Part shown: positions 1 through 64,000 of the stretch, in pieces | How positions within the stretch are numbered: the stretch's first letter is position 1 | How the letters are laid out: every line of letters starts with the position of its first letter | Translations under genes and position numbers: made by a program | Notes under the pieces: generated by a model | Databases searched by the model: none | The model's input: only the letters and a program-made list of their open reading frames with translations | Told to the model about the DNA's origin: nothing | From: an uncultured Thermoplasmata archaeon | GTDB taxonomy: Archaea; Thermoplasmatota; Thermoplasmata; JAGHBH01 | Length of the DNA: 64,000 nucleotides | Assembly (NCBI GenBank): GCA_964601625.1 | Contig: CAZROC010000002.1 | Span: 80,694-144,693, forward strand | Direction: 5' to 3'

Positions 1-5
1 GCTAT

Positions 6-917
6 GTGGTGTGTGGTATGGTAGAAACCGGTGTTAGGACAATGAGCTCAGAGGAGCCGAACCCAGATACGAAAAAGGAAGACTGGCCGCGTATAAGCGT
101 GGTGACGCTGACCAGAGACTCCGAAAACTATATCTCTGACCTCCTGGACAGTCTCACTCACCAGTCTGTTGAGCCCTATGAGGTGCTTGTGATTGACTGC
201 AACAGCAAAGACCGCACCCCTGAGATAGTGAAAAAGTACGCGGAAAAATATCCATATATCCGTTTTTACAACATCCCAGGCACCAGGGGCTACAGCAGAA
301 ACGCTGGGGCGAAACTCGCAAAGGGAGATGTGATAGCTTTCATTGACTCGGACGCCATAGCCAACGCTCTGTGGATAGAGGAGTTGCAGAAGAGTTTCAG
401 GGAGGGAGCGGACGTCGTAGCGGGGAGGGAAGTGCGCCTGGGCTATGCGGGCTGGAGCGGTCTGAAAAGGGTTGGAATATACCACAAGGGACAGGACATA
501 AGTTATCCCAGCGTGAACCTGGCTTACAGGCGTGAACTGTTTGAAAAGATAGACGGATTTGACCCCTGGTTCAAAGAGGCAGAGGAGATAGACCTCAACT
601 ATCGCGCGGTGGAGGCAGGTGCGAAGATCGTCTACAACCCCGATGCCATCGTTTACCACCGTGCCAGAGAGACGTTCAAGGGCTTTTTCAAACAGGCGTT
701 CTGGTATGGATTCGGACGAAAAGAGCTAACACTGCGCCATGGCTCGCTGTGGAGTGAATATGACTTCATTGACATGCTGAAAATAGGAAAAAATGAATCT
801 ATATGGAAGATAATACGTCTCTTCGTAGCCTTCCTGGGTTATATGACGTGCAAGTTTTTCAAAGGCAGCTGGGAGCTGAAGAGAAAGTGGCGTGAGTCAG
901 AGCTGAGCAGCAGATGA
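6..917 (+). CDS. Glycosyltransferase family 2 (dolichyl-phosphate sugar transferase-like)
   Basis: ORF track 303 aa. Motifs ISVVTLTRDSE...LDSL and VLVIDCNSKDRT...DSD resemble GT-A fold GT2 (DxD). True start may be the internal M near 42. G+C-rich core composition. Confidence 0.65.
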   Translation: MVCGMVETGVRTMSSEEPNPDTKKEDWPRISVVTLTRDSENYISDLLDSLTHQSVEPYEVLVIDCNSKDRTPEIVKKYAEKYPYIRFYNIPGTRGYSRNAGAKLAKGDVIAFIDSDAIANALWIEELQKSFREGADVVAGREVRLGYAGWSGLKRVGIYHKGQDISYPSVNLAYRRELFEKIDGFDPWFKEAEEIDLNYRAVEAGAKIVYNPDAIVYHRARETFKGFFKQAFWYGFGRKELTLRHGSLWSEYDFIDMLKIGKNESIWKIIRLFVAFLGYMTCKFFKGSWELKRKWRESELSSR

Positions 918-951
918 TACAAACAGAGGCAGATAAAGGAGGAACATAGAT

Positions 952-1902
952 ATGAGAGCGCTTGTCACAGGCGGTGCGGGTTTCATTGGCTCACATCTCG
1001 TGGACTGGCTTGTTAGAGAAGGATGGGATGTTGTGGTGGTGGACAGGCTTGACAGGGGAAAAAAGAACATCCAGCACCACCTGGACACCGGGGCCGTAGA
1101 GCTGCACGTGTTTGACATAGGCGACCTTGAGAGACTGAGATCACTCATGGAGGGCGTGGACACGGTATTTCACATGGCCGCCAACGCAGACATAAGGGGC
1201 GGAGTGAAAAACACACGGGTGGACCTTGAGGAAAACGTAATAAAAACGTGGAACGTCCTTGAAGCAATGCGCCTCCAGGACGTGGGGGAGATAGTTTTCG
1301 CATCCTCTGCTGCCCTCTACGGGGACGCGGCGGTGATACCCACCCCCGAGGACTATTTCCCGATCCAGACGTCTTTTTATGGTGCTTCAAAACTGGCGGG
1401 TGAGGGATACATAGAGGCGTTTTCAGAGGCCTTTGGCATAAAGGCGTGGATGTACCGCTTCGTCTCGGTGGTGGGGGAGAGACATCCACACGGTGTCACA
1501 TATGATTTTGTGCACAAACTTCGCAGAAATCCACGCCGCCTTGAAATCCTGGGCAACGGGAAGCAGAAGAAATCGTTTCTATACGTCGGCGACTGTGTGG
1601 GCGGGATAATGCACGGTTACAGATATGGAAAGGACAGGGTGAACATCTTCAACCTGGGAAACGAGGAATACACGACTGTGGACAGGGTCGCAGAGATAGT
1701 GGTTGAGGAGATGGGTCTAAAAGACGTTGAGTTCGTATATACGGGCGGAGACCGTGGCTGGGTTGGCGATGCGCCCATGGTCTTCCTTTCCATAGAGAAG
1801 ATGAAAAAGCTGGGGTGGAAACCGGAGGTGGGGGTGGAAGAGGCCATAAGGAAGACAGCCAGGTGGCTCATTGACAACCCTGGCTGGTACGAGAACCCGT
1901 AG
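952..1902 (+). CDS. NAD-dependent epimerase/dehydratase (UDP-glucose 4-epimerase-like)
   Basis: 316 aa. N-terminal Rossmann TGGAGFIGSHL. YxxxK (YGASK) catalytic motif. GAGGAAC-type RBS upstream. Confidence 0.75.
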   Translation: MRALVTGGAGFIGSHLVDWLVREGWDVVVVDRLDRGKKNIQHHLDTGAVELHVFDIGDLERLRSLMEGVDTVFHMAANADIRGGVKNTRVDLEENVIKTWNVLEAMRLQDVGEIVFASSAALYGDAAVIPTPEDYFPIQTSFYGASKLAGEGYIEAFSEAFGIKAWMYRFVSVVGERHPHGVTYDFVHKLRRNPRRLEILGNGKQKKSFLYVGDCVGGIMHGYRYGKDRVNIFNLGNEEYTTVDRVAEIVVEEMGLKDVEFVYTGGDRGWVGDAPMVFLSIEKMKKLGWKPEVGVEEAIRKTARWLIDNPGWYENP

Positions 1903-1923
1903 CCACGCCTATCTGGCTACTGA

Positions 1924-2124
1924 CTACATAGCCGCCCGGAAGGTTTTGAGCACGATTATCGTCTGAGCGATATCCCCAAGAGCGCCCATTTTGTAAAGGG
2001 CGTACAAAACTATGGCCAGAATGATGACTAGGATGAGTATCTTTATGAGTTTAAAGATGGCCAGTATTATGAGTATAACAAGGAGAGCGGCCAGGGGCAG
2101 GAAAAAGAAAAGCAGCGGACTCAT
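1924..2124 (-). CDS. small hydrophobic membrane protein (hypothetical)
   Basis: 66 aa, almost entirely hydrophobic (two predicted TM segments). Could be spurious. Confidence 0.25.
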   Translation of the reverse strand: MSPLLFFFLPLAALLVILIILAIFKLIKILILVIILAIVLYALYKMGALGDIAQTIIVLKTFRAAM

Positions 2125-2206
2125 GCACCATGCAACCTCTGCGGTGTATAAAAAATCTTCGTAAATGTTTTCCTAAACGGTTAAATACGCCGGCGGAATA
2201 AAAGGT

Positions 2207-3208
2207 TTGATGGCTGACAGACAACGTGGCAGTGCTGGAGACATTCCGCTGAAAAAGCGTCTCTACGCGTGGTTCAGGATAGTCCGCCCCCCCATAATCT
2301 TCATAGGCGTGTTCGGTTCCACGGTGACAGCTCTGGTGTTTGAAGGCGGCCCTGGGGCGATATCCTTTTCCACCCCGACGGGTCTCTGGACGTTTGTGAT
2401 CTCAATGTTCTGCTGGGGGATGCTCTGGGGCGGCATAATGGTGCACAACGACTACACGGACCTGAAATCCGACATGGTGAACCGCCCCCACAAACCGATA
2501 CCCTCAGGGGCGATAAGACCGACAACGGCGCACAGGGTGGGACTCGCAATGATGACCCTGGGGTGGCTGGTTCCCCCCGCCGTGAACATTCTAAACGGCC
2601 CGGAATATGCTCTCTCATCGCTGTGGTGGGGTTTCACACTCTGGCTGGTGGGGGTCGTCTATAACTACTGGGGAAAAAACTGGGGGGTGCTGGGACATGC
2701 CCTGGTGGCGTGGGGCGTGGCGCTTATTCCCCTCTACGGCGGCGCCCTTGTCAGCCCCGTCTTTGGTTTCAGCATGCTTTTCCCCCTGTTTATAGCAATT
2801 TTCGTAAGTGAAATAGGACGGGAGATAGTGGTCTGCGCAGGCGACTACTACGGCGACCTGCAACAGGGGTGGAAAACCGTACCAGTCCTCATCGGGCGGA
2901 AAAGGGCGATGCAGCTCGTCCCCATCTTTTTTGCCGGATTCATCCCCTTCTATCCCATACCCTATTTCGGCTGGCTGGGGTATCCACGTTTCTTCAGCGA
3001 CTACTATTTCGTGGGGTACACCATTTTCATCGTGGGACTCTACCTCTGCTGGGCCGCCATATACTGGACAATGACACACACAACAGACGAAAAAAGGATA
3101 TGGCGGGCGTTTGAGATCTACGCCAGGACCATAACCCGGCTGTTGATAATATTCACCCAGTTCGTCATGCTCGCAGAGGCCCTGTGGGGTGCCGGAGCCA
3201 GATGGTGA
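2207..3208 (+). CDS. UbiA-family prenyltransferase (archaeal lipid/quinone prenyltransferase-like)
   Basis: 333 aa polytopic membrane protein. NDxxDxxxD-like motif (HNDYTDLKSD) typical of UbiA family. Confidence 0.65.
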   Translation: MMADRQRGSAGDIPLKKRLYAWFRIVRPPIIFIGVFGSTVTALVFEGGPGAISFSTPTGLWTFVISMFCWGMLWGGIMVHNDYTDLKSDMVNRPHKPIPSGAIRPTTAHRVGLAMMTLGWLVPPAVNILNGPEYALSSLWWGFTLWLVGVVYNYWGKNWGVLGHALVAWGVALIPLYGGALVSPVFGFSMLFPLFIAIFVSEIGREIVVCAGDYYGDLQQGWKTVPVLIGRKRAMQLVPIFFAGFIPFYPIPYFGWLGYPRFFSDYYFVGYTIFIVGLYLCWAAIYWTMTHTTDEKRIWRAFEIYARTITRLLIIFTQFVMLAEALWGAGARW

Positions 3209-3283
3209 AAACCAGGGCCAGATGGTGAAAATATCCTGTGGCGATTGACAAGTTTTTTCTACTCCAACATCAATTACCTCACC

Positions 3284-4303
3284 ATGGGAGTGGACCTCTC
3301 GCCTCTCGTGGAAGCCCACGAGCGGGAGCTCAAAGATTTCACGGGCAAAAAGATAGCCATAGACGGATACAACGCCCTGTACCAGTTCTTGTCAATTATA
3401 AGACAGCCAGACGGCACACCCCTCAGAGACAGAGAGGGCAGAATAACAAGTCACCTCGCTGGTCTGCTCTACAGGACGGCTAACATGGTTGAGGTCGGAA
3501 TCCGCCCGGTCTATGTCTTTGACGGTAAGCCACCCGAAGAAAAACAGGCCACCATAGAGGAGCGCAGAGAAATCCGGGAAAAAGCGCTTGAAGAGTGGCA
3601 GATGGCCCTGGCGGCAGGGGACATGGAAACAGCCAGAACAAAAGCACAGCAATCATCACGCCTCACAAAAGACATGGTCGCAGACGCCAAACAGCTCCTC
3701 CGCCACCTCGGGATACCATACGTAGACGCGCCCTCTGAGGGAGAAGCACAGGCCAGCCACATGGCAAAAAAAGGAGACGTGTGGGCCGTTGGCAGCCAGG
3801 ACTACGACTGCCTGGTTTTCGGAGCCCCCATACTGGTGAGAAACCTAACTGTCACCGGTAGGAGAAAGCTCCCGCGTAAAAAGGTCTACGTGGAAGTGCG
3901 CCCGGAGGAGATACACCTGGATGAAGTGCTTAAAAAACACGGCATAACCTGGGAACAGCTGGTGGATATCGCCATCCTGGTCGGCACAGATTTTAACCCC
4001 GGCGTTAAAGGTGTCGGCCCCAAAACCGCCCTGAAGCTCATAAAAGAGCATGGCAACATTGAAAAAGCCCTTGAAAAAAAAGAGATGGACCCCGGGGATT
4101 TCAACAGGGTGAGAGAGATATTCATGAAACCCAATGTCACAGATGACTACTCTCTGGAATGGAGGCCCCCGGACAGACAGGCAGTGACGTCTTTTCTGTG
4201 CGGCCAGAGGGATTTCAGCGAAACCAGGGTTTCCGGGGCGCTGGACCGCATGGAGCAGGCATACGAAAAAAACAAACAGGCGAGCCTTGACAGATGGTTC
4301 TGA
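3284..4303 (+). CDS. fen: Flap endonuclease 1 (FEN-1)
   Basis: Product begins MGVDLSPLV...KKIAIDGYNALYQF (XPG-N). Internal XPG-I and helix-hairpin-helix region (GVKGVGPKTALKLIKEHG). Track ORF starts 13 codons upstream at 3245. Confidence 0.85.
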   Translation: MGVDLSPLVEAHERELKDFTGKKIAIDGYNALYQFLSIIRQPDGTPLRDREGRITSHLAGLLYRTANMVEVGIRPVYVFDGKPPEEKQATIEERREIREKALEEWQMALAAGDMETARTKAQQSSRLTKDMVADAKQLLRHLGIPYVDAPSEGEAQASHMAKKGDVWAVGSQDYDCLVFGAPILVRNLTVTGRRKLPRKKVYVEVRPEEIHLDEVLKKHGITWEQLVDIAILVGTDFNPGVKGVGPKTALKLIKEHGNIEKALEKKEMDPGDFNRVREIFMKPNVTDDYSLEWRPPDRQAVTSFLCGQRDFSETRVSGALDRMEQAYEKNKQASLDRWF

Positions 4304-4362
4304 TGGCGGCAGAAAGGAGATGACAGTCAGGAAAGGATAGACTGGAATGATGGGGTGTTAAC

Positions 4363-4671
4363 GTGGATTTCCCGGAAGAGGCAATCACCACCACAAAAAA
4401 GGGGAAAAAAGAGGCCAGAGTCCTCAAAGAAAAAGGAGAATACGTCTGGTACGCGTACGTTGACCTTGAAAAGGGCAAAGAGGAAAAGAAAACAAAACTC
4501 GTCCTTATACAGCCCGGCAGAGAGATGAGAGAATTCTTCGTCTTCCCGACCAGCGACGGAAAGAAATACCTGCTGGCTCCCACGGAGACAAAAGGGGCCA
4601 GGGCGGTGTTTGACCGGGAAAAAGGAAAAATGGTTTTCGTGGACGATGGCGGGATAACAGAGGAAAGGTGA
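4363..4671 (+). CDS. hypothetical lysine/glutamate-rich protein
   Basis: 102 aa ORF with no recognisable domain. Located between fen and pgk. Confidence 0.35.
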   Translation: MDFPEEAITTTKKGKKEARVLKEKGEYVWYAYVDLEKGKEEKKTKLVLIQPGREMREFFVFPTSDGKKYLLAPTETKGARAVFDREKGKMVFVDDGGITEER

Positions 4672-4778
4672 AACTGTGAGATGGGCGATGGATGGGCGAA
4701 AGAGATAATTACCCCCCAACATTACAACCCGATGATACCAAAGCCTTTCAGAACCACAGGACCAGAGAGGGATGAGCG

Positions 4779-6050
4779 ATGGAAAAGGAATTCCTGTCCA
4801 TAAAAGACCTTGAACTTGAAGGAAAAACGGTCCTCCTCAGGGTGGACTTCAACTCGCCAATAAACCCTCAGACAGGAGAAATACTGGACGACACCAGAAT
4901 ACGCGCCCACATCCCGACGATAAAATACCTCCGCCACACAAAACTCGTAATACTGGCACACCAGGGAAGACCGGGTTCAAAAGACTATGCCCCCCTGAGC
5001 GAGCACGCTGAGAGACTGGAGAGCCTCCTGGGGCAGCCCGTGAAATATGTTGATGATCTCATCGGCAGCCGGGCAATGAAAGAGATAAAAAAGAGCGGCC
5101 CCGGAGACATCCTGCTCCTGGAAAACACACGGTTCTACGCAGAAGAAGTGAGTTTGAAAAAACCGGAGCAACACCCGAAAAGCATAATGATAAACCGCCT
5201 CTCAGCCATAGCAGACCTCTATGCCAACGACGCCTTCGCTGCCGCCCACAGAGCCCAGCCCTCACTCGTAGGATTCGTTGATTTCCTACCCTGCGCCGCC
5301 GGCCTCCTGATGGAAAAAGAACTCATGGCACTGCGCCAGGCCCTTGAACCAGTCCAGGAGGGCGAAGAAGCGGTTGCTGTTCTCGGAGGCATGAAGGTGG
5401 ACGACTCAATACGGGTCATGAGAAGCCTTCTTAGAAACCGTGTGGTAACAAAAGTTCTGACGTCTGGTGTTGTGGGAAACGTTGTACTGCTGGCCATGGG
5501 GAAAGACATAGGAAAACCCAACGTTGAGTTCCTTGAAAGAGAGATCCCGGACTACCAGAGCCTCGTTGAAGAAACAAAAAAAGTCCTTGAAGAATACCCC
5601 AAAGCCGTTGAGGCACCCAGAGACGTGGCGGTGAACGTTGACGGCATGAGAAAAGAAGTGCGTGTAGACGAGTTTCCCCCCGACAACCTGATCTTTGACA
5701 TAGGAATAGAAACGATCTCCCACTACGCTCTCATAATACGCAAGGCGAAAAAAGTGATACTCAACGGTCCCGCCGGCGTGTTTGAAATACCCGAGTTCTC
5801 TTACGGCACATACGAAATCTTCAGGGCCGTGGCACACGCACCGGGATACACGGTAATCGGAGGAGGACACACATCCGCAGTGGCAGAAAAGCTCGGAATA
5901 GAAAACATGGTCTCCCACATAAGCACAGGCGGCGGCTCGCTCATAGAATTCCTGTCGGGAAAAGAGTTACCCGTGGTCTCAATGCTCAAAAAATCAAAAC
6001 ATCTCTACATGGAAGGAAAATACAAAAACCCCCCACCACTCAAAAAATAA
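4779..6050 (+). CDS. pgk: Phosphoglycerate kinase (archaeal type)
   Basis: 423 aa. N-terminal LRVDFNSP and C-terminal GGG...STGGGS hinge motifs of PGK. Confidence 0.85.
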   Translation: MEKEFLSIKDLELEGKTVLLRVDFNSPINPQTGEILDDTRIRAHIPTIKYLRHTKLVILAHQGRPGSKDYAPLSEHAERLESLLGQPVKYVDDLIGSRAMKEIKKSGPGDILLLENTRFYAEEVSLKKPEQHPKSIMINRLSAIADLYANDAFAAAHRAQPSLVGFVDFLPCAAGLLMEKELMALRQALEPVQEGEEAVAVLGGMKVDDSIRVMRSLLRNRVVTKVLTSGVVGNVVLLAMGKDIGKPNVEFLEREIPDYQSLVEETKKVLEEYPKAVEAPRDVAVNVDGMRKEVRVDEFPPDNLIFDIGIETISHYALIIRKAKKVILNGPAGVFEIPEFSYGTYEIFRAVAHAPGYTVIGGGHTSAVAEKLGIENMVSHISTGGGSLIEFLSGKELPVVSMLKKSKHLYMEGKYKNPPPLKK

Positions 6051-6086
6051 ATAAGACAGAACGTTTGTTCCCGACCAACCATCTAT

Positions 6087-6381
6087 GCCGCCGTAGGAGT
6101 GAAGTGCGGGAGCATTTCACGAGTAGGCGGGATTTGCGGAGCAACACGGCGGAAAGGTGTTTCCGCCTGTTCGGGAAATGCAAAGCATTTCCCTCGTATG
6201 GTGGAACCCTGTTCCACCTATTCGGGAATACTCTGTATTTCCCTCGTGCCGCCGTATGAGTGAAATGCGAGAGCATTTCACGAATAGGCGGGATTACGCA
6301 GCGAAGCGGAGTAATGCCGCCGTAGCTCATTCAAGGAACCCTTTGGGTTCCTCTGCTTTGCTACGGCGCTATGCGATTGGT
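6087..6381 (+). repeat. tRNA-5'-end-like tandem repeats with multiple perfect hairpins (candidate structured ncRNA or relic att copies)
   Basis: GCCGCCGTA(G) (the first 9-10 nt of the tRNA-Thr at 6382) recurs at 6087, 6248 and 6316 (the 6316 copy matches 14 nt). A ~60-nt unit occurs twice with a compensatory change in the hairpin GTGAA(G/A)TGC-G(G/A)GA-GCATTTCAC. Further hairpins: GGGAAATGC-AAA-GCATTTCCC, GGTGGAAC-CCT-GTTCCACC, AGGAACCC-TTT-GGGTTCCT. Confidence 0.4.
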
Positions 6382-6454
6382 GCCGCCGTAGCTCAGCTGG
6401 TGGAGCGGCTGATTCGTAATCAGCAGGTCAGGGGTTCGAATCCCCTCGGCGGCT
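6382..6454 (+). tRNA. tRNA-Thr (anticodon CGT)
   Basis: GCCGCCG acceptor stem pairing with CGGCGGC, D-arm GTAGCTCAGCTGGTGGAGC, anticodon stem GCTGA/TCAGC with loop TTCGTAA (anticodon CGT), T-arm AGGGGTTCGAATCCCCT, discriminator T. CCA is not encoded. Confidence 0.8.
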
Positions 6455-6620
6455 TATATTAACCGATAAGTTATATGAACAGCGACGGGGGATAAGGCAG
6501 AGGAATACGTAGTATTCCTTGAACGAATCCCTCCGGTGGCTCCTATTAACCAATAGATTCAGAGAGGAGGGTGGACAGGGAGAGTATGTTCTTTAATACG
6601 CTCACCTGTGGCGTAAATCG

Positions 6621-7259
6621 CTACTTAATGTTAATTATTCTCCCTGCGCCGCCTGGGATATATTTCTCTGGATAAAGATATTTTATCTCCGATATATATC
6701 GGGTGCAATGGGTAGGGCAGATTAACTCCAGCCCTTTTAGGGAGGAGGGGGAGTTTCCATGCAAGCCTCCTATTATACCATAGACCCTACCAAATTGGGA
6801 CGCCCTCTGCAGTATGTGCTCCATCTTTGGGTGCGAACATCCGACCATAACGACAATGCCTTTTTCCGTCTGGACACATAGAGATTGTTCTATTCCCTCA
6901 AGCTCGCCTGTAGAGTATATTCCTTCGTAAAGCATGGTAGGTTTTTTTACCTCAATAATTTCTCTCGCACCCTCTGCTTCGGAAAAATAGGAAGTAGTCC
7001 AGATTTTTACTCGGTTATTTAGACGAAGAAAAGATGAGAGACCTCCTATGTGGTCCCAGTGAAGGTGAGAGATAAAAACATCTTCAATTTCTTCTGGATT
7101 GACTTTAAGCTTTTCCATATTTGAAAGCAAAATCTTTCCATTCGCTCCAGCGTCAAAAAGAATTTTTCTTTTTTTGATTTCTACAAGTGCTGAAAATCCC
7201 CAATCGGCTTGCAAATCTCTTCTAAAAGCAGTATTATCGTAAATAATGGTAACCTTCAT
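6621..7259 (-). CDS. Metallo-beta-lactamase-fold hydrolase
   Basis: 212 aa. HxHxDH motif (HLHWDHIGG). A+T-rich. First gene downstream of the tRNA. Confidence 0.6.
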   Translation of the reverse strand: MKVTIIYDNTAFRRDLQADWGFSALVEIKKRKILFDAGANGKILLSNMEKLKVNPEEIEDVFISHLHWDHIGGLSSFLRLNNRVKIWTTSYFSEAEGAREIIEVKKPTMLYEGIYSTGELEGIEQSLCVQTEKGIVVMVGCSHPKMEHILQRASQFGRVYGIIGGLHGNSPSSLKGLELICPTHCTRYISEIKYLYPEKYIPGGAGRIINIK

Positions 7260-8020
7260 CTTAACAGCTCCTTATACAATCTTTTATCTAAGGTTCCATC
7301 AGGGAGCATCCAATCTGGGTGCACCTTGCCTTTTTCTTCCATCTGATAACGAATACAGTTTTCCCAATCTCCTTGGCAATACAATTCTATCCACCTCTTA
7401 TCCAGCTTTCCTTCCTCATAAAATCTCTTCATTGGACACACAGGATACCATTTGCAATCTTTAAGTAACACTCGCAATTTTCTATAACTTTTTATTAAAT
7501 CTTGCTTAAGTTCAGGATTGTAAAGAAGAGTTGCGGGATGAGACAAGGGCAGTATCTTTTTATCTCGCGCTAAAAACAGCTTACCAAAAACTGAAGAAAG
7601 ATCTGCTTTTGAAGGTAATGAAACACCATATTTTTGAAAAATATAACAGGTGGCATAATAACCCAAAGGAACCAATATCTTTGGATTTATCAATTTAATC
7701 TCTTCGTTCAAATAATAACTGCAGGCTTCAATTTCATCCTGTTTGGGCCTTCTATATTTGGGAAGCATGCATTTAACTAGATTTGTCATATAAATTTCAT
7801 GCCTTTTAATTCCTGCCGATTTTAGTAACTCATCTAATACTTTCCCTGAGGGACCAACAAACATTTTTCCTTCTCTATCCTCTTTTTTTCCCGGTGCCTG
7901 AGCAATCAACATAATTTTAGCATTCAAATCTCCCTCTCCACAGATAGCATTCGTTCTGGTTTCGGACAATCTGCATTTCTTACATTCCTTTATCCTTTTG
8001 TTCAATTCATCAATTTCCAT
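7256..8020 (-). CDS. Uracil-DNA glycosylase, family 4 (Fe-S type) with Cys-rich C-terminal extension
   Basis: 254 aa. GEGDLNAKIMLIAQAPGKKEDREGKMFVGPSGKVLDELL is the family-4 UDG signature region. Conserved cysteines at N-term (CKKC) and C-term. Confidence 0.7.
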   Translation of the reverse strand: MEIDELNKRIKECKKCRLSETRTNAICGEGDLNAKIMLIAQAPGKKEDREGKMFVGPSGKVLDELLKSAGIKRHEIYMTNLVKCMLPKYRRPKQDEIEACSYYLNEEIKLINPKILVPLGYYATCYIFQKYGVSLPSKADLSSVFGKLFLARDKKILPLSHPATLLYNPELKQDLIKSYRKLRVLLKDCKWYPVCPMKRFYEEGKLDKRWIELYCQGDWENCIRYQMEEKGKVHPDWMLPDGTLDKRLYKELLR

Positions 8021-8049
8021 ATTCCCTGCACCATTGAATGTTTTTCACA

Positions 8050-8180
8050 TTTTGCTTAACGTTGGGGATATGTAAAGTTCCCGGCTGTAGAGAGGGAGGA
8101 AGTTTGGGTGAAAGGTCTGCAAGACCCGTAATCGCATACATGCTCCGCCATCGCCGTAATTAACGGACAAAAGAGGTTGC
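8050..8180. repeat. degenerate attC-like cassette repeat
   Basis: Contains CTTAACGTTGGGGATATGTAAAGTT and AAGTTTGGGTGA (compare consensus ..AACGTYYTGGGGATATGTGAAGTT...AAATTTGGGCGA). Right half degenerate. Confidence 0.35.
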
Positions 8181-8211
8181 CGAGAGCATGGACAGGCGTT
8201 TCCTTTTCTTC

Positions 8212-8628
8212 TCAAGTATTCTCCTCTTTGGTAGGTGTAGGATCTTTAATAACATCAGATGGATCAAATGTCGATAGGAAAAAGTTCTTTGTAAGCTTCA
8301 TTGCACCAGATGGGCATATGTCTTGACAGAGTGCACAGAAACAGCATTTTCCCAGATCTATCTTGGGATATTTCTTTGGATACTTGTCTCTGTATTCCCC
8401 AGGCGCCTCAACCATCTCTATAGCTCTGTTTGGACATATCTTAGAGCACAGACCGCATGATATGCATTTGTCTATATTAAATCTGTGCTCGCCTCTATAC
8501 CCATCTGGTATCGGGTTTGACTCATGTGGAAATCTCGTTGTTATAGGTTTTGAAAACATATTTCTGATTATCTTTGGAATTACTTCCGTTTTCATCTTAT
8601 CACCTATCCATATCAGCTGGACAGCCAT
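8212..8628 (-). CDS. nuoI: NuoI-like 2x[4Fe-4S] ferredoxin subunit
   Basis: 138 aa. Two CxxCxxCxxxCP motifs (CISCGLCSKICP, CCFCALCQDICP). Confidence 0.65.
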   Translation of the reverse strand: MAVQLIWIGDKMKTEVIPKIIRNMFSKPITTRFPHESNPIPDGYRGEHRFNIDKCISCGLCSKICPNRAIEMVEAPGEYRDKYPKKYPKIDLGKCCFCALCQDICPSGAMKLTKNFFLSTFDPSDVIKDPTPTKEENT

Positions 8629-9721
8629 TCAAACTCCAATATATTGCTGGCACATCAGCTATCTGTACATCCCTTAATAGGAACTCCAGTACAGGTATAA
8701 GATGCAAGAAGCTGGGCCCCCTTATCTTTACTCTATAGGGCTTTGTCCCACCATCGCTGACCATATAGACTCCTGCTTCTCCCCTGGCGACTTCATTCCT
8801 AACATAAACCTCCCCCTCTGGCATCCTCATATTGAGCTTTAATTTGCTAAACCTTTTATCTATAAAATCTCCATCAGGTAAGCCTTTCAAAGCCTGATGT
8901 ATTATCTTCACTGATTGCTCCATTTCTTCTAAACATATCTGGAACCTAGCATAGGCGTCTCCTTCTTTCCTAACCGGAACCTCAAAATCAAACCTATCAT
9001 AAACCTCATAGGGCTCATCTTTTCTAACATCGGTTCTCAAACCACTTGCCCTGATAACTGGCCCGGTTGCTCCAAGCCTTATTGCGTCCTCTAATTTCAA
9101 TACACCTACGTCCCTTAACCTGCCTATGTTTGCAGGATTCTCTGCTTTTACAAAGTCTATCATCTTCTCTATTTTATCCAAAACCTTTGGTATCCTCTCC
9201 TTTGCAGAATCTGGTAGGTCTCTCCTAACGCCACCTGGACATATGTATCCAGCTGGATATACCCTTCCGCCCGTTATTAGTTCAAACAAATCTAGTATAA
9301 AATCTCTGTAACCAAATGCCAGCTTAAATCCGGTGTCAAAGCCCGTGCCAATAGATAGAACCCCATACCATATAAGATGTGATTGTATCCTGGATAGTTC
9401 CGCCATTATAACCCTAATATATTTTGCTCTCTCAGGCACCTCTACACCTATTAACTCTTCTACGGCTTCAGCATGAATAAGGTTCCAAGCCAACGCTTCA
9501 AGGACGCATATCCTATCTGAAAGAACAGCGTTCTGGATGGGCAACCTGTATTCCATTAATTTCTCGAATCCTCTATGTAAATAACCCGGGTCTGCCCTTG
9601 CAGAGACCACCCTTTCTCCATCTATTTTAAGCCTGACAGAGAAATTGCCTGAGCCTGGATGCGCAGGGCCAAAGAATAATTCATACTCGTTTTTTCCAAC
9701 AGATTCAGGTTTCATGATCAC
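8600..9721 (-). CDS. nuoD: NuoD-like 49 kDa subunit (no NiFe-binding Cys pairs seen)
   Basis: 373 aa. FGPAHPGSGNF..., RICVLEALAWNL, VYPAGYICPGGVRRDLP. C-terminus lacks the DPCxxCxxH of NiFe hydrogenase large subunits. Confidence 0.75.
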   Translation of the reverse strand: MIMKPESVGKNEYELFFGPAHPGSGNFSVRLKIDGERVVSARADPGYLHRGFEKLMEYRLPIQNAVLSDRICVLEALAWNLIHAEAVEELIGVEVPERAKYIRVIMAELSRIQSHLIWYGVLSIGTGFDTGFKLAFGYRDFILDLFELITGGRVYPAGYICPGGVRRDLPDSAKERIPKVLDKIEKMIDFVKAENPANIGRLRDVGVLKLEDAIRLGATGPVIRASGLRTDVRKDEPYEVYDRFDFEVPVRKEGDAYARFQICLEEMEQSVKIIHQALKGLPDGDFIDKRFSKLKLNMRMPEGEVYVRNEVARGEAGVYMVSDGGTKPYRVKIRGPSFLHLIPVLEFLLRDVQIADVPAIYWSLNGCPADMDR

Positions 9722-10221
9722 ACCTCTTCGAAATAAACCCTCTCTCTATCATTTTCTTTATCATAAAAGTTCTTTCTAACATACTCCCTCCAATCGAAGT
9801 CCTTCCTGAAAGGTGGTTTTTCATGCCATCCTTCCAAAAATAGGGGGGAGAGATCTGGATTACCTTTATATTCTACTCCAAATAGCTCGTGCATCTCCCT
9901 TTCATGGATCTGAGCGCTTTCACCCCATACTGGATATACCGAATCTATCTCTGGTTTATCTCCATTGATCTCTGTTTTGATGGTTATGAGTATTTTATCC
10001 TTGTATGACCATACGTGGTAGGTATGCTCATAGATTCCTCTTTTAGGCCAGTCAGTTATAGATAAGGAAGAGAGATGCTCAAAACCCAGATCCTTTATAA
10101 ACTTACATAGCTCAACGAGTTTATCTGGAGCGATTTTTACTATAACCCTCCTCTCTCTTTGCATAAATCCTTCCACACCGAACTTCTTCTTTATCTCGTC
10201 TATGATTTCTTTCTCCATCAT
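9718..10221 (-). CDS. nuoC: NuoC-like 30 kDa subunit
   Basis: 167 aa. WHEREMHELFGVEYKGNPD motif. Overlaps nuoD by 4 nt. Confidence 0.7.
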   Translation of the reverse strand: MMEKEIIDEIKKKFGVEGFMQRERRVIVKIAPDKLVELCKFIKDLGFEHLSSLSITDWPKRGIYEHTYHVWSYKDKILITIKTEINGDKPEIDSVYPVWGESAQIHEREMHELFGVEYKGNPDLSPLFLEGWHEKPPFRKDFDWREYVRKNFYDKENDRERVYFEEV

Positions 10222-10656
10222 TTATTCCATCTCCTCCACATGCTTGAATATCTTTGCACAGGCTTCAAAAACAGCCTCTGGTCTGGGTGGACAGCCAGGT
10301 ATGTACATGGTAACAGGCAGATAATCTTCCAACCTCTTTATCGTGTTATATGAATCCCAGTACATCCCACCGGTCATGGTGCACGAGCCCAAGGCAATCA
10401 CTACCCTTGGCTCAGGCATCTGTTCATATATCCTCTGGGCTCTCTTTATGGACTTAAGGGTCTGATATCCGGCTATGAACAAAACATCAGCATGCCTTGG
10501 ACTTCCAACAACTATCATTCCAAACCTTTCCATATCCCACCTTGACCCAACAACTGGAACGAGTTCGGTAAAACCACAAGAGTTAAACCAGTTGAACACC
10601 CATATTGCCTTAATGAGCTTCTTCATGGTTCTCTTTTGAGGAGATTCCTTGGCCAT
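10222..10656 (-). CDS. nuoB: NuoB-like 20 kDa subunit
   Basis: 144 aa. GSC..TGG and IPGCPPRPEA [4Fe-4S] N2-cluster motifs. Confidence 0.75.
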   Translation of the reverse strand: MAKESPQKRTMKKLIKAIWVFNWFNSCGFTELVPVVGSRWDMERFGMIVVGSPRHADVLFIAGYQTLKSIKRAQRIYEQMPEPRVVIALGSCTMTGGMYWDSYNTIKRLEDYLPVTMYIPGCPPRPEAVFEACAKIFKHVEEME

Positions 10657-10682
10657 CTTTTCACCCTCACTACCCAGTGTTT

Positions 10683-10800
10683 TGTGTGGTTATAAAGTTA
10701 ATGGAGGGCATATGGGCTGTGAGCGATAGTGAACAAGCCACATACCCGCTTGTTATATGATCTGAGCCGTAGGCGAAGACAAGCCCCTTTGTGGGGCGTG
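10683..10800. repeat. attC-like cassette repeat, variant (copy 0a)
   Basis: GTGTGGTTATAAAGTTAATGGAGGGCATATGGGCTGTGAGCGATAGTGAACAAGCCACATACCCGCTTGTTATATGA. Its GTTATATGA box is the reverse complement of the TCATATAAC box of the repeat at 12066. Confidence 0.5.
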
Positions 10801-10828
10801 GTGTTGGGATTGGTGCGACGTTTGTTTT

Positions 10829-11086
10829 TTATCTTTCGTATACGCGTTCTCTTTTGTCTATTTTTAGGATTATTATTTGGTTTTTGTCTTTGTTTATTTC
10901 ATATAGGATGCGGTATTTTCCTATGCGTATTCTGTATAGGTTTGTTTCTCCTCTTATTTTTTTGTAGGGGTATGAGTAGGGGTTTTCTTTTAGGGCGGAG
11001 AGTATCTCTTTGAGCTTGTTTTTGTAACCTGGGGGGAGGTTTGACACAAATTTTGCTGCTTTCTTTGAAAATAGTATTTCATACAT
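10829..11086 (-). CDS. RelE/ParE-family type II toxin
   Basis: 85 aa. LYRIRIGKYRILYEIN...IIIL motif. Confidence 0.7.
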   Translation of the reverse strand: MYEILFSKKAAKFVSNLPPGYKNKLKEILSALKENPYSYPYKKIRGETNLYRIRIGKYRILYEINKDKNQIIILKIDKRERVYER

Positions 11087-11283
11087 TATTCTCCCCCAAA
11101 CAATTCATCAAAACGTATGACTCCTCCCCTCTTGACATCTTCTCGTATCTCTTCCAGCTCCTTTTTCTCTTCTTCTGTCAGATCTTCGTATCCTAAAAAA
11201 TTATCTATTTTCATATTCAATTCCATGACCATACGTTCTATGTGGTTTATCTTCTCAAGCAACACATCAGCCATCAACACCAC
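11086..11283 (-). CDS. putative antitoxin partner of RelE/ParE
   Basis: 65 aa, acidic. Immediately 5' of the toxin with overlapping stop/start. Confidence 0.4.
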   Translation of the reverse strand: MVLMADVLLEKINHIERMVMELNMKIDNFLGYEDLTEEEKKELEEIREDVKRGGVIRFDELFGGE

Positions 11284-11379
11284 CTACACTACTTCTTACA
11301 ACCTTATTATATAAAAAGTTATTCTCAAACACCCCACAAAAAAGCACCAAGCCCAATATCATATAACGTCCTGGGGATA

Positions 11380-11500
11380 TGTGATGTGCCCTCCATTGCG
11401 TCTAATAATTGATTGTGTGGTTATAAAGTTAATGGAGGGCATATGGGCTGTGAGCGATAGCGAACAAGCCACATACCCGCTTGTTATACGACCCGAACTG
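11380..11500. repeat. attC-like cassette repeat, variant (copy 0b)
   Basis: Near-identical to 10683..10765. Preceded by inverted CCCTCCATT...AATGGAGGG. Confidence 0.5.
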
Positions 11501-11547
11501 TGTGAGGGCCTGCCACTTTTTGTGGCTGGCGTTGAGTGGGGGTTGCG

Positions 11548-11790
11548 TTATTTTTTTCCTTTTTTGAGTATTTTTTTGAATTCTTCTACTGTTAGTTCTG
11601 CGTCTTTTAGGATGCTTTTTAGTAGTTTGGGGTGTAGTATTTTGCCGGAGTGGTAGGGCACGGTTATTCTTACACCTTTGTCGTTTTTGTATATTTTGTG
11701 GCTGCCGCTTTGTCTTACTAGTTGGAATCCTACCTTTTCTAAGACTTTTATGACTTCTCTTGCGGTTACCCGGGGGAGTTTGTCGCTCAT
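11548..11790 (-). CDS. hicA: HicA-family toxin
   Basis: 80 aa. GSHKIYKN...VPYHSGKILHPKLLKSILKDA (YcfA/HicA motif). Confidence 0.7.
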   Translation of the reverse strand: MSDKLPRVTAREVIKVLEKVGFQLVRQSGSHKIYKNDKGVRITVPYHSGKILHPKLLKSILKDAELTVEEFKKILKKGKK

Positions 11791-12029
11791 ATGGCCACTT
11801 CCACGGCTGTGAGGTTGATTATTTCAACCTTTGGTATTTCTTCTCCCTCTTCCAATCGGTCAAGGATATGTAGCCGTATAGCATCTTTGATATTTTCCAA
11901 GACCTCTTCATAGGTGTCCCCCTGAGTATAGCATCCCTGCAGCTCTGGGCAATAAGCAAAATATCCATCTTCGTCTTTTTCAATAACAACCGAAACCCTG
12001 TACACCTGCATTTCATTCACCTCGCACAC
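11787..12029 (-). CDS. hicB: HicB-family antitoxin (UPF0150)
   Basis: 80 aa. EKDEDGYFAYCPELQGCYTQGDTYEEVLENIKDAI. Confidence 0.7.
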   Translation of the reverse strand: MCEVNEMQVYRVSVVIEKDEDGYFAYCPELQGCYTQGDTYEEVLENIKDAIRLHILDRLEEGEEIPKVEIINLTAVEVAI

Positions 12030-12065
12030 CTACACAATATTTATCCCAGAACGACTTAATAAACC

Positions 12066-12228
12066 TTCCGCAACCCCCGCTCAATGTCATATAACGTCCA
12101 GCGGGTATGTGAAGTTTGCGGAGCGTGAGCGGAGCAAATTTGGGCGAGCGTAAGCGAGCCACATATCCGCCTGTTGTCCGAACCCGTAAGGGGTGGAGCG
12201 GGAGCGGAGAGTTGCGGGCGACGGGTTC
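12066..12228. repeat. attC-like cassette repeat (copy 1)
   Basis: TCATATAACGTCCAGCGGGTATGTGAAGTTTGCGGAGCGTGAGCGGAGCAAATTTGGGCGAGCG...GCCACATATCCGCCTGTTGTCCGAAC...GGAGAGTTGCGGGCGACGG. Confidence 0.7.
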
Positions 12229-12231
12229 ATC

Positions 12232-12462
12232 TCATAGATATTTAGAGAACTTGTCGATATCAACCTTTGCAAGCTTTAATATTCCCCTTAAAGTACCAAT
12301 TTTCAATTCTTTATGCATTGGAACTACTGTACCAACTTTTCCTTCTGGTGTGATTTTTGATAATCTAACATGACTTCCCTTTCTTCCAGTTATTTGAAAG
12401 CCAAATTTATTACACAAGATTTTAACAACTTCTTCTCCAGAAACATTTCTAAGCTTTGGCAA
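12232..12462 (-). CDS. hicA: HicA-family toxin
   Basis: 76 aa. GSHVRLSKITPEGKVGTVVPMHKELKIGTLRGILK. Confidence 0.65.
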   Translation of the reverse strand: MPKLRNVSGEEVVKILCNKFGFQITGRKGSHVRLSKITPEGKVGTVVPMHKELKIGTLRGILKLAKVDIDKFSKYL

Positions 12463-12679
12463 CTTTTTTTGCCTCCATTTCTATTGATATTTCGAAAGTT
12501 GTAAAAAGAGGATGCTCTTTTTCTTCAAGCGGAAATTCCTCAAGATATAATTCTGTGGCTTCTTTTAGATTCTGAATCGCTTCTTCTATTGTTTTACCTT
12601 GGCTTACAGTTCCAACCTCAGGGCATTCTGCAACATACATATCTTCTTCTTTATGAATTATTGCTGTTAATATCACCAT
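12449..12679 (-). CDS. hicB: HicB-family antitoxin
   Basis: 76 aa. EEDMYVAECPEVGTVSQGKTIEEAIQNLKEA. Confidence 0.65.
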   Translation of the reverse strand: MVILTAIIHKEEDMYVAECPEVGTVSQGKTIEEAIQNLKEATELYLEEFPLEEKEHPLFTTFEISIEMEAKKVAKA

Positions 12680-12736
12680 TTTTCAATCACCTCATTGATA
12701 CAATACCTCTCCTGCATATTTTAATATTTTCCCAAG

Positions 12737-12880
12737 CCCGTCGCCCGCAATTTCGGACAACGTCCAGCGGGTATCTGAAGCCATAAGCCGGTAGGCGAAG
12801 GGTTTAGGCGGAGCATAGCGAAGCCAGATACCCGCTTGTTGTCCGAGTGCGATAGCACCGAAGCGAGGCGGAGAGTTGCC
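12737..12880. repeat. attC-like cassette repeat (copy 2)
   Basis: CCGTCGCCCGCAATTTCGGACAACGTCCAGCGGGTATCTGAAG...GCCAGATACCCGCTTGTTGTCCGAGTGCGATAGCACCGAAGCGAGGCGGAGAGTTGC. Confidence 0.7.
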
Positions 12881-12889
12881 TGCTTGGTA

Positions 12890-13282
12890 TTATACGTGCC
12901 ATATACTTTTCTTATTTTTTCCGTCAAAACAAATTACATAGTTATCTAAAATGTTTTCTCGGCCTATTATGTTTATTCCTGTTCCTAGTCTGTCGGAAAA
13001 GCCTATTATTGCGTTGGTTTTTAGATGTTCAATAATCAACTCCAGTTTAAAGATGTACAGTGGGATTATTCCCCCGTCACCAACAGTGATGTCTTTTCTT
13101 TCTCCGGAATATATGTCTAAGCCCAGTTCTTCTGCAAAATCGGCATGGAAGACGGAATATGTGGCACCAGTATCAAGATAGGCTAGGGTTCTAACTGTCT
13201 TGTCTTGGTTTATTATTTGTACTTCAACTAATGGGCAGTAACGGCCTCTCCATGGGATATAAGGTATTTCTATCTTGTTCAT
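12890..13282 (-). CDS. retropepsin-like (clan AA) aspartic protease
   Basis: 130 aa. AYLDTGATYSVF (D-T/S-G-A active-site motif). Confidence 0.55.
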   Translation of the reverse strand: MNKIEIPYIPWRGRYCPLVEVQIINQDKTVRTLAYLDTGATYSVFHADFAEELGLDIYSGERKDITVGDGGIIPLYIFKLELIIEHLKTNAIIGFSDRLGTGINIIGRENILDNYVICFDGKNKKSIWHV

Positions 13283-13545
13283 ATTAAAAGAGCCTCCTCT
13301 CCCCTCCTTGGTATATATGCTATCAATGGGTCCTTGACTCCCATTTTTTTGACCTTCTCATACACTTCGTGTATTGTTTTTCCTATAGCAACGATTTTAT
13401 TTTTGTATAAGGCAACATATTTTCCTCCCTGTTCCTCTTCCAGTTTCTCTTTATTCGCTATCAGATAAAGCATCTCATCGCTGACCATTTTGACCACCTT
13501 TATTATTGCATATACTCCTCCATAGCTTATATGATTTACTATCAA
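13279..13545 (-). CDS. small protein partner of the retropepsin-like protease (hypothetical)
   Basis: 88 aa. Overlaps protease gene by 4 nt. Two-gene cassette reminiscent of TA-like pairs. Confidence 0.35.
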   Translation of the reverse strand: MIVNHISYGGVYAIIKVVKMVSDEMLYLIANKEKLEEEQGGKYVALYKNKIVAIGKTIHEVYEKVKKMGVKDPLIAYIPRRGEEALLI

Positions 13546-13559
13546 ATTACCGGGCAGGC

Positions 13560-13720
13560 AATTACGCCTAACGTCTTGCGAGGTATCTGAAGCCCTGAGC
13601 CGATAGGCGAAGGGTTTAGGCGAAGTGCCGGAGGCACGTAGCCAGATACCCGCTTGTTATATGACCCGAACGAAGTGGGGGCGAGGAGCGAAGCGGAGAG
13701 TTGCGGGTGAAAGTTTTCCT
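13560..13720. repeat. attC-like cassette repeat (copy 3)
   Basis: ACGCCTAACGTCTTGCGAGGTATCTGAAG...GCCAGATACCCGCTTGTTATATGACC...GGAGAGTTGCGGGTG. Confidence 0.7.
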
Positions 13721-14530
13721 TTAGAGGGAATTTGTAATGGCATATAAACATACTCCTTTAAGCCTACATATCTCGCATTGAGGCTTTTTAATGCATATCT
13801 TGTACCTATCTTCCGCACAATATGACCAAATGAAAATATCCACTATACCTGGAGATTCTCCTAAATCTATTTCTTTGAAACTACCATCTTTTTTCTTTAT
13901 TTTTATTTTAAATCCCTTTAGATGTTTCTCACAAAAACGTGTAAGAATATCTTGAAAATGAGCTTTTTCTAATGGGTCGCTTCTATCCTTACTGCTACAA
14001 CTATGATAGATTCCGCTTCGGAGTATAAATCTCATTTCATGTGTATCTATAGGGACTCTATCCCAATATCCAAAATCACGAAGATAGTTATCTCTTCCTT
14101 TTTCACCTAAAACCTTAGTTTTTCCTTCTTTTGCCAAATTGTAGAGGTTTTCCGTGAAATCTTGTATTGTGGGATATTCAAGAAGATGTTCTATGTTTTT
14201 CTTTCTTCGATTTCCCACTAACCCAATTAGTTTATTTTTCGCTCCAGATGTTCTGAAATTTTTCCCATGATCTCTAATGAAAGAATCCATTTTGCTGTCA
14301 AAATCTAAGGGTTTCTTCAAGCGCCATCCATTGGTTACTATTAATTCAACTATCATACGCAGCGCTTTTAGAGAGTTAGGGTTTCTCCCAAGTTCATCTT
14401 TGTTGTTTATAAAGAATTGAAGGTCGTCTTTAATCTCTTTTGAATGAGCATTTCTCAACATCCAATTAATAGTTTCTTTGAATTCTTTAGCGAATTTAGT
14501 TGTATTAAATTCCATTTTTATTACCTCCAC
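13721..14530 (-). CDS. HhH-GPD superfamily DNA glycosylase (endonuclease III-like) with C-terminal Cys cluster
   Basis: 269 aa. LGEKGRDNYLRDFGYWDRVPIDTHEMRFILRSG resembles the HhH-GPD motif (VDTHV.R). C-terminal CAEDRYKICIKKPQCEICRLKGVC. Confidence 0.5.
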   Translation of the reverse strand: MEVIKMEFNTTKFAKEFKETINWMLRNAHSKEIKDDLQFFINNKDELGRNPNSLKALRMIVELIVTNGWRLKKPLDFDSKMDSFIRDHGKNFRTSGAKNKLIGLVGNRRKKNIEHLLEYPTIQDFTENLYNLAKEGKTKVLGEKGRDNYLRDFGYWDRVPIDTHEMRFILRSGIYHSCSSKDRSDPLEKAHFQDILTRFCEKHLKGFKIKIKKKDGSFKEIDLGESPGIVDIFIWSYCAEDRYKICIKKPQCEICRLKGVCLYAITNSL

Positions 14531-14537
14531 TTATTCT

Positions 14538-14690
14538 TTCGCCCGCAATTTCTGACAACGTCCTGGGGATATGTGAAGTTTGCGGAGCGTGAGCGGAGCA
14601 AATTTGGGCGAGCGGTAGCGAGCCACATATCCTCCTGTTGTCCGAACCCGTAAGGGTCGAAGCGAGGCGGAGAGCTGCGGGCGACGGGGG
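14538..14690. repeat. attC-like cassette repeat (copy 4)
   Basis: CGCCCGCAATTTCTGACAACGTCCTGGGGATATGTGAAGTTTGCGGAGCGTGAGCGGAGCAAATTTGGGCGAGCGGTAGCGAGCCACATATCCTCCTGTTGTCCGAACCCGTAAGGGTCGAAGCGAGGCGGAGAGCTGCGGGCGACGG. Confidence 0.75.
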
Positions 14691-14703
14691 CATTTTAATC
14701 ACT

Positions 14704-17700
14704 CTAAATTTCATAATGATGTTTCGAATAACTCCCTTCTGTTATTTTTAGATTACCACTCTTTAAATCTCCGATTATATTTTGAATTTGTGTTTCAATG
14801 TCTCCTAGTTCTTTTCCTTCACTTGTAGTTATAAGAAAATCTGTAACGCCAAGTTTCTCATAAATTTTATATTTTTTAAACCATCTATTTTTATATAATT
14901 CATTATTTAAAAGTCCCAGATGCTCCCAATAAAACTCACCATTTTCTAGGAAAATTTTGAAATCCGGTTTTATATGGTACTCTGCCGTAAAGTCTTCAGG
15001 TTCATAAATAAATTCTATTCCAAGCGAATCTAGAGCTTTTGCAATTATGTATTCAATCTTGGATCTAACTGCAATCTTCTTGCCATTCTTTAATTGAACT
15101 AAATACGGTTTAAATGGACTTTGTTTATGACCGAACAAAAGTGTATGAATTAATTCAATTTGAGAATTAATATAAGCAGTTCTAACTAACTCATATAACT
15201 CTTCTTTTAACTCCTCATATACTAAAACATACATTTTCTTCTTTGCTCTAGTAAAGCCGGTATATAGTAATTCACGAGTTATAAACGATGACCTCTCAGA
15301 CAGAACAAAGAGCACATAATCAAAATCACTCCCCTGAGATTTATGAACCGTAATAGCATACGCAGGTGTATACGATATATCCGCTTTCTCAATTTGATTT
15401 AATAATTCTGATTTTATTTCTTTCAATTTATCCAATATTTTTTCTTTTGCTTTAGGGAATATGTTAAATAGGTCATCAATGTCAACAAATTTGACATATC
15501 CTCTCTTAGTTAAATATCCTATCGAGCCATTAGCTAAAGCAAGAATTCTTTTATTTTTTTCAATTTCCCAATACTGGTTTTCCTCGCAAATTATTTTAGT
15601 GCCTTCTGGAATCCTACTCTGTCCTTCAAGGATGATTTGTCTGTTTATCACAATGCTTCCAAACATCCCAACTCTTTTTGGAGTTATTATTTGAATTTTT
15701 TCTAGATTGTTATAATCAAACTTCCCATCAGGTTCGAAAATGTAACCAAATAATTTCCACAAACTTTCATTATTTTTTTGTTTACTCATCTCAAGGAGAA
15801 TTTGTCTTAACTTCTCTTTCAAATCGTTTGCATCTCTAAAATAATTTATCTCTAGTGTATCATCGGCTGATTTTGCTATATCATGTATGTCCTCTAATAA
15901 AGGTTCTTTGGCACCTCTAAACAATTCGGCTAATTCTTCTACTTTGGCACATTTGATACCATTAAATGGAAAGCGTAAGTTTGTACTTAGGTGACAATAT
16001 TTGCTTTCCAATCCCTGATTTTTAAGATGATATATAAGATCAATAAATGGTCTGCCAACACCTATGGGTGGAAGCTGTTTATCATCCCCTATGATTATCA
16101 AGTGCTGGACTGTAGAAGGATTTATTAGGCTGAATAAAAGGCAGAGAAGAACTTCGTCCACCATTGAAGCCTCATCAATTATAACAACTTTTGGATTAAA
16201 TTGCCAGTATCTTGCCAATCTATTGAAGTCATTTATAAATTCATATTGCCCCTCAAAGATTTTTGATGTAAGATCTACAAGCTTAAATATCTCGTTCCTA
16301 CGTTTATATGACAATCTTTTGGTTCTTTCAAATAATTCTCTATATATAAACCTATGAATTGTTGAAATTGTAATGCTTAAATCGTTGTCTAATCCCAGCT
16401 CTTTTAAACGCTTTCGAATCACCAAACTCGCTTTACCTGTGGGTGTAAAAATAAAAACAGGAGCTTTTCTTTGATTTTTGAATATATCGATTAGGTTAAG
16501 AATTGCAGAAGTTTTTCCGCTCCCAGCTTTTCCGCTTATAACAACCAATTTATTGCGAAGTATTTTTTGATAAAGTTCGTGTCTCTCTCTTATAAAATGT
16601 TTGTATGTGTTACTATCTCTAAGTTTATCTTTGAATTTCTCAACATCTCTACTTACTAAGGTGGATACAATATCTTGATCAATGGTGTATTCCACTCCCT
16701 TCACTTTTTTAATAAATTCTTCAATTATTCTCTCTATTTTTTCCATAGATTTTAGCTGATAAATTGTTTGATCATAGATGGAAATTATATTGAATATCTC
16801 TTTAAATCTTGGATTATTCTCATATTCACTTAATAGTAATTGATCAATTTCAAAATCCTGTTGAATGTAATATAAAGGATAATCTTTGATTTTCTCTAAA
16901 ATTTCATCTCTTGAGAGGTACGTATGTCCATCATTTTGGGCGGCGTTTCTAAGGATCAGGGTTATCAGAGCCCGAATTCTTTCCAAGGATTTAGCAGTGT
17001 ACAAAGCTCTCCAATTTGCATATCTCGTGTCAGGAATAAGTGCAATATCTAAGTGATAAACAGAAATGCCATAGTCATTGTTATCTATATCCCAATCATC
17101 GTCTTTGATATCATAAAAGTACTCTTCTAAAATAGAATATGGATTTGCTTTAAAATTTTTGAATCCTTTTTTGCCGATAAAATCAATTATGTTTTTGAAT
17201 TGTTGTTTTGAGAAATCAAAACGAGCTAAAAAAGTGAAAACTTCAAACTGTGACTTTATTATATTAATGGTGGTTTCTAACTCCCCATCTTCGCATTTTA
17301 AAGCGGTTATATTTTTCTCATCATTTAAAAACTCATCTATCGATCCAAACTTTTTGATGATAAACGTCTTTAGTTTTCTAATTATTTCTTCAATTTTATC
17401 ATCTCTAAAGTTATCTTTCAGCTTAATTGCAATGAGATTCTCAAAGCCTGGATACTGTTCTCGCTCTCTCCAAGCAATTTCTAATAATTTATCTACTTTT
17501 TTCTCATAATTTTCAATTTGTTCAATAGGAATAACTCCATGCTCTTTTAGCTTATTTATTGATTTTTTCAGTTTGTACAATAAGTAAATAGCTTTATCAT
17601 GCGTTAGATGCATTGAAACGTACTTGAAATGAGGTATTATAGTTGGGTCATCTACCTTTACGGTTATATCTTCTAACCATTTTTCCTTCTCTTCTCTTTT

Positions 17701-18411
17701 TATACCATCTTTTTTTTCTAGAAATTGTAGATACTCATGATATGGGAGTATAAATGTTAATTTAGGATCAAGAGGAACTTGAAATTGCCATGCGATTTTA
17801 GGGAAAACTGGCATTTTCCTATTTATATCCTCATACAATTCTTTTGGAATAGCATATTCTTTAGGAAATTCTATCTTCTCTCTTACTAAACCCACACCCA
17901 ATACCAAATATTTTCTCTCATCTCCAGTGATTGGATTGCTGTAATTCGCATAGAAAAAAACTATTGATTTAGACGATTCAATCTTTTTTATGTATTTTCT
18001 TACCCTATCCTCTAAATCAGGAGGATATTTATATGCTCCAGTGGTTGTAAATGATAACTTGAAATTCCACGTGAATGCTGAAAAAGGTTTTAATACTTCT
18101 TTAAGTGGCGGAACAACACTAAATTTATCCCATGTGTCTCCGAAGGGATGAATATCTTCTACGTTATATTCTTTCTCCCCAAGTACATTTATACACCAGT
18201 AGCAAGGTGGTGTATAATTTGCATTATCCTTTACTTCCGATATGGATCTTCCTTTAAATTTTTCTTCGATTTCAATATTTCTCCTTCTTTGGATTCTAGA
18301 AGATAAAAGGGAATAATTATCAACACAATAAACATTCTCAAATGGATTCTTACAAACTTTTCCGTTCCATTTGCTGTCGTGCCATGCAAATCTTATTGTT
18401 AGATGTTTCAT
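14704..18411 (-). CDS. Large superfamily-1 helicase-like protein (RecD/AAA_30-like core) with long N-terminal region
   Basis: 1235 aa. Walker A GKAGSGKTS, Walker B VIIDEASMVD, motif VI-like TVHKSQGSDFDYV. Sole gene of its cassette. Confidence 0.55.
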   Translation of the reverse strand: MKHLTIRFAWHDSKWNGKVCKNPFENVYCVDNYSLLSSRIQRRRNIEIEEKFKGRSISEVKDNANYTPPCYWCINVLGEKEYNVEDIHPFGDTWDKFSVVPPLKEVLKPFSAFTWNFKLSFTTTGAYKYPPDLEDRVRKYIKKIESSKSIVFFYANYSNPITGDERKYLVLGVGLVREKIEFPKEYAIPKELYEDINRKMPVFPKIAWQFQVPLDPKLTFILPYHEYLQFLEKKDGIKREEKEKWLEDITVKVDDPTIIPHFKYVSMHLTHDKAIYLLYKLKKSINKLKEHGVIPIEQIENYEKKVDKLLEIAWREREQYPGFENLIAIKLKDNFRDDKIEEIIRKLKTFIIKKFGSIDEFLNDEKNITALKCEDGELETTINIIKSQFEVFTFLARFDFSKQQFKNIIDFIGKKGFKNFKANPYSILEEYFYDIKDDDWDIDNNDYGISVYHLDIALIPDTRYANWRALYTAKSLERIRALITLILRNAAQNDGHTYLSRDEILEKIKDYPLYYIQQDFEIDQLLLSEYENNPRFKEIFNIISIYDQTIYQLKSMEKIERIIEEFIKKVKGVEYTIDQDIVSTLVSRDVEKFKDKLRDSNTYKHFIRERHELYQKILRNKLVVISGKAGSGKTSAILNLIDIFKNQRKAPVFIFTPTGKASLVIRKRLKELGLDNDLSITISTIHRFIYRELFERTKRLSYKRRNEIFKLVDLTSKIFEGQYEFINDFNRLARYWQFNPKVVIIDEASMVDEVLLCLLFSLINPSTVQHLIIIGDDKQLPPIGVGRPFIDLIYHLKNQGLESKYCHLSTNLRFPFNGIKCAKVEELAELFRGAKEPLLEDIHDIAKSADDTLEINYFRDANDLKEKLRQILLEMSKQKNNESLWKLFGYIFEPDGKFDYNNLEKIQIITPKRVGMFGSIVINRQIILEGQSRIPEGTKIICEENQYWEIEKNKRILALANGSIGYLTKRGYVKFVDIDDLFNIFPKAKEKILDKLKEIKSELLNQIEKADISYTPAYAITVHKSQGSDFDYVLFVLSERSSFITRELLYTGFTRAKKKMYVLVYEELKEELYELVRTAYINSQIELIHTLLFGHKQSPFKPYLVQLKNGKKIAVRSKIEYIIAKALDSLGIEFIYEPEDFTAEYHIKPDFKIFLENGEFYWEHLGLLNNELYKNRWFKKYKIYEKLGVTDFLITTSEGKELGDIETQIQNIIGDLKSGNLKITEGSYSKHHYEI

Positions 18412-18451
18412 AATACTATTCTCCCCATATTAGATTTATTAATTTCGTTAG

Positions 18452-18600
18452 TCCGTCGCCCGCAATTTCGGACAACGTTCTGGGGATATGTGAAGTTTCG
18501 CCGATAGGCGAAATTTGGGCGAGCGGTAGCGAGCCACATATCCTCCTGTTGTCCGAACCCGTAAGGGTCGAAGCGAGGCGGAGAGTTGCGGGCGACGGGC
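18452..18600. repeat. attC-like cassette repeat (copy 5)
   Basis: CCGTCGCCCGCAATTTCGGACAACGTTCTGGGGATATGTGAAGTTTCGCCGATAGGCGAAATTTGGGCGAGCGGTAGCGAGCCACATATCCTCCTGTTGTCCGAACCCGTAAGG...GGAGAGTTGCGGGCGACGG. Confidence 0.75.
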
Positions 18601-18602
18601 TA

Positions 18603-19850
18603 TTATGTTCTATACTTTTTAATAAGGTCCACATTTTCATTATACCCCCGACATATATCGTTGAGAGGGCATTCTTCACACTTTGGTTCATCATGATTAT
18701 AACAATAATTGGTACCGATATACATGAGCCCATCATCAAAATCAGCTACCGAGAATTTATATCCATCTTGATGTAATTTATAAATGAGGAGATTTGGGAT
18801 TCTTTGTATTTCCACAGATCTAGGTCTTCCCATTTTTAGAAGCTCCCGTACCACAAATAGATATTCATTGAAAATCTCTGAGTTCTGAGGAATTCCAGTT
18901 GCTTTTCTGCCTCGGATATTAGTCACCCGTATGTAATTAACTCCACCTTTACCTTTTCCTTTTTGAATTACGTCCCATTTTTCATAATCCTTTAAAGAAG
19001 CCAATTCCAGAAGGAAACCGGTTCTAAATAAAACACGCCCAGCATTACTGTCGAAAGGAACTTCATATGAGAAATCCGTCCAACCATTATCTTCCGTTCT
19101 ATGTTTTACAAGTCTAAAAATACTAACATATAATTTAGCAAATAAATGGCAGGCTTTATCACCAATCGCACTTCCGAGACCGTATCTTTCATTATCTTTT
19201 AATTGTTGGGCCATAATTTCAGCCGATGGGTATGATTCCAGATAGTCAATTAAGGGTTGTGGAGAGATCTTACGTTGTGATTCTAAATCTTTCTCTAATA
19301 GTAATGGAACACATAAAGGCACACCCCACCTATGAATTGCATAATCCAATACTTGCTTGGTTGATATTATACCACGCATAGACTGAGCAAAAAATAAATT
19401 ATATTTGCTAGGTGATGATTTATTCTCTTTGGCCCAATCTTCTGCCCGTATTTCTTTAATTGATTCATGTTTAGATAATATTTCATCAATTGAAATGCCT
19501 AGCTCTTTAAAGAAATCCATTGGTCTGTGAAATATTCTAATTTCTTGTCTGTATAAACTGGTCGTTACATTTTTCAGTAGCTCTCTAACACCAATCATAT
19601 CTGGACCTTGATCTAGTACAACATTTACTAATAAATATCTGGTCAATATTTCCCGCCTTGTGAATTTACCGTCATATTCATCGAGCTCATCATATTTTAA
19701 AGTTCCATCCTTTTTAAAGTAATGTTTGAAAGGCTCTACTTCAAAAATAGGCGGCATCTCTCTTTCTTGGCTTCCGATCTCCGCTAATCTTTTCGCAAGA
19801 TCTAAAAGGAATTCCCAATCAATCATTTTTATCACTCCATTTTTCACCAT
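18603..19850 (-). CDS. HhH-GPD-like protein with Fe-S-cluster-loop-like Cys motif (putative DNA glycosylase; candidate restriction partner of the adjacent MTase)
   Basis: 415 aa. GLGSAIGDKACHLFAKL and FDSNAGRVLFRTG resemble HhH/GPD elements. C-terminal C-x7-C-x2-C-x5-C (CYNHDEPKCEECPLNDIC) resembles the EndoIII FCL. Confidence 0.35.
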   Translation of the reverse strand: MVKNGVIKMIDWEFLLDLAKRLAEIGSQEREMPPIFEVEPFKHYFKKDGTLKYDELDEYDGKFTRREILTRYLLVNVVLDQGPDMIGVRELLKNVTTSLYRQEIRIFHRPMDFFKELGISIDEILSKHESIKEIRAEDWAKENKSSPSKYNLFFAQSMRGIISTKQVLDYAIHRWGVPLCVPLLLEKDLESQRKISPQPLIDYLESYPSAEIMAQQLKDNERYGLGSAIGDKACHLFAKLYVSIFRLVKHRTEDNGWTDFSYEVPFDSNAGRVLFRTGFLLELASLKDYEKWDVIQKGKGKGGVNYIRVTNIRGRKATGIPQNSEIFNEYLFVVRELLKMGRPRSVEIQRIPNLLIYKLHQDGYKFSVADFDDGLMYIGTNYCYNHDEPKCEECPLNDICRGYNENVDLIKKYRT

Positions 19851-20595
19851 TAACCCACTTAAATAAGCTCATTTGGACTTTAGATATTCTCTCTTTAGCA
19901 AACTCATAGTATTCAGGGACAATTTCAAACCCTAAATAGTGTCTTCCCAACATTTTAGCTACTACTGCTACCGTACCTGAGCCCAAAAAAGGATCAAAGA
20001 CTATGTCTCCCTCATCACTACTAAACAGAAGTATCTTTTTTACTAGTTCCACAGGTAATTTTGTTGGTGTTTTGATCTTTCCTGTCCAATACTCCCTATT
20101 AATTATCCATACATCTTCTGGATAATGTTCAATTTTATTGAACTTATATTTTTTCTCATCCTTAACCACAAAAAGAATATGATAATGACTTGTAACATAT
20201 TTTCTTTTTGTAAAAACTCCAAATTGATATTTCCATATTAAATGGTTTATTGTTATAAAGCCTACCTCATCCAGTGCATTAAGAATATCTTTTAGATTTG
20301 TCCACCCAGAGAAAACATACATACTTCCTGTTTTTTTCAAAATCCTATAGGCTTCTTTCATCCAATTTACTGTAAAATCATAATATTTTTCTTTGGGAAT
20401 CTCGTTATAACCTTCAAGGACCCTCTCCTGCGTCCTATTGTAATTATTACGTTTTGCTTTAAAATCAATGGCGAAAGGTGGATCTGTTACAATTAAATCT
20501 ATAGATTCTGAGGGTATGTCTTTCATTAGTTCTAATGCGTCACCACAATATATTTCGTCAATTTGAAACCTACCTATTTTTTTCGTTTCAGTCAT
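19819..20595 (-). CDS. DNA methyltransferase, beta class (N6-adenine or N4-cytosine)
   Basis: 258 aa. Motif IV DPPF (LIVTDPPFAIDF) precedes motif I FDPFLGSGTVAV, which is beta-class order. Confidence 0.75.
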   Translation of the reverse strand: MTETKKIGRFQIDEIYCGDALELMKDIPSESIDLIVTDPPFAIDFKAKRNNYNRTQERVLEGYNEIPKEKYYDFTVNWMKEAYRILKKTGSMYVFSGWTNLKDILNALDEVGFITINHLIWKYQFGVFTKRKYVTSHYHILFVVKDEKKYKFNKIEHYPEDVWIINREYWTGKIKTPTKLPVELVKKILLFSSDEGDIVFDPFLGSGTVAVVAKMLGRHYLGFEIVPEYYEFAKERISKVQMSLFKWVNGEKWSDKND

Positions 20596-20627
20596 CGTTA
20601 TACCGCATAGTAATTTTCATATTTAAT

Positions 20628-20800
20628 CCCGTCGCCCGCAATTTCGGACAACGTCTGGCGAGGTATCTGAAGTTTGCGACCTTGGGGAGCAAACTTGGGC
20701 GAAGCCACCCAACGGGTGGCAGAGCCAGATACCCGCCTGTTATACGCTCCGAACCAATAGGTGAGGACGAGGGAGCGACAGCGACCGAAGAGTCGTGAGC
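20628..20800. repeat. attC-like cassette repeat (copy 6)
   Basis: CCGTCGCCCGCAATTTCGGACAACGTCTGGCGAGGTATCTGAAG...GCCAGATACCCGCCTGTTATACGCTCC...AGTCGTGAGCAAAAGGC. Confidence 0.7.
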
Positions 20801-20873
20801 AAAAGGCAACCATCCCAACCATATAACTCTCTTAGGAATCCTTGAACCAATGTCCCTTTGCAATTCATATATT

Positions 20874-21359
20874 TTAACATTTACAATCCCACTTCTCCAA
20901 AAAGACATCATCTTGATAATCTTTAAGGGTTTTGCTATTTTTTGAAGGAGGATGTGTCCCCTTTTCAAGATTCCAAAAGCCAATTCCCGGCTTACCTGTG
21001 TCCTTTCTTATCACGATAGATGATGGATATACAGAAGGATTGGTTCTCTCTGACACCACATTGCTTACTTCACCTACTATATACCCTATTGTCTGCCTAT
21101 TTATTTTACTATGTTCCATCTTTTTGAGGCTTTCCATGAGCTCTGTGTAAGTAATACATCGTTTATGTTTAGCTGCATTTTTTATTATCTCGCAAGCATC
21201 TTCAAAAAGCTCTTTAGGTAAAGTCGTTTTACCAGACCCCATAGGAACATCTCTCCTATCACTCCATTCGCACATTTTTCTGCCTCCTTTATAGCCTCTC
21301 TTACAGGGTGGCACCACAGTAGGGACATACCTTAAACTCAGCATTAACCTCTTTTCCAC
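20874..21359 (-). CDS. hypothetical protein
   Basis: 161 aa. No recognisable motif. Confidence 0.3.
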   Translation of the reverse strand: MEKRLMLSLRYVPTVVPPCKRGYKGGRKMCEWSDRRDVPMGSGKTTLPKELFEDACEIIKNAAKHKRCITYTELMESLKKMEHSKINRQTIGYIVGEVSNVVSERTNPSVYPSSIVIRKDTGKPGIGFWNLEKGTHPPSKNSKTLKDYQDDVFLEKWDCKC

Positions 21360-21633
21360 ACTTCGGACACTTATGTTTGATCTCTTTTAGTTTAGCCCCA
21401 CAAAAAGGGCAAATAGCAAACTCCAGAGAAACCGGGTTATTACAATTAGGACATACCCCCTCTGGAAGAATCTGAGGTTGCGACGGATATTGAGGTGGTG
21501 AAAGCTGTTGAGATGAGTGTGCCTGATATTGTTGTTGGGGTGGTTGTAGCAGTGAGGCGGCCTGACGTATTTTCGCGACAAGTGTTTGTAATCTCATACT
21601 CCACAATTCTTTATTGTCTATAGTGAACACCAT
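21301..21633 (-). CDS. double zinc-ribbon protein with Gln/Pro-rich linker
   Basis: 110 aa. CPNCNN...CPFCGAKL and CPKCGK...CPYCGATL. Confidence 0.45.
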   Translation of the reverse strand: MVFTIDNKELWSMRLQTLVAKIRQAASLLQPPQQQYQAHSSQQLSPPQYPSQPQILPEGVCPNCNNPVSLEFAICPFCGAKLKEIKHKCPKCGKEVNAEFKVCPYCGATL

Positions 21634-21689
21634 AATAAATGTCTCTCTGATTTTTTTTACACCACCAAAGAAACTTTTTTTCTCGATTT

Positions 21690-22061
21690 CTAATGGCGAT
21701 TCGTAGTGTATCTCCAGACCTTCTTTTTTTCTCCCATTAAATTTTTAAACGTGCCTCGCCAAAATCCTTGTTTAGGCGTCGAGATATTTGTGATATATTC
21801 ATATGGTACATCAAACCATTGCCCCAATGCTGTACCAAATTGCTCTGCTGAATCAACTCTCATATTCGTTGCGTTTAACATTATAAGTTTTAATATAAGG
21901 ATCCTCTTATTTGTCAAGTAGATTTTTCCTATACAAGTATCATATTTTTTAAAGAATGTTCCCTTTTCAAAGTTGATCACGGATACTGAGGGATTTTCAA
22001 GTTCAAGCTTTTCTCCTTCATCTAATGCCTTATAGATACCAATAATCTCTTTTTCTGTCAT
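21690..22061 (-). CDS. hypothetical protein
   Basis: 123 aa. Confidence 0.3.
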   Translation of the reverse strand: MTEKEIIGIYKALDEGEKLELENPSVSVINFEKGTFFKKYDTCIGKIYLTNKRILILKLIMLNATNMRVDSAEQFGTALGQWFDVPYEYITNISTPKQGFWRGTFKNLMGEKKKVWRYTTNRH

Positions 22062-22096
22062 TTATATCACCACCCCTATATATTTCTTTTTTAAAA

Positions 22097-22260
22097 GCCT
22101 TTTGCTCATGATTGCGTATAACGTTTTGCGAGGTATCTGAAGCCCTGAGCCGATAGGCGAAGGGTTTAGGCGAAGGCACAGAGTGCCGAAGCCAGATACC
22201 CGCTTGTTAAGTGAGGGCGTTAGCCCCGAGCAACCTGAAGGGTTGCGAAGAGTTTGGTTC
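22097..22260. repeat. attC-like cassette repeat (copy 7)
   Basis: GCCTTTTGCTCATGATTGCGTATAACGTTTTGCGAGGTATCTGAAG...GCCAGATACCCGCTTGTTAAGTGAGG. Confidence 0.7.
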
Positions 22261-22279
22261 ATGCGTTGTGGATCTGCTA

Positions 22280-22528
22280 TCAGATTTCTGATAGCATCTT
22301 GATTAGCTCTTCTTTAGACATGTTGTTCCATAGAGATACTTTTGAGAGTATGTCGTTTAGTGTGCCTTTTGCGATCTCTCTGTGTTTTGGCACAGTTATA
22401 TTATGTTCACCTGTTTCTGTTTTCTTTCTTAAACGTACGTGGCTTCCTTTTTGTCTTATTATTTCATATCCTAATTTAGTCAATAATTTTATTAGTTTAT
22501 CTCCGCTAATGACCGGCAGCTTTGACAA
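22280..22528 (-). CDS. hicA: HicA-family toxin
   Basis: 82 aa. GSHVRLRKKTETGEHNITVPKHREIAKGTLNDIL. Confidence 0.65.
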   Translation of the reverse strand: MSKLPVISGDKLIKLLTKLGYEIIRQKGSHVRLRKKTETGEHNITVPKHREIAKGTLNDILSKVSLWNNMSKEELIKMLSEI

Positions 22529-22763
22529 TTGAATGCACCTCTATTTCTGATATTGATAGTATCCTTATATCCTCACCTTTTTCCATAAACTCTCCAAAAT
22601 GTACTTCAACGGCCCCTTTTATATTTTCCATCAGCTCATCAAGTGTTTTTCCTTGTGTGAATATATCAACTCCTATACCTCTCGCACACCAGTATTCACC
22701 GTCATTATATATCTCAAATTTTACGAGCATTTGTATCACCAAACTGTATCGCCAATTAATCAA
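22506..22763 (-). CDS. hicB: HicB-family antitoxin
   Basis: 85 aa. YNDGEYWCARGIGVDIFTQGKTLDELMENIKGAVEVHF. Confidence 0.65.
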   Translation of the reverse strand: MINWRYSLVIQMLVKFEIYNDGEYWCARGIGVDIFTQGKTLDELMENIKGAVEVHFGEFMEKGEDIRILSISEIEVHSIVKAAGH

Positions 22764-22809
22764 TTAACCAGTACTGTAATCATTGTATTTCTATTTTTCT
22801 CAACGCATG

Positions 22810-22975
22810 AGCCGAATTTCACTTAACGTCTTGGGGATATACGACGTTCGCCGATAGGCGAATGTCCCGAAGGGCGGGGCAGTAGCCCCAGCGTATATCC
22901 TCCTGTTAAGTGACCGAAGCCCGATAGGGGCTGAGGCAGGAAGCCAACGGGCTTCCGAAGAGTCGGGGGCGTATG
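22810..22975. repeat. attC-like cassette repeat (copy 8)
   Basis: GAATTTCACTTAACGTCTTGGGGATATACGACGTTCGCCGATAGGCGAA...GCGTATATCCTCCTGTTAAGTGACC. CACTTAAC and GTTAAGTG are perfect inverse boxes. Confidence 0.7.
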
Positions 22976-22992
22976 GCACTTTCACCTTTCTT

Positions 22993-24381
22993 TTATCCGT
23001 TATTTTCATAGGAGACCGCCTTTTTTGAAATATTTGTATTGATATCATTCGATTGTATAGAATCTATCCATCTCTTTGTTATTTGCAACCTTTTTCCAAT
23101 AGGACCTTTTAAAATGTTAATTGAAGTCGTCTCTGGAATTACTGTCAGCGATTGCTCAAAAGCCAACATATAATTTGCACCCAAATTGATTAATATTTCA
23201 TCATATTCTTTTTTAGATAAAAGTTGGGAAAACTCTCTATAAATGGAATATTTTAATTGCTCTGCTCTTTCTTTCGTCATTATTTGGTCATAATTACGGA
23301 TTGGGGTAAGTGGATCTATTAATCCATATTTTGCCGATAAGATCTTGATGTCTAATCCATTTTCATTTGTAAAATCTGTTATTCTTTTTCTCAATAATCT
23401 ATAAATTGGGCCATCATATAAGTTGATTGCTGGAATCAAACCTTCAACATCCCTTTTGGCTTTGGAGCATGAGACAATTAAAAGTCTATTTTTATTTAAC
23501 CACTCCTGGGATTTTGAGAGTATTTTATTATTTATAAATTCCCGCACTTGTCTAAATCTTTCCGTTTGTGCTTTCTTATCTCCACGTTTTTTTGACCTAA
23601 CATCATACTGAAAAATCCAACCTTTATAATCACTTCCAAATACAGAATGTCTAATAAATATATCTTGTCTTTTTGGGGAATAGCAACCTAAAGCAAAAAT
23701 CATCCCGTCTTGATCTATTTCTCTGATTGATGAAAGAATATCCTCTAAAAGAGATTCATCTCTGACATGCACGTATCTAGCGCTGTTTTCTTTCTTTTTC
23801 AACAGCCCTCCTATACCAATATATTTATAACCCATCTTTTTTAATTCTAAATAGCATTCTAAATAATCTTCTTTTGTAACTCCTTGAGCAACTCCCATTA
23901 AATTGAAGGTCCATTCTCTGCGATTGTATATTCTAATAGCCTCTTTTGCACTATTTAGAGTTCGTTCTTTATCTTTGAGATAATCCATAATAATTCCATA
24001 ATCTACACCGAGACTCTCATAAATTTCAAATAATTTTTCATAACTTGAATACATACACCCCTCTTTGGTAAAAACTCCAGAATCACAGATCGTAACAAGA
24101 TTTTTCTTTATTTTTTTCCCTAATTCGCATCTAGATAAATCCTGTTCATAAGGACACTTTTTATTCCCAATGACCGCACATGCTTCGGGATTCACACAGG
24201 GATATTTTTTGAACAATTCTTGAAAGTTTTTATGTGTATTTGCATGGGTCATTAAGCCATATCTTTTCCCATCTGGAGGTATAATTCCACTAATTATCCT
24301 AAGGGATGCTTGCCTATCTACAACAAAAAATGGAGTGAATGAGGAAAGACTCTTGTCCTTACTCTCTGTTCCTTGCCGCAT
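22993..24381 (-). CDS. tRNA-guanine transglycosylase (TGT)/DpdA-like TIM-barrel protein with unknown C-terminal domain
   Basis: 462 aa. ICDSGVFT (compare TGT DSGGFQ), FNLMGVAQG (compare LFGIVQGG), YIGIGGLL (compare AIGGLSVGE). Confidence 0.45.
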   Translation of the reverse strand: MRQGTESKDKSLSSFTPFFVVDRQASLRIISGIIPPDGKRYGLMTHANTHKNFQELFKKYPCVNPEACAVIGNKKCPYEQDLSRCELGKKIKKNLVTICDSGVFTKEGCMYSSYEKLFEIYESLGVDYGIIMDYLKDKERTLNSAKEAIRIYNRREWTFNLMGVAQGVTKEDYLECYLELKKMGYKYIGIGGLLKKKENSARYVHVRDESLLEDILSSIREIDQDGMIFALGCYSPKRQDIFIRHSVFGSDYKGWIFQYDVRSKKRGDKKAQTERFRQVREFINNKILSKSQEWLNKNRLLIVSCSKAKRDVEGLIPAINLYDGPIYRLLRKRITDFTNENGLDIKILSAKYGLIDPLTPIRNYDQIMTKERAEQLKYSIYREFSQLLSKKEYDEILINLGANYMLAFEQSLTVIPETTSINILKGPIGKRLQITKRWIDSIQSNDINTNISKKAVSYENNG

Positions 24382-26200
24382 TTATAATCCTCTCGTTTGC
24401 ATCGTTTGCTTTAGCAGGTATTGGAACTCCTTTCAGTCCTGTTGCATCGTGGCTTATAATAAGCCAATGCCCAGGTCTAAAAGTAAAAGTAGGGGATAAT
24501 TGTTCTTCACCTATTCCAAACGCTTCAGCTACTCTCTGCCGATCGTATGAACGGGGTAGTTTGCTAACAAAATAGGTATGAAGGTTTCCCATAACTTCTG
24601 TGTCCAGCAATGAAGCTCTTTGAGTTGAAATACCAATCCCTAAACCAAACTTTCTCCCTCTTCGAGCAAGTGTTACACAGAATTCCTTAATCTGTCGTGT
24701 CTGTTCATTCCCACCTTCTCCTGGGATGAAGATATCCGCCTCATCAAATAGAAAAAGAGTGTGCGGTTCAATTATGCCTTCTCTCCTTCTGCTTTCATAA
24801 AGCTGATTTCCCATAACTTCTGAAAATACTTTTAAGTCGGAATCTCTTCTGGCAGTAACAATTATTGTCATTTGTCTGTCCGGGTTATTCAAAGCATTGA
24901 TTAATTCTCTAGTTGATATTATTGCATTAGAAGGAATTTCTGCCAGATTTCTTCTCAGCCTCTCTAATGCCCGAATCGTCCTCTCGATAACTCCAGAAGC
25001 AGTTCCCTCTTGTGAACGATGTAACCTTGTCAATGGCCGCCTCACAGGATTTCCAATTTCATTGACGAAATCAAGTGCTTGTTGAAGAGTGTCCGTTGTT
25101 ATGGGTGTATCAAAATATCTTAGTATCCATTCATCCATAGCTTCTTGTAGAGCTTCCCGCACTGCTGGGCCAGCACGAGGATCAATTTGGTTTTGCATTT
25201 CACTTCGAATTAAAGCGGCTAAATCTTGAGCAGGTAAAACTATTCTAGTTCGATTTAACGCTGATGAAACACCCCTATCCATATAATCATTGATATCTGG
25301 ATTGTTTTTCAAACGAGATGGTAGGTTCATTTGTCTTCTTAAAAGATTTACTAAATCAGGATTTTCGCCTGGCCTATTTCCTAATTCTCGGATTATTGGT
25401 AATGGTAAAGAGTCCGTTCCCACATGGATATAATACAGATCATTTGGATGAGATACAAAATGGTCGATTAGCAATCCCAAATATTCGTCATTAGGGTCAA
25501 TGATAACAATGTTTGAATTGTCTGTTGTGTTATTCGAAAGAGAAGTAACCATTGAGGATACTAGATTTGATTTCCCTACCCCAGTAAACCCAAAAATTCC
25601 AAAATGAGTGGTTAATAATGCCTCTTTATCAAGTTTGACGTTCAGTTCTTCAAACTTTTTATGATAAAATGGAGACTCTGGTTGGTCTAACATCCCTTGA
25701 TTTATTATTGAATCCACCATTTCCATGCTAAGGGGTCTGACTTCAGCGCCTACCATCGGCAGATTTTTCTCATCAGTGAGGGAAGGTAATTCGTTGTCTC
25801 TAGGATTATAGGTAAACTGCCATCCAGTAGATACCGATTTGGCTACAATTGTAGTGGTAAGTTGAAGTGGGTGTTCCTCTTGTCTTTCCCAGTCCTCTTT
25901 AATACCTCGCATGGATTCGAATACATGCCCAGGATACGTCCCCTCACCTTGGTTAGCGAAGTGTGTAGGATATACTTGAGTAAGTGTTAAAACGGAATAA
26001 GTTTTAGAACTCCCTGACGGGGGAGTGTAGTTTTCGACAGCTACTAAGTCCCCAACTTGGAGAGCATCCAAACCTTTTCTTGTGTATTGACACCAAATCT
26101 CAAACTCAAATCTGCCCTGTTTGTCTGGAGTCATTTTCACGAGGGCGGATCGCCCTCCATATAGTTTTTCCTCATCAAATGGATTGCTCATTTTAGCCAC
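24359..26200 (-). CDS. HerA/FtsK-superfamily ATPase (HerA-like, DUF87-type)
   Basis: 613 aa. N-terminal barrel (GRFEFEIW...VGDLVAVEN), Walker A GIFGFTGVGKSN, Walker B LFLFDEADIFIP, ISTQRASLLD. Confidence 0.7.
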   Translation of the reverse strand: MAKMSNPFDEEKLYGGRSALVKMTPDKQGRFEFEIWCQYTRKGLDALQVGDLVAVENYTPPSGSSKTYSVLTLTQVYPTHFANQGEGTYPGHVFESMRGIKEDWERQEEHPLQLTTTIVAKSVSTGWQFTYNPRDNELPSLTDEKNLPMVGAEVRPLSMEMVDSIINQGMLDQPESPFYHKKFEELNVKLDKEALLTTHFGIFGFTGVGKSNLVSSMVTSLSNNTTDNSNIVIIDPNDEYLGLLIDHFVSHPNDLYYIHVGTDSLPLPIIRELGNRPGENPDLVNLLRRQMNLPSRLKNNPDINDYMDRGVSSALNRTRIVLPAQDLAALIRSEMQNQIDPRAGPAVREALQEAMDEWILRYFDTPITTDTLQQALDFVNEIGNPVRRPLTRLHRSQEGTASGVIERTIRALERLRRNLAEIPSNAIISTRELINALNNPDRQMTIIVTARRDSDLKVFSEVMGNQLYESRRREGIIEPHTLFLFDEADIFIPGEGGNEQTRQIKEFCVTLARRGRKFGLGIGISTQRASLLDTEVMGNLHTYFVSKLPRSYDRQRVAEAFGIGEEQLSPTFTFRPGHWLIISHDATGLKGVPIPAKANDANERIINAARNRE

Positions 26201-28040
26201 CTCTATTCTGCCTCAATGTTCTACTAAGGGGATTTGCACGATTTAACCTCTCAGAAGACCTAAGCATAGGTTCTACCATCTTCAGAACCGATTTTGCACC
26301 CCGGTCTGCATGATGTAAAGGATCTGGATAGCCAATTACCTCTGGGAACACATTCCTAGTTAATACTGAGAGTATATATATGGTTATTTCTTGTTCTTGA
26401 TTTTCAACTCTTTTGTCTTTATGAAAAAACGGCTCGAGGGTACCTAAATCTTGGTCTCCCTCAGTTATTTTTATCCTTCTAGGAGGAGGATTGCTAGGGT
26501 GAACCAAACGATCAACGAAAATAACATGTCCCATAATCGGTTCCATTGGTGGGTTACGACTTAAGTGAAACTGAACTAGAGACTTCATTATGAGATTTGG
26601 TGGAACTAAAACATCACCGCGAACACCTTGAATTTTAGGCTTATCTGAACCCCAATCCTTTTTCAGTCGGAGTGTCATAAAGACCGAGTCAAATTCGGTT
26701 GAACTCCAAGGCCCATTCAATTCTCCATCAATAAAGGGCAATCTTTCCAAAGTCAGTCGGTCTGTAGCAGGAATAAGTCTAGGAGTGAAATTAAATTCAC
26801 CAATATGCCGTAATACTCCAAAGTAGTGATTAGTGAAATAAGTTGAAGCAGAATCTTTTACCACGCCGATAAACATTACGCCGTTTCGCCAACACTCCTC
26901 CATAGTAAAACGTAACCCGATAGCTAATAAGAACGACAATTCATCTGAGGATAGAAATCTGGTTCTTTCTAAGCCGTTTTCATCCTCATAAGTATAAAGT
27001 AAAACCGTTGGATCTTTCTCTTTAAAGAATTGGTCAGTAAAATGTAAATACAAACGTTTTATTTTGGCTGGAGAGTTTTGATATTCGGGATTGAGACTAA
27101 GAAGGGTCCTTTCTTTTTTCACAAGAGCATCGGGTGGATTAGAATTATCATGTTTTTTTCCATATTTATCACATTCCCACAGGATCTTTAGCTGTCCTAT
27201 TACTTTTTGCAAGGGAATCTTAGTTTCCTCTGCAAATTCTGCCAAATCAAGAGAATGTTCCTCATTTTGGTAGATCTTAGCAATGGCCCTCTCCCATAAT
27301 CTGTGGGCTTTTTTCGAAGGAACATCAAGTTCTTCATTCCACGGTTTAGAGTAACCAACCAATAAATCAGGATACCATATTGTTTCCCCTGCAATTTTCA
27401 CACCAGCAAACCTAAGATTCCTAACGTTGGGTGTTGCATTGGCCAATACTGAAGATAAGGAATGGTCCCATAAAATAAGATGGGGCCTATCCAAACCTGA
27501 CGCACCTCTATAACACAAATAGTTTTCTGCTAAGAGCATAAGGGATGTGTCTAATCCGGAAATTGAGATTCTCTCCGAGTCATTCACAACGAATCTATTT
27601 TCTGGTTCAATGGTTGTCAAATCTTCAGGAGTTAATGGTAAATACGCGACTAAACTACTATCATCTTCAGGCTCCGACTCTCGATATGTGAGCAGAGGAG
27701 GATTGTCCTGAAGACCTAACTCCCCTTTAACTACGTAAGCGCCCCCATAAAAGATTGCCATATCTGCAGTCTCGATTTTCTTACATGCACCATCAATCGC
27801 CCAAAACCTCAATGTGCTACTACGGTGCCGTTGTTGCAGTTCTCGATGTAATTCACGTCTATATGCTTCATTTATAAATAAATTATAGTAAGAAACAATG
27901 TGATTTTTTAGAAATTCATCATAAAATATTTGGAGTTCTCTCGTGCCCTCTTCAATTCTCTGTTCCAACCTACTTCTGGTCTGGGATAAGGCTTTATCAT
28001 AAAGTCCAAATATGTCTGAGATCGTTTCTCTTCTAGTCAT
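26193..28040 (-). CDS. large hypothetical protein, operon partner of HerA-like ATPase (possible nuclease)
   Basis: 615 aa. Overlaps ATPase gene by 8 nt. Weak FWAIDGAC motif reminiscent of NurA DGS. No firm domain call. Confidence 0.35.
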   Translation of the reverse strand: MTRRETISDIFGLYDKALSQTRSRLEQRIEEGTRELQIFYDEFLKNHIVSYYNLFINEAYRRELHRELQQRHRSSTLRFWAIDGACKKIETADMAIFYGGAYVVKGELGLQDNPPLLTYRESEPEDDSSLVAYLPLTPEDLTTIEPENRFVVNDSERISISGLDTSLMLLAENYLCYRGASGLDRPHLILWDHSLSSVLANATPNVRNLRFAGVKIAGETIWYPDLLVGYSKPWNEELDVPSKKAHRLWERAIAKIYQNEEHSLDLAEFAEETKIPLQKVIGQLKILWECDKYGKKHDNSNPPDALVKKERTLLSLNPEYQNSPAKIKRLYLHFTDQFFKEKDPTVLLYTYEDENGLERTRFLSSDELSFLLAIGLRFTMEECWRNGVMFIGVVKDSASTYFTNHYFGVLRHIGEFNFTPRLIPATDRLTLERLPFIDGELNGPWSSTEFDSVFMTLRLKKDWGSDKPKIQGVRGDVLVPPNLIMKSLVQFHLSRNPPMEPIMGHVIFVDRLVHPSNPPPRRIKITEGDQDLGTLEPFFHKDKRVENQEQEITIYILSVLTRNVFPEVIGYPDPLHHADRGAKSVLKMVEPMLRSSERLNRANPLSRTLRQNRGG

Positions 28041-28099
28041 ATATATTGCCTCTTTGATTAGGATGATAGGCGGTCTCCCTATTTTCTTTTTCTATCAGC

Positions 28100-28255
28100 C
28101 ATACGCCCCCGATTTCACTTAACGGATTGCGGGTATCTGAAGTCGCCGAAGGCGATTTGGGTGAGGGCTGAAAGCCCGAACCAGATACCCGCTTGTTAGG
28201 CGTGGGCAATAGCCCCGAAGTGAGCGATAGCGAACGGAGAGTCGTGAGCAAAAGG
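28100..28255. repeat. attC-like cassette repeat (copy 9)
   Basis: CCGATTTCACTTAACGGATTGCGGGTATCTGAAGTCGCCGAAGGCGATTTGGGTGAGG...CCAGATACCCGCTTGTTAGGCGTGG...AGTCGTGAGCAAAAGG. Confidence 0.7.
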
Positions 28256-28456
28256 TTTAAGCATAAGCATGTCTATTTTTCCTTTTTCTATCCATTTCCA
28301 TCGTGTTCGCTCTTTTTCTTTGCCATTTTTATAATTGTTCTTGTTCCTTCTTCTGGACCAGCAGGCTTCGCTACAACTGGTCGTATTTCTGGTTGTGATG
28401 TTTTAGGATTTTCTTTCTTCTTATTTTCCATACAGTCACCTCTATTATTGATTTAT

Positions 28457-28948
28457 CTAGACAGTAAGAATTAGTAAGATATATAATACATTTTCTACAC
28501 AGAAACAGTAATATAGGCGGGTGAGCCATTTAATTTCGTTATTATATACATTATAATTGTGTTCGTAAGCTTCCCTCACATAATATAAAAAATCCGATAA
28601 TAGATCATTTACACTAATAGAACATAGTCTATTAAATCTATTTTTTTTAAACATCTCCACATCTTTGTAATTCTTAGGTCGAAGTAGATATATTGCTAAG
28701 ATGGCAGAGATAAATATGAATGTTAAGTATAAAATGAGTGTAATATAAGAATAGATTGAAAAACGTCCTCCATTGTTAAGGATAATGATTATTAAAGTAA
28801 CTTGAAATGATATAACGCCGAGTATTATTCCAAAAAAAGAAGATACTTTTTCTCCTACATATGAGATATTCCCCTCAAGACGATTAAACAATTGGTTTGC
28901 TTCCTCTAGCAATATTTTTGCTCTTTCTTCCAGATCCTTATTGTCCAT
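28457..28948 (-). CDS. small membrane protein (N-terminal coiled-coil, 2-3 TM segments)
   Basis: 163 aa. Hydrophobic stretches IILGVISFQVTLIIIILNN and ITLILYLTFIFISAILAIYLL. Sole long ORF of its cassette. Confidence 0.35.
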   Translation of the reverse strand: MDNKDLEERAKILLEEANQLFNRLEGNISYVGEKVSSFFGIILGVISFQVTLIIIILNNGGRFSIYSYITLILYLTFIFISAILAIYLLRPKNYKDVEMFKKNRFNRLCSISVNDLLSDFLYYVREAYEHNYNVYNNEIKWLTRLYYCFCVENVLYILLILTV

Positions 28949-28967
28949 TAGATACCCTCACATTCTT

Positions 28968-29110
28968 ATTTAGCCTTTTGCTCACGATTACGCCTAACGT
29001 TTTGGGGATATGTGAAGTTTCGCCGTAAGGCGAAATTTGGGCGTAGCCGAAGGCGAAGCCACATATCCTCCTGTTATACGCCAGCCCATTATGGGCGGGT
29101 GGTGCGAAAG
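28968..29110. repeat. attC-like cassette repeat (copy 10)
   Basis: GCCTTTTGCTCACGATTACGCCTAACGTTTTGGGGATATGTGAAGTTTCGCCGTAAGGCGAAATTTGGGCGTAGCCGAAGGCGAAGCCACATATCCTCCTGTTATACGCC. Confidence 0.7.
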
Positions 29111-29121
29111 ATAATTTTTAG

Positions 29122-30219
29122 CTAATTATGCCTTCCTTTAGATCTGAATTGTATATCATAATATCTAAACTGGTGTGGAGGATCTTGCACATTATTTTTG
29201 ATTATAGATTTAACAAAATTTTCCAATTCAAAATGATGTTTTGCGATGAGTTTTTCTTTAGTATTAACCATCATACTCCATGTTTCATGTGGTCTTGTAA
29301 ATTTTTTATTTTCTAAATAAATACTTACTGGGCACAAAAGCCTATTATTATCATTAAGAAATTTTAATGTAGAATTACGTATATAACTTCTAATTTTAAC
29401 TTCTTTCTCGGAATCGATGCCTGACCGTATATGTCCTATAGAAAAATCATCTCCCAACTCAGGCGCTCTTAAGCATGGATATAGTTTACCATCTACATAC
29501 ATACACAAAGCATCTTCCATGATGCCGCACGACTCCTCTTTTTTAGGTTTAAATTGTTCAAAAAAAATATATATAGCATCCTCTAAATATACATTTTTTT
29601 TATCAATCATATCTAAAATTAATTTTTCATATTCTTTTTCAAACACCTTAACATCAGCATAAGAGTACCAGCCCTTGTTTTCTATTATATTTACTATAAC
29701 ATGTTTAAACCCAAAAGACCATATATCATTTACATCCCTGTATAAATTTTCAATATTTACTAACTGTTTGTTTATTGTAATGTTTTTTAATTTAATTAAT
29801 CTAGGAAACCTTTTTTTTATTAAATCAAAACCTCCTCTGTAATAATCATGTGTATTTTTATTACCATCCAAGCTCAGAGATATCTCAAAATCTAAATTTT
29901 CAAATAGTTCTATTATCTCTTCATCTAACAAAGTACCATTTGTAGTAGTAGCAAACTTCATATCTGGTAACTCTTTATGAATTTCATTCACAACATACTT
30001 AAAAAGAGGGCGATTAAATAGAGGCTCACCTCCATATAAATTAATCACTTTAACATTATTATTACTACAAAAGTCAATAATATCTGGCAATAATTTTTTA
30101 TTTAAAAATTTCATTTGTGCGTGTAGATTGGGTGTGCCCATGTTCTGAAAACAGTATTTACAATTTAAATTGCACGGAGTACCTAGCCACACAGTGAGTT
30201 CTCTACTTTGATTAGACAT
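29122..30219 (-). CDS. Radical SAM / SPASM-domain maturase-like enzyme
   Basis: 365 aa. CNLNCKYCFQ (CxxxCxxC). C-terminal extra Cys cluster (CGIMEDALCMYVDGKLYPC...LCPVS). Confidence 0.65.
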   Translation of the reverse strand: MSNQSRELTVWLGTPCNLNCKYCFQNMGTPNLHAQMKFLNKKLLPDIIDFCSNNNVKVINLYGGEPLFNRPLFKYVVNEIHKELPDMKFATTTNGTLLDEEIIELFENLDFEISLSLDGNKNTHDYYRGGFDLIKKRFPRLIKLKNITINKQLVNIENLYRDVNDIWSFGFKHVIVNIIENKGWYSYADVKVFEKEYEKLILDMIDKKNVYLEDAIYIFFEQFKPKKEESCGIMEDALCMYVDGKLYPCLRAPELGDDFSIGHIRSGIDSEKEVKIRSYIRNSTLKFLNDNNRLLCPVSIYLENKKFTRPHETWSMMVNTKEKLIAKHHFELENFVKSIIKNNVQDPPHQFRYYDIQFRSKGRHN

Positions 30220-30238
30220 AATGCTCTCTCGTCAATGG

Positions 30239-30427
30239 CTACTTAGTTCTAGGGCCACCACATTTACAGCAGTGCATGATCATATAGCTTCTTTCTTGTA
30301 CAAAAATCTCATCTTTTTCCAGTGCTCTCAAACTTTCTCCCTCTGTAACATACCCATACCTAATCGATATATCCAGCCACGCAGGATTTTTTCCCTTAAT
30401 ATATATTTCTTTTGTCATCTTATACAC
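30239..30427 (-). CDS. small peptide with Cys-rich C-terminus (candidate RiPP precursor)
   Basis: 62 aa ending ...MIMHCCKCGGPRTK. Immediately 5' of the radical SAM gene on the same strand and in the same cassette. Confidence 0.25.
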   Translation of the reverse strand: MYKMTKEIYIKGKNPAWLDISIRYGYVTEGESLRALEKDEIFVQERSYMIMHCCKCGGPRTK

Positions 30428-30461
30428 CCAATCTACTATATTTCATTGTATTATTTATACC

Positions 30462-30608
30462 TTTCGCACCATGGCGTATAACGTTTTGGGGATATGTGAA
30501 GTTTGCGATAGCAAATTTGGGCGTAGCCTAAAGCGAAGCCACATATCCTCCTGTTGTCCGAGTGCGATAGCACCGAAGCAAAGCGGAGAGTTGCGGGCGA
30601 CGGGGGCA
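30462..30608. repeat. attC-like cassette repeat (copy 11)
   Basis: GGCGTATAACGTTTTGGGGATATGTGAAGTTTGCGATAGCAAATTTGGGCGTAGCCTAAAGCGAAGCCACATATCCTCCTGTTGTCCGAGTGCGATAGCACCGAAGCAAAGCGGAGAGTTGCGGGCGACGG. Confidence 0.75.
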
Positions 30609-30614
30609 TTTTAA

Positions 30615-31142
30615 TCATCTCATATTATCAAATAATATAATGTTTAATATTTCGTTAATTACATCATTTATTTCTTTTTCATCTAACTCTATAACTATCT
30701 GCTTTATTTTCTCACCACACCAAAAATTTGAGCGGATTGCATCTTCAATTTCTCTTTGTATATATTCTATGTGATGATCTATTTCAATATTAAACGGCGA
30801 TTCATAATCATACACTTTATATTTTATTCTTTCTTTCAATAAATCCACATTATTGATTTTACATATAACTACAATGGTGCGATCGCCGGATAATTCTAGG
30901 GCCCTCTTTATTGCATATTTATGACATCCGGCTCCTGTAAATTCCGCTATTATGTTATTATTTTCTTCAATGCTTTTTATAAATAAATATAACGATAGAT
31001 ATTCTAACGAAACTTTTTTATTTTTTAAAACTTTAGAACGAATATCATCTATTTGTATAAATTTATATCCTAAAATTTTACTTAACTTCTTGCCAATAGT
31101 AGTTTTCCCACATCCAATATTACCTATTATCAATATTTTCAT
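30615..31142 (-). CDS. P-loop NTPase/kinase-like protein
   Basis: 175 aa. Walker A IGNIGCGKTT. Confidence 0.5.
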   Translation of the reverse strand: MKILIIGNIGCGKTTIGKKLSKILGYKFIQIDDIRSKVLKNKKVSLEYLSLYLFIKSIEENNNIIAEFTGAGCHKYAIKRALELSGDRTIVVICKINNVDLLKERIKYKVYDYESPFNIEIDHHIEYIQREIEDAIRSNFWCGEKIKQIVIELDEKEINDVINEILNIILFDNMR

Positions 31143-32625
31143 TTCTGACCACCAAAATAGATTTTATTTTATCAAGTGTTACTTTATCAATCTTGCACAC
31201 CCTTTCCAGATATTCTCTTGTACCCTGAAACTCCTTATCCAGTATTTTGAACAGAAGCTCTATGTATCTTCTATGAGTATCACTATATGCAGCCAAGTAA
31301 TCCTCTATTATACACTCCCTCTCAACACCTAACATATCCAGCAGCAGTGCAATGATTATTCCAGTCCGGTCTTTACCACCTTCACAATGTATAATTACTC
31401 CACCTTCTTCAACCTGAGAAATGTATTCTGTGAAAATCTTCCTTATGGTGTCTTTGGCTTGAATAATGATTGCATAGTAGAGGTTCATATACGGATTATC
31501 AAATTTTCTTATTCTAATACTAGTTTCTATAGGAATAGAAACTACATACTTTTTAATTTCTTCTCCATATCTCCTATTTTTCTTTCTTTCGTATTTTTCA
31601 ATATCCTCTGGAGTTCTCAAATCTATTATCCATTTGATCTTCTTATTTTTGAGCATAGAGAGTATGGTATCATCGTCGTATCTTGATAAGGATGCTGATC
31701 TGAAAATCACACCACTTTTAATCTTCACCCTCTTCGAGCAAAAATTTACAATTTTTGATATATCTCTAAAGTTATAAAATTTATAGTATTTATTCTCTAT
31801 TTGGCTAATAATTCTTTTGTATGGTTCTTCATCAAATTCAATATTAAAATTCTTAGCGGCTTTAACAGAGTTTTCAAGAAAGATTTTCACTAATTTTTGT
31901 TTCTTATTAAACAATTCAATAGGATTCATAATTGCTGATACATTAATTAAGGATTTTCTCTCTAAATCATCTTTTATTACATCTCTGGTAAGAAACCAAG
32001 GTTGATACAGATTTCTATATTCCCCATGAGCCAACGCCATCATTGCCGCTAATTTATACACAGATATTGTGTAATTCATCCATGCTCTGTATACATCTCC
32101 TCTGGTGAATCTACTCAAAAATTCATCATAATAATATATAAAAGAATTTAGTATATCATAAAATTCCTCATTAACTTTATCTCTTAAAGAGTACCAGTGC
32201 TTTCTGTATTCATCCACAATGTCATCTTTATCCACGATTATGGAATTTTCAAAATTTTCTATTCTTGACTGGATGATATAGACAACATCATTTTTAATGG
32301 ATTTCTTTTCAGAAAAAATTATTTCCAGCTTCATCATATAATCTTTATCTGTCCTATAAGAGAAGACAATCCATTTGTTGCGCTTGGTAAATTCAAGCTG
32401 TATATCATAACCCATACCCTTCAAAATATCCTTTATGGCATTTTTAACATTCATAATGTGGGCTTTATCATAGAGGTAGATAATAAAATCCCCATCCGAA
32501 AAATAATCCTCATCCCTTCTCCCCAAACTTCCAAACACCACAATTCCAGCGACATAATCAGCCTTTATACCATACTCCTTCAACTGATCTTTAAAGTACC
32601 TGATATCCCTATTCAAAACTATCAC
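31120..32625 (-). CDS. Fusion protein: N-terminal minimal nucleotidyltransferase domain + C-terminal protein-tyrosine/dual-specificity phosphatase domain
   Basis: 501 aa. GIVVFGSLGRRDEDYFSDGDFII (GS...DxD NTase). VIIHCEGGKDRTGIIIA (CX5R PTP loop). Confidence 0.55.
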   Translation of the reverse strand: MIVLNRDIRYFKDQLKEYGIKADYVAGIVVFGSLGRRDEDYFSDGDFIIYLYDKAHIMNVKNAIKDILKGMGYDIQLEFTKRNKWIVFSYRTDKDYMMKLEIIFSEKKSIKNDVVYIIQSRIENFENSIIVDKDDIVDEYRKHWYSLRDKVNEEFYDILNSFIYYYDEFLSRFTRGDVYRAWMNYTISVYKLAAMMALAHGEYRNLYQPWFLTRDVIKDDLERKSLINVSAIMNPIELFNKKQKLVKIFLENSVKAAKNFNIEFDEEPYKRIISQIENKYYKFYNFRDISKIVNFCSKRVKIKSGVIFRSASLSRYDDDTILSMLKNKKIKWIIDLRTPEDIEKYERKKNRRYGEEIKKYVVSIPIETSIRIRKFDNPYMNLYYAIIIQAKDTIRKIFTEYISQVEEGGVIIHCEGGKDRTGIIIALLLDMLGVERECIIEDYLAAYSDTHRRYIELLFKILDKEFQGTREYLERVCKIDKVTLDKIKSILVVRNENIDNR

Positions 32626-34342
32626 CTCTTTTCTTTAATACCATTATAGATGGAGAGCAGTCATTCCCAATTCTTTTAATATCAACCAATTCGAAACCAG
32701 CTTTGGAAAATAGATCAAGGAATTCAGATAGTTTTCTTTCCCTACCACCAACCATTACAAGAAGATTGAAGTTCAGAGAGACTCCGCAGTCAAACTCTAA
32801 CGTTTCAGGAACAATTGTTTCTATCACGTATACAAATCCGCCATCATTCAGGGCATTCCTGATGTTTCGAAGTATTGTTACACATTTTTCATCGTCCCAG
32901 TCATGAAGCACCCTTGAAAGTAAAATAGCATCCACCTTAAATGGGATGCTATCAAAGAAATCACCAGAGACAAGTTCAATGTCTCCCCCGCTCTTAGTGC
33001 TTTCTATCACCTTGGGGAGATCGTATATGATTGCTTTTGATATATGCGGATACCTCTTCTTTATCTTTTTCAATAATGTTCCATGTCCACCTCCGACATC
33101 CGCTATGGATTTTATAAACTTCGGAATCTCAAAATGTGCTATAATCTTATCGTAATCGAGAGAATACTCTTTCATGGCTTCTTGATAAATTCTATTTTTC
33201 TCAGGCATATCTTCAAGGTACTCAAAAAAGCCTTTACCATATATATCAGGGAATGCAGGTTTTCCACTTTTTAAAGCTTTTATAAGATGCGCTATAGTTA
33301 TGTAATGCTCTTCTCCCCACATTAATGCTGCATATTTCAATCTTTTTTTGCAGTTTTCTGTTAGCATCCTTCCTATGGGGGTGATCTCGTATTTACCGCT
33401 ATCATAAGTTACCATATTGTTAACTGTAAGGTAATTCAATATCAAATCAAGGCTATTTCCTGGTAGATTAAACGCTTCTCTCAAATCTTCCTTGGTCCAT
33501 TTACCACTTCTGATGTAATCCAGAATCCCCAGTCTAACCACAGAATATAAAATTTGAGTTTGCCAGAATCCCACAAGCTTCGCCATTAGCTTTTTTCTAT
33601 TCATTTCCATTACTGATTCTGAATTATAGTCTGCCACATCTTTTACAATGTCGCCTTTTGTATCTATGATAACTATTCTACCATCAAACAATCTTGCAAA
33701 AGCAAAGTCATTATAAAAATTCTCAACCCATGCAAACCTTCTGGAATAGAGCGCTCTGCCTTTTTTATCTATATGAAAAGATCCACAAGAGTCTCTTGCA
33801 ATGGCATAGCCTTTGTGATATACACCCAGTCCTAGGAAGTATTTGCCATGTATCAACTTTCCATTTTTGTCAATATGTGTGGCAAACCCCTCATCATTAT
33901 AAACTACTGCAATACCGTATTTGAAATCCCCGACATATCTGTATCTTTCTGGATACGCAGGTTTACCATCTCTATTTATATGATAGTAAAATCCCTCAAA
34001 GTCCCTGACAGCGCATCTTCCCTCCTGAAAATTTCCGGCCCATGCAAATCTTTTACTGTGAATAGGTTTGCCTTTGATATCTATATGGAAATATCCTTTT
34101 TCATCTACAACGGTGGCTATGCCCTCATAAAAACCATAGGTTTTAAGATATCTTTGAGGGTAAATGGGATTGCCATTTAAATCTATGTGATAGGCTCCGG
34201 ACTCATCTTCTACTGCTGCTACTCCTGGAGGATGGAAACTCATAACTTTTTTAAATCTTTTGTTGTAAAGAGGCTTTCCATGATATATGTGATGGGTTTC
34301 ATCAAAAGATATTTCAACCTCTGAAAGATCGACCCCGTTCAT
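32609..34342 (-). CDS. Fusion protein: WG/KWG beta-repeat region + C-terminal class I SAM-dependent O-methyltransferase (Methyltransf_2-like)
   Basis: 577 aa. Seven or more repeats of ~ (F/Y)HID.KG+P...R(F/Y)..(V/A)..F..G.A.V. Then DVGGGHGTLL...YDLP...LSRVLHDWDDEKC. Confidence 0.55.
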   Translation of the reverse strand: MNGVDLSEVEISFDETHHIYHGKPLYNKRFKKVMSFHPPGVAAVEDESGAYHIDLNGNPIYPQRYLKTYGFYEGIATVVDEKGYFHIDIKGKPIHSKRFAWAGNFQEGRCAVRDFEGFYYHINRDGKPAYPERYRYVGDFKYGIAVVYNDEGFATHIDKNGKLIHGKYFLGLGVYHKGYAIARDSCGSFHIDKKGRALYSRRFAWVENFYNDFAFARLFDGRIVIIDTKGDIVKDVADYNSESVMEMNRKKLMAKLVGFWQTQILYSVVRLGILDYIRSGKWTKEDLREAFNLPGNSLDLILNYLTVNNMVTYDSGKYEITPIGRMLTENCKKRLKYAALMWGEEHYITIAHLIKALKSGKPAFPDIYGKGFFEYLEDMPEKNRIYQEAMKEYSLDYDKIIAHFEIPKFIKSIADVGGGHGTLLKKIKKRYPHISKAIIYDLPKVIESTKSGGDIELVSGDFFDSIPFKVDAILLSRVLHDWDDEKCVTILRNIRNALNDGGFVYVIETIVPETLEFDCGVSLNFNLLVMVGGRERKLSEFLDLFSKAGFELVDIKRIGNDCSPSIMVLKKRGDSFE

Positions 34343-34346
34343 ATAA

Positions 34347-35042
34347 TCACCCCTTTTTAATTATATGATAGTAATCAAATGTGCGTACATGGGCAAAATA
34401 AATACTTTTATTTATTTGGAAAATGTCTTCTTTGTCCCATATATTAATTGCCATATCTCCAAACCAATATTCATTTCTATCCTTTATATCCTCAGGAAGA
34501 ATAGCTGCCCAAAGAAGCTCATCGTTTGGCTCGCCATTCCATACACGCAATATTCTTTTCATAATCTTACTCCATTTTGTATTGGTATAATACACCCCAC
34601 AATTAACTTTAGCCCAATAATTGGGAATGTAAATAAATTTGGGAGTTCCGTAACTTCTACACCAATCCCAGAAAACTTTATCTGGCCATTTTAGTATTAA
34701 AACATCCCAGTCTACCCAGAGAACTTCTTTATACTTTTCTATTGCCCAAATTACCATATAATGCTTCATAAGATGTGCTTTGTTCTTTTTGATTTTTTGC
34801 GGTACCTCATCAAAAGCCTTTTCCACCCTCAAGCCCAAATTCTCTAATTTCTCCGCACTCTCACTATCACCAGCTAAAAAAGAAAATTCATTAAGATTTT
34901 CAATTCTGTTATATTTAAAGAAGTTGTACATCTCATTTACAACTTTCTTATATCTTTCTTCGTGAAACTTTCCGTCACGAACGTATTTGTACAACCCCAT
35001 AACCATTTTAGGATTTGCTTCCATGCATATATACCTCCTCAA
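34347..35042 (-). CDS. hypothetical protein (possible nucleotide-sugar transferase-like)
   Basis: 231 aa. VDWDV acidic motif. No firm call. Confidence 0.3.
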   Translation of the reverse strand: MRRYICMEANPKMVMGLYKYVRDGKFHEERYKKVVNEMYNFFKYNRIENLNEFSFLAGDSESAEKLENLGLRVEKAFDEVPQKIKKNKAHLMKHYMVIWAIEKYKEVLWVDWDVLILKWPDKVFWDWCRSYGTPKFIYIPNYWAKVNCGVYYTNTKWSKIMKRILRVWNGEPNDELLWAAILPEDIKDRNEYWFGDMAINIWDKEDIFQINKSIYFAHVRTFDYYHIIKKG

Positions 35043-36051
35043 CAGGTCTCCTCATATTGCATTTTTTACATATCTCACTTGAACCCCAGTTTTCAATCAA
35101 ATTGTTATATTTTTCACTATTCCAGAGTTCCATAAAGTCTTGTTCATTTACATTTCCAAAATATCCGAAAGATTTTCTCAATTTATCTGGTGCGCAGCAT
35201 ACGTTGAAAGTCCCATCCCATGATATCCAAGCTTCCCGCCCAAGAAACGGGCATATCCAGTCATCCGGGATGCTGCTGTCCACACTTTCAGAAAGTTTGT
35301 GAATATTGTCAAGCTTTATATCTGAACCGTATTCTTCTTTTAATTCATACAGAATGTCCACCATTTCGTTCCATCGTTTTATGCTATCCTTATTTCTCTT
35401 TAGTGACTCATTACTTAGTTCTGGCCATGTAACCCAAAGATGATGGCCTTTGAACCTATCCACTCCAAGCTCTATCGCCAGCTTCAGCAAAGATGGTAGC
35501 TCGTTAAGGTTTCGTTCCATAAAAGTAACCTGAAAAGTCACTGTGGGATTGTTCCTTCCTTCCCTTCTGATGTTATCCCTTATCTTTAAAAATTTTTTAA
35601 TGTTCTTCATATGCTCTTCAAAGTTCAGACCCACCATTATTGATTCGGCTGTTTTTTTGGTGACGCCGTTTATTGAGATCTTAACATCACTTGCCAATGG
35701 TAATATTAATTCACCCCACCTCTCTACGCCCAAACGAGGAAAAGTGCCGTTGGTAGTGAGATTTATTTTAATTCCAAACCTTTTAACAATTTCCAGTACG
35801 CTTTCAAAATATGGATATAGCAAGGGTTCACCCATAGTACTGGGAATGATCTCCTTCACATACGGCTTTGTTGATTTGAGCACACGCTCTATTACCTCAA
35901 CAGCCATAATTTTGTATCTTTTTATAATCTCGTCCCTCTTTCTATTGTATATGCTGTGAGTATCACACATAATGCATCTCAAGTTGCACAGCCCCGGATT
36001 TGTATCAAATGTTATCCTCCATGGGCCATCCAGTTTAGGTGGTAGTTTCAT
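35008..36051 (-). CDS. Radical SAM enzyme (possible SPASM/twitch C-terminal Cys)
   Basis: 347 aa. CNLRCIMC. C-terminal CCAPDK...CKKC. Confidence 0.6.
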   Translation of the reverse strand: MKLPPKLDGPWRITFDTNPGLCNLRCIMCDTHSIYNRKRDEIIKRYKIMAVEVIERVLKSTKPYVKEIIPSTMGEPLLYPYFESVLEIVKRFGIKINLTTNGTFPRLGVERWGELILPLASDVKISINGVTKKTAESIMVGLNFEEHMKNIKKFLKIRDNIRREGRNNPTVTFQVTFMERNLNELPSLLKLAIELGVDRFKGHHLWVTWPELSNESLKRNKDSIKRWNEMVDILYELKEEYGSDIKLDNIHKLSESVDSSIPDDWICPFLGREAWISWDGTFNVCCAPDKLRKSFGYFGNVNEQDFMELWNSEKYNNLIENWGSSEICKKCNMRRPVEEVYMHGSKS

Positions 36052-37252
36052 GCATCACCCTCCTGAACAGTTCTGTAAGTTTGGCAGCATCATCTTGAAT
36101 GTCTCTAACCTTCTCTCTGTTACCTCGAATTTTGTTCAACATCTCTGGATTTTTGATTACCTTTTCCAAAATCTTCTTCAAGGATTTTTCATCACCCACA
36201 TTGAAAAGAAAGCCATCCACTCCGTCATCAACCAGTTCCTTCATCCCTCCAATATTTGAGGTTATCACCGGTATCCCCTTCAGAAACGCTTCCTGGATAA
36301 CTAGGGGAGAATTTTCATACCATATTGATGGAACAACCAGAATGTCAATGTTATCCAGCACCCTATCTATTTCTTTATTATCAAATCCTCCCATGAAGTA
36401 TACATCCTCATCTCCCAGTTCACTGAGGTATATTCTGTACTTGCCAGCGTCTCCATATATTTTTAGAGAAGCCCCCCTCTTCTCTTCAATGGAAGAAAAA
36501 GCTCTTATCAAAATATGAACACCCTTGGGAGGAGTTATTCTCCCAACAAATCCGAATGTTATCTTGCTATCTCTTTCATATTTTTTCTTTCTGTACTTTA
36601 TCTTTGACTTATCAAATCCGTATGGGAAATAGAGTACTTTAGAAGATGGAACTTTCATATTGATGTAAAATGTCCTTATGAATCTCGACGGGGCAAGAAA
36701 AACATCTATATTTTTCAAAACCCTTTGCATGTGTTTTCTGTATTCTGAAATCTCATCTTTATTTGTATGGAGGTAACTTAGACATGTTAAGCACCGATCT
36801 ACTCCCGGCCCACTGCATATCCTGTATTCTTTTGTCAGTAGTTGACCCCTAACACAGAACATCCAGAAATCGTGAATGGTGAAAATAACTGGTTTTTCAT
36901 ACTCCTCTTTGGTGATATTCACAATGTTTGTTGACAGATGAGATAAATGATGTATATGTACGACATCTGGGTCTATATCTTCTATTATTTCCCTGTACAC
37001 ATCATCCATTCTTTCATCCATGTACTTATCCCTTAATGAATAATCCATTTTCGGTTTGTTGACCCTAATCACATTTATATCACCCATATTGGATCTTACG
37101 ATATCATACTCTTGGAGAAATGGATTTTCAATTCTTGAAAAAACATATACTTTATGATTCTTACTCAATTCAGAGGCCAGTGTGTATGCATATACTTCAG
37201 ACCCTGCCATATAGTATGGTGGAAATCCGTGAATCACCTCTAAAATCCTCAC
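36035..37252 (-). CDS. Glycosyltransferase family 4 (GT-B, GT1/GT4 clan)
   Basis: 405 aa. EAFLKGIPVITSNIGGMKELV motif. Confidence 0.7.
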   Translation of the reverse strand: MRILEVIHGFPPYYMAGSEVYAYTLASELSKNHKVYVFSRIENPFLQEYDIVRSNMGDINVIRVNKPKMDYSLRDKYMDERMDDVYREIIEDIDPDVVHIHHLSHLSTNIVNITKEEYEKPVIFTIHDFWMFCVRGQLLTKEYRICSGPGVDRCLTCLSYLHTNKDEISEYRKHMQRVLKNIDVFLAPSRFIRTFYINMKVPSSKVLYFPYGFDKSKIKYRKKKYERDSKITFGFVGRITPPKGVHILIRAFSSIEEKRGASLKIYGDAGKYRIYLSELGDEDVYFMGGFDNKEIDRVLDNIDILVVPSIWYENSPLVIQEAFLKGIPVITSNIGGMKELVDDGVDGFLFNVGDEKSLKKILEKVIKNPEMLNKIRGNREKVRDIQDDAAKLTELFRRVMHETTT

Positions 37253-38190
37253 CTGAACACCTCCAGAAATCTTTCAACTGTCATTTTTATGCCAGTATCA
37301 ATATCTATTCTTGCCTCAAAACCAAGCAACTCTTTTGCTTTAGAAGGGGCGCCATAAAATCTCTCCACGTCATAACTCCTGGGATCTGTGAATTTCACTT
37401 GCACATCAGTCCCCACATGTTTTGAGATTATCTCAGGGAGATGTATTATTTTTGTAGGTTTACCAGTGAGGATATGGAAATCTTCTAGCGCATCGTCATT
37501 TTTTTCCAAGAACTCCATAGAGGCAACAATACCGCGTACTGTATCATCTATGTATGTAAAATCAAATATCTGTTTGCCTCCCTGTATCACCAATGGCTCT
37601 CCTTTAATTGCCCTTATTACAAATTTTGGTATAAGTCTGTCTAGTATGTCCCTTTCATTTCCATATACATTTGAAAATCTCAGGATAATGGAATTTATTC
37701 CAAATCTTTTAGAGTACTGCTCAACCAGTTTTTCCCCTTCTAACTTCGTTTTTCCATATATGTTTATTGGCATTTTCTTTGAGTCTTCTTTCACAGGAAG
37801 TGTTTGCTGCTCCCCATACACTTCTCTACTGCTACCAAAGATAAACCAAGGTTTAGTGGGTAAGTTTGATATTGAACTCAGGATTGTTTCTGTTCCTCCT
37901 ACATTTGTGGATATGCTGAGATTTGGATATTTTTCACCCCAGACAACTCTGGATACAGCCGCCAGATGAATAACACCATCAAAGGAAATATCATTAAACA
38001 ATTTCCTCAAAAGCACTTCATCCCTTACATCTCCTTGGATGTAGTTCACTTCATCATAAAAATCCTTTAGATTTACAGGATTTTGTTTAATATCCAGTAT
38101 ATGCACTTCATATTTTCCGGTCTTCACAAGCTTCTCAGATAAATTGGACCCTATGAATCCTGCTCCTCCAGTAATCAAAATCCTTTTCAT
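37249..38190 (-). CDS. NAD-dependent epimerase/dehydratase (UDP-glucuronate decarboxylase / UDP-sugar epimerase-like)
   Basis: 313 aa. TGGAGFIGSNL. YGKTK (YxxxK). Confidence 0.75.
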   Translation of the reverse strand: MKRILITGGAGFIGSNLSEKLVKTGKYEVHILDIKQNPVNLKDFYDEVNYIQGDVRDEVLLRKLFNDISFDGVIHLAAVSRVVWGEKYPNLSISTNVGGTETILSSISNLPTKPWFIFGSSREVYGEQQTLPVKEDSKKMPINIYGKTKLEGEKLVEQYSKRFGINSIILRFSNVYGNERDILDRLIPKFVIRAIKGEPLVIQGGKQIFDFTYIDDTVRGIVASMEFLEKNDDALEDFHILTGKPTKIIHLPEIISKHVGTDVQVKFTDPRSYDVERFYGAPSKAKELLGFEARIDIDTGIKMTVERFLEVFR

Positions 38191-38927
38191 CCAACCACCC
38201 CTTCACGTGCATATTTCAAAAATTCAAAGAATCCCTCAACATTTCCACAGTCAAACCTGAAACCGTTTATTATCACCGCATAAATGTCCTCTGTCCTCAT
38301 CAATTTCTTCAATCCATCAGTCAGCTCTATTTCCCCTGTTCTTGGATTTCTACCTCCAATAGATCCGAATATACTGTCTGTGAGAAAATATCTTCCTACA
38401 ATAACCAGCCCATTCAGGATTTTTTCGCTCGGTTTTTCAATAAGATCCTTTACAAGAAAAATGCCATCTTTTATTTCCTCTCCCACAACAACACCATACC
38501 TTCTCATATGATCAGATCTGCTCACACCAATCACTGTGGAACCGAATTCATCATAAACTTCTTTCAGCTTTGACATAGGAGGCTTTTCGGAGACTATTAC
38601 ATCATCTGGTAAAACAACACCAAAAACATCATCTATCCACTCACTAACTAGGGTTATGGCATCACCGAGCCCCCTGGGCTCAGTCTGTATAAAGTATTTG
38701 TATTCAAAATTAGTGTAATTCTTGTTCAGATATTCTTTCAAAATCTCCTTTCTCGGATTTATAACAACACCTAACTTTTTCACGCCCCACACTGTGATTT
38801 CCTCCATAATATAATCTATTACCACCCTGTTGTTTACGATAGGCAACAGCTCTTTCGGGGCATTATCTGAGATTTTTTTCATTCTCTTCCCATCTCCAGC
38901 GGCGGGTATCACCACTTTATCTATCAC
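38187..38927 (-). CDS. Sugar-phosphate nucleotidyltransferase (UTP/dTTP-glucose-1-phosphate type)
   Basis: 246 aa. PAAGDGKRMK N-terminal nucleotide-binding motif. Confidence 0.6.
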   Translation of the reverse strand: MIDKVVIPAAGDGKRMKKISDNAPKELLPIVNNRVVIDYIMEEITVWGVKKLGVVINPRKEILKEYLNKNYTNFEYKYFIQTEPRGLGDAITLVSEWIDDVFGVVLPDDVIVSEKPPMSKLKEVYDEFGSTVIGVSRSDHMRRYGVVVGEEIKDGIFLVKDLIEKPSEKILNGLVIVGRYFLTDSIFGSIGGRNPRTGEIELTDGLKKLMRTEDIYAVIINGFRFDCGNVEGFFEFLKYAREGVVG

Positions 38928-39797
38928 TCCCTCACCCCGTATTTTTCCTTCATTTCATCATTTACCTTCTTCACAGCGCGATGTAATGGAACATTCCTGT
39001 ACTCTTCTGCAAACCTGATGAACGCGGTAAGGTCCTTTGGTAAGCACTTTCCGCCGAAGGCCTTACCGTGCACGGTTCCATACTTGCCTATGCGGGGATC
39101 AAGTGCTACGGCCTGTGCAACTATATTTGAGTCAATACCCAGTTCCTTGCACACCAAAAAAATTTCGTTCCAGTAAGATATCCTTGCCGCCAGAGCGTTG
39201 TTGGAGGCATATTTTATCATCTCCGCGGTTTTGTAATCAGTTCTTATCACCGGTACGGTTATATCGGAATAAAGTTCATCCAGTATTTCATCGCCCCATT
39301 TTTTATTATCTCCCTCTCCCATAACCAATCTATGCTCATTTTCTGGGGTTATGGAGTATCTATCATCATCAATCCATGTGCTATGGATCTCAGTTAGAAA
39401 CTCGGGACTGTAAATGATACCAATTCTGTTTGAATTTCTTAATTTTTTAAAAATAGGTATTACAACTTTTTCTGTTGTACCCGGAAGAATGGTAGATTTC
39501 AATATTACTATATGACCCCTTTTAGATTTTTCCAGAGTCTTTGCTAGGACACATGAAGCGTTTATTATATAATCCAATATCTGATTGCCTTGGTAATCTG
39601 TAGGAGTTGGTACAGCTATAAACAAATATCTACACTCAGAGAGTTCCTCGATTTCCACAGTGGCGTTGAATCCATTGTTTTTCATATCATCCACAACATT
39701 TGGATTTATATCATAGAATTTGACATCAAAACCCTTTTGATGAAGTATTTTCCGGTGGCTTTACCCACAAATCCTGCGCCTATTATTCCAATGCTCA
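38924..39797 (-). pseudogene. UDP-glucose/GDP-mannose 6-dehydrogenase, apparently frameshifted near its 5' end
   Basis: Rossmann start MSIGIIGAGFVGKATGKYF is encoded at 39797..39740 in a different frame from the main ORF 38924..39694 (..FIAVPTPTDY.., catalytic C in GGKCLPKD). A single frameshift near ~39730 would join them. Confidence 0.4.
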
Positions 39798-39829
39798 TAA
39801 GATACCACCTATCACTCTAATTCTATATT

Positions 39830-39965
39830 CGTCGCCCGCAATTTCGGACAACGTTCTGGGCATATCCGAAGTTCCGAGCGGAGCGAGGAATTTGGACGGA
39901 GCGTCAGCGAAGTCGGATATGCACCTGTTAGGCGACCCGAAGGGCAAGGCTGTGAGCGCAAAATT
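39830..39965. repeat. attC-like cassette repeat (copy 12)
   Basis: CGTCGCCCGCAATTTCGGACAACGTTCTGGGCATATCCGAAGTTCCGAGCGGAGCGAGGAATTTGGACGGAGCGTCAGCGAAGTCGGATATGCACCTGTTAGGCGACCC. Internal stem GCATATCCG/CGGATATGC. Confidence 0.7.
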
Positions 39966-41067
39966 ATATTTCAATACCAATGGGATATGCATCTATATGT
40001 CCCTCCTTCCAAAGTTTTGCTGGATCAGGAATCTTTTCTATTTTTGCATTTTTTGTTCCAGCACCATAAACCCTATAAATGTAAAATTTATCTCCTTTTT
40101 CTTTCATTAATCTCCATTGATCTTTTGACACTTGGAACCAAGCTTTTTCGTATTCCTTTGTGGATTTAACCTCGATAAAAATCTCATCTCCATATTCTGT
40201 AATTTTTATGTCATAGTGCTGTCCACTTTCTCCGTTTTTATTTAACCATATTACTTCTACAATTACACTACCATCTTTTTCTAATTTAAAGCCTTGCTCA
40301 GTATCCAATAAAGAGGTGTCGGGATACTTTTTTCTCATTTCATCTTTAATGCACCTAAGAGCATATTCTTCTCCCCATCGTCCAATATCTTCTTTGGCTT
40401 TTTTACTCAAGACTCCGGTAGATTGTGCCCAATCTCCATGTGGTCTGGTTGCGGACTTTTTATCTGAAAGTTTTACCTTCTTCTCTGTTGTTTCTTCTTT
40501 TACTTCTTTAGGAGCATATTCTTCTACATTGATGGGAACATCTTTTGGAGAAAATTCTGGAGTCCATTCTTTTTCTTTTGTTTCATCTAAAATATCTTCA
40601 TCGGTTGAGATAACTGTTTCTCCTGCCAATCCTGACAAATCTTGAGTTGAGGTTTCTGCTGGTATTTGGGTGATTTTTTCAATCTCTGCTTTCTCTTCTG
40701 CGGAGTAAACTTCTTTCGATTCACTCTCTAACAATTGCTTTTCTTTCTCTGCTTTTTCTACTGTTTCTATTTCTTTAATTTTAGAGACCCTTTTTAAAAT
40801 TCTTTCTTCGGATTTGGGCAAGGCCTCTATATTTTTAACACTCATTATATTCTCTGCATTGGGGCTATTACTCATTATATTCATTATAAAATCATCAAGA
40901 CCCTTGATTTCACCAAATACTTTAGAGAACTCCACTGCGAGGTCGTATATGCTACCATCACTCTTCATATATATACAATTCTTGTCCTTATGGAAAATAC
41001 ATGTTTTTTCAGCTTCTTTGTTTATTTCTCTCCATTCATTGACCTTTATTGAATATCTTACTCCCAA
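39964..41067 (-). CDS. PD-(D/E)xK-like (DUF3883-like) C-terminal domain protein
   Basis: 367 aa. C-terminal D...EVK (DIKITEYGDEIFIEVKST) restriction-endonuclease-fold motif. Glu/Lys-rich middle. Confidence 0.4.
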   Translation of the reverse strand: MGVRYSIKVNEWREINKEAEKTCIFHKDKNCIYMKSDGSIYDLAVEFSKVFGEIKGLDDFIMNIMSNSPNAENIMSVKNIEALPKSEERILKRVSKIKEIETVEKAEKEKQLLESESKEVYSAEEKAEIEKITQIPAETSTQDLSGLAGETVISTDEDILDETKEKEWTPEFSPKDVPINVEEYAPKEVKEETTEKKVKLSDKKSATRPHGDWAQSTGVLSKKAKEDIGRWGEEYALRCIKDEMRKKYPDTSLLDTEQGFKLEKDGSVIVEVIWLNKNGESGQHYDIKITEYGDEIFIEVKSTKEYEKAWFQVSKDQWRLMKEKGDKFYIYRVYGAGTKNAKIEKIPDPAKLWKEGHIDAYPIGIEI

Positions 41068-44000
41068 ATTGTCAGTAACATAAACTTTAATTTCTCCAGT
41101 TTTTCAAGCACACTCTTCTCCTTGAGTTTTTCATATTCTTCATTTTCCTCCCAGTAAAGGTATCGTAAAACATACGGTATGATATCTTGAATGAGTTTGG
41201 TACGTTTATCATCTTTTGAGAATGTTGTCTTTTCTACCAAAGGCTCAATCTCCACATTTTCAGATAAATAATGGAGGTCACAAGCTTTAATGAAGAATTT
41301 TATTTTATCTGGATGATAGCCATCCGGTAGCCAGAGAAAACCGATATTTTCCTCATCTTTGAATAATTCATAAAGCTCATTATTATCGTTTATGAAAATA
41401 TCTCCACCGTTAGACCAGAAATCACCTTTATTAATAAGAAAAATCGATTTTTTGATAAAATCATTCCACCAATCTTCCTTAGATATAGGATTTTCAATTT
41501 TATCTGGATCTGGATTCAAGTTACGGTTTAGTTCTTCGTATATTCTTATGATTATCTTCTTATCCTCATCAGATATGTGACTTTTCTCGGATATAGAATA
41601 CAAAACATCCGCATAGTCTTTCGGCGTGGGTTTTTCACTTATACCAATCTTTTCCACAAAGAATCTTCTGAATTTCGAATAATATTTCTCAAGATATATT
41701 CTATTTTTACCAAAAATATTGCTAACATCTTTCCATATAACTTCCCCGCCACTGTAGTAATTTTTATCTGTATCAGGAATAAAAATCAAAGAATTTTGCT
41801 TAAATGCTTCTTTGATTTTAGTGGCATCCTCCCAAAAATGTTCATCTAAGAATCTATATAACTTTTCAAATTTCTCTTTATCTTTACTTTCTTGCTTAAC
41901 AAGGACTTTTAGGTAATTTAAAACGCCCTCTACGCTGGCTTGCGTATTGATGCCCAGAGTTCTAATAAAATCTTCATTTTCAATTTTTACCGCTAAGTAT
42001 GGAACAGTGTCGCCTAAAACTTCGCGGATTTCTGGTTTATCCAAAAATACCTCTGACGGTTTTGCTAAAGTATTTTGAGTTGTTGGGAGCCATGAAGTAC
42101 TTTTAAGTAAATGGACCCATGTAGAATCTGTATGAGCAGAATACCAGGCATAATATTGCCATTTATAAGTTAAATCTTTATATTTTGATATTTCAGACCA
42201 TTGTTTTTGTAGCAACCTTAAGAGGTGGATCATCTTTGATTTTTCACCACGGTTAAGTATTCTATCTAGAAACTCAATAGTATAATCTTCAATTTCTTGA
42301 CTTGTATAATCCCAAGAGGGATTATAACGAGAGCTGTAGTAAGTATTACTTCTTCTTAATTTTTCTTTCTTATCTGCTGATAAATAGCTTCCATCACATC
42401 TAATTACTCGCAATCCTGAATCCACTCCCATTTTCAAGAAAAAGTCTCTCCATTCTCTAATCTTTTTCTCTTTTTCTTCTTTTAGGTCTATAATCTTCTT
42501 TTCTATTTTCTTTACTTCTTTTCTATGTTTCTTTTTCCACTTCTTACTTTTCCCCTGTATTTTGTTTTTTAACTCCAAAATTTCATTATCAATTCGTTTT
42601 AACTCTTGTTCAAGATAACAGAAATGCGCGAAACTTACATCTATACCTTCAAATAACGTCTCTAAATCATTTTCGTTTCCATAACTCCTTGGCAAATATA
42701 CATTCTCTGGATAGTTATACTGTTTTTCTCCTTCATCATCTTTATTAATACGAATACGAAGCGATTTTTTAAGACGTTTTAATGGATCTTCTTTAGTTTC
42801 CCAAGATGCTTTATTGGCATTTAACCTTCTATCGCTTTCTCTTTCGTATTTGTCTGTATTATCTTTGATATACATAACATATCCGATAAGAGTCCTTGAA
42901 TCTTTTTGTTTCCAATCTTCACTTTCATAAACGGGCAAAATATGATCTTCAATGATTTCGTAAGGGTGTGCTTGTTTAAGTCCTAATCTCTGGAGGAATT
43001 CTGAAATTATTTTATCTCTCTCTTCTTTCTTCCGCTTTGAAATAGTATCTATAATATCCCTTTTAATTATTCTGAGCTCATCTTCAAAGCCATATACTGC
43101 TTTTCTCTCCAGCGGGAAGAATACAGCACCTTTATTTATAGATGTCAGTTCTCCATTTTCCAATTTTATAATCTCTAAACTCCTAAGTCGTTCTAAGTGC
43201 TCATCAGATAGCTTTTTCTTGCTAAGATAGTTAAATAGCTTTGCAAACCATTCTTCATTCTTGTTTTCGATCCATTCCTTGTTCTCCAGACACTTAATTA
43301 GGTCATCAATTGAAAAATCATTAACTCCCAGTTTTTGAAGAACTTGCCTTTTAGCCTTTATCTTATCCGATAGATATTCTTTTCCAAAAAATTTCTGGAG
43401 ATCTTCGTTGGTTACTATTTCTTTTATTTCATCATCACCAATTAAAACCTCTGAAGGTCTCTTCCACTTATTTGTTTTTGTCAAAATACATGCTTCCTCC
43501 TTAAGTCTCTCATATATTTGTTCTACTACTGGTAAAAAGAAATCGTCTTTTATTTCTTCTTTGAGAGGAAGATAATTGTAAAAGTTGTATTTTAAATTTT
43601 CATCATTTTTGAATTCTCTAACAGCATCTAGAAATACTCCAATAATGGAATCCCTCAGCCACATGTTCCATCTATTATCATCTTTCTTTATATCCTCTCG
43701 GTCCCCTGTTAAAAGAAAATCTGCTTGGATGATAAACTTAAACCCATATTTATTAATTGGAAGAAAAGCGAAAACAAATTGCTCTTCCGATGTTTTCGAA
43801 TTGCCGCTATTTTCAAGAGGAAATGCTAAAATTATTTCAGTAGTATCAACATCAACCTCTTTCATCATTTGATTTTTGAGATAAACTTTCAACTCAGTGG
43901 GTATTGTCATTTGTTTCTTAACAACTCTCCATCTTTGTTCATTACTGTTATGTAATACCCAAATTTCATTTCTCTTCTTTTCTTTTTTAAAGTACATACT

Positions 44001-44660
44001 TTCATTAGTCACTTTATTTTCAACTTTTATTATTTTAATATTCTTAAGAAATAGTAGCAAAGGAGGGGACATTTGATTTACCTGACCTAAAACTTCTTTT
44101 ACCTTCTTTTCCTCTTCAGCGAAAGGCAATATAATATTTGTGTATTCTCGCTTAATAAATTCTGGAGGACTATCAACCCAAAGAGGTCTAATCAAAGTAA
44201 GAGGCTCCTCTTTTTCATAATGAAACTTAAAACTAAATCCATTTGAATAAATATATGGATCATTAGTGATAGAAAAGACAGATTTAAATCCAACCCCGAA
44301 CTCACCGATAAAACCAACTTTTCTCTTAGTAGAACCAAAAAATTGGCATAGTTTTTCAACATTTTCCTTTCTAAATCCCATTTCATTATTTAGTATCCAC
44401 AAACAATAAGGATAACCTTTTTCTCCGTAATTGATTATATAAATCTCCAAAGAAGGATCTGAAACATCGTAATTATTATCATCAGCGTTTTGTATTAGTT
44501 CTATAATAAATCTAGGTCTGGTATTAAGGCGATCTAAAATTCTTTTTACACCTTTATAATCCACTGGAGTATATCCACCTCTATTTTTCTTTTCTATCTC
44601 CTCAGAGACCCGTTTTTGAATATTTTCAATAATTTCTTTTGGATTTGACTTATGCTTCAT
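41058..44660 (-). CDS. Very large protein with N-terminal GHKL (sacsin/Hsp90-like HATPase_c) domain
   Basis: 1200 aa. IIELIQNADDN motif. Overlaps the downstream PD-(D/E)xK gene by 10 nt. Confidence 0.5.
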   Translation of the reverse strand: MKHKSNPKEIIENIQKRVSEEIEKKNRGGYTPVDYKGVKRILDRLNTRPRFIIELIQNADDNNYDVSDPSLEIYIINYGEKGYPYCLWILNNEMGFRKENVEKLCQFFGSTKRKVGFIGEFGVGFKSVFSITNDPYIYSNGFSFKFHYEKEEPLTLIRPLWVDSPPEFIKREYTNIILPFAEEEKKVKEVLGQVNQMSPPLLLFLKNIKIIKVENKVTNESMYFKKEKKRNEIWVLHNSNEQRWRVVKKQMTIPTELKVYLKNQMMKEVDVDTTEIILAFPLENSGNSKTSEEQFVFAFLPINKYGFKFIIQADFLLTGDREDIKKDDNRWNMWLRDSIIGVFLDAVREFKNDENLKYNFYNYLPLKEEIKDDFFLPVVEQIYERLKEEACILTKTNKWKRPSEVLIGDDEIKEIVTNEDLQKFFGKEYLSDKIKAKRQVLQKLGVNDFSIDDLIKCLENKEWIENKNEEWFAKLFNYLSKKKLSDEHLERLRSLEIIKLENGELTSINKGAVFFPLERKAVYGFEDELRIIKRDIIDTISKRKKEERDKIISEFLQRLGLKQAHPYEIIEDHILPVYESEDWKQKDSRTLIGYVMYIKDNTDKYERESDRRLNANKASWETKEDPLKRLKKSLRIRINKDDEGEKQYNYPENVYLPRSYGNENDLETLFEGIDVSFAHFCYLEQELKRIDNEILELKNKIQGKSKKWKKKHRKEVKKIEKKIIDLKEEKEKKIREWRDFFLKMGVDSGLRVIRCDGSYLSADKKEKLRRSNTYYSSRYNPSWDYTSQEIEDYTIEFLDRILNRGEKSKMIHLLRLLQKQWSEISKYKDLTYKWQYYAWYSAHTDSTWVHLLKSTSWLPTTQNTLAKPSEVFLDKPEIREVLGDTVPYLAVKIENEDFIRTLGINTQASVEGVLNYLKVLVKQESKDKEKFEKLYRFLDEHFWEDATKIKEAFKQNSLIFIPDTDKNYYSGGEVIWKDVSNIFGKNRIYLEKYYSKFRRFFVEKIGISEKPTPKDYADVLYSISEKSHISDEDKKIIIRIYEELNRNLNPDPDKIENPISKEDWWNDFIKKSIFLINKGDFWSNGGDIFINDNNELYELFKDEENIGFLWLPDGYHPDKIKFFIKACDLHYLSENVEIEPLVEKTTFSKDDKRTKLIQDIIPYVLRYLYWEENEEYEKLKEKSVLEKLEKLKFMLLTIWE

Positions 44661-44687
44661 ATTCTATATCACCAATCCCAATTATAT

Positions 44688-44865
44688 CGCTCACAGCCTT
44701 GCGTTGCCGAAGGCAATGTCGCCTAACGTTTTGCGGGTATGCGAAGTTGCCCGATAGGGCAATTTGGGTGAGCAACGAAGGTGCGAACCGCATACCCGCC
44801 TGTTATATTCCCCGAGCGTAGCGAGGGCGAGGAGCGTTAGCGACGAGAGTTGCGGGCGAAAGGTA
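44688..44865. repeat. attC-like cassette repeat (copy 13)
   Basis: GCGTTGCCGAAGGCAATGTCGCCTAACGTTTTGCGGGTATGCGAAGTTGCCCGATAGGGCAATTTGGGTGAGC...CCGCATACCCGCCTGTTATATTCC...GAGAGTTGCGGGCGAAAGG. Internal stem GGGTATGCG/CGCATACCC. Confidence 0.7.
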
Positions 44866-44883
44866 CGTTTAAAGATGAGTATA

Positions 44884-45816
44884 CTATTTGGTTTCATAGT
44901 TTAAACCCCACAAATGTTTTTTAAATTTATTTATATTATCGATATTAAGACTTTTAGCTATAAAACGATCAAAGCCCAAACTGAAACCTCCATGGTTGGT
45001 AGGATTTTCTTCTAAGACTTTTAAATAAAACATATAGTCTCTTGGATTGACGCCAAACTCTTCCATTTTTTCAATAATAATTTTTATATTAGTTTCCCTT
45101 ATGCCACCTGAAGATATCTCCCAGCCTTTAAATATCAGGTCAAAAGCATGCTTATATTTATTATCATCATCGTATGATTTTATATAGAATTTCTTTACAG
45201 ATTTAGGATATTTTTTTATAAAAAACATGTCTCCCACAGTATTTTTCAACAAATTTGCTAGTTTTTTTTCACGATCCGGACCAATGTCTTCACCCCATTT
45301 AATATTTATACCATTATCATTTAGAAGAGATATAGCATCGTCGTATAGTATTACAGGTATTGGATATTTTACATCTCCTATTTTTAAATGATATTTTTTA
45401 AATATGCGGTCGGACACACATTTTATCATGTTGCCCAAAAAAGTCATCAGTTGATCTTCGGTCGAAATACCAGCCATTTCTACATCTATTGTCCAGAATT
45501 CATCATTATGTCTTTCAGTTTTTTCTACATTATCTCTCCATGTAGGGCATATTTCATAAACTCTCTGCAAACCATAGCATACAGCCATTTGTTTAAACAT
45601 TTGAGGAGATTGCGCTAATAACCCACGTTTCTGCCCATTAGTCGAAAACACTATAAATATCTCCTTTTTCGTCCCCCGTATAGGGTCTGTAGCGACAGGC
45701 ACAAGTTTTGGTGTAAGTATTTCTACAAAATCTTTACTTCTGAGATAAGACCGAAAGAAAAATAAAACATCATCCATATATTTTAATATCTCCTTTTTAT
45801 TATTGATTCTCATCAT
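44884..45816 (-). CDS. Class II aaRS catalytic-core-only paralog (AsnA-like / AspRS-like, no anticodon-binding domain)
   Basis: 310 aa. FVEILTPKL, QSPQMFKQ...RVYEICPTWRDNVEKTERHNDEFWTIDVEM (motif 2), HGGFSLGFDRF (motif 3). Confidence 0.6.
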   Translation of the reverse strand: MMRINNKKEILKYMDDVLFFFRSYLRSKDFVEILTPKLVPVATDPIRGTKKEIFIVFSTNGQKRGLLAQSPQMFKQMAVCYGLQRVYEICPTWRDNVEKTERHNDEFWTIDVEMAGISTEDQLMTFLGNMIKCVSDRIFKKYHLKIGDVKYPIPVILYDDAISLLNDNGINIKWGEDIGPDREKKLANLLKNTVGDMFFIKKYPKSVKKFYIKSYDDDNKYKHAFDLIFKGWEISSGGIRETNIKIIIEKMEEFGVNPRDYMFYLKVLEENPTNHGGFSLGFDRFIAKSLNIDNINKFKKHLWGLNYETK

Positions 45817-45819
45817 ATA

Positions 45820-47658
45820 CTATTTACCTCCCAATTGGTGACCTTCATTATTATCTATACATAGATGCAGCTCTTTAAGCTGATCTTTTGAAACAGTAGA
45901 AGGAGTATCGTCCATCAGGCACCTTCCATCCTTATTTTTAGGAAATGCTATTACTTCTCTTATGGAGTCAACTCCTGCCATAATAGCAACAAGTCTATCT
46001 AAACCTAACGCAATTCCACCATGAACTGGTGCACCGTAATCCAGCAATTCTAACAATGATCCAAACTTAGTCATATATTCTTGGGGTGATAGCCCAATCA
46101 ATTTGAAGATTTTTTCTTGGAGTTTTCTATCATGGATTCTTATTGACCCTCCACCAACTTCCCAACCGTTAAGCACAAGATCATAAGCTTTAGATCTAAT
46201 CTCAGAAGGATCCTTCAAATCGTTTAATGAATCAATCTTCATTAATATCTCTATATGTTCATCTTTAGGAGATGTGAAAGGGTGATGAACACAAACCCAG
46301 CGTTCTTCTGTGTTGGAATACTCAAACATCGGAAAATCAACTACCCACAAAAACTGATACTCTTGTTTATCCAGTAACCCATAGTCTCTAGCGATCTTTA
46401 ATCTAATTTCTCCGAGTGTTTCTGAGACCTCTTTACCTCTTCCTGCCATAAGTATTAATAAATCTCCATCACTTAATTGGGTCCTCTCTATTATACGATT
46501 TATTTCCAATGTAGATAGATGTTTAGATATTTGTGATTTTAATTTATTGTCAATGAATTTAAACACAAAAACCCCCTTGTCTCCTTTACTTCTAACAAAA
46601 TTTGAGATTTTATCAATATACTTACGACTAATTTTATCTGCTAATTTTGGTATTTTTATACATTTAATAACACCATTATTATTAAGAACTTCTCTAAATA
46701 TAGTAACAGATGTATTTTTGAAAATGTCAGATAAATCTACAATTTTAGATTTAAAGCGTAAATCTGGTTTATCTGTGCCGAATTTATTAATAACATCATC
46801 ATATGAGTATATAGGGAAAGGTGTTTTTATTTTAATATCAAGTGTTTCTCTAAAAATATACTTCAAAAGGTCTTCGATAGTTCTAAAAATATCTATGGGC
46901 TCTACCCATGACATTTCAATATCTATTTGTGTGAATTCTGGCTGTCTGTCTGCTCTTAAGTCCTCATCTCGTAGGCATTTTGCAATTTGATAATACTTGT
47001 CAAATCCTGCTATCATCAATTTTTGTTTATATTGTTGGGGAGATTGAGGCAAGGCATAAAATTTTCCAGTGTGAAGACGGGATGGAACCAAAAAGTCCCT
47101 AGCGCCTTCAGGAGTTGGTTTTGCGAGAATTGGCGTTTCAATATACACGAATCCTTTTTCAAATAGATAGTGCATGGTATAATTAATCACCTTACTTCTC
47201 AAAATGATTCTATTTTGCATGTCCTTTCTCCTTAAATAAATGGGTCTCCACCGTAGTTTAGATTCATCATATATCTTCGCATTATCCTCAACTGGAATGG
47301 GTAAAGGTTTTGCTTTATTGTATATAAAGCACTCTTTCACTATGACCTCAATATCTCCCGTTTTTATATGTGGGTTTTTTAAATTTTCCGGTCGTTCTTT
47401 GACAACACCTTTTATTCCGATTGTACTATGAATATTTAAATGTCTTAAAACTTCAAATTGGTCTTCTTTTATCATGCTTCTATTGAAAACAAGCTGCACT
47501 TCCCCGTATCTATCAAATAGGTTCACAAATATCATACCACCATGCCATCGAAGACTTTTAATCCACCCAGATAGGACAACTTCTTTTCCCACATCTTTCA
47601 ATGTCAATTCTCCACACGTATGAGTCCTATATTTTTTTACCTTTTTCATGATTATCAC
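45820..47658 (-). CDS. aspS: Aspartyl-tRNA synthetase, bacterial-type length (with insertion domain)
   Basis: 612 aa. N-terminal OB fold, FVYIETPILAKPTPEGARDFLVPSR, QSPQQYKQ, FRDEDLRADRQPEFTQIDIEMSW, GAPVHGGIALGLDRLV. Confidence 0.8.
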   Translation of the reverse strand: MIIMKKVKKYRTHTCGELTLKDVGKEVVLSGWIKSLRWHGGMIFVNLFDRYGEVQLVFNRSMIKEDQFEVLRHLNIHSTIGIKGVVKERPENLKNPHIKTGDIEVIVKECFIYNKAKPLPIPVEDNAKIYDESKLRWRPIYLRRKDMQNRIILRSKVINYTMHYLFEKGFVYIETPILAKPTPEGARDFLVPSRLHTGKFYALPQSPQQYKQKLMIAGFDKYYQIAKCLRDEDLRADRQPEFTQIDIEMSWVEPIDIFRTIEDLLKYIFRETLDIKIKTPFPIYSYDDVINKFGTDKPDLRFKSKIVDLSDIFKNTSVTIFREVLNNNGVIKCIKIPKLADKISRKYIDKISNFVRSKGDKGVFVFKFIDNKLKSQISKHLSTLEINRIIERTQLSDGDLLILMAGRGKEVSETLGEIRLKIARDYGLLDKQEYQFLWVVDFPMFEYSNTEERWVCVHHPFTSPKDEHIEILMKIDSLNDLKDPSEIRSKAYDLVLNGWEVGGGSIRIHDRKLQEKIFKLIGLSPQEYMTKFGSLLELLDYGAPVHGGIALGLDRLVAIMAGVDSIREVIAFPKNKDGRCLMDDTPSTVSKDQLKELHLCIDNNEGHQLGGK

Positions 47659-47667
47659 CTCAATTTT

Positions 47668-49689
47668 TCATGGTACAAATAATTTACTCGTTCTGGGAAA
47701 AGCTACGACTCTTGATACGTCACCAAAGCCTAACAATTTAGTTATAAATCTTTCAATGCCCAAAGCAAAACCTCCATGTTGTGGCACATTTTTATCTTTA
47801 TAAATATCCAAATACAACTTATACCTCTTAGGAGGTAGACCCGATTTTATTAAATTTTTTTCTAATGTTTCGTAATCGCATTCTCTCAAACTACCAGATG
47901 CCACTATCCAGTCACTCATTATAAAATAGAAACGAGTAGATGTTTTTTCATCTATGTTTTTGACATAGAATCTTCTAAAATCGACAGGTAAATTTGTTAC
48001 AAAATACAGTGATGTATCAAACTCGTTTATTATGTGTTTTGTTATGATAGGAAGATATTTCCTAAATGACCTATCATCGTTTACCTGTACACCATTTTTG
48101 CCAAAATATTCTACCAAGTCAGAAAATGTTATTTTCATGATCTTATCAGAATAAAGTGCTTTATATAATCCAAAATCTCTTAAATATACATATTCATTCT
48201 CCCAAAGCTTTTCTCTGCATGAGATTATCATGTTTTTTAATAAGTTAATAATGTTATCAGTATTATTTGTAGTTAGTTCGCAGTCCACGGCCCACGCTTC
48301 ACACAACGAGTCCTTGCGGTGATGAGTTAATTTTCTCCAAAATGGTGCAATCTCATATATTTTCTCAAATCCATTTACAATCAAAAGAGATTTGTAATAT
48401 TGTGCTGATGCTCGTAGGAAACTCTTCTTACCATAGTAATCAACTTCAAACTGTGCTACTTTTTTTGTTGTGGTTATATCTACCGGGATCACAGTTATTA
48501 ATGGCGTGAATATCTCAATAAAGCCCTCCGAAGTAAGAAATTGTTTCATATAATTAATAGCAGAAGATTTAATTATAAATATTGGTTTTTTAACGATGAA
48601 TATACTTCTATCCGATAAATGTTCCTTTATAGTGTAATCTATTAACCTTTTTTGTAAATACAATTTAAAGTTCTCACACTCCCTCCCGATAATAGAATTA
48701 ACCTTTATAAGTTCCTTTTTACGCATTTCGATCGTTTTATCTGCAAATCTTCTGATATCATCAATATGGTAAATCCGTATCTTTTTGATTTTCTCTATTT
48801 CCAAATCGATCACTGGTGGAACACTTATGTCAAAAATTTTTACATCTTTTTTAAGCAGATTTGTGTCGTTGATGGTGATAAGATGTTTGGGAGAGTCAGT
48901 AGTAGCGATTATTATATCATACTCTTTGAGATTTTGCTTTAGGTATGAGTAGCTATATACAACATATCTTAGATCTTTTATTTTTTTGGCTTTCTCTGGA
49001 TTTTTAGTGTATACAAACACTTTCTTAAAACCATTCTCGTGGAGTGCCTTACATATCAATTGTCCTGAACTTCCTGCTCCTAATACAGCAATGTTGCTAT
49101 CAATATGAACATTCTCCTTAAGAAGGTGTGCTACTATGTTTCGTTCTATACTTGTGTATCCGCGATGGAAGCTGGTTTTATTATTTATTTCATCATCAAC
49201 AATTTTTGCATATTCAAAAAGGGTTTGTAAAAAAACACCTGTACAACCACTTTCCCTTGCGATTTGAAATGCCTTTAAAACTTGACCTCTTACTTGTGAA
49301 TCACCTAATATGACACTCTTTACACCGCATATGGTCTCAAACAAGTGTCTAACACCATGCATCTGGCTGTATTTCTCAAGTTTTGTTTTATAAATATCCT
49401 CATGGAACTTTTTTGAAAACTTCTTCCATACTTTGTATATAACTTCATCCACCATCCTCGGATCAGTAGTTACCACATAGAACTCTATAGAATTGCACTT
49501 TTGAATTATTACACATTCTTTAATTATTGAAATATTTTTTAACTCACAAAGAGCAGGTCTTACATCTTTTATTTTCTTATTACTATCCCACAAAGACATA
49601 TCCCCAATAATCTGTTGAAAATTTCTTTCTGCACCACCAACTCGTCTAACTTCTAAATGATTATTTTTTAAAAAATCCTCAACGAGCAT
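47668..49689 (-). CDS. Fusion protein: N-terminal glutamyl-tRNA reductase (HemA)-like domains + C-terminal class II aaRS catalytic core
   Basis: 673 aa. CVIIQKCNSIEFYVV (compare VLSTCNRTEIY), HLFETICGVKSVILGDSQVRGQV (compare [23 protein letters not shown]), NAD(P) site VLGAGSSGQLICKAL. C-term FWRKLTHHRKDSLCEAWAVDCE (motif 2) and QHGGFALGIERF...VVAFPR (motif 3). Confidence 0.55.
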   Translation of the reverse strand: MLVEDFLKNNHLEVRRVGGAERNFQQIIGDMSLWDSNKKIKDVRPALCELKNISIIKECVIIQKCNSIEFYVVTTDPRMVDEVIYKVWKKFSKKFHEDIYKTKLEKYSQMHGVRHLFETICGVKSVILGDSQVRGQVLKAFQIARESGCTGVFLQTLFEYAKIVDDEINNKTSFHRGYTSIERNIVAHLLKENVHIDSNIAVLGAGSSGQLICKALHENGFKKVFVYTKNPEKAKKIKDLRYVVYSYSYLKQNLKEYDIIIATTDSPKHLITINDTNLLKKDVKIFDISVPPVIDLEIEKIKKIRIYHIDDIRRFADKTIEMRKKELIKVNSIIGRECENFKLYLQKRLIDYTIKEHLSDRSIFIVKKPIFIIKSSAINYMKQFLTSEGFIEIFTPLITVIPVDITTTKKVAQFEVDYYGKKSFLRASAQYYKSLLIVNGFEKIYEIAPFWRKLTHHRKDSLCEAWAVDCELTTNNTDNIINLLKNMIISCREKLWENEYVYLRDFGLYKALYSDKIMKITFSDLVEYFGKNGVQVNDDRSFRKYLPIITKHIINEFDTSLYFVTNLPVDFRRFYVKNIDEKTSTRFYFIMSDWIVASGSLRECDYETLEKNLIKSGLPPKRYKLYLDIYKDKNVPQHGGFALGIERFITKLLGFGDVSRVVAFPRTSKLFVP

Positions 49690-49690
49690 C

Positions 49691-50860
49691 TTAGATCACC
49701 TCGCTCCATTTTTTATAAATATTCTTTATTTGTGACTTTGAAATTGGCCATGGATTGTTAATAAGTAGTCTTTCTCTTTTTAAACAAGATGCAACCATTC
49801 TATCCAAATTTAATCTATTTCTTAATTTGATAAGATAATTCCTATATCCTGTAAAGTTCATACATCTATTAATTACTTCAATACATCTTATTAGAATATC
49901 TTCATCTATGTGGTCTACAAAATCCCCATAATATTCTTCCAACACAAATTTTAAAAATAGGGATACCGCTATACTGTGTGGTATTTCGTACAGGTCTTGC
50001 AATGGATAGGACAAAGCATGAATTAAACCAACGCCAGCATGTTTGTCAGCTATACCAGCATAAAAAGTTCCTATCATCAATTTCTCTCTATTGTTAATTT
50101 TATTAGGGTTAGTAATAGATTGTAAGAGATTTGATGAAATAAGGTTTATAGAATAAGATGAAAAAGTCTTAGTCATGTATGTTTTCTTTTTAGAAATATG
50201 TGCCTCAATTGCATGGGATAACGCATCAAGTCCTGTGGATGCAATAATCGATTGAGGCAACGTAAGGGTCCAAAGAGGATCCAAAAGCACAATATCGGGA
50301 AGCAAAAGAGGATCTATTAATGCAACTTTTTCTCCGCTGTTATTTTTTACTATAGATATGTCTGTTGCTTCACTACCACTTCCAGTTGTTGGTAATACAA
50401 ATAACGTAGTCTTTGAAATTTCTGTTATAACCTTTTTAGTATCTATAATATTTGATAAAGTTTGAAGCGGGCTTACGGTTCTGTTGATTACGGATACTAT
50501 CTTTGCCAAGTCAATTGTACTTCCACCACCAATTGCAATGATAGCATCCGCTTTGTTTTTATGACAGACATTGTGCATCATTTTTCCTATAGTACCTATA
50601 GTTGGTTCACCACTTGGTTTTTTGTATATATCATATGAAATAGTATTTTCATCTAAAATCTTCAGTAGTTCTTTCATTATATCCATATTTTCTATAGATA
50701 ACGAAATAATAATTAATATTTTATCACAATTTTTATTCTTCAATTCATTAATAATTGCTTTGTAACACCCTTCTCCATAATAGGTCTTTGGAATTTCTAT
50801 ACTGTTTATTTCTTTTTGTTTAGTTCTTCCAGCACATCCATTAGATGGCATAGTATTCAC
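49691..50860 (-). CDS. Iron-containing alcohol dehydrogenase / 3-dehydroquinate synthase-like oxidoreductase
   Basis: 389 aa. GGGSTIDLAK glycine-rich NAD motif. His-rich metal-site region. Confidence 0.55.
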   Translation of the reverse strand: MNTMPSNGCAGRTKQKEINSIEIPKTYYGEGCYKAIINELKNKNCDKILIIISLSIENMDIMKELLKILDENTISYDIYKKPSGEPTIGTIGKMMHNVCHKNKADAIIAIGGGSTIDLAKIVSVINRTVSPLQTLSNIIDTKKVITEISKTTLFVLPTTGSGSEATDISIVKNNSGEKVALIDPLLLPDIVLLDPLWTLTLPQSIIASTGLDALSHAIEAHISKKKTYMTKTFSSYSINLISSNLLQSITNPNKINNREKLMIGTFYAGIADKHAGVGLIHALSYPLQDLYEIPHSIAVSLFLKFVLEEYYGDFVDHIDEDILIRCIEVINRCMNFTGYRNYLIKLRNRLNLDRMVASCLKRERLLINNPWPISKSQIKNIYKKWSEVI

Positions 50861-50887
50861 CCCAAATTGTTATTGTTTTAGTATGCC

Positions 50888-51045
50888 TTTCGCCCGCAAT
50901 TGAATATAACGTCCAGCGGGTATCTGAAGTCCTGAGCGACAGCGAAGGATTTGGGCGAAGTGCCGGAGGCACGTAGCCAGATACCCGCTTGTTGTGCGAA
51001 CCCGATAGGGCTGATGCCGAAGGCGGAAGGTCGTGAGCAAAGGGC
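50888..51045. repeat. attC-like cassette repeat (copy 14)
   Basis: TTCGCCCGCAATTGAATATAACGTCCAGCGGGTATCTGAAG...GCCAGATACCCGCTTGTTGTGCGAACCC...GTCGTGAGCAAAGGG. Confidence 0.7.
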
Positions 51046-51058
51046 AAACTGGCATTAA

Positions 51059-52348
51059 TCATTTCATACCACCTTTTTTCTTCATTTTTTCTTTCCATGT
51101 TATAAATTCAAATAATGCGTCAATTTCAAGATAAATGGGCAGTTTTGGACATTGCTGTCCAACAGTTCTTAAATATGTTCGCTTTACAATTTCCATATCT
51201 TTAACGAAGGCATCGTATTTCGCAGGTGAATAGGGAGATGCTAAATCCTTAAAAATTTCTTTTAATCCTTTTTTAGCCTTCCCATTTAAATGCGGGTACT
51301 TATCACCATGTGCAAGCATTAATAATTGTGTTGCTAATCCCCATGGATGCTTATCCTTTCCCCCAATAAGTATTTTATTACAAAATCTTTCAATTCTATC
51401 AGTTACAGGTTTTTTCCCATATAATAGCTCTTTCAGCTCTTTATTTAATTTTTTCTCTCCATTTTTATTTATGATCTCTTTCTCCACAAAAATATCTGGG
51501 TTCTTTCGGCTATACCCTCCTTCTGTTCTTATTATATTATCCAAATCAAATAAAGGATATTTTCCTCCAAATAGTTCTATAAGTTCTCTTTTACTAAGCG
51601 TCCTACCTCTTTTTATTTTGTCAATTAATTTTTTCTTACTATTATAAAATCGTAATCTTGCATCACATTCGTTTGGTACTGCCCAAGGTCCGCGTTTTGT
51701 TTTCCACCATGTTGACAAATCACTTTTATGTTCATTCAAGCATTGTCCTACTAAAATGATCTTTTTGCTGCCAATGTCTGACATTTTAATCTTGTATATT
51801 TCCTTTTTCACGTTCTCTTTAGTTTTTTTAATGTGTCTATAATCCTTTTTGTATTGTTTTACTAAATCATCATTCAACCTCACTCCATTGCTGAAAATTT
51901 TATCAAAATTTACAAGAACATCTCTTATTTCTGGATCAGAGGCTTTTCCACTAATTAAAACATTATATTCAAAATTATCTGAAAAACCTCCTTTACTTAC
52001 ATTTGACGATCCTATTATTACGGTAACATCATCACTCTTCTTAAATATGTACGTTTTTATATGGAATGTCTTTCCACTTACGGGAAAATTATATAATCTA
52101 CACTCCCATGAGGCTCCTGCCTTTATTTCATTGAGAATGTCCTCTAATACTGCCTGTTCAGTATTATAAAAATCACACCCGATAGCAAATTGCACATTCT
52201 TTTTTAGTAATACACCTTTAAGTTTGTCATACATTTGTTTCTTGACAAAAAATACTGCTATTTTGACATCGTTTGCTTTGTTTATTTCCCATCTTATTAT
52301 ATGTTCCAAATCCTCTTCAGGAACAAGTATTGTCCTAATATTAGCCAT
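51059..52348 (-). CDS. PLD-family (HKD) nuclease-like protein with C-terminal unknown domain
   Basis: 429 aa. Single HKD motif FHIKTYIFKKSDDVTVIIGSSNVSKGG. Confidence 0.55.
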   Translation of the reverse strand: MANIRTILVPEEDLEHIIRWEINKANDVKIAVFFVKKQMYDKLKGVLLKKNVQFAIGCDFYNTEQAVLEDILNEIKAGASWECRLYNFPVSGKTFHIKTYIFKKSDDVTVIIGSSNVSKGGFSDNFEYNVLISGKASDPEIRDVLVNFDKIFSNGVRLNDDLVKQYKKDYRHIKKTKENVKKEIYKIKMSDIGSKKIILVGQCLNEHKSDLSTWWKTKRGPWAVPNECDARLRFYNSKKKLIDKIKRGRTLSKRELIELFGGKYPLFDLDNIIRTEGGYSRKNPDIFVEKEIINKNGEKKLNKELKELLYGKKPVTDRIERFCNKILIGGKDKHPWGLATQLLMLAHGDKYPHLNGKAKKGLKEIFKDLASPYSPAKYDAFVKDMEIVKRTYLRTVGQQCPKLPIYLEIDALFEFITWKEKMKKKGGMK

Positions 52349-52506
52349 GTTTAAACACCTCCTGCATCAATATTCTTTTCCCCTTCTTAAGCCCTTTGCT
52401 CACGATTTCGCACAACTCCCCCATCTCCGCATTATTACATATATTTTGCTTTGCGGGTGGTGTATGTGTATTGCGGATATTTTTCTTTCTGGTGGTGTTT
52501 TGTGTG
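52349..52506. other. attI-like junction: half cassette-repeat adjacent to the integrase stop codon
   Basis: GCCCTTTGCTCACGATTTCGCACAACTCCCCC carries the left (AAC-side) box TTCGCACAAC, the exact reverse complement of the GTTGTGCGAA box of repeat copy 14. No right half follows. Confidence 0.45.
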
Positions 52507-53631
52507 TTATTTCGCATATTCATACCTCTCTATGTTGTGTTGATTTTGGGTCTCGGGATTGTTGTTATCACCGGCTGTCTCTCCTGTTTCGTTTGCCGTG
52601 GCAGTTATCGTATCCAGCGGGCTTTTTATTCTGGTGAGTGTGCGGGTTGTTACGTGGGTGTAGATTTCGGTGGTTTTGGTGCTTTTGTGGCCGAGGAGTT
52701 TTTGTATGTATCTTATGTCTATTCCGTTTTCAAGGAGGTGGGTGGCGAAGCTGTGTCTGAGGGAGTGGACTGTTGCTGGTTTTTGTATGCCTGCTTTTTT
52801 GAGGGCTGTTTTGAATATGGCCTGTGCTGTTCTGGCTGAGATGTGTCTGGTTGGGTTGGCTCCGGGGAAGAGCCATTTTTGGGGGTTGTAAGTTTGCTGG
52901 TATTCTTTCAGTGTTTTGATAGCGGTTTCGGCGAGTATGGTGTATCTGTCTTTTCTTCCTTTTCCGCCTTTTATGTGTATGACTTTCTGGTCTGTGTCTA
53001 TGTCTTCGTTTTTCAGGGATACCGCTTCGCTGACCCTGAGTCCCGAGGAGTATATCAGCATAAGCAGGGTTTTGTGTTTGAGGTTTGTTGTGGCTGACAG
53101 GAGCTTTTGTATTTCGGCTGGTGAGAGTACGACGGGTAGTTTTCGCTCTTTTCTGGGCCGTTTGATGTCGTATGTAAATTTTCTGTTGAGCATCTGGCCG
53201 TAGTAGAATTTGATGGCGCTTATGGCGGTGTTTATTGTTGTGGCCGATACTCCTTTTTCTGCGAGGTCTGAGAGGTAGTTTTTTATGTCTGTGGCGTTTA
53301 TCTGGTTGGGGTTTTTTGATGTGTGTTTGAGGAGTTGTTTGTTGTAGCGCATGTAGGCGGCGGCTGTTCTCGGGCTATATTTTCTGGCTGCGAGTTCTTC
53401 TTTCAATGGGTGGAGCCAGATGTCTGGGTTTGCTTTGATTTTTTCTCCTTTGAAGAGTTTGAGGAACGTGGATATTTGCTGGCTTGGGACTGTCCAGTGT
53501 TTTTTGTGTGGATGCCATCTGTGGCCGGGTATGGTCTTTATTTTTTCTATGTACTCCGGGTTATATGGAAACCTGACGATAATCTCCTCCCCTCCGCCTG
53601 TCCCTGTCTTTACGGTTATCTCCCCTCTCAT
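52507..53631 (-). CDS. Tyrosine recombinase / integrase (candidate integron-type integrase)
   Basis: Start chosen at ATG 53631 (MRGEITVKTG...). C-terminal catalytic domain with R (GLRVSE), H-x-x-R (HSLRHSFATH) and Y (TTEIYTHV). Track ORF extends upstream to 54741 as low-complexity read-through. Confidence 0.7.
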   Translation of the reverse strand: MRGEITVKTGTGGGEEIIVRFPYNPEYIEKIKTIPGHRWHPHKKHWTVPSQQISTFLKLFKGEKIKANPDIWLHPLKEELAARKYSPRTAAAYMRYNKQLLKHTSKNPNQINATDIKNYLSDLAEKGVSATTINTAISAIKFYYGQMLNRKFTYDIKRPRKERKLPVVLSPAEIQKLLSATTNLKHKTLLMLIYSSGLRVSEAVSLKNEDIDTDQKVIHIKGGKGRKDRYTILAETAIKTLKEYQQTYNPQKWLFPGANPTRHISARTAQAIFKTALKKAGIQKPATVHSLRHSFATHLLENGIDIRYIQKLLGHKSTKTTEIYTHVTTRTLTRIKSPLDTITATANETGETAGDNNNPETQNQHNIERYEYAK

Positions 53632-53748
53632 TGCGGTGTGAACTGTTTTTTGGTTTATAATTCTTTCTTTATGGCGTGTTTGGTGGTGGTTAGAGATGTG
53701 GGAATAAGCATAAGTACCACGTCTTTTTTCCCTGCTCTGTGATGTGCT

Positions 53749-54531
53749 ATGGCTCCGCTGGATGATGTTGAGGTCACCCGCAGGATTGTTGCGAGGTTTG
53801 CCGAGGAGTTTCTGGCTTCGGTGGATGTGGATGTGGTTATCGGTGGCGCTGGCCCCTCTGGTCTGGTTGCGGGGCGATATCTGGCTGATGCGGGTCATCG
53901 GGTTGTTGTTTTTGAGAAGAAGTTGTCTCCGGGGGGCGGGATGTGGGGTGGTGGGATGACGTTCCCGGTTGTTGTTGTGCAGGAGTCGTCTCTGTCTGTG
54001 CTGGATGATTTTGGTATAAGGTACAGGGACGATGGTGGGGGGTATTACACGGCGGATTCTGTTGAGTTTGCTTCCAAACTTCTGGCGGGGGCTGTGGATG
54101 CCGGTGTGAGGATTTTCAATGCTGTGACTATTGAGGATGTGATGATGCGAGAAAACCGTGTTGTGGGGGTGGTGGTCAACTGGTCTGCTGTTGAGGCCGC
54201 CGGCCTCCATGTGGACCCTCTGTCTGTTCGTGCGAAGTGTGTTGTTGACGCCACAGGCCATCCGGCTGAGATATGTCATGTTGTTGAGCGCAAGACAGGA
54301 CGGCTTTCCACCCCGACGGGGTCTGTTTCTGGCGAGCGGAGCATGTGGGCTGAGAAGGGGGAGCAGCTGGTTGTTGAGAACACGGGGGAGGTGTTTCCGG
54401 GGTTGTTTGTGGCTGGCATGGCTGCTAACGCTGTTCATGGTGCTCCGAGGATGGGCCCGATCTTTGGCGGGATGCTTTTGAGCGGTAAAAAGGTGGCGGG
54501 GTTGATTGATGGGAAACTGCGCTTGGAGTGA
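53749..54531 (+). CDS. thi4: Thiazole synthase Thi4 / ribose-1,5-bisphosphate isomerase-like flavoprotein
   Basis: 260 aa. VVIGGAGPSGL FAD motif. G+C-rich; core composition resumes here. Confidence 0.7.
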   Translation: MAPLDDVEVTRRIVARFAEEFLASVDVDVVIGGAGPSGLVAGRYLADAGHRVVVFEKKLSPGGGMWGGGMTFPVVVVQESSLSVLDDFGIRYRDDGGGYYTADSVEFASKLLAGAVDAGVRIFNAVTIEDVMMRENRVVGVVVNWSAVEAAGLHVDPLSVRAKCVVDATGHPAEICHVVERKTGRLSTPTGSVSGERSMWAEKGEQLVVENTGEVFPGLFVAGMAANAVHGAPRMGPIFGGMLLSGKKVAGLIDGKLRLE

Positions 54532-54553
54532 CCGGGCGGTTTTTGGGATGTGT

Positions 54554-56599
54554 TCAGAGTGAGAAAGGCGCGGCGGGGTCTCCGTACAGCTGTGTTTCCA
54601 GGACGCAGACCCTGGCGAACGGCCTGCTGCTCTGGTCTGTCCATTCTTTGTTGTAGAAGTCGTCTTTTGCCATTCTGAGGGCGTCGCCTGTTGTTTTGTT
54701 TTCTCCCAGGACGTGGTCCCAGAACATTGTGGGCATGTCAAAGTCGCCGTATCCCCAGGCGTCGGGCGTGCCGTCTGCCAGTCCGCCGAAGAACGCTCCC
54801 CAGCTTTCCTCTGTTGCTCCGATGTAGCCGCCGGCGCCTGCGTGTATAAATGCCAGGGATATGCATGTGGCGGGGGCCATGGTCTGCTGGTTTTCGCTCC
54901 CGTTCCACACTATTGGCCAGTCTAATGCGCTTGAGAGACAGCACGCTCCGAAGACGGGGGTGGCTTTGAGGGTGAGGCCGTAGATGTCCTCTGAGCCGAT
55001 TCTGTCGTAGTCTTTGCTGTTGTCGTGTGTTGATGCCCAGAGCCAGTACCAGCCGTCGGGGTATCCGTGGCCGTCGTATATGATTATGTCCATGTCTTCC
55101 ATTTTTCTGACAGCCCCAGCCTCGTTGAAATAGACGATTTTCCAGCATTCGTAGGGGTGTTCTATATCCGCTATCACGCCGTAGCCGCCGAGGACTGCCT
55201 GCTGGTGTCTTGACGCCCCCGAGTCAGAGTCGCCTGTCATGAGAGAGGTTATTATTTCCGCTTTTCTCTCCCCGGCCAGCCCCCATCCCTCCGCCATGGC
55301 TGGCCTCTCGTACTCGTAGTAGAAGATGCTTCTGTCGCACAGGGCCACGGCGTCCGGAAGGGACGTCCCTATGATTCTTCCCACGCTGAGCTCAAGCGTG
55401 TAGAGGGGGTCTGATGTTTCGTTGAAGTTGTTTTCAAGTGTGTCGTTTGTGGCGGAGAGGTGGATGTCCAGGTCGCCGTAGTACATGTCTGTTGCCAGGT
55501 ACTCTTCTCCTTTTTCGCTCTGCTGGACGTTTTCGTACCATATCGGGCTTTTGATGTAGAGCATAGGGACGGCGGCGGGGCCCCCGGCGAGGGCGACATA
55601 GTGTGGTGTCCCGGAGCGGTCTTTTATAAAGGACGCCCAGAGGTCTATGGTGTTGTCAATCAAGACGCTTTTTGTGTCTATTTCCATCTGGTAGTGGAGT
55701 TCTAGGTCGTCCGGGATGGTGTCAGGGTCTCCTCCCCGCTCCCCCGAGCCAGCGTCTCCGGTCCCGTATCCGAGGCCCTGGACGTGGCTGAGGTTCACCG
55801 TGTAGTTTCCAACGGCCACAAAAGCTGTTCTCCAGGCGGCTAGGAGTGAGCCAGCGGCTGACAGGTGGGGTATGAAAAATTCAACGCCTGGCTTGGAGGA
55901 GTCCAGTGTGTCACGGGGGTTTGTGACCACCAGATACGCATCTCTGCATGTTTCTGGCCAGTGGTTTGCAATGAACTCCCACTCGTCCGTGTTGTTCTGT
56001 ATGTGGTGGACTGCCATGCCGGGGAGTGTGACATCCCCAACTGCTATGACACTTTTTATACCCATATCGGACAGATATTCCCGTGTCTCGGCCGAGTCAT
56101 ATAGGATCGGCGCGCATGCCAGTGCGGATATTGACGACGCCCTGACAGCGTTTTCATAGTTGTCCACCACGATGGCCATGTCAACCCTTTCCCAGTATCT
56201 CCTTGCCAGAGAAACGCTGGCCTCCGAAGGGTTTTTCCCCAGGTCTGATATGTGGACGACCTCCGGTTCTGGATACTTTCCCACCCTCGGGGGCGGTGGT
56301 GTGCCGTCGTCAACGAACACCGGCACGGGTTTTCCACGGTTGTATGCCAGCGGGGCGAAACATGGTATCACCTGCGTGCCGTTTTCGGGGTCTTTGGCTG
56401 TTACCACGAGAAACGACGGGGGAAGGTCTTTTATCTGGTTGGTGTCGTAGAAGACAAATGGCTTTTCCCCTGTGATGGCTCCGCGCCTCTGGATAACAAG
56501 CATGGCTCCTATGAGAAGCAGGACTGCTATGACGGCGAAAGCGGCCTGGGCAATGTTGTTTCTGCGGACGTGCTTCCAGAGGTTTGCACCGATCTTCAT
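54554..56599 (-). CDS. large membrane-anchored extracytoplasmic protein (hypothetical)
   Basis: 681 aa. N-terminal TM anchor. G+C-rich. Confidence 0.4.
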   Translation of the reverse strand: MKIGANLWKHVRRNNIAQAAFAVIAVLLLIGAMLVIQRRGAITGEKPFVFYDTNQIKDLPPSFLVVTAKDPENGTQVIPCFAPLAYNRGKPVPVFVDDGTPPPPRVGKYPEPEVVHISDLGKNPSEASVSLARRYWERVDMAIVVDNYENAVRASSISALACAPILYDSAETREYLSDMGIKSVIAVGDVTLPGMAVHHIQNNTDEWEFIANHWPETCRDAYLVVTNPRDTLDSSKPGVEFFIPHLSAAGSLLAAWRTAFVAVGNYTVNLSHVQGLGYGTGDAGSGERGGDPDTIPDDLELHYQMEIDTKSVLIDNTIDLWASFIKDRSGTPHYVALAGGPAAVPMLYIKSPIWYENVQQSEKGEEYLATDMYYGDLDIHLSATNDTLENNFNETSDPLYTLELSVGRIIGTSLPDAVALCDRSIFYYEYERPAMAEGWGLAGERKAEIITSLMTGDSDSGASRHQQAVLGGYGVIADIEHPYECWKIVYFNEAGAVRKMEDMDIIIYDGHGYPDGWYWLWASTHDNSKDYDRIGSEDIYGLTLKATPVFGACCLSSALDWPIVWNGSENQQTMAPATCISLAFIHAGAGGYIGATEESWGAFFGGLADGTPDAWGYGDFDMPTMFWDHVLGENKTTGDALRMAKDDFYNKEWTDQSSRPFARVCVLETQLYGDPAAPFSL

Positions 56600-56745
56600 T
56601 GCGAACGCCTCCTCTCACGTCGTGTCTTTCAACGACACGTTAATATCATTATATACCTCAGTGTTCTTATCGGAGATAAACTTTTTCTTAAATAGTGACT
56701 TCCATATTGACTTATAGTGACTTCCATATTGACTTCCTGGCCAGG

Positions 56746-57786
56746 TCAGACCCTGTAGCGCAGAAGTGCCGCTATACCTCCAAGGCCAGCGAGCTTTTTT
56801 CCGCCTTCGTGGTGTTCGCTCACAAGAACGACCTTTGCACCCAGGTTTTCTGCCATTTCCACAAGGTCCCTCCACGTGTCATCAAACAGGCGGCTTTCCA
56901 GGACGACGAGCGTCTCAACCGCTCCCCTTTCAACGGCGTTTCGCACGTCCTCAAAACCATAAGCACAGTCCTCGTCTTTTTTTATTGCCTCCAGAACCTT
57001 CTCAACGTGTGCTGTCTCAACCACCACTCTGTGGTCGGCCAGCAGTTTCATTCCGCCCCCGCCTTTTATGGCCTCGTATACACCTCTCAGGCCGCCGTGG
57101 GATGTTGGATAGACCAAAATGTGCACCTCGCCGCCGAGTTTTTCTTTGAGGAACTCAACGAATTCATCTCTGTAAAATCCCGGGCCTGCGACCAGGACGA
57201 CACCGCTCCCGGTTGTGGCCAGAAGGTTTTTGACCACGCCAGCCACCTCGCCAAAAAACTCCCGCCGATCTCCACCGCCGTCAAACATCTTTCCTCCGCC
57301 GCCACCCCTGATCGTTGCCACCGTCTCAACGCCGTAGTTCCAGAGAACTCCCACCACACCCTCTTCGTCGTCTATGCCCACAGCGACGACTTTCTGCCGC
57401 CCCATGTCCCTCTCCGCCGATCTGAGACGCTTTTCAACCAGCGGATGCCAGCGCTCTTTGGCCAGCTCAACCGTGTCTCCCGGGCTCACATCAATTGAAT
57501 GATGTTTTCCCCTGTCCTGCGGGCCTTCAACGATCACGCCCAGAACCCTGAGGCGGTCCGTGAAAGGCCTGAACTCAACACTTTCCACACGGATGCCCAG
57601 GTACATCCGCTTTTTCTCGCCCTTTTCGGGGCGGAGGGCATCTGTCCGCCTCTCCTCACGTCTGAAAGTCCAGCCATAAAAAACGTCCCCTGGCTCAATA
57701 ACCCTTGAGAGGTGCCACAGGTCATCCGGACTCTCCGCCTGGACCTTTATTCTGCCGCGCTTTCTGTCAACGGATAGAACTCTCAT
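56746..57786 (-). CDS. pelA: Pelota (aPelota/Dom34) ribosome-rescue factor
   Basis: 346 aa. N-terminal MRVLSVDRKRGRIKVQAESPDDLWHL, central and eRF1-like C-terminal domains. Confidence 0.75.
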   Translation of the reverse strand: MRVLSVDRKRGRIKVQAESPDDLWHLSRVIEPGDVFYGWTFRREERRTDALRPEKGEKKRMYLGIRVESVEFRPFTDRLRVLGVIVEGPQDRGKHHSIDVSPGDTVELAKERWHPLVEKRLRSAERDMGRQKVVAVGIDDEEGVVGVLWNYGVETVATIRGGGGGKMFDGGGDRREFFGEVAGVVKNLLATTGSGVVLVAGPGFYRDEFVEFLKEKLGGEVHILVYPTSHGGLRGVYEAIKGGGGMKLLADHRVVVETAHVEKVLEAIKKDEDCAYGFEDVRNAVERGAVETLVVLESRLFDDTWRDLVEMAENLGAKVVLVSEHHEGGKKLAGLGGIAALLRYRV

Positions 57787-58054
57787 CGCATCTTAATGGC
57801 CGGGAGGTATTTTAAAGGTGGGGGTGGTGTACGGCGGAAGAGTAGTAACGCGTTACTTAGGAACACGATACTGTGTATTTAAATGCTTTAGCTGTTGATT
57901 AATTGACGTCATCGGCCCAGATAACAAGATTTAAATATAAATATCCACATGTATTAAATGATGGGTGGAGAAAACAGCGGGGCTCTGGACTTAAAGGACT
58001 GCATGTGGAAAAAAACAGGGGAAAAAGAGGAAAGCACTCCTCTCTGCGTCTACA

Positions 58055-58738
58055 GTGGCCTGTTTGAAGCTTGTTTTTCTTGTTATCTTTTCCACGGTCA
58101 TATCCGTGGTAAAAGCGAACCCCGTGGTATACACGTCCCCGGGATTGAGAATGGCGGAAGACTCCATATATATCATTATTGTTTTCTTCGTCAACATCGG
58201 GGCTGACGCCATCCTCCTTTATACGCCGATAAAACTGATATATAAAACGGGGCTGGACAGTGATCTGCCGCGCATCTGGCCTTTCACCGTCCCTATAATA
58301 GCGTTCTGGGGCGCTTTTGTGGATTTACTTACCTTTGAAAGTATTGATATAATAGATTCACCGGTTTTATCAGTCCCGGCGGCTGCGGCGATAATTTTCA
58401 TGACGTATATAATAGTCGTCTTTTTAGTGCTGAAAAAACGGATGGGAACAGCGCTGATCACGGCGACGCTGGCAACGGCGGTAAACCTGGCCATGTGGTC
58501 TAATCTTGATAAATCTGAGTTCGTATTAGCTATCTATGTCATGTCGCTCCTCCTCTCACTTATCTTTATGTTCTATCTGTTCCTTGAAATCTTGACGTTT
58601 TTCAAGGAGATGAAGAGCGGGAGAACAGGCGCTGAGAAAGAGAGGGAGGAGACCATCTTTGTTTATGGGTTGTTTCACCTGTTTCTGCCCTTTTTCCTGC
58701 TGATATTCGCATTTGTAGTGTTCGCCGCAGGGGGATAA
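58055..58738 (+). CDS. polytopic membrane protein (hypothetical)
   Basis: 227 aa with ~6 hydrophobic segments. Confidence 0.4.
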   Translation: MACLKLVFLVIFSTVISVVKANPVVYTSPGLRMAEDSIYIIIVFFVNIGADAILLYTPIKLIYKTGLDSDLPRIWPFTVPIIAFWGAFVDLLTFESIDIIDSPVLSVPAAAAIIFMTYIIVVFLVLKKRMGTALITATLATAVNLAMWSNLDKSEFVLAIYVMSLLLSLIFMFYLFLEILTFFKEMKSGRTGAEKEREETIFVYGLFHLFLPFFLLIFAFVVFAAGG

Positions 58739-58864
58739 CCCATAAACAAGGGGCAAAACTATATATACCCCGGCCGATATGGTTTATCTGCGGCGGGAGG
58801 GGTTGAAGGCGACACGTGTTGTCTAACCCTCTGCCGGCAAAGAAAAGACCAAGGAGGAACGAAA

Positions 58865-59137
58865 GTGAACATATACGTAGGAAACCTGTCGTATGACCTC
58901 TCCGAAAACGAGTTGCGACAGGCTTTTGAAGAGTATGGAGAGGTGTCGTCTGTTAAAATAATAACAGACAGATACACGGGCAGATCCCGGGGCTTCGGCT
59001 TCGTGGAAATGCCAGACGACGAACAGGCGAAAAACGCCATAGATGGGCTCAACGGAAAAGAGCTCAAAGGACGGCAGCTGAACGTTAATGAGGCCCGTCC
59101 CAGACCGGAAAGGAGAGAGAACAGGGACAGATGGTGA
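58865..59137 (+). CDS. RRM-domain RNA-binding protein
   Basis: 90 aa. RNP2 IYVGNL and RNP1 RGFGFVEM. Confidence 0.7.
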   Translation: MNIYVGNLSYDLSENELRQAFEEYGEVSSVKIITDRYTGRSRGFGFVEMPDDEQAKNAIDGLNGKELKGRQLNVNEARPRPERRENRDRW

Positions 59138-59284
59138 GACTGCATCTAAACCCGGTAACTTAACAAACCTTTTTCCCAACACTTTTCTTTTTTTGTTTTT
59201 TCTTTTTGTTTTTCCTGTTTTTCGCTCAACCCACCAACCTACAACTTTTTTTGTCTCCTCCCACTGTTTTTAACTCCCCTGGGT

Positions 59285-59710
59285 GTGGCGGTGGTGGTGA
59301 TGGATATGAGGATAGGCATTGTGGTCAGCGAGTTCAACTATGACATAACGATGATGATGCTTGAGCGGGCGAAGAGCCACGCCGAGTTTCTGGGTGTTGA
59401 GGTTTCCCATGTGGTCCGGGTGCCGGGGGTGTTTGACATGCCGCTGGCGGTGAAACATCTGCTGAGCAAAGATGACGTGGACGGCGTGGTGACTCTGGGG
59501 GCTGTGATTGAGGGGGAGACGGACCACGACGAGATTGTCATACAGCACGCCTCACGCAAAATAGTTGATCTCTCCCTGGAATACAGCAAGCCGGTTTCTC
59601 TCGGTATAACGGGTCCGGGTATGAGCCGACTGCAGGCGGAGGAGAGGATTGAGCGGGCTAAAGCCGCCGTTGAGAGCGTGGTAAAACTTTATAGAGCCCT
59701 AAAAGATTGA
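59285..59710 (+). CDS. ribH: 6,7-dimethyl-8-ribityllumazine synthase (archaeal short form)
   Basis: 141 aa. [15 protein letters not shown]...VPGVFDMP. Confidence 0.8.
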
Positions 59711-59717
59711 CCCCCAC

Positions 59718-61391
59718 ATGGCGTCCAAGGGGAAAAAAAGGGGGCGAAAACGGGCTGGGTCTATCGCAATAAAGACGGGGGCCAGAGCTGTTGAGAACAG
59801 GATTCGGCGGAAGGCGGAGTTTCTCAGGTACCACCCGGAGGTGCTGATACCCGAGGGGTGTGAGAGGTTTTTCGTGTCAATCAAAAAGGCGGTTGATCGT
59901 GTTCAGGAGGCGGCTGATGACCCTGAGGCCCTTAAAAAGCTCTCAAAAAAAGGGGACAAACTGGCCAGGGCCTATGCCTCCACTCTTCTGGTTCTTGAAA
60001 AGGAGAGCAGTCCGACGCTGGCTGTTGTGCATTTTCCTCATGGAGAGGCGAGTGTGGTCTATAACCCTCACACGCCCAAGGAAAAGCTGGTTGGAGTCCA
60101 GTACTATGACAGCCCTGTTTTTCGCATCTATGCCATAAAAGATGTTGCGGAAAAAAAGAGGGTCTTCGTTTTTTCGCTTGACGATAAAATGGTGTGCACG
60201 GGGCGTGAGTTCAGCGTTCCAGACGGGTTCGTTGAAGATGTTGTCGCTGAGGCCCGTCTTTCTGTCCAGAAACTGGGCCCGGGGATGTACGCCTGCCCAC
60301 ACATGGTGTTCAACAGCGATGGCGGCGCTGGCCCTAGAAAAGAGATGAGTGGTGGCCGGGAGCCGGTGGGAGCGCACATGCATGTGTTTCTGGGTGATGC
60401 CCGCATTTTCGTGTGTCAGAGATGTGCGAAGGGAAACCGCAACCTGTCCATGCTGCTCCTCCGCCGGATTGCGGGTCCGAAGGTTGAGCGTTTTCTGGAG
60501 GTCAGGGGGAGCAACGGCCTGGTTTGCGGCGAAAAAAGGGCGGGGGGAAAGAGGTGCGATAGTTGTCTGGCGGAGAAAGGAGTGGCTTTTGGAAAGCGCT
60601 ATCTGGCTGGGAGAGAGACGGATGAGGATGCCCTGACACGTGCTCTTGAGGAAGAAAAGCGGCTTTTAGTTGAAAACGGCCTGTTTGTGGTGGACGGCGT
60701 GTGCTATAAAAAAATGCGTTCTCTGGCAGAAAACGTTGAGGGGGACGTACTTGAGAAAAAAGCGCTGCTGGGCATAGCAGAGATTGTTGAAAACCGTGGA
60801 GAGGGTTTTTTTGTCAGTGGAGGCGCTGGGGGCGTCCTGTCAGCCCTGTGGGCGGAAGTGGGGGGAGAGGCCATAAAGAGCGTTCTGGAAGATGCTTCCC
60901 TGGCAGACGAAGTGGTGGAGCGGGTTTTCTCTCCTGACCTTGGTTCACATGGCCCCGTCCATTTGCTGAGGCGCGCTGTTGAAGAGGAGAAAAACATACG
61001 ACTCCTTTCCAGCCTCCCGTCTTACTCAGATATGGGCCCTATAGGAAGACTGGCGGATCGTCTGGCCAGGGCTTACAGGGTGGGCGGAAAAGAAGGTCTT
61101 ATAAAGCGTCTCCACGACGAACGCCTTTCCACAACAAAAGAAAAAAGCCTGTCATATGCTTTCTTTCTCGCTGTCGGGGAGGAAGGCGGGGGCTGGCGTT
61201 ACACCGAGACAGAGAGAGATTTTGCCAGATATCTATCGGATTTTGCAAGGGAACTCCTTGAAGCCGATGCCGGGGACTACCACGATGCCCTCTGCAGACT
61301 CGTGCAGGCGGTGGGAAGCGGGGAGCCCATGCCCGTGAAAGCCCGGGGCGGTGGAAACGACGCCAGCGACGCCAGTGACACTGGCGATTGA
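59718..61391 (+). CDS. hypothetical protein with CxxC pairs
   Basis: 557 aa. CQRCAKG...CDSC zinc-ribbon-like. Confidence 0.4.
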   Translation: MASKGKKRGRKRAGSIAIKTGARAVENRIRRKAEFLRYHPEVLIPEGCERFFVSIKKAVDRVQEAADDPEALKKLSKKGDKLARAYASTLLVLEKESSPTLAVVHFPHGEASVVYNPHTPKEKLVGVQYYDSPVFRIYAIKDVAEKKRVFVFSLDDKMVCTGREFSVPDGFVEDVVAEARLSVQKLGPGMYACPHMVFNSDGGAGPRKEMSGGREPVGAHMHVFLGDARIFVCQRCAKGNRNLSMLLLRRIAGPKVERFLEVRGSNGLVCGEKRAGGKRCDSCLAEKGVAFGKRYLAGRETDEDALTRALEEEKRLLVENGLFVVDGVCYKKMRSLAENVEGDVLEKKALLGIAEIVENRGEGFFVSGGAGGVLSALWAEVGGEAIKSVLEDASLADEVVERVFSPDLGSHGPVHLLRRAVEEEKNIRLLSSLPSYSDMGPIGRLADRLARAYRVGGKEGLIKRLHDERLSTTKEKSLSYAFFLAVGEEGGGWRYTETERDFARYLSDFARELLEADAGDYHDALCRLVQAVGSGEPMPVKARGGGNDASDASDTGD

Positions 61392-61447
61392 TAACCGGCG
61401 ATTGATACTATTGACGGATGTTATCGACGGCTGTTGGCCATTACCGG

Positions 61448-62605
61448 TCATGGGCGCACTTCTGCGTCCACGACCACATGCCACACCCCCGGCGAATAAG
61501 ATTTGACCCACCGGATGTCTTTTTTTACAACCCTGAAACCGGATTCCCCGGCGGCCCTTTCAATCCGCCTGTACGGCCGCTCTGGTATAATCTCTTCGGG
61601 ACAGTTTTCGTGGTAGTGGACAACGCCCCCTTCCGGGCGCAGTATTTTCATGGCTTTTGGGAGAAAGAGATGTGTGTCTTTTAGATAGCCCATGACCACC
61701 CTGTCCGCCACGCCCTCTTTTGCCTGGCGGTTGTCCAGGTTGTGCGTCTCAACAACATCTTCCACACGGTTCAACCTAGTGTTCTCCGCCAGGAACCGGT
61801 ATGCGCGTGGGTTTATCTCATACGCCACCACCTTTCTGGCGCCCGTGTATCTGGCGATGGGGAGGGTGAAATAGCCGATGCCGGCGAACATGTCCACAAC
61901 CACCTCGCCCCCCATGTCAATCTTTGCCATCCTCTGCCGCTCGTCTATGTTTCCGCTGGAAAACATTATGTGAAGAACGTCAAGCTTGTACCTTATCCCG
62001 TTCTCCACGTGGACTGTTATGAGCTCTTCATCCACACCCACACCCCCGCTCCCGCCGCAGGACCATATGATTTTCGCATGTGGCTCCCTGTAAACGCCCG
62101 TTATGATGTCATACGCCACGGCTGCTCTGGCTCCCAGCACATCACAGTATATCTCCCCTATCTTTTCGGCAACAATCGGTGGCGTATCGGGGGGCAACCG
62201 GAGGCAGACCACGTCGCCTATCTTCTCCCATTTGTCGGGCAAAAGAGCGGCGTCCAGACCCATCTGTTCTCCGAGAGCTTTTATCTTTTCATAGGGCGCC
62301 GGCTGGCTTCTTTTTCTCTCAAAAAACCACGTGCCCGTTGAGCCCTCCAGCCCCCGTATTTCTTTAACGCTATCAGGTGCTTTGATGGGGTATATGACAT
62401 GGTCGCCGTCTCTCAGCGGTTTGAGATCCGTGTCTATGAGCCCGTGGCTCCACAGCAGCCGCCGCACCTCTTCTGCCTGGAACCTTTCAACTCTCAGGCC
62501 GGGCTTTTTTTCTTCCCTGTTTTTTGTCTCCTGACGCTCCGGGCCCTTTTCTGTCATCTTACCATCATATTGTTTTCGTCTCTCAAAAAGGTTTATACAC
62601 CCCAA
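61448..62605 (-). CDS. tRNA (guanine37-N1)-methyltransferase Trm5-family (Trm5/Taw2-like)
   Basis: 385 aa. DMFAGIGYFTLPIA...AYEINPRA class I MTase motifs characteristic of Trm5/TYW2. Confidence 0.6.
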   Translation of the reverse strand: MGCINLFERRKQYDGKMTEKGPERQETKNREEKKPGLRVERFQAEEVRRLLWSHGLIDTDLKPLRDGDHVIYPIKAPDSVKEIRGLEGSTGTWFFERKRSQPAPYEKIKALGEQMGLDAALLPDKWEKIGDVVCLRLPPDTPPIVAEKIGEIYCDVLGARAAVAYDIITGVYREPHAKIIWSCGGSGGVGVDEELITVHVENGIRYKLDVLHIMFSSGNIDERQRMAKIDMGGEVVVDMFAGIGYFTLPIARYTGARKVVAYEINPRAYRFLAENTRLNRVEDVVETHNLDNRQAKEGVADRVVMGYLKDTHLFLPKAMKILRPEGGVVHYHENCPEEIIPERPYRRIERAAGESGFRVVKKDIRWVKSYSPGVWHVVVDAEVRP

Positions 62606-62623
62606 CCCCGATTACCGCCCACC

Positions 62624-63580
62624 ATGTGCCCCCGAGAACGAGCACGGAAACCTGTGACCCAAAACCCAACCGCACACCCTCCCTCACGCTCCACACACCC
62701 CACTGCACGCCCAGGCTCACGCCCGGCCCTGTCGGTGTTTCTGTCGGTGCTTGTCGCAGCGGTGCTCCTGTCTGCATCGTTTATTGTTCCAGTTCCCGCT
62801 ATGTCCCTGCCGCCTGCTGGCACCCCCGAAGAGCTGGAGATATACGACGTATCTCTTGTACCACGGTTCAACCTGACATTCGTTGAGTTCCCCCCGGGTG
62901 AGACCTTTCACAGGCCCGTGGGGCTGATAAACCACTACTCGTTTCAGATCACCAACGTGACCGTTTCCATGGAAGTGTACCTGTTTGCAACTATAAAAGA
63001 GGCGGCTGACGTGAGAGGGCTGGAACACCCGCCTCGACTTTCGGCGGAGGGAGAATGGGCGTCGGATGAGCAGGAGGGCTGGACGTCTGCCACATTCTTT
63101 TTCCCCGTTATAGAGCCTGGAGAAGAGGTACATTTCACCCACACAATAACAACGGACAAAAAAACACCACAGGGCACGTATTTCGTCAGAACAAGCGTGT
63201 CTTTCCAGGCCAACAAAACAAACTATGTGATGAAATCCAGGGGCTATTTTGACGACGACACATGGAAAAAGGCCCTGAACACCACAGTTAATCTCACAAT
63301 AGGAGACACCAATATCACATATCCTGTAAACATAACCCTCCTGGGCGTGGACGGCATAACACCCGACACGTCTTTCACCGTGAAAAAACCCCGCTCCTTG
63401 ATACCATTTTTTGCCCTCGCGGCCCTGGCAGGGTTTTTCGGGATTTCCGCCCTCGTATTCTACCTGCAGGAAGAGTATAACATGTTCCCCCGGGCAGAGT
63501 GGGCGTACAGGCGGGTGATGGGAAAAATATACGTGTGGAAATCCCGGCTGGAAAGGCGGATAAAAAGAGGCATGCCGTGA
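62624..63580 (+). CDS. secreted/membrane-anchored protein (hypothetical)
   Basis: Start moved to internal M (MCPRERARKPV...) because the track ORF N-terminus overlaps the Trm5-family gene antisense. Signal-peptide-like hydrophobic stretch. C-terminal TM. Confidence 0.35.
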   Translation: MCPRERARKPVTQNPTAHPPSRSTHPTARPGSRPALSVFLSVLVAAVLLSASFIVPVPAMSLPPAGTPEELEIYDVSLVPRFNLTFVEFPPGETFHRPVGLINHYSFQITNVTVSMEVYLFATIKEAADVRGLEHPPRLSAEGEWASDEQEGWTSATFFFPVIEPGEEVHFTHTITTDKKTPQGTYFVRTSVSFQANKTNYVMKSRGYFDDDTWKKALNTTVNLTIGDTNITYPVNITLLGVDGITPDTSFTVKKPRSLIPFFALAALAGFFGISALVFYLQEEYNMFPRAEWAYRRVMGKIYVWKSRLERRIKRGMP

Positions 63581-63648
63581 GGGCAGGGGCGTTGTTCACC
63601 AGATAACCAGGGAACATCACAACAAATTATTTATACCGGCTTTTTCAG

Positions 63649-63873
63649 TTGGGGCGGAGAGGACTGGAGAACATGGAGAAACGAAAAATCCTGCTGGTGT
63701 TCTATTCCCTCCTGTTTTTCGGGGGAATCGCTCTGTATCTGGCGTGGAACATAGCATACGGTGTCTGGACAGATGTGGGAATATACTCTGTTACGATAAT
63801 AATGGTGTTGCTGGGGTTTTTCGGGATGCTCCTCTATTCAAAAGAAAGAGAGGAGATTGAAGAAGAGGACTGA
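63649..63873 (+). CDS. small two-TM membrane protein
   Basis: 74 aa. Confidence 0.3.
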   Translation: MGRRGLENMEKRKILLVFYSLLFFGGIALYLAWNIAYGVWTDVGIYSVTIIMVLLGFFGMLLYSKEREEIEEED

Positions 63874-64000
63874 GCCACCAGCAGAACATTATACCGCCTA
63901 TAATAACCGCCTATACTTTTGTGAGCTTTTTCCTTCTCTCTTTTGCGGTGTAACCTGTTGCCCGGAACAGGAACTCGTTGTAGCGTTTTATCGTCTCGGC

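What the first reader, a model, noticed from the sequence alone, without database searches (positions are those of the whole stretch)
22993..28040. Three-gene cassette: TGT/DpdA-like base-exchange enzyme + HerA-family ATPase + 615-aa unknown protein, a candidate novel DNA-modification/defence module
The three genes overlap head-to-tail and form a single cassette between repeat copies 8 and 9. The first product carries three TGT signature elements (DSGxF, L.G.AQG, IGIGGL) like queuine/archaeosine TGTs and DpdA, plus an unassigned C-terminal domain. The second is a clear HerA/FtsK-type ATPase with an N-terminal barrel. The third is large with only a weak NurA-like AIDG motif. HerA-family ATPases partnered with effectors are a recurring anti-phage theme. 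Dpd uses a TGT paralog to put 7-deazaguanines into DNA. I am not aware of the combination TGT-like + HerA, and it sits in a mobile cassette.
Basis: partly seen in the sequence, partly recalled or inferred. Interest (0 to 1): 0.8.

Follow-up and report, generated by a model that had tools for sequence, protein, structure and literature searches.

The report
Deazaguanine-type DNA-marking plus NurA–HerA defence cassette
One cassette of an archaeal integron carries a three-gene operon: a NurA-like nuclease, a HerA motor ATPase, and an enzyme fusing a DpdA-like DNA base-exchange domain to a DpdC-related domain. It most likely acts as an undescribed restriction-modification-type antiviral system that marks host DNA with a 7-deazaguanine base.

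Summary
Three overlapping minus-strand genes (26193-28040, 24359-26200, 22993-24381) fill one 5.2-kb cassette between two attC-like repeats of an archaeal integron.

- **The second protein is an intact HerA ATPase.**

The set recurs in 19-20 of 34 genomes that carry the fusion family, in archaea and bacteria. DUF6884 is either fused or a separate neighbouring gene. Elsewhere the same TGT-DUF6884 gene ends DISARM-like DrmA-DrmB-PLD operons in which a motif scan found no methyltransferase. It also ends SIR2-ORC/Cdc6 operons. In two loci it lies next to QueC/QueD or queuosine-salvage genes.

Best reading (about 0.5): a Dpd-like modification module with NurA-HerA as the restriction arm, analogous to TdpAB. 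I found no description of this system. PADLOC and Pfam have no model for the nuclease. No chemistry was tested. I class it as a new variant of a known kind.

The parts
28117..28201 (-). Upstream attC-like recombination site. It ends the preceding cassette. Its R' core GTTAAGT marks the start of this cassette.
   Evidence: Repeat families D1/D2/D9/D10; sequence read; inverted-arm scan.
26193..28040 (-). Gene A: 615-aa NurA-fold nuclease of a rare, unnamed clade. Candidate active-site residues are D83 (AIDG), E172, D192, and the C-terminal GYPDPLHHAD motif (H576, D579).
24359..26200 (-). Gene B: 613-aa HerA/FtsK-type hexameric ATPase. Walker A is GFTGVGKS (res 204-211, nt 25568-25591). Walker B is LFLFDE (res 482-487, nt 24740-24757).
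   Evidence: Pfam DUF87 2.4e-18. PADLOC HerA 'Type III coevolved' 2.1e-49. PDB HerA chains 9x1l_A 1e-11, 8yho, 8j4u, 4d2i. Motifs conserved at 95% or more across 20 partner HerAs.
23512..24339 (-). Gene C, N-terminal domain (res ~15-290): DpdA-like TGT-superfamily TIM barrel. It carries D100 (general acid/base), F104, D133, Q166-G167, G191-G192 and D251 (nucleophile). It also has an inserted Cys cluster (C62, C68, C76, C85).
   Evidence: sequence and profile hits to DpdA/7ui4. (fold). (invariant residues). (DpdA catalytic residues from PMC10164549).
23050..23487 (-). Gene C, C-terminal domain (res ~299-444): DUF6884. Both family motifs are present: CxxxK (C305-K309) and LSAxxG (L348-G353). It is distantly related to YaaA/DUF328, the family of DpdC.
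   Evidence: Pfam PF21818 4.3e-13 and PF03883 1.1e-6. PADLOC PDC-M57A 8.6e-9 and DpdC 0.001. Profile against YaaA 5caj 0.28. Motif description in PMC11701544.
22993..24381 (-). Gene C as a whole (462 aa), the last gene of the operon.
   Evidence: AF2 model pLDDT 88.
22821..22911 (-). Downstream attC-like site closing the cassette. R'' is ACTTAAC and R' is GTTAAGT, perfectly complementary.

Best explanation
The cassette most likely encodes a self-contained restriction-modification-type defence system with two arms.

**Modification arm (gene C, inferred from homology).**
- The DpdA-like barrel would flip a guanine out of host DNA and displace it through a covalent Asp251-deoxyribose intermediate. 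Asp100 would act as the general acid/base.
- A 7-deazaguanine base would then be installed. The most likely base is preQ0, which archaea generally make for archaeosine (general knowledge; not checked for this host).
- The fused DUF6884 domain is a DNA-binding relative of the YaaA/DpdC fold. It would either process the inserted base, as DpdC converts dPreQ0 to dADG, or help flip and locate target sites.

**Restriction arm (genes A and B, inferred by analogy).** A HerA hexamer would translocate and unwind DNA into the NurA-like nuclease, and DNA lacking the mark would be degraded. The mark on host DNA would block loading or translocation, as I recall phosphorothioate doing for the NurA/HerA-like TdpAB complex. 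HerA's ATPase might also supply the ATP-dependent step that DpdA needs from DpdB.

**Shown versus inferred.** Shown here: folds, conserved catalytic residues, operon structure, cross-genome co-occurrence, and module swapping. Inferred: the substrate (DNA), the base inserted, and how self is told from non-self.
For: 2. The DpdA residues D95, F99, D130, H181-G182, G206-G207 and D256 (PMC10164549) align with D100, F104, D133, Q166-G167, G191-G192 and D251. All are invariant in 53 homologues.
3. The second domain belongs to the wider YaaA/DpdC fold group and keeps both DUF6884 motifs. TGT-like and DUF6884 occur either fused or as separate genes in the same operon (L017, L022, L024, L025, L027, L029, L032, L033, L041). 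This fusion/fission pattern links the two functionally.
4. A is a NurA and B an intact HerA. NurA-like + HerA lie directly upstream of the TGT-like gene in 19-20 of 34 genome loci. These span Euryarchaeota, Thermoplasmatota and Bathyarchaeia, and bacterial Planctomycetota, Aquificota, Chloroflexota and Actinomycetota.
5. The TGT-DUF6884 gene sits where a modification gene would be expected in other defence operons.
   - DrmA + DrmB + PLD (the DISARM core) in L018 and L023, and DrmA + DrmB in L039. A motif scan found no methyltransferase in these loci.
   - SIR2-ORC/Cdc6 + a 334-aa protein in L011, L042, L025, L027 and L004.
   - A DruE/DpdJ-like helicase-MZB-PLD in Archaeoglobus.
6. There is a direct link to 7-deazaguanine metabolism. 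QueC (3e-67), QueD/PTPS (8e-23) and a Q_salvage gene lie immediately upstream of the TGT-like gene in L039. A Q_salvage gene lies immediately upstream of NurA-HerA-TGT in L017.
7. In L012, NurA-like and HerA are fragmented while TGT-DUF6884 is intact. That is the decay pattern expected when the nuclease arm is the dangerous one.
8. The neighbourhoods are defence-rich: McrBC-like genes, HEPN/MNT, Fic, a type III REase and ThsA hits. The gene set is carried in an integron cassette.
Against: - No chemistry was tested. Nothing here shows that DNA is the substrate or that a deazaguanine is inserted.
- C scores far below NCBIfam's DpdA cutoff (42.8 against 200 bits).
- C lacks the C-terminal structural Zn site conserved in TGTs and DpdA (PMC10164549).
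- There is no DpdB homologue.
- DUF6884 is only distantly related to DpdC (PADLOC DpdC E 0.001). Its one studied member, YfjM, was linked to abasic or ribonucleotide lesions rather than nitrile chemistry (PMC11701544).
- The window has no preQ0 synthesis genes. Only 2 of 34 loci have que or salvage genes nearby.
- SIR2-type partners usually act through NAD depletion after sensing, which fits a sensor role for C as well as a marking role.
- The absence of methyltransferases in the DISARM-like loci rests on a crude motif scan.
- The TdpAB mechanism used as the analogy comes from my memory of An et al. 2025. That paper could not be read here.
Confidence: 0.5

Rival explanations
1. Modification-dependent (type IV-like) or damage-generating defence. 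C does not mark host DNA. Instead its TGT-like domain excises guanine, or a 7-deazaguanine that viruses put in their DNA, from invading DNA. DUF6884 binds the resulting abasic or flipped site. NurA-HerA then enters at the lesion and degrades the invader.
For: The TGT mechanism passes through a covalent glycosyl-enzyme intermediate that could resolve as a glycosylase reaction (PMC10164549). The DUF6884 member YfjM was recovered as a binder of abasic and RNA-base lesions and is modelled flipping a base (PMC11701544). The variable partners (NurA-HerA, DrmABC, SIR2-ORC) are also what a shared sensor with interchangeable effectors would look like. 7-Deazaguanine-modified viral genomes exist, including archaeal viruses (PMC6884629).
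Against: A pure excision or sensor role does not explain que or salvage genes next to the TGT-like gene. Those genes supply a free base to insert. An intact C beside decayed NurA/HerA in L012 suits a harmless marking enzyme better. C also appears to replace the methyltransferase in DISARM-like operons.
Confidence: 0.17
2. Protein-directed deazaguanylation. C acts like Cap10 of type IV CBASS and attaches a 7-deazaguanine derivative to a partner protein (NurA, HerA or itself) to prime or regulate the nuclease machine, not to modify DNA.
Confidence: 0.06
3. Mobile DNA-repair module. NurA-HerA carries out end resection as in archaeal double-strand-break repair. C is a repair glycosylase or lesion binder that feeds damaged DNA to it.
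For: Canonical archaeal NurA-HerA is a repair pair. YaaA and YfjM are linked to oxidative or lesion responses. A UDG gene is present elsewhere in the window.
Against: There are no Mre11/Rad50 neighbours. The NurA clade is rare: 288 representatives in 1.84 billion proteins. The system is patchily spread across distant archaea and bacteria. It is carried in an integron cassette among defence-type genes. C also partners with DISARM and SIR2 modules.
Confidence: 0.07

Closest known systems
Dpd system (DpdA/DpdB/DpdC modification plus DpdD-K restriction; Salmonella Montevideo)
   Same: Both have a TGT-superfamily enzyme nearest to DpdA with the same catalytic and base-binding residues. Both pair it with a second enzyme from the wider YaaA/DUF328 (DpdC) fold group. 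Both have an R-M-like layout with helicase or nuclease partners, and some relatives of C are adjacent to DpdJ/DruE-like helicase-PLD genes. Both are linked to preQ0 genes.
   Different: There is no DpdB ParB-like ATPase and no DpdD-K set in the cassette. The second domain is DUF6884 rather than DUF328, and here it is fused to the transglycosylase. The canonical C-terminal Zn site is missing. The restriction arm is NurA-HerA. The hosts are mostly archaea. C scores 42.8 bits against the 200-bit DpdA equivalog cutoff.
TdpABC (phosphorothioate-based system of thermophiles; TdpA HerA-like, TdpB NurA-like)
DISARM (DrmA, DrmB, DrmC plus a methyltransferase)
   Same: In L018, L023 and L039, relatives of C are encoded in or next to DrmA-DrmB(-PLD) operons. 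They occupy the place of the DISARM methyltransferase.
   Different: The window's cassette has no Drm genes. The proposed modification chemistry is base exchange, not methylation.
Canonical archaeal/bacterial NurA-HerA end-resection complex, and HerA-scaffolded defence systems (Sir2-HerA, DUF4297-HerA)
   Same: HerA hexameric ATPase with a partner nuclease. A has the NurA fold. B matches solved HerA chains, including those from Sir2-HerA complexes.
   Different: It is not linked to Mre11/Rad50. The NurA is twice the usual size (615 aa) and belongs to a rare clade. There is no Sir2 or DUF4297 effector in the cassette. A TGT-DUF6884 gene is always attached.
BRC (BREX-related capture) systems with HerA + GNAT + TGT (PMC12839542)
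   Same: HerA/FtsK translocase and a TGT homologue occur together in a predicted defence locus.
   Different: BRC has seven components (PglZ, a BrxC-like protein, a STAND NTPase, DUF4007, and others). It has no NurA, and the paper states that no DpdC homologue was detected. TGT is present only in a subset of BRC loci.

Membership tests
TGT superfamily / DpdA-like DNA transglycosylase | TIM-barrel fold closest to TGT or DpdA structures | tested here: met
TGT superfamily / DpdA-like DNA transglycosylase | Three active-site aspartates (general acid/base, base-binding, nucleophile) plus the Gly-rich base-binding loops | tested here: met
   D100, D133, D251, Q166-G167 and G191-G192 align to DpdA D95, D130, D256, H181-G182 and G206-G207. 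All are invariant in 53 sequences.
TGT superfamily / DpdA-like DNA transglycosylase | Structural Zn site (Cys/His cluster C-terminal to the barrel) | tested here: not met
   There are no Cys or His residues in the segment after D251. A different Cys4 cluster (C62, C68, C76, C85) sits in an N-terminal insertion and is absent from the Archaeoglobus-type subgroup.
DpdA (NCBIfam NF041059 equivalog) | Score at or above the curated cutoff (200 bits) | tested here: not met
   42.8 bits, covering res 138-199 only. C is a relative of DpdA, not an orthologue.
Dpd system | DpdB ParB-like ATPase and DpdC (DUF328) accompany DpdA | tested here: not met
   No DpdB hit in the cassette. The second domain is DUF6884, with only a weak DpdC/YaaA signal (PADLOC DpdC 0.001; PF03883 at 28.8 bits, just under the 29.6 cutoff).
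Dpd system | dPreQ0 or dADG present in host DNA | not testable with these tools
   This needs LC-MS/MS of DNA.
DUF6884 (PF21818) | Pfam score above the gathering cutoff, with CxxxK and LSAxxG motifs | tested here: met
   50 bits against a cutoff of 30. C305-K309 and L348-G353 are present. C305, K309, S349 and G353 are invariant. Motifs are as described in PMC11701544.
NurA nuclease | NurA (RNase H-like) fold | tested here: met
NurA nuclease | Conserved acidic catalytic residues (D-E-D plus a C-terminal H/D) | tested here: inconclusive
   D83, E172, D192, H576 and D579 are invariant. Residue-by-residue equivalence to NurA was not obtained, and the C-terminal motif lies in a low-confidence part of the model. 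Pfam NurA does not hit A. A faint NurA hit is on record only for a different NurA-like partner protein in L007.
HerA ATPase | DUF87/HerA central domain with Walker A/B, and similarity to solved HerA proteins | tested here: met
   PF01935 2.4e-18. PDB HerA chains down to 1e-11. Walker A/B and Arg residues conserved. The N-terminal HAS barrel was not tested.
Housekeeping NurA-HerA repair operon | Linkage with Mre11 and Rad50 | tested here: not met
   The cassette contains only three genes. No Mre11 or Rad50 genes appear in the related loci that have gene tables.
TdpABC | TdpA/TdpB orthology and a TdpC phosphorothioation enzyme | tested here: not met
Integron gene cassette | Bounded by attC sites with R''/R' cores and inverted inner arms, in an array next to an integron-type tyrosine recombinase | tested here: met
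   attC-like sites at 22821-22911 and 28117-28201. At least 16 related repeats between 10.7 and 52.4 kb. The integrase at 52507-~53445 scores 239 bits on NF040815 (cutoff 220) and 229.7 on TIGR02249 (cutoff 265).

The most novel reading that the evidence does not exclude
TGT-DUF6884 is a portable base-exchange DNA-marking module that stands in for methyltransferases in several otherwise unrelated defence architectures (NurA-HerA, DISARM-like DrmABC, SIR2-ORC/Cdc6, helicase-PLD). It would put 7-deazaguanine marks into cellular chromosomes of archaea, where I know of no report of 7-deazaguanine in chromosomal DNA, as well as several bacterial phyla. The NurA-HerA form would be a minimal three-gene system that spreads as an integron cassette.
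Probability: 0.4. Interest if true: 0.8.

Novelty: new variant of a known kind. Interest (0 to 1): 0.68.

Why it matters
- **A second family of DNA-guanine transglycosylase systems.** If the reading is right, this one is compact (three genes) and concentrated in archaea. It would extend 7-deazaguanine DNA marking from phages and a few bacteria to archaeal chromosomes.
- **A general NurA-HerA mode.** Alongside TdpAB, it would make NurA-HerA a modification-gated restriction machine in general.
- **Swappable modification modules.** The module swapping with DISARM-like and SIR2-ORC operons would give a concrete case of a non-methyl modification module moving between restriction or effector arms.
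- **Cargo of archaeal integrons.** It shows that archaeal integrons, like bacterial ones, can carry whole multi-gene defence systems as single cassettes.
- **Testable now.** Cultured carriers exist (Methanolobus tindarius DSM 2278, Methanoculleus bourgensis MS2), and the catalytic residues to mutate are defined.

Tried and rejected
**Searches that returned nothing**
- Exact-sequence look-ups of P0061 and P0001 were not on record. The host domain was inferred from flanking genes instead.
- A viral-contig scan with the C family found no relatives. C is therefore not a phage anti-restriction DpdA.
- Literature searches for DUF6884, DpdA+HerA, HerA+NurA+DUF328, HerA+NurA+transglycosylase, 7-deazaguanine+NurA and DpdA+archaea+YaaA found no description of this gene set. 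The Tdp paper (PMID 39820821) is not held, so what I say about TdpAB's mechanism is from memory.

**Methods with limits**
- My first two attC-finding scripts were too strict and found none or two sites. The relaxed version still misses several repeats that the repeat finder shows, so I give no exact cassette count.
- The methyltransferase motif scan is crude. It found the window's known N6/N4 methyltransferase as a positive control, but it is not a proper profile search.
The mad3, mad8 and CARF6 hits among neighbours could not be traced to loci.

**Ideas rejected**
- The trio as housekeeping DSB repair.
- Identity with Dpd, Tdp, DISARM or BRC.
Full report
**1. What is in the sequence**

Between 22993 and 28040 the minus strand carries three long ORFs that overlap head to tail.
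- A is 26193-28040 (615 aa).
- B is 24359-26200 (613 aa, overlapping A by 8 nt).
- C is 22993-24381 (462 aa, overlapping B by 23 nt).

Two attC-like repeats flank the block, at 28117-28201 and 22821-22911. Read on the coding strand, each starts with an R''-type ...TAAC core and ends with GTTAAGT. The inner arms are complementary and the spacers unequal. The repeats are 5,206 nt apart, and the three genes are the only long coding sequences between them.

**2. Context: an archaeal integron**

- At least 16 related repeats are spread from about 10.7 to 52.4 kb. They separate minus-strand genes of 31-42% G+C, while the flanks are 50-57% G+C.
- At 52507-~53445, on the same strand, lies a tyrosine recombinase (Pfam Phage_integrase 2e-45). 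It scores 239 bits on NCBIfam [quoted passage not shown] (cutoff 220). It scores 229.7 on the integron-integrase subfamily model (cutoff 265).
- The flanking genes are archaeal: flap endonuclease-1 (fen_arch, 507 bits against cutoff 352), pelota, a wyosine Taw2 enzyme, and GGGP-type prenyltransferases.
- Other cassettes encode a probable R-M pair, a UvrD/RecD-like helicase, a PLD nuclease and similar proteins.

**3. Protein A is a NurA nuclease**

- A hits nothing in Pfam, PADLOC, NCBIfam or PDB by sequence or profile.
- Its family has only 78 entries in the word-indexed search, all of them uncharacterised. One is labelled "NurA domain-containing" by UniRef.
- An exhaustive profile search of 1.84 billion representatives found 288 relatives, 96 of them at E<=1e-30.
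- An AlphaFold model built on 36 homologues (pLDDT 80, pTM 0.81) matches several NurA or NurA-like chains:
These suit an RNase H-like active site, but I could not map them residue by residue.

**4. Protein B is an intact HerA**

- Pfam DUF87 hits at 2.4e-18. The best PADLOC hit is a HerA model labelled "Type III coevolved", at 2.1e-49.
- Solved HerA chains match down to 1e-11.
- Walker A (GFTGVGKS, res 204-211), Walker B (LFLFDE, res 482-487) and several arginines are conserved at 95% or more in 20 partner HerAs.

**5. Protein C is a two-domain fusion**

The N-terminal domain is DpdA-like.
- Residues ~135-250 hit PADLOC DpdA (4.8e-12) and NCBIfam DpdA (2.9e-11, 42.8 bits, far below the 200-bit cutoff).
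- A profile of 53 homologues finds only the DNA preQ0 insertase DpdA (7ui4, 8.6e-6) and, weakly, YaaA (5caj, 0.28) in the whole PDB.
- The DpdA paper names D95 (general acid/base), F99, D130, H181-G182, G206-G207 and D256 (nucleophile) as the active site (PMC10164549). In the HMMER alignments these correspond to D100, F104, D133, Q166-G167, G191-G192 and D251 of C. All are invariant across the family.
- The canonical C-terminal Zn site is missing. Most members instead have a four-Cys insertion (C62, C68, C76, C85).

The C-terminal domain (res ~299-444) is Pfam DUF6884.
- It scores 50 bits against a cutoff of 30, and both family motifs, CxxxK and LSAxxG, are present.
- Pfam's curators describe DUF6884 as a distant relative of YaaA, with a DNA-binding cleft and a predicted base-flipping mode (PMC11701544).
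- YaaA's family, DUF328, is the family of DpdC, which converts dPreQ0 to dADG in DNA (PMC12839542; PMC10164549).
- C therefore unites relatives of both Dpd modification enzymes in one polypeptide.

**6. Conservation elsewhere**

- Homologues of A sit next to a DUF87 protein and a DUF6884 protein in Thermoplasmatota and Methanomassiliicoccales genomes. The same holds in Methanolobus tindarius.
- A scan of one genome per species with the C family returned 34 loci. HMM searches of their ORFs show NurA-like + HerA directly upstream of the TGT-like gene in 19 loci, plus one more cut by a contig end. These cover Methanoperedens, Methanolobus, Methanophagales, Bathyarchaeia and Thermoplasmatota. They also cover bacterial Pirellulaceae, Planctomycetaceae, Aquificales, Desulfurobacteriaceae, Dehalococcoidia and Acidimicrobiia.
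- In nine loci DUF6884 is a separate small gene. It lies upstream of the NurA-like gene in six (L017, L024, L029, L032, L033, L041) and after the TGT-like gene in three (L022, L025, L027). This fusion/fission pattern ties the two domains to one function.
- In L012 the nuclease and ATPase genes are broken while TGT-DUF6884 is intact.
- No relatives were found in viral contigs.

**7. Alternative partners of the TGT-DUF6884 gene**

| Partner module | Loci | Evidence |
|---|---|---|
| DISARM core: DrmA, DrmB and a PLD protein | L023 (Heimdallarchaeota): DrmA 1.3e-77, DrmB 1.6e-24, PLD. L018 (Thermoplasmata): a Helicase_C-domain helicase, DrmB 7.9e-25, PLD. L039 (Nitrosopumilus salarius): DrmA 1.6e-74, DrmB 6.8e-33 downstream | |
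| ~830-aa SIR2 + ORC/Cdc6-like protein and a ~334-aa unknown | L011, L042, L025, L027 precede it. In M. tindarius (L004) this pair flanks the same TGT-DUF6884 gene on the side opposite NurA-HerA | |
| DruE/DpdJ-like helicase with MZB and PLD domains | Archaeoglobus (L005) | |

In L023 and L018 the TGT-DUF6884 gene is the last gene of the operon and overlaps the PLD gene by 4 nt. A motif scan found no methyltransferase in any of these loci, although it did detect the window's own N6/N4 methyltransferase. The scan is crude. Taken at face value, C occupies the slot that a methyltransferase fills in DISARM.

**8. Link to 7-deazaguanine metabolism**

- In L039 the genes immediately upstream of the TGT-like gene are a Q_salvage-family gene (6e-16), QueC (3e-67) and QueD/PTPS (8e-23).
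- In L017 a Q_salvage gene (1.9e-15) lies directly upstream of NurA-like-HerA-TGT.
- The window itself has no such genes. Archaea generally make preQ0 for archaeosine (PMC6884629), but the host's pathway could not be checked.

**9. Interpretation**

The best-supported model is a restriction-modification-type system.
- C marks host DNA by exchanging guanine for a 7-deazaguanine. DUF6884 acts on or beside the flipped base.
- NurA-HerA destroys unmarked DNA.
- The precedent for a modification-gated NurA/HerA-like machine is TdpAB. I cite its mechanism from memory, because the paper is not held. Its existence and the three-gene tdpABC layout are confirmed by PMC12914056 and by the PDB entry hit.

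I put this at about 0.5.

The main rival (about 0.17) is that C is a sensor or glycosylase acting on invader DNA. It rests on YfjM's lesion binding and on the interchangeable effectors. It does not explain the que and salvage genes or the orphan-C decay pattern.

Lesser rivals are protein deazaguanylation like Cap10, and a mobile repair module.

**10. Comparison with known systems, and novelty**

- It works like Dpd on the modification side and like Tdp on the restriction side, but it is a member of neither. C fails the DpdA equivalog cutoff and lacks the Zn site, there is no DpdB and no DUF328, and A and B have no sequence-level match to the TdpAB chains.
- It is not the canonical repair NurA-HerA, because there is no Mre11 or Rad50.
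- It is not the 7-gene BRC system, which does combine HerA with TGT.
- The trio hits no PADLOC system, and only a stand-alone DUF6884 candidate (PDC-M57A) is represented there.
- None of the literature searches found the trio.

I therefore class it as a new variant of a known kind: known modules and a known logic, in an undescribed and widely conserved combination.

Interest is moderately high. The system is testable in cultured methanogens. It would place deazaguanine DNA marking in archaeal chromosomes. It would also show a non-methyl modification module being exchanged among defence architectures.

Noticed in passing
window 10700-53500: The low-GC middle of the window is an integron-like array in an archaeal genome. 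It has at least 16 attC-like repeats and minus-strand cassettes. An XerA/integron-type integrase lies at 52507-~53445 on the same strand as the cassettes, not divergent from them. Flanks are 50-57% GC and cassettes 31-42%.
   Followed up: partly
window 44884-50860: The stretch between two attC-like repeats holds three class-II aminoacyl-tRNA-synthetase-like paralogues (310, 612 and 673 aa) and an iron alcohol dehydrogenase. The 673-aa paralogue is fused to glutamyl-tRNA-reductase-N and shikimate-DH domains. This is an unusual combination, possibly a tRNA-dependent biosynthetic cassette.
   Followed up: no
window 18603-20595: An N6/N4 DNA methyltransferase (258 aa) overlaps a 415-aa protein with no Pfam hit. 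This is probably a type II restriction-modification cassette.
   Followed up: no
window 14704-18411; 39964-44660; 51059-52348: Other cassettes with defence-like content: a 1235-aa UvrD/RecD-type helicase; a 1200-aa sacsin-like HATPase with a 367-aa NOV_C protein; and a PLD/NgoFVII-like nuclease in the cassette nearest the integrase.
   Followed up: no
L004 4387-12808 (Methanolobus tindarius DSM 2278): A single TGT-DUF6884 gene is flanked on one side by NurA-like + HerA. On the other side, convergently, lie the ~334-aa protein and the SIR2-ORC/Cdc6 protein that partner with it in other genomes. Two effector modules may share one marking enzyme.
   Followed up: partly
L039 2146-16674 (Nitrosopumilus salarius BD31): The locus carries an integrase fragment, Q_salvage, QueC, QueD, then TGT-DUF6884 split into two overlapping ORFs (8092-8379 and 8297-9394; a frameshift or sequencing error). 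A 638-aa unknown, DrmA and DrmB follow. It looks like a Dpd/DISARM hybrid island.
   Followed up: partly
L012 2564-7303 (Methanolobus MAG); L031 5170-10267 (Methanotrichaceae MAG): These are decayed copies. In L012 the NurA-like and HerA genes are fragmented while TGT-DUF6884 is intact. In L031 the TGT-like gene is interrupted by about 1 kb carrying an opposite-strand ORF, and the NurA-like gene is truncated.
   Followed up: no
loci L010-L042, neighbours of the system: The PADLOC census of 116 neighbouring ORFs gave three hits each to mad3, mad8 (MADS system) and CARF6 models. It also gave single hits to a type III REase, SoFic, BrxH and ThsA.
   Followed up: no
window 23146-23310 (C residues 358-412) and homologues P0153, P0163: There are weak hits of the DUF6884 region to DUF5591 (E 0.16; precomputed PF17884 on two homologues). 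From memory, DUF5591 is a domain found with archaeosine-pathway TGT-like proteins. This may hint that the region acts on a preQ0-type base.
   Followed up: no

Follow-up and report, generated by a model that had tools for sequence, protein, structure and literature searches.

The 64,000-nt stretch of DNA analysed here (the window) carries an integron cassette at 39852–44726 on the minus strand, the third in its array, whose extent (4875 bp) was defined by attC boundaries with matched ends. It begins with the TT following the crossover G in the R′ box of the upstream site (G|TTAGGC) and closes with the crossover G of its own R′ box (G|TTGTCC). Both flanking repeat copies, which the first-pass annotation had taken as the borders of a single cassette, proved to be attC sites. 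That of the preceding (aaRS/Fe-ADH) cassette lies at 44721–44808 on the minus strand (covariance model R1, 84.1 bits, E 2e-21); its R′ box GTTAGGC (44727–44721), which matches GTTRRRY, holds the crossover from which the tmtA cassette starts, and its predicted DNA fold has an energy of −21.2 kcal/mol (z −4.1). The attC of the tmtA cassette itself was located at 39846–39933 on the same strand (covariance model R1, 82.9 bits, E 5e-21) and was also folded; it consists of R″ GCCTAAC, L″ AGGTGCATATCCGA, L′ TCGGATATGCCCAG, and R′ GTTGTCC, the last of which departs from GTTRRRY in the RRR part. The covariance model detected no internal attC in the cassette. When 14 attC sites were compared, 96% of the cells were paired and 10 of the 15 pairs were compensatory, a level of covariation that was reached in none of 500 shuffles. 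Moreover, the first bases of the tmtA cassette, TTAGGCGAC, can pair with the R″ region (GTCGCCTAA) of the attC at the cassette's own 3′ end, and such complementarity of 9–11 nt, the signature of a circularisable unit, was seen in 12 of 14 cassettes.

The cassette opens with a 66-nt leader (44661–44726, minus strand), which contains a 23-nt motif, ATTGCCTTCGGCAACGCAAGGCT (44695–44717), unique within the window, an AT-rich TATA-like box, and a GGTGAT located 8 nt before the ATG. Judged from the sequence, the last two may represent a putative promoter and ribosome-binding site. The leader also takes part in an extended outer stem of the tmtA attC, to which it contributes the 5′ arm and the cassette trailer (39934–39963, minus strand; CGCTCACAGCCTTGC ... 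GTCGCC) the 3′ arm. These two segments pair with each other in the circular cassette, and the reconstituted attC junction, outer stem included, folds with −47.8 kcal/mol (z −7.8).

Two ORFs lie between the leader and the trailer. ORF1 (41058–44660, minus strand) encodes 1200 aa from an ATG start and corresponds to NCBI protein P0121. ORF2 as listed (39964–41067, minus strand; 367 aa, with a TTG start at 41067) overlaps ORF1 by 10 nt. Frame comparison, the TmtA profile, and the structure model placed the coding segment in this −1 frame at 39964–41099 (minus strand), and farther upstream the ORF2 frame is open up to a stop directly preceding KTGEIKVYVTDNLGVRY. The authentic TmtA part of ORF1 comprises residues 1–1188, while its final 12 residues (the LEKLKFMLLTIWE tail) are out of frame. 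In the structure model of ORF2, the nuclease domain is preceded by a beta-meander and two linkers, the first helical, the second disordered and acidic/lysine-rich.

The N-terminal part of ORF1 (approximately residues 36–330; 43671–44555, minus strand) was identified as a GHKL (Bergerat-fold) ATPase with a transducer-like region. Pfam SACS matched residues 38–140 (E 4e-12) and NCBIfam P_loop_sacsin scored 63.6 bits over a cut-off of 50. The IIELIQNADDN motif occupies residues 52–62, and E54, N58, D61, G116, G119, G122, and G124, the last four forming the glycine lid, are invariant in the homologues. The AlphaFold model of the N-terminal region (pLDDT 85) retrieved Hsp90, MORC2, sacsin SR1, SMCHD1, MutL, ParE, and Topo VI-B in Foldseek, each with a probability of 1.0. 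At the other end, residues 222–367 of ORF2 (39967–40404, minus strand) form a NOV_C/DUF3883 PD-(D/E)xK nuclease domain: Pfam NOV_C (formerly DUF3883) matched residues 266–343 with 65.7 bits (cut-off 22.1, E 4e-18), and the putative catalytic residues D286, E299, and K301, arranged as D286...E299-V-K301, are invariant across 70 homologues. The nuclease model had a pLDDT above 90, and its best Foldseek matches were Hjc, RecU, and I-Ssp6803I (probability up to 0.97), with MGME1 also found; the E-value of this fold match is poor (0.015), yet the matches agree in kind. The GHKL fold at the N-terminus and the restriction-endonuclease-like fold at the C-terminus, both of which had been read from short motifs in the first-pass annotation, were thus borne out by profile as well as structural matches. 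A phmmer search of PDB sequences with the intact TmtA gave no match, and neither a structure nor a biochemical study of Tiamat turned up in the searches. The middle of the intact protein, between ATPase and nuclease, is long and helical.

The two ORFs turned out to be colinear halves of one protein. The PADLOC profile PDLC03972 (TmtA) aligned with ORF1 along profile positions 5–895 (E 9e-191) and, colinearly, with ORF2 along positions 1031–1302 (E 3e-46), while residues 39–1557 of the intact allele (P0122, see below) matched positions 32–1638 of the 1655 of PDLC03966 in one stretch (E 7e-150). The best 120 homologues are mostly 1450–1610 aa long, contain both SACS and NOV_C, and cover 97–100% of the repaired query. 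TmtA is the protein of Tiamat, an anti-phage system credited to Millman et al. (2022), for which PADLOC has the models PDLC03964–03972. The literature treats Tiamat as a PD-(D/E)xK system that consists of a single gene and has an unknown mechanism (bioRxiv 10.1101/2024.10.26.620412; PMC12926258), and the mechanism is still given as unknown in reviews up to 2026, so the label “poorly characterised” given at first is apt for the mechanism but not for the family, which has a name and PADLOC models. Among 382 complete archaeal genomes, 20 have been reported to carry Tiamat (PMC13321033). The association with defence proposed earlier was upheld by the TmtA profile match and by the defence genes in several other cassettes of the array. 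Considering these results, we conclude, with a probability of roughly 0.85, that the region is one tmtA gene (Tiamat), frameshifted by an A6 to A5 change, which is the sole content of an archaeal integron cassette. Since the apparent ORF pair represents the halves of a known gene, the locus adds an example to a known system and does not constitute a new one, and it is probably a new but inactive member in an interesting context. What remains of the first description, two overlapping genes in one cassette, is the ORFs, their overlap, and the single cassette; two separate genes and an ATPase and nuclease acting as a two-protein pair do not.

The frameshift site was located by base-by-base comparison with a sister locus (L001), which was found at ENA in an independent megahit assembly and is 99.927% identical to the window over 24,698 bp. 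The only gap in this alignment falls in an A run at 41100–41104 (minus strand), which is A5 in the window and A6 in L001, where tmtA (L001 10001–14698) is intact and encodes a protein of 1565 aa (P0122). The single uninterrupted gene characteristic of Tiamat is therefore present in the sister allele and absent from the window allele; as the latter is split by a 1-nt deletion only, it was regarded as a disrupted member of Tiamat. The intact allele reads ...VLEKTGEIKVYVTDNLGVRY... and its protein runs across the junction as VLEKTGEIKVYV. The break is situated within the predicted beta-meander, not in a linker, and TGEIKVYVTDN, approximately ten residues forming a beta-strand, is correctly encoded by neither ORF. 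All 18 differences between the window and L001 lie inside tmtA (17 SNPs in three patches and the frameshift), which is the only polymorphic locus in the 24.7 kb compared and occurs in three haplotypes. The pattern hints at recombination in patches and at a costly defence gene whose on and off alleles exist side by side. We rejected the idea that a diversity-generating retroelement had produced the SNP patches: no copy of a template repeat was found in the window, and the substitutions are mixed rather than adenine-specific. No reverse transcriptase was detected among the cassette proteins scanned.

The split gene was seen in two database proteins, P0121 of NCBI, which matches the window exactly, and P0001 of JGI, with 8 residues changed, and three substitutions (41114, 41115, and 41129), all within 35 nt of the deletion, are linked to the A5 run. 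Based on two assemblies with different haplotypes and on these three linked SNPs, the frameshift is probably a real allele. An error of sequencing or assembly, that is, a tmtA intact in the organism from which one A was lost by a homopolymer error, would be consistent with a difference of one nucleotide in the length of an A run and with the intact version in an independent assembly. Nevertheless, we consider it unlikely: the same frameshift occurs in the two differing database proteins, homopolymer errors cannot create three substitutions within 35 nt, no further indel was found across 24.7 kb, and short-read platforms are not prone to errors in A5/A6 runs. Exact-pattern scans of JGI metagenome contigs for the A5 and A6 alleles gave no match.

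The 10-nt overlap of the ORFs, the occurrence of the split in two haplotypes, and an Archaeoglobales homologue (L003) in which an in-frame stop likewise separates the core from the nuclease could be taken as signs of a genuine two-gene system, in which the GHKL ATPase and the NOV_C nuclease are separate proteins that work as two subunits. The comparison of loci makes this quite improbable. Linkage of the two domains in homologous loci, which had been expected for a gene pair, was found only as fusion: more than 100 homologues are single chains, and the 99.9%-identical sister locus, one homopolymer base apart, is fused as well. A break inside a predicted beta-meander that leaves both products without about ten residues, and an ORF2 that starts at TTG or an internal ATG with no Shine–Dalgarno-like sequence upstream, also argue against independent subunits. 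Furthermore, L003 and two other homologues (L028 and L029) are interrupted each at a different place, as expected for decay. Finally, a programmed −1 ribosomal frameshift on the A run, or a phase-variable switch via its length, is barely credible, for although a −1 slip on GAA_AAA_C yields the exact wild-type sequence and on and off alleles coexist, the canonical X_XXY_YYZ heptamer and a stable downstream RNA structure are absent (−7.4 kcal/mol, z +0.27), the homologues encode the junction in one frame, and a run of five or six A is not long enough to make transcriptional slippage efficient or slipped-strand mispairing frequent. The reading as one frameshifted tmtA gene has a corrective value, as an apparently new pair of ATPase and nuclease is a known single-gene Tiamat broken by a frameshift, and such split genes would be misclassified in scans based on counts of ORF pairs.

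In the intact TmtA, binding and hydrolysis of ATP by the GHKL head would make the protein dimerise or clamp in the manner of MutL, MORC, and Hsp90, and this would gate the C-terminal nuclease, leading to the cutting of invading or cellular DNA. By analogy with these proteins, such an ATP-gated nuclease mechanism is likely. TmtA has the Bergerat ATP-binding fold and a transducer-like domain in common with MutL, MORC, SMCHD1, and Hsp90 clamps and human sacsin SR1, the QNADD variant of motif I in common with sacsin, and the junction of a GHKL head to a C-terminal endonuclease in common with MutL, whereas its nuclease is of the PD-(D/E)xK type and not of the metal-site type of MutL. The NOV_C domain takes its name from plant NO VEIN. 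Unlike its GHKL relatives, which work in repair, chromatin, or as chaperones, TmtA has, by family, a role in defence; the comparison with GHKL clamps thus bears on a possible mode of action, not on membership. The window allele would be off or crippled, its ATPase/sensor part being uncoupled from the nuclease, while the intact “on” allele appears to coexist in the same population. Translational coupling is conceivable given the 10-nt overlap, and traces of full-length product are possible, since a −1 slip of tRNA-Lys on GAA_AAA_C restores the exact wild-type protein. That the frameshift has persisted in two haplotypes would also be consistent with a split that is tolerated or still functional. 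As natural variants 18 positions apart, the intact and frameshifted alleles make a pair for testing Tiamat function.

The array that includes the tmtA cassette has 17 attC sites and adjoins a gene for a predicted integron-type tyrosine recombinase (intI, 52507–53631, minus strand; approximately 374 aa with the Met at 53631), which is transcribed toward the array. The protein matched Pfam Phage_integrase and SAM_4 and scored 239 bits with NCBIfam recomb_XerA_Arch “tyrosine recombinase/integron integrase” (cut-off 220), but with 229.7 bits it stayed under the cut-off of 265 of TIGR02249 integron integrase. A putative attI crossover, G|TTGTGCG, was found at 52416, where GTTGTGC matches the R″ box GCACAAC of the first attC. 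Several other cassettes contain defence genes (a PDC-S68 helicase, a type II methyltransferase that stands beside an unannotated ORF, HerA/DpdA-like genes, and a PLD nuclease). Typical integron cassettes measure about 0.5–1 kb; the giant cassettes of this array are 4.9 to 9.4 kb. The flanks of the array on the same contig carry the archaeal housekeeping genes FEN1, Thi4, and a Pelota-like gene, and the best named matches of PGK were from Ca. Thermoplasmatota (59% identity). Based on these PGK homologues, the host is probably an archaeon of the Thermoplasmatota.

As in bacteriophage-resistance integron cassettes (BRiCs) and the defence cassettes of sedentary chromosomal integrons (bioRxiv 10.1101/2024.07.02.601719; PMC12614218; PMC10661359), tmtA is a discrete attC-bounded defence cassette, and its array has accumulated several defence systems. 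In contrast to these, the host is an archaeon, the cassette measures 4.9 kb and encodes, in the intact allele, a 1565-aa protein, and its attC has an extended outer stem formed by leader and trailer. Archaeal integrons (Ghaly et al., 2022; PMC9668308) similarly possess arrays of attC sites with the bacterial-type R″/L″/L′/R′ hairpin and an IntI-like tyrosine recombinase, with the attI directly downstream of intI, although the integron type of the recombinase and the attI are both putative here. That survey reported only six IntIs, with at most 12 attCs on one contig, and evidence of cassettes common to Archaea and Bacteria; the integron described here appears complete, with 17 attCs between archaeal housekeeping genes on one contig. 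Neither “defense” nor “defence” occurs in the main text of PMC9668308. The window locus resembles Tiamat in the full-length colinear HMM match, in joining a sacsin-type GHKL ATPase to a DUF3883/NOV_C PD-(D/E)xK nuclease, in the single polypeptide of the intact allele, and in having defence genes among its neighbours. It differs in the frameshift that divides the window allele into two ORFs and, compared with Tiamat as reported, in being carried as an integron cassette by an archaeal host; the anti-virus role of this clade is predicted. No report of Tiamat as an integron cassette was found in the literature searched.

The context outranks the gene in interest. It suggests that even a large defence gene can be mobilised within one integron cassette. 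An archaeal chromosomal integron with an array rich in defence genes, and with the same cassette architecture (leader plus attC) in bacteria, extends the idea of “integrons as defence biobanks” to Archaea. The tmtA homologues of Leptospiraceae, Caldiserica, and Ca. Alkanophaga adjoin similar attC sites and have the 23-nt leader in common, and the motif was found directly upstream of tmtA at three loci (L004, L006, and L045), while no copy was present in the viral contigs scanned. The TmtA proteins of these relatives are down to 42–49% identical, while the noncoding boundaries, namely the 23-nt motif and the extended outer stem of the attC, seem to have been kept. The attC covariance model gave no matches near other tmtA homologues, but as it was trained on the sites of this window, this does not place them outside integrons. 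The tmtA cassette offers a specific case in which an immune gene may have been transferred between domains. An old family of tmtA cassettes that moved between Archaea and Bacteria and has recombining on and off alleles, in an early documented archaeal defence-island integron with giant cassettes, is a tentative reading, the chances of which we put slightly below even. At the L006 locus, a compensatory version of the extended outer stem was found. A search with the neighbouring gene yielded only a 3.2-kb Logan contig, which ends at the tmtA leader.

Two overlapping minus-strand ORFs were present in one cassette at 39964–44660, as the first-pass annotation had described: ORF1 (41058–44660, 1200 aa, ATG start) and ORF2 (39964–41067, 367 aa, TTG start), which overlap by 10 nt and lie between attC sites, the recombination sites bounding integron cassettes. 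The QNADD motif was located near the N-terminus of ORF1 (IIELIQNADDN, residues 52–62) together with a Pfam SACS (sacsin) match (residues 38–140, E 4e-12), while the presumed DUF3883-like nuclease of ORF2 was borne out by a match to Pfam NOV_C (formerly DUF3883) at residues 266–343 (E 4e-18) and by D286, E299 and K301, which are invariant in the homologues. The notion of an ATPase paired with a separate nuclease protein, on the other hand, proved wrong: the two ORFs are parts of a single tmtA (Tiamat) gene split by a frameshift. ORF1 matched positions 5–895 of the PADLOC TmtA/Tiamat model PDLC03972 (E 9e-191) and ORF2, colinearly, positions 1031–1302 (E 3e-46). A database search with the repaired, frame-joined protein sequence as query returned >100 single-chain homologues of 1450–1610 aa with SACS and NOV_C, covering 97–100% of the query. 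The 90%-identity cluster of ORF1 included an intact 1565-aa protein, P0122 (ENA), which was matched end to end by the TmtA model PDLC03966 and reads ...VLEKTGEIKVYVTDNLGVRY... at the junction. The P0122 locus, L001, shows synteny with the window and 99.927% identity to it across 24,698 bp; the one gap in this alignment is a single A: CTTGAAAAAACTGG in L001 versus CTTGAAAAACTGG in the window (A6 to A5 at 41100–41104). ORF1 ends in ...VLEKLEKLKFMLLTIWE before its stop, and upstream of its TTG the ORF2 frame remains open until a stop that immediately precedes KTGEIKVYVTDNLGVRY. Thus, the colinear TmtA matches, the fused homologues, the intact L001 allele and the missing A identify the system as the known Tiamat, present as a frameshifted allele.

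The missing base maps to residue 1189, where a predicted β-meander begins (strands 2–10, 13–20, 23–26 and 31–34 in the ORF2 model), and about ten residues (TGEIKVYVTDN) are correctly encoded in neither ORF. Inspection of the sequence revealed no Shine-Dalgarno-like sequence ahead of the ORF2 TTG or the first internal ATG. The wild-type sequence would be exactly regained by a −1 slip on GAA_AAA_C; neither a canonical slippery heptamer nor a downstream RNA structure (fold z +0.27) was found at the frameshift site. The tmtA homologue of L003 (Archaeoglobales) contains an in-frame stop, that of L028 (Hormoscilla) is split between frames 1 and 2, and that of L029 (Argonema) passes from frame 1 to frame 3; such independent breaks at differing positions are typical of decay. 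The window allele is probably inactive or crippled.

The truncation is shared by two further records: P0121 (NCBI, 158-kb contig), identical to ORF1, and P0001 (JGI, 108-kb contig), which has the same truncated tail and differs at 8 residues. Consequently, two or more haplotypes or assemblies carry the frameshift. Comparison of the window with L001 revealed 17 mismatches and one indel, all inside tmtA, the other ~20 kb being identical. Since tmtA makes up 19% of this alignment, the probability that 18 independent differences would all fall there is ~1e-13. The differences form three patches (43329–43510, 41833–41958 and 41114–41129), and no more than 35 nt separates the deletion from the substitutions at 41114, 41115 and 41129. 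Five changes within tmtA are synonymous and the flanks contain none, a pattern that simple relaxation after inactivation does not account for; a better fit would be piecemeal recombination with a diverged allele or polymorphism of long standing at tmtA alone. P0001 is L001-like in patches 1 and 2, window-like in patch 3 and carries the frameshift, as would fit a recombinant or intermediate haplotype. The tmtA-confined patches and this third, mixed haplotype suggest patchwise recombination or balanced polymorphism.

The assignment of a GHKL ATPase and a PD-(D/E)xK domain was upheld by Pfam, by invariant residues and by Foldseek. The ORF1 model, built with a 70-sequence alignment, had a mean pLDDT of 85, and its N-terminal region was predicted to adopt the GHKL fold, matching Hsp90, MORC2, sacsin SR1, SMCHD1, MutL, ParE and Topo VI-B (Foldseek probability 1.0, E down to 8e-9). 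Invariant columns include E54, N58 and D61 of motif I and G116, G119, G122 and G124 of the ATP lid. The ORF2 model was confident at residues 222–367 (pLDDT above 90), where archaeal Hjc resolvases, RecU, I-Ssp6803I, MGME1 and the SPARDA nuclease were matched weakly, yet consistently in kind (probability up to 0.97, E 0.015); a sequence search among solved structures gave no detectable match. The analysis demonstrates the domain architecture, the conserved ATPase and nuclease residues and the cassette structure. By likeness to MutL, MORC and Hsp90, the GHKL head would bind and hydrolyse ATP and dimerise, the long helical middle may act as a sensor or scaffold, and the PD-(D/E)xK domain would cut DNA after the protein is licensed. 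Tiamat is classed as a single-gene PD-(D/E)xK nuclease system in one survey (bioRxiv 10.1101/2024.10.26.620412), and reviews still give its mechanism as unknown (PMC12926258). As tmtA is the third cassette, >7 kb away from attI, it probably depends for expression on its own AT-rich, promoter-like leader.

The repeats listed in the first-pass annotation are attC sites. With a covariance model trained on 14 of them, 17 minus-strand attC were detected within 8054–50997, and none inside the tmtA cassette or its two large neighbours. In the attC stems 96% of cells were paired and 10/15 pairs showed compensatory change, a covariation reached by none of 500 shuffles. The tmtA cassette (44726..39852, minus strand, 4875 bp) begins with TTAGGCGAC, which is complementary to GTCGCCTAA, the R'' region of the attC at its 3' end; such complementarity, found in 12 of 14 cassettes, is exactly what is expected of a circle-excising unit. 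Joining the cassette end to its start gave a 176-nt site (fold −47.8 kcal/mol, z −7.8), in which the R and L stems lie within a 15-bp outer stem that the trailer forms with the leader. Trailer–leader pairing beyond the R''/R' boxes was seen within the same cassette at 39934–39975 with 44675–44726, likewise at 30559–30617 with 39822–39851, and in many cassettes as GTCGCCCGCAA with TTGCGGGCGAC. As the trailer pairs with its own leader, the site on the excised circle would be ~160–180 nt long and include side hairpins and an additional outer stem; to our knowledge, canonical attC complementarity ends at the R boxes. Only the adjacent cassettes 14558..13572 and 13571..12761 had starts not matching their own R''. 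The outer pair of this 12761–14558 segment would match if the middle attC (13566–13662) were a later insertion or had arisen by attC × attC exchange.

When 80 tmtA loci from species-representative genomes were searched with the window-trained model, which is biased toward the window attC type, an attC match adjoined tmtA in four: L006 (Leptospiraceae; 5157–5237, directly after tmtA, and also at 6522 and 9145), L004 (Caldiserica; 10744–10822), L045 (Ca. Alkanophaga; 5840–5922, directly upstream) and, weakly, L007 (Bacteroidales). An exact 23-nt leader motif, ATTGCCTTCGGCAAYGCAARGCT, lies just upstream of tmtA in the window, L004, L006 and L045, the TmtA proteins of the latter three being only 42–49% identical to that of the window. 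The extended attC recurs in L006, where its outer stem shows compensatory changes. In L004 the attC upstream of tmtA (5880–5965) is truncated, its loop motif CCCAAATTGCCTTCGG being fused directly to the leader motif ATTGCCTTCGGCAA, which looks like a deletion between two similar TTGCCTTCGG hairpins.

The archaeal contig contains, at 8054–53631, an apparently complete chromosomal integron with an integron-type integrase gene (intI), a putative attI at ~52416 and 17 attC. The intI gene (52507–53631, minus strand) encodes a tyrosine recombinase that passes the NCBIfam model 'recomb_XerA_Arch, tyrosine recombinase/integron integrase' and scores just below the TIGR02249 integron-integrase cut-off. 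Its transcription points at the array, and the putative attI crossover GTTGTGC at 52416 matches the R'' of the first attC, the same layout as in archaeal integrons, where attI lies immediately downstream of intI (Ghaly et al., PMC9668308). That 2022 survey found only six IntIs and at most 12 attCs on a single contig, compared with 17 here (PMC9668308). The tmtA region (32–33% G+C) belongs to a low-GC stretch of ~46 kb (about 6–52.4 kb) between DNA of ~52% G+C. The array shares its contig with archaeal housekeeping genes on either side (left, UbiA-family, FEN1 and PGK; right, Thi4 and Pelota/eRF1-like), the nearest named PGK relatives are from Ca. Thermoplasmatota (59%) and Thermoplasmata (53%), and the junction on the intI side is also present in the ENA assembly. 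Open for 744 codons (52507–54741), the integrase frame traverses Thi4 in antisense. The ENA record (L001 919–2157) has three small opposite-strand ORFs annotated in place of intI, and public records of this organism thus probably lack an annotation of the integrase.

Further cassettes carry defence-type genes, so that the array acts like a defence island: the first cassette (50910–52415) encodes a PLD-family (NgoFVII-like) nuclease, 14559–18475 the RecD-like helicase of PADLOC PDC-S68 (1235 aa, E = 0), 18476–20651 a type II N6/N4 methyltransferase beside an unannotated 415-aa ORF, and 22827–28122 a DpdA-like/DUF6884 gene, HerA and an unknown 615-aa protein; a radical-SAM protein is also among these. 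Defence cassettes are established in bacterial integrons (bioRxiv 10.1101/2024.07.02.601719, PMC10661359, PMC12614218). In the literature covered, which was incomplete, neither a cassette-borne Tiamat gene nor defence cassettes of archaeal integrons had been reported. The novelty is modest; the archaeal integron context, the cassette boundaries conserved across domains and the tmtA-restricted polymorphism add interest. Two giant multi-gene cassettes have matched ends without internal attC. That at 30482–39851 (9370 bp) encodes polysaccharide and modification functions (NTP transferase, epimerase, GT4, radical SAM/SPASM, methyltransferase, phosphatase, kinase-like). At its head (38924–39799) lies a decayed UDP-glucose/GDP-mannose dehydrogenase gene, identical in L001, consisting of a 30-aa ORF (about 39707–39799) with a GxGxxG N-terminus and a 256-aa ORF that begins at Pfam N-domain position 60 and is without the C-terminal domain. 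The other (44727–50909, 6183 bp) contains, at 44884–50860, an Fe-alcohol dehydrogenase and three class-II AspRS-like paralogues, namely a full 612-aa protein, a 310-aa catalytic core only, and a 673-aa fusion of a glutamyl-tRNA reductase N-domain, Shikimate_DH and an aaRS core, which looks like a putative aminoacyl-tRNA-dependent or amino-acid-activating biosynthetic module.

What the first reader, a model, noticed from the sequence alone, without database searches (positions are those of the whole stretch)
44884..50860. Cassette operon of tRNA-linked enzymes: DHQS/Fe-ADH-like, GluTR-like::class-II-aaRS fusion, bacterial-type AspRS and an AsnA-like AspRS-core paralog
The four genes are tightly packed on the minus strand in one cassette (copies 13-14). 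The 673-aa protein joins the catalytic/NADPH/dimerisation-domain pattern of glutamyl-tRNA reductase to a complete class II synthetase core (motifs 2 and 3 of the Asp/Asn/Lys subclass). GluTR is the textbook enzyme that uses an aminoacyl-tRNA as an activated substrate for reduction. Fusing a tRNA-charging core to such a reductase, beside a second full AspRS and an AsnA-like amidating paralog, suggests a tRNA-dependent small-molecule pathway. One example would be Asp-tRNA reduced to an amino-aldehyde and then cyclised or reduced by the DHQS/ADH-like enzyme. Alternatively it is a resistance/decoy set. The AspRS is bacterial-type in length inside an archaeal genome.
Basis: partly seen in the sequence, partly recalled or inferred. 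Interest (0 to 1): 0.85.

Follow-up and report, generated by a model that had tools for sequence, protein, structure and literature searches.

The report
Aspartate-activating reductase operon in integron cassette
One mobile gene cassette in an archaeal genome carries a four-gene operon built around a previously undescribed enzyme, a glutamyl-tRNA-reductase-like reductase fused to an aspartyl-tRNA-synthetase core, that recurs next to an AspRS and an alcohol dehydrogenase in about 30 other uncultured microbes and probably turns activated aspartate into an amino aldehyde and then an amino alcohol.

Summary
Window 44,707-51,030 is one ~6.2-kb integron-type cassette, bounded by two attC-like sites, in an archaeal chromosome. 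It holds four tightly packed minus-strand genes:
- an Fe-dependent alcohol dehydrogenase (not DHQS);
- a 673-aa fusion of a GluTR-like catalytic domain, an NADPH domain and a class II AspRS-type core without an anticodon-binding domain;
- a bona fide bacterial AspRS;
- a 310-aa stand-alone archaeal-type AspRS core (not AsnA).

The fusion is not an artefact. A full HMMER scan and a metagenome scan found 41 distinct full-length homologues at 22-35% identity. All 41 keep the Cys nucleophile motif K-C-N and the NADPH motif. 33 of 41 keep all nine AspRS-type catalytic and Asp-binding residues checked. The window's copy has lost two ATP/Mg residues.

In most loci with enough flank, the fusion sits beside a complete AspRS of one of three architectures and a second reductase (YdfG-like SDR or Fe-ADH). 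An Amidohydro_2, MBL or HIT hydrolase is often nearby. One locus (L085) has the same four components as the window.

Best reading: a two-step reduction of activated aspartate (Asp-tRNA or Asp-AMP) to an amino aldehyde and then an amino alcohol. The acyl donor and the role of the AspRS (supplier or immunity) are unresolved. I found no description of this family in the literature I could search.

The parts
50870..51030 (-). attC-like recombination site at the promoter-proximal end of the cassette. On the minus strand: R'' GCACAAC, L'' AAGCGGGTATCTGG, L' CAGATACCCGCTGG, R' GTTATAT.
   Evidence: Repeat families D1, D4, D6, D8 and D9. Sequence. Single-strand DNA hairpin with z = -4.75 on the + strand. 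The motif gives 12 hits against 0 expected.
49691..50851 (-). Group III iron-containing alcohol dehydrogenase, 386 aa from the ATG at 50851 (389 aa from the GTG at 50860). A GGGGTG Shine-Dalgarno-like sequence lies upstream. The GGGS nucleotide motif and the D/H/H/H metal ligands are visible in the sequence.
   Evidence: PF00465 at 1.8e-32 plus PF25137. The best NCBIfam match is lactaldehyde reductase at 191 bits, below the 523 cut-off; aroB scores E=0.002. The 386-aa form is on record in the public collection. Fe-ADH homologues sit next to the fusion in L004, L012, L024, L085 and L093.
47668..49689 (-). 673-aa fusion protein: GluTR-like reductase joined to a class II AspRS-type core.
   Evidence: AF2 model with pLDDT 87. 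Foldseek matches to AspRS 3nel/1b8a and to GluTR 1gpj. A family of 41 homologues. The identical protein is on an independently assembled contig, L001.
49174..49566 (-). GluTR-like catalytic domain (residues 42-172). The Cys65 nucleophile codon is at 49495-49497, inside the motif Q-K-C-N-S-I-E.
   Evidence: PF05201 at 6.4e-23. Aligns to Arabidopsis GluTR 'STCNRMEIY'. K64, C65, N66, S125, D130, Q132 and Q136 are invariant in 41 of 41 members.
48748..49101 (-). NADPH-binding Rossmann domain (residues 197-314) with the motif G204-x-G206-x-x-G.
   Evidence: PF01488 at 9.6e-22. G204 and G206 are invariant. Aligns to 1gpj residues 80-323.
48613..48765 (-). Long connecting helix (residues 309-359), equivalent to the GluTR 'spinal' helix. 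It runs straight into the class II core. The GluTR dimerisation domain is missing.
   Evidence: AF2 secondary structure shows helix 309-359. There is no GlutR_dimer hit in Pfam.
47689..48585 (-). Class II (AspRS-type) catalytic core (residues 369-667), with no anticodon-binding OB domain. The motif 1 Pro, motif 2 Arg, motif 3 Arg and the Asp-binding S/Q/K/D/R residues are kept. The motif 2 Glu is Leu and the Mg-ligand Glu is Ile.
   Evidence: PF00152 at 1.3e-43. Alignments to 1wyd and 1b8a. Residue tables.
45820..47658 (-). Complete bacterial-type aspartyl-tRNA synthetase with OB, core and GAD insertion. It is 612 aa from the GTG, or 609 aa from the ATG at 47649. All catalytic motifs are canonical.
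   Evidence: NF001750 at 765.7 bits (cut-off 443), TIGR00459 at 682 bits; Pfam OB, GAD and tRNA-synt_2. Residue table.
44884..45816 (-). 310-aa stand-alone archaeal-type AspRS catalytic core with no OB domain. QSPQ..K, D, the Mg Glu and the motif 3 Arg are kept. Motif 2 reads R-D-N (Glu to Asn). The C-terminal FPR motif is replaced by a short tail ending in ..WG...
   Evidence: PF00152 at 4.9e-53. NF003483 at 236 bits (below the 353 cut-off) and AsnA at 113 bits (below 368). Best PDB match is P. kodakarensis AspRS at 4.5e-56. An orthologue in L085 is 41% identical over the full length, with the same R-x-N and the same truncated tail.
44707..44875 (-). attC-like site closing the cassette. On the minus strand: R'' ATATAAC, L'' AGGCGGGTATGCGG, L' CGCATACCCGC, R' GTTAGGC.

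Best explanation
**What it is.** The cassette encodes a self-contained module that reduces the alpha-carboxyl group of aspartate in two steps.

**Proposed steps for this cassette.**
1. The complete AspRS charges tRNA-Asp. This step is inferred.
2. The GluTR-like half of the fusion attacks the aminoacyl ester with Cys65, forming an enzyme thioester. The chemistry is inferred from GluTR. The residues needed for it are shown to be invariant.
3. NADPH bound in the Rossmann domain reduces the thioester to the alpha-amino aldehyde, 3-amino-4-oxobutanoate. This step is inferred.
4. The Fe-ADH reduces the reactive aldehyde to the amino alcohol, 3-amino-4-hydroxybutanoate. This is inferred from the fact that an SDR or an Fe-ADH alternately occupies this role across loci.

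**Role of the class II core.** The fused core replaces GluTR's own dimerisation domain. It most likely provides dimerisation and a docking site for the aspartyl end of the substrate (Asp-tRNA or Asp-AMP). In most family members it is also catalytically intact, so it probably forms Asp-AMP itself. In the window's subfamily the fused core has decayed, and a separate 310-aa core has been added alongside it.

**What is shown and what is inferred.**
- Shown: the domain architecture, the residue conservation and the gene linkage.
- Inferred: the substrate (Asp), the acyl donor (tRNA ester or adenylate) and the products.
For: **Homology.** The N-terminal half is specifically GluTR-like by sequence (TIGR01035 1.3e-49, PF05201) and by fold (1gpj TMt 0.70). 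The only known chemistry of that fold is thiol-mediated NADPH reduction of an aminoacyl-tRNA ester.

**Reductase residues.** K64, C65, N66, S125, D130, Q132, Q136 and the GxGxxG motif are invariant in 41 of 41 homologues. GluTR's Glu-side-chain Arg, the R of 'TCNR', is always A, C, S or G, and the neighbouring Thr is always Lys. This points to a substrate other than Glu.

**Core residues.** The AspRS residues that bind the Asp side chain and amino group (S, Q, K198-equivalent, D233-equivalent, R489-equivalent) are kept in the fused cores.

**Linkage to an AspRS.** A full AspRS lies next to the fusion in most loci with enough flank, and it comes in three non-orthologous architectures:
- bacterial with GAD (window);
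- bacterial without GAD (L005-L008, L012-L014, L016, L018-L020, L022-L024, L026, L027, L071);
- archaeal type (L004, L085, L086); L093 also carries an OB-plus-core class II synthetase (454 aa) whose type was not determined.

**Second reductase.** It is a YdfG-like SDR in 14 metagenome loci (plus an SDR beside the fusion in L084) and an Fe-ADH in 6. The loci with an adjacent Fe-ADH have no SDR called in the stretch examined. This looks like non-orthologous displacement of an aldehyde-reducing step.

**Decayed cores.** In 8 of 41 members the fused core has lost catalytic residues while the reductase half stays intact. Where context is known, a complete aaRS or a stand-alone core is nearby (window, L085, L086, L089). 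The reductase can therefore take its acyl donor from outside the fused core.

**Replicate locus.** L085 has the same four components as the window cassette.

**Secondary metabolism.** One member sits inside a PKS/NRPS gene cluster, so the family is used there too.
Against: - No biochemical data exist.
- 33 of 41 fused cores keep every ATP, Mg and Asp residue checked. A purely tRNA-fed reductase does not explain that; it fits better with the core making Asp-AMP for direct transfer to Cys65.
- The fusion has no anticodon-binding domain, and no dedicated tRNA gene accompanies it.
- Every host already has an AspRS, so a supplier copy on a mobile cassette looks redundant. An immunity role would explain it better.
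- The position of GluTR's proposed catalytic His ('HLF') is Tyr or Phe in about half the family.
- Some loci (L010, L011, L015, L017, L021) show no AspRS within the available flank.
- Which carboxyl is reduced, and the identity of the product, are not established.
Confidence: 0.4

Rival explanations
1. tRNA-independent 'adenylate-to-thiol' amino-acid reductase. A class II core (the fused one in most members; the 310-aa stand-alone core in this cassette) makes aspartyl-AMP and passes the aspartyl group directly to Cys65. NADPH then releases the aldehyde and the ADH makes the alcohol. This follows the logic of carboxylic-acid reductases and NRPS terminal reductases, but without a carrier domain. 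On this reading the AspRS is not a pathway enzyme.
For: - 33 of 41 fused cores keep all nine AspRS-type catalytic and Asp-binding residues despite 22-35% overall identity.
- The core lacks the OB anticodon-binding domain, as do aaRS paralogues that act on non-tRNA acceptors.
- The adenylation and thiol-reductase modules are physically fused through one rigid helix.
- Where the fused core has decayed, a stand-alone core appears next to it (window, L085, L086).
- From established knowledge: SerRS-like class II homologues are known to aminoacylate a phosphopantetheine thiol (amino acid:carrier-protein ligases).
Against: - It does not explain why a complete, anticodon-binding AspRS of three different architectures travels with the fusion.
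- In the PKS/NRPS cluster L089 the fused core has decayed, no other class II core lies within 10 kb, and a class I LysRS is present.
- The only characterised substrate of the GluTR fold is a tRNA ester.
Confidence: 0.3
2. Toxin-plus-immunity cassette. The module makes an aspartate-derived antimetabolite aimed at AspRS, for example an aspartyl-adenylate mimic such as aspartol-AMP formed by a class II core from the amino alcohol and ATP. The co-encoded AspRS is the resistant copy. The neighbouring hydrolases detoxify the product. This can be combined with either route above.
For: - An AspRS on a mobile cassette is redundant for translation in an archaeon.
- The AspRS type varies between loci while the linkage is kept.
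- HIT, Amidohydro_2, MBL or TatD-like hydrolases recur beside the module.
- A family member lies in a PKS/NRPS cluster that also carries an aaRS (class I LysRS) and a GNAT.
- aaRS-like enzymes that build aaRS inhibitors have precedents: AcmF and SbzA (PMC12945691).
- Neighbouring cassettes in the array are defence-like.
- From established knowledge: processed microcin C is an aspartyl-adenylate mimic that targets AspRS.
Against: - The companion AspRS sequences look fully canonical at the active site.
- GAD-less AspRS is also the ordinary housekeeping form in related genomes that lack the fusion (L095). In many loci the neighbour may therefore simply be the cell's own AspRS.
- No transporter or export gene is in the cassette.
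- Adenylylation of an alcohol by an aaRS core has no precedent that I know of.
Confidence: 0.15
3. No joint function. The four genes are a chance collection of translation-related paralogues (a spare AspRS and decaying aaRS fragments) and a generic dehydrogenase that were captured together.
For: The window's fused core and the 310-aa core both deviate from canonical aaRS motifs.
Against: - The same component set recurs in independent, highly diverged loci with rearranged gene order (L085, L093, L012, L024, L004).
- The 310-aa core has a 41%-identical orthologue with the same peculiarities.
- The reductase residues are invariant across 41 proteins.
- The genes are translationally coupled.
Confidence: 0.04
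4. The fusion ORF is an assembly or frameshift artefact that joins a hemA-like gene to an aaRS fragment.
For: None was found. The word-indexed search returned it as a singleton.
Against: - 41 full-length homologues align end to end in a single stretch.
- The identical protein is on a separately assembled contig.
- The AF2 model is confident across the junction.
Confidence: 0.01

Closest known systems
Glutamyl-tRNA reductase (HemA/GluTR; PDB 1GPJ, 4N7R)
   Same: - Catalytic domain with a Cys nucleophile in a C-N-x-x-E motif.
- The G-x-x-S-x-x-x-G-[DE]-x-Q-[VI]-x-x-Q signature.
- NADPH Rossmann domain and long 'spinal' helix.
- Fold match to 1gpj with TMt 0.70.

   Different: - No GluTR dimerisation domain.
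- 'TCNR' is replaced by 'KCN[ACSG]', so the Arg that binds the Glu side chain is lost.
- Scores below the hemA equivalog cut-off (169 against 209.6).
- No hemL or other tetrapyrrole genes nearby.
- Fused to an AspRS-type core and linked to AspRS, not GluRS.

Anticodon-domain-less class II aaRS paralogues (AsnA and archaeal AS-AR, EpmA/PoxA, HisZ, amino acid:carrier-protein ligases)
   Same: Core-only class II architecture. Motifs 1-3 and the amino-acid pocket are retained in most members. The cores probably act on something other than a full tRNA anticodon complex.
   Different: - By score, both the fused core and the 310-aa core are closest to archaeal AspRS. They fall below the cut-offs for AsnA and EpmA.
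- None of the known paralogues is fused to a reductase.
Carboxylic acid reductases and NRPS terminal reductase (A-T-R) modules
   Same: The overall logic: ATP-dependent activation of a carboxylate, a thioester intermediate, NAD(P)H-dependent release as an aldehyde, and often a further reduction to the alcohol.
   Different: - Unrelated folds: ANL adenylation domain, phosphopantetheinyl carrier and SDR-type R domain.
- Here there is no carrier domain.
- The thiol is an active-site Cys of a GluTR fold, and the activating domain is a class II aaRS core.

Extra aaRS genes in biosynthetic clusters (self-resistance copies, or dedicated aa-tRNA suppliers such as VlmL) and aaRS-like tailoring enzymes (AcmF, SbzA)
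   Same: A complete aaRS co-localised with small-molecule enzymes. One family member lies inside a PKS/NRPS cluster with a class I LysRS.
   Different: No known case couples the aaRS to a GluTR-type reductase. A 2026 review of aa-tRNA-dependent natural-product enzymes lists no reductase.
Archaeal integrons (Ghaly et al. 2022, PMC9668308)
   Same: A tyrosine recombinase followed by an array of attC-bounded cassettes in an archaeal chromosome. Cassette GC (about 33%) is far below that of the host flanks (about 52%).
   Different: - The cassette is unusually large (about 6.2 kb, four genes).
- The recombinase passes the XerA/integron-integrase model but falls below the TIGR02249 integron-integrase cut-off (230 against 265).
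- The recombinase is co-oriented with the cassettes.

Membership tests
Glutamyl-tRNA reductase (HemA) | GlutR_N catalytic domain with an active-site Cys nucleophile | tested here: met
   PF05201 at 6.4e-23. Cys65 aligns with the Cys of Arabidopsis GluTR 'STCNR'. It is invariant in 41 of 41 members.
Glutamyl-tRNA reductase (HemA) | NADPH-binding Rossmann domain after the catalytic domain | tested here: met
   PF01488 at 9.6e-22. The GxGxxG motif is invariant. The fold matches 1gpj.
Glutamyl-tRNA reductase (HemA) | C-terminal GluTR dimerisation domain | tested here: not met
   No GlutR_dimer hit. The alignment to 1gpj ends at about residue 346, and the class II core follows the long helix.
Glutamyl-tRNA reductase (HemA) | Glutamate-recognition residues (Thr and Arg flanking the Cys: T-C-N-R) | tested here: not met
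   The motif is K-C-N-S in the window. Lys is invariant, and the Arg position is A, C, S or G in all 41 members. The assignment of the Arg to the Glu side chain rests on my recollection of the 1GPJ paper, which I could not retrieve.
Glutamyl-tRNA reductase (HemA) | Score above the curated equivalog cut-off | tested here: not met
   TIGR01035 scores 169.3 against a cut-off of 209.55, and NF000744 scores 129 against 429.
Glutamyl-tRNA reductase (HemA) | Acts on Glu-tRNA in tetrapyrrole synthesis (hemL/hemB context) | tested here: not met
   No aminomutase or tetrapyrrole gene was found in the window cassette or in about 30 related loci. The partners are AspRS, SDR/Fe-ADH and hydrolases. Enzyme activity itself cannot be tested with these tools.
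Aspartyl-tRNA synthetase (class IIb) | Class II core with motifs 1-3 and the Asp pocket (QSPQ..K, D, R) | tested here: met
   - The 612-aa protein is fully canonical.
- Fused core in the window: motif 1 Pro, motif 2 Arg, motif 3 Arg and the S/Q/K/D/R residues are kept, but the motif 2 Glu is Leu and the Mg Glu is Ile.
- 310-aa core: the pocket is kept, and the motif 2 Glu is Asn.

Aspartyl-tRNA synthetase (class IIb) | N-terminal OB-fold anticodon-binding domain | tested here: not met
   This result applies to the fusion and to the 310-aa core, which have no PF01336. The 612-aa AspRS does have it (PF01336 at 1.3e-13).
Aspartyl-tRNA synthetase (class IIb) | Score above the curated equivalog cut-off | tested here: met
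   Met only by the 612-aa protein (NF001750 765.7 against 443). The fusion scores 195.9 and the 310-aa core 236, both against the NF003483 cut-off of 353, so neither meets it.
Asparagine synthetase A (AsnA, archaeal AS-AR) | Score above the curated cut-off and closest similarity to AsnA/AS-AR rather than to AspRS | tested here: not met
   For the 310-aa core, NF005052 scores 112.9 against a cut-off of 368. Its best PDB matches are AspRS 3nel and 1b8a (E about 1e-56), and AS-AR is not among the hits with E<1e-10.
3-Dehydroquinate synthase | A significant match to the aroB/DHQS models | tested here: not met
   TIGR01357 scores E=0.002 (17 bits against a cut-off of 305). Fe-ADH models score 1e-32 to 1e-56.
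Integron gene cassette | Bounded by attC sites (imperfect inverted repeats with R''/L''...L'/R' and a GTT core) that recur along an array | tested here: met
   Two flanking sites fold into hairpins. One conserved attC motif gives 12 matches against 0 expected, and the repeat finder shows further copies.
Integron gene cassette | Adjacent integron integrase (IntI) with an attI site | tested here: inconclusive
   The recombinase at 52507-53640 passes NF040815 'XerA/integron integrase' (239 against 220) but falls below TIGR02249 (230 against 265, in two stretches). An attI-like half-site lies at 52383-52416. Recombination activity cannot be tested.
Carboxylic acid reductase / NRPS A-T-R module | ANL adenylation domain, phosphopantetheinyl carrier domain and SDR-type reductase domain | tested here: not met
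   None of these Pfam domains is present in any of the four proteins. Only the reaction logic is analogous.

The most novel reading that the evidence does not exclude
- The fusion family is the first aminoacyl-tRNA (or aminoacyl-adenylate) reductase outside tetrapyrrole synthesis.
- It would be a third, aaRS-based route from amino acids to amino aldehydes, alongside NRPS-R and CAR enzymes.
- In this mobile form, its aspartate-derived product (for example an aspartyl-adenylate mimic) targets AspRS.
- The co-carried AspRS serves as immunity.
- The cassette would then be a weapon-plus-shield unit that integrons move between bacteria and archaea.
Probability: 0.15. Interest if true: 0.92.

Novelty: new variant of a known kind. 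Interest (0 to 1): 0.8.

Why it matters
- GluTR has been the only known enzyme that reduces an aminoacyl-tRNA, and it is known only from tetrapyrrole synthesis. A second, widespread lineage that is rewired for aspartate and welded to an aaRS core would extend tRNA- and aaRS-based chemistry into amino aldehyde and amino alcohol formation.
- It would also give a compact two- or three-gene alternative to NRPS or CAR reductases for biocatalysis.
- The conserved pairing with an AspRS raises a testable question: is that AspRS a substrate supplier, a complex partner or an immunity protein?
- The presence of the module on an integron cassette in an archaeon, with its closest relatives in loci whose neighbouring genes look bacterial, is a concrete case of a whole pathway moving across domains as a single cassette.

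Tried and rejected
**Labels rejected.**
- The DHQS reading of gene 1: it is an Fe-ADH.
- The AsnA reading of the 310-aa protein: AspRS models score higher and the AsnA score is below its cut-off.

**Artefact rejected.**
- Frameshift or assembly artefact.

**Searches that were uninformative.**
- The word-indexed homologue search returned the fusion as a singleton, and gave the same result with a family alignment as query. This was misleading. Only the exhaustive HMMER scan found the family.
- The genome-contig scan with the single protein found only ordinary AspRS genes (L002, L003) and not the source genome.
A closer full-length set, A3, worked.
- About 55 of the 80 metagenome loci are ordinary archaeal-type AspRS/AsnRS genes that matched the pattern. 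I did not use them as evidence.
- P0038 and similar proteins of about 900 aa are eukaryotic AspRS, not fusions.

**Ideas tested and not supported.**
- A dedicated tRNA gene next to the module: none was found.
- The window's attC motif in related loci: none was found, so the other loci are not part of this integron type.
- 'The companion AspRS is always an extra copy'. This is not established. GAD-less AspRS is also the ordinary form in a related genome without the fusion.

**Literature.**
- Searches for any description of a GluTR-aaRS fusion or an aspartyl-tRNA reductase found nothing.
- The GluTR structure paper could not be retrieved.

Full report
**1. What is in the window**

The window has high-GC flanks (about 52%) around a low-GC island (about 33%) from roughly 10.6 to 52.4 kb. 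The flanks encode archaeal markers:
- archaeal flap endonuclease (507 bits, cut-off 352);
- sulfide-dependent ADP-thiazole synthase;
- Taw2/Trm5b-type wyosine enzymes;
- a GGGP-type prenyltransferase.

So the host is an archaeon.

The island starts next to a tyrosine recombinase at 52507-53640 on the minus strand. That protein passes the 'XerA/integron integrase' model (239 bits, cut-off 220) but falls below the integron-integrase subfamily cut-off (230 against 265).

The island is punctuated by long imperfect palindromes with an R''..AAC / GCGGGTATCTG ... CAGATACCCGC / GTT.. layout. One 22-nt core motif occurs 12 times against 0 expected, and further copies are seen with the repeat finder. 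The two sites that flank the finding fold into hairpins.

The four genes of the finding therefore form one cassette of about 6.2 kb, from about 50,910 down to about 44,725. Other cassettes in the array are also multi-gene or defence-like: a 9-kb sugar/radical-SAM set, a PLD nuclease, a sacsin-type ATPase with a NOV_C protein, a RecD-like helicase, a methylase and a HerA-like ATPase.

**2. The four genes**

*(i) 49691-50851, Fe-ADH.* A group III iron alcohol dehydrogenase (PF00465 and PF25137). Its best named relatives are lactaldehyde reductase and ErcA, both far below their cut-offs. The DHQS model scores only E=0.002.

*(ii) 47668-49689, the 673-aa fusion.*
- Domains: GlutR_N (residues 42-172), Shikimate_DH-type NADPH domain (197-314), tRNA-synt_2 (369-667); no OB fold.
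- The hemA equivalog scores 169 bits (cut-off 209.6). The archaeal-type AspRS model scores 196 bits (cut-off 353).
- phmmer against the PDB aligns residues 46-346 with GluTR (1GPJ, 4N7R) and residues 368-673 with archaeal AspRS (1WYD, 1B8A).
- An AF2 model built on the family alignment is confident (pLDDT 87). A single long helix (309-359) joins the two halves.
- Foldseek recovers AspRS cores (rmsd about 2 Å over 312 columns) and GluTR 1gpj (TMt 0.70).
- GluTR's own dimerisation domain is missing. The class II core keeps its motif 1 proline, so it is probably dimeric and takes over that role.

*(iii) 45820-47658, AspRS.* A complete bacterial AspRS with OB and GAD domains, 766 bits against a cut-off of 443, with canonical motifs.

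*(iv) 44884-45816, the 310-aa core.* A core-only relative of archaeal AspRS. Its best PDB match is P. kodakarensis AspRS at 4.5e-56. It scores far below the AsnA cut-off. Motif 2 reads R-D-N, and the C-terminal FPR motif is replaced by a short tail.

The genes overlap or are 3-10 nt apart.

**3. The fusion is a family, not an artefact**

The word-indexed search returned it as a singleton. An exhaustive HMMER scan of 1.84 billion representatives then found about 30 proteins of 617-695 aa that align end to end in one stretch at 22-35% identity (alignment A1). A metagenome scan with family-specific peptide patterns added about 25 loci with full-length copies. The identical protein also occurs on a separately assembled Logan contig.

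A residue census of 41 distinct members gave these results:
- *Reductase half.* K64, C65, N66, S125, D130, Q132, Q136, G204 and G206 are invariant.
- *Against GluTR.* GluTR's 'T-C-N-R' is always 'K-C-N-[A/C/S/G]', and GluTR's 'GE.QI' is always 'GD.QV'. The nucleophile and NADPH machinery are under strict selection, while the substrate pocket differs systematically from GluTR.
- *Class II half.* 33 of 41 members keep all nine AspRS-type residues checked: motif 2 R and E, the second motif 2 E, the K198-, D233-, E235-, E482- and R489-equivalents, and the motif 3 R. The family signature is 'LRQSNQLYKQ' in place of AspRS 'AQSPQLYKQ'. The Asp-binding K, D and R are retained, so aspartate is the most likely substrate (an inference).
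- *Deviants.* Eight members deviate. The window protein is one of them (motif 2 Glu to Leu, Mg Glu to Ile). In an NJ tree it groups with two other deviants, P0013 and P0021.

**4. Conserved neighbourhood**

I clustered ORFs from 24 metagenome loci plus the window, annotated the clusters and looked up seven more members. A recurrent module emerged.

*(a) A complete AspRS lies next to the fusion in most loci with enough flank, in three different architectures:*
- bacterial without the GAD insertion, 459-473 aa, 584 bits against a cut-off of 443 (L005-L008, L012-L014, L016, L018-L020, L022-L024, L026, L027, L071);
- archaeal type, 431-484 aa, above cut-off (L004, L085, L086); L093 has an OB-plus-core class II synthetase of 454 aa whose type was not determined;
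- bacterial with GAD (the window).

*(b) A second reductase.* It is a YdfG-like SDR of about 248 aa in 14 of the metagenome loci, often sitting between aspS and the fusion; L084 also has an SDR beside the fusion. It is an Fe-ADH in six (window, L004, L012, L024, L085, L093). The loci with an adjacent Fe-ADH have no SDR called in the stretch examined. I read this as non-orthologous displacement of one step.

*(c) Hydrolases.* Often there is an Amidohydro_2 hydrolase (8 loci), a TatD/Amidohydro-like protein (L004), an MBL-fold hydrolase (L017, L021) or a HIT protein (L004, L006, L019).

*(d) A replicate of the window set.* L085 (P0021) has AspRS, fusion, a 298-aa stand-alone core and Fe-ADH. These are the same four components as the window, in a different order and with an archaeal-type AspRS. 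Its stand-alone core is 41% identical to the window's 310-aa protein over the full length. It shares the R-x-N motif 2 and the truncated '..WG' tail. The 310-aa gene is therefore a conserved component, not a pseudogene. L086 (P0014, Mg Glu to Lys) also has a stand-alone core and an archaeal-type AspRS.

*(e) A member in secondary metabolism.* One member with a strongly decayed core (P0051, L089) lies inside a PKS/NRPS cluster that also encodes an SDR, an ATP-grasp enzyme, a GNAT, a PPTase and a class I LysRS.

No dedicated tRNA gene accompanies the module. The window's attC motif is absent from the other loci.

**5. How it most likely works**

Three things are shown:
- A GluTR-type thiol/NADPH reductase with a changed pocket is fused to an AspRS-type core.
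- The reductase residues never vary.
- The fusion travels with an AspRS and an aldehyde- or alcohol-type reductase.

From GluTR's established mechanism I infer the following. The Cys attacks an activated aspartyl carbonyl, NADPH reduces the thioester to the alpha-amino aldehyde, and the SDR or Fe-ADH reduces that to the amino alcohol.

The unresolved step is the acyl donor.
- *For Asp-tRNA.* The only known substrate of this fold is a tRNA ester. A complete, anticodon-binding AspRS of any architecture is retained. The reductase half survives when the fused core decays.
- *For direct Asp-AMP transfer.* 33 of 41 fused cores keep every ATP, Mg and Asp residue checked. The core lacks an anticodon domain. 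Stand-alone cores appear where the fused core has decayed. Class II homologues are known to acylate thiols (established knowledge, not tested here).

I put the tRNA-dependent version at about 0.4 and the adenylate version at about 0.3.

A third reading can be layered on either. It holds that the AspRS is an immunity copy against an AspRS-directed product. It gains weight from the redundancy of an AspRS on a mobile cassette in an archaeon, from the neighbouring hydrolases and from the PKS/NRPS example. It is weakened because the companion AspRSs look canonical, and because GAD-less AspRS is also the ordinary form in a related genome without the fusion (L095). L006, L020 and L004 do carry two AspRS genes near the module. 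That could equally be the known pairing of discriminating and non-discriminating AspRS.

**6. Comparison with what is known**

- The protein fails membership of HemA/GluTR: it has no dimerisation domain, has lost the Glu-pocket Arg, scores below the cut-off and has no tetrapyrrole context.
- It also fails membership of AspRS: it has no OB domain and scores below the cut-off.
- The 310-aa protein fails membership of AsnA.
- Functionally the module resembles CAR and NRPS A-T-R reductases, but it is built from unrelated folds and has no carrier domain.
- Four literature searches found no description of the fusion. A January 2026 review of aminoacyl-tRNA-dependent natural-product enzymes does not mention any reductase, GluTR-like or aspartyl enzyme (PMC12945691).
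- I rate it a new variant of a known kind: GluTR-type chemistry in a new architecture, with a new substrate and a new operon.

**7. Caveats**

- There is no biochemistry.
- Product identity, and even which carboxyl is reduced, are inferred.
- The taxonomy of the related loci is inferred only from gene content (ScpA, LD-carboxypeptidase, GAD-less AspRS like those annotated in Patescibacteria).
- Several loci are short contigs, so absences there mean little.
- Roles assigned to individual GluTR residues rest on my memory of the 1GPJ paper, which I could not retrieve.

Noticed in passing
window 10,600-53,640: An integron-like array in an archaeal chromosome. A XerA/IntI-like recombinase (52507-53640, minus strand) is co-oriented with an array of attC-bounded cassettes. 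An attI-like half-site lies at 52383-52416. Cassette GC is about 33% against about 52% in the host flanks.
   Followed up: partly
window 30,500-39,830: A very large cassette of about 9.3 kb between attC sites at about 30,466 and 39,836. It holds about nine genes: a UDP-glucose/GDP-mannose dehydrogenase fragment, a nucleotidyl transferase, an epimerase/dehydratase, a GT4 glycosyltransferase, a radical SAM/SPASM protein, an O-methyltransferase with WG repeats, and a Polbeta-nucleotidyltransferase/Tyr-phosphatase fusion. It looks like a glycan- or small-molecule-modification operon.
   Followed up: no
window 39,964-44,660 and 51,059-52,348: The cassettes on either side of the finding look defence-related. 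One holds a 1200-aa sacsin-type HATPase protein and a 367-aa NOV_C protein. The first cassette after attI holds a 429-aa PLD/NgoFVII-like nuclease.
   Followed up: no
window 14,704-28,040: More defence-like cassettes: a 1235-aa RecD/UvrD-like helicase, an N6/N4 DNA methylase, and a HerA/DUF87 ATPase with DUF6884 and YaaA-like proteins.
   Followed up: no
window 6,086-6,454: A tRNA-Thr(CGT) gene at 6382-6454 sits at the GC transition on the far side of the island. Just before it are two 49-nt direct repeats, 92% identical, at 6086-6134 and 6247-6295. This may be an old integration boundary.
   Followed up: no
L089 1-22,001 (ENA ERZ25039590 contig_68578): A fusion-family member with a decayed class II core (P0051) lies inside a PKS/NRPS gene cluster. 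The cluster also has LigA/LigB dioxygenase, Aminotran_4, a methyltransferase, an SDR, GFO_IDH_MocA, an ATP-grasp enzyme, a GNAT, a PPTase and a class I LysRS. It could serve as a natural-product entry point for working out the family's chemistry.
   Followed up: partly
L004 2,878-12,932 (Ga0315274_10000002, 778-kb contig): Three OB-containing class IIb synthetase genes lie directly upstream of Fe-ADH, the fusion and a TatD/Amidohydro-like gene. Two are archaeal-type AspRS above cut-off, and one is AsnRS-like below cut-off. A HIT gene is also there. This is an unusual pile-up of AspRS paralogues around the module.
   Followed up: partly
P0004, P0005; L095 8,001-9,860: Bacterial-type AspRS that lacks the GAD insertion and carries a C-terminal YbaK/ProX-type editing domain (PF04073). 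One is annotated as coming from Patescibacteria, and one lies in an ordinary housekeeping context. I did not explore this AspRS architecture further.
   Followed up: no
L025 9,983-10,972: A 329-aa stand-alone class II core carries the fusion family's 'LRQSNQ' signature and all catalytic residues. No reductase gene was found in the neighbours that were scanned (not all were). It sits between a histidine kinase and an AAA_18 protein, with a class I tRNA synthetase (PF00133; leucyl-type editing domain hit) beyond. It may be a free-living version of the fused core.
   Followed up: partly
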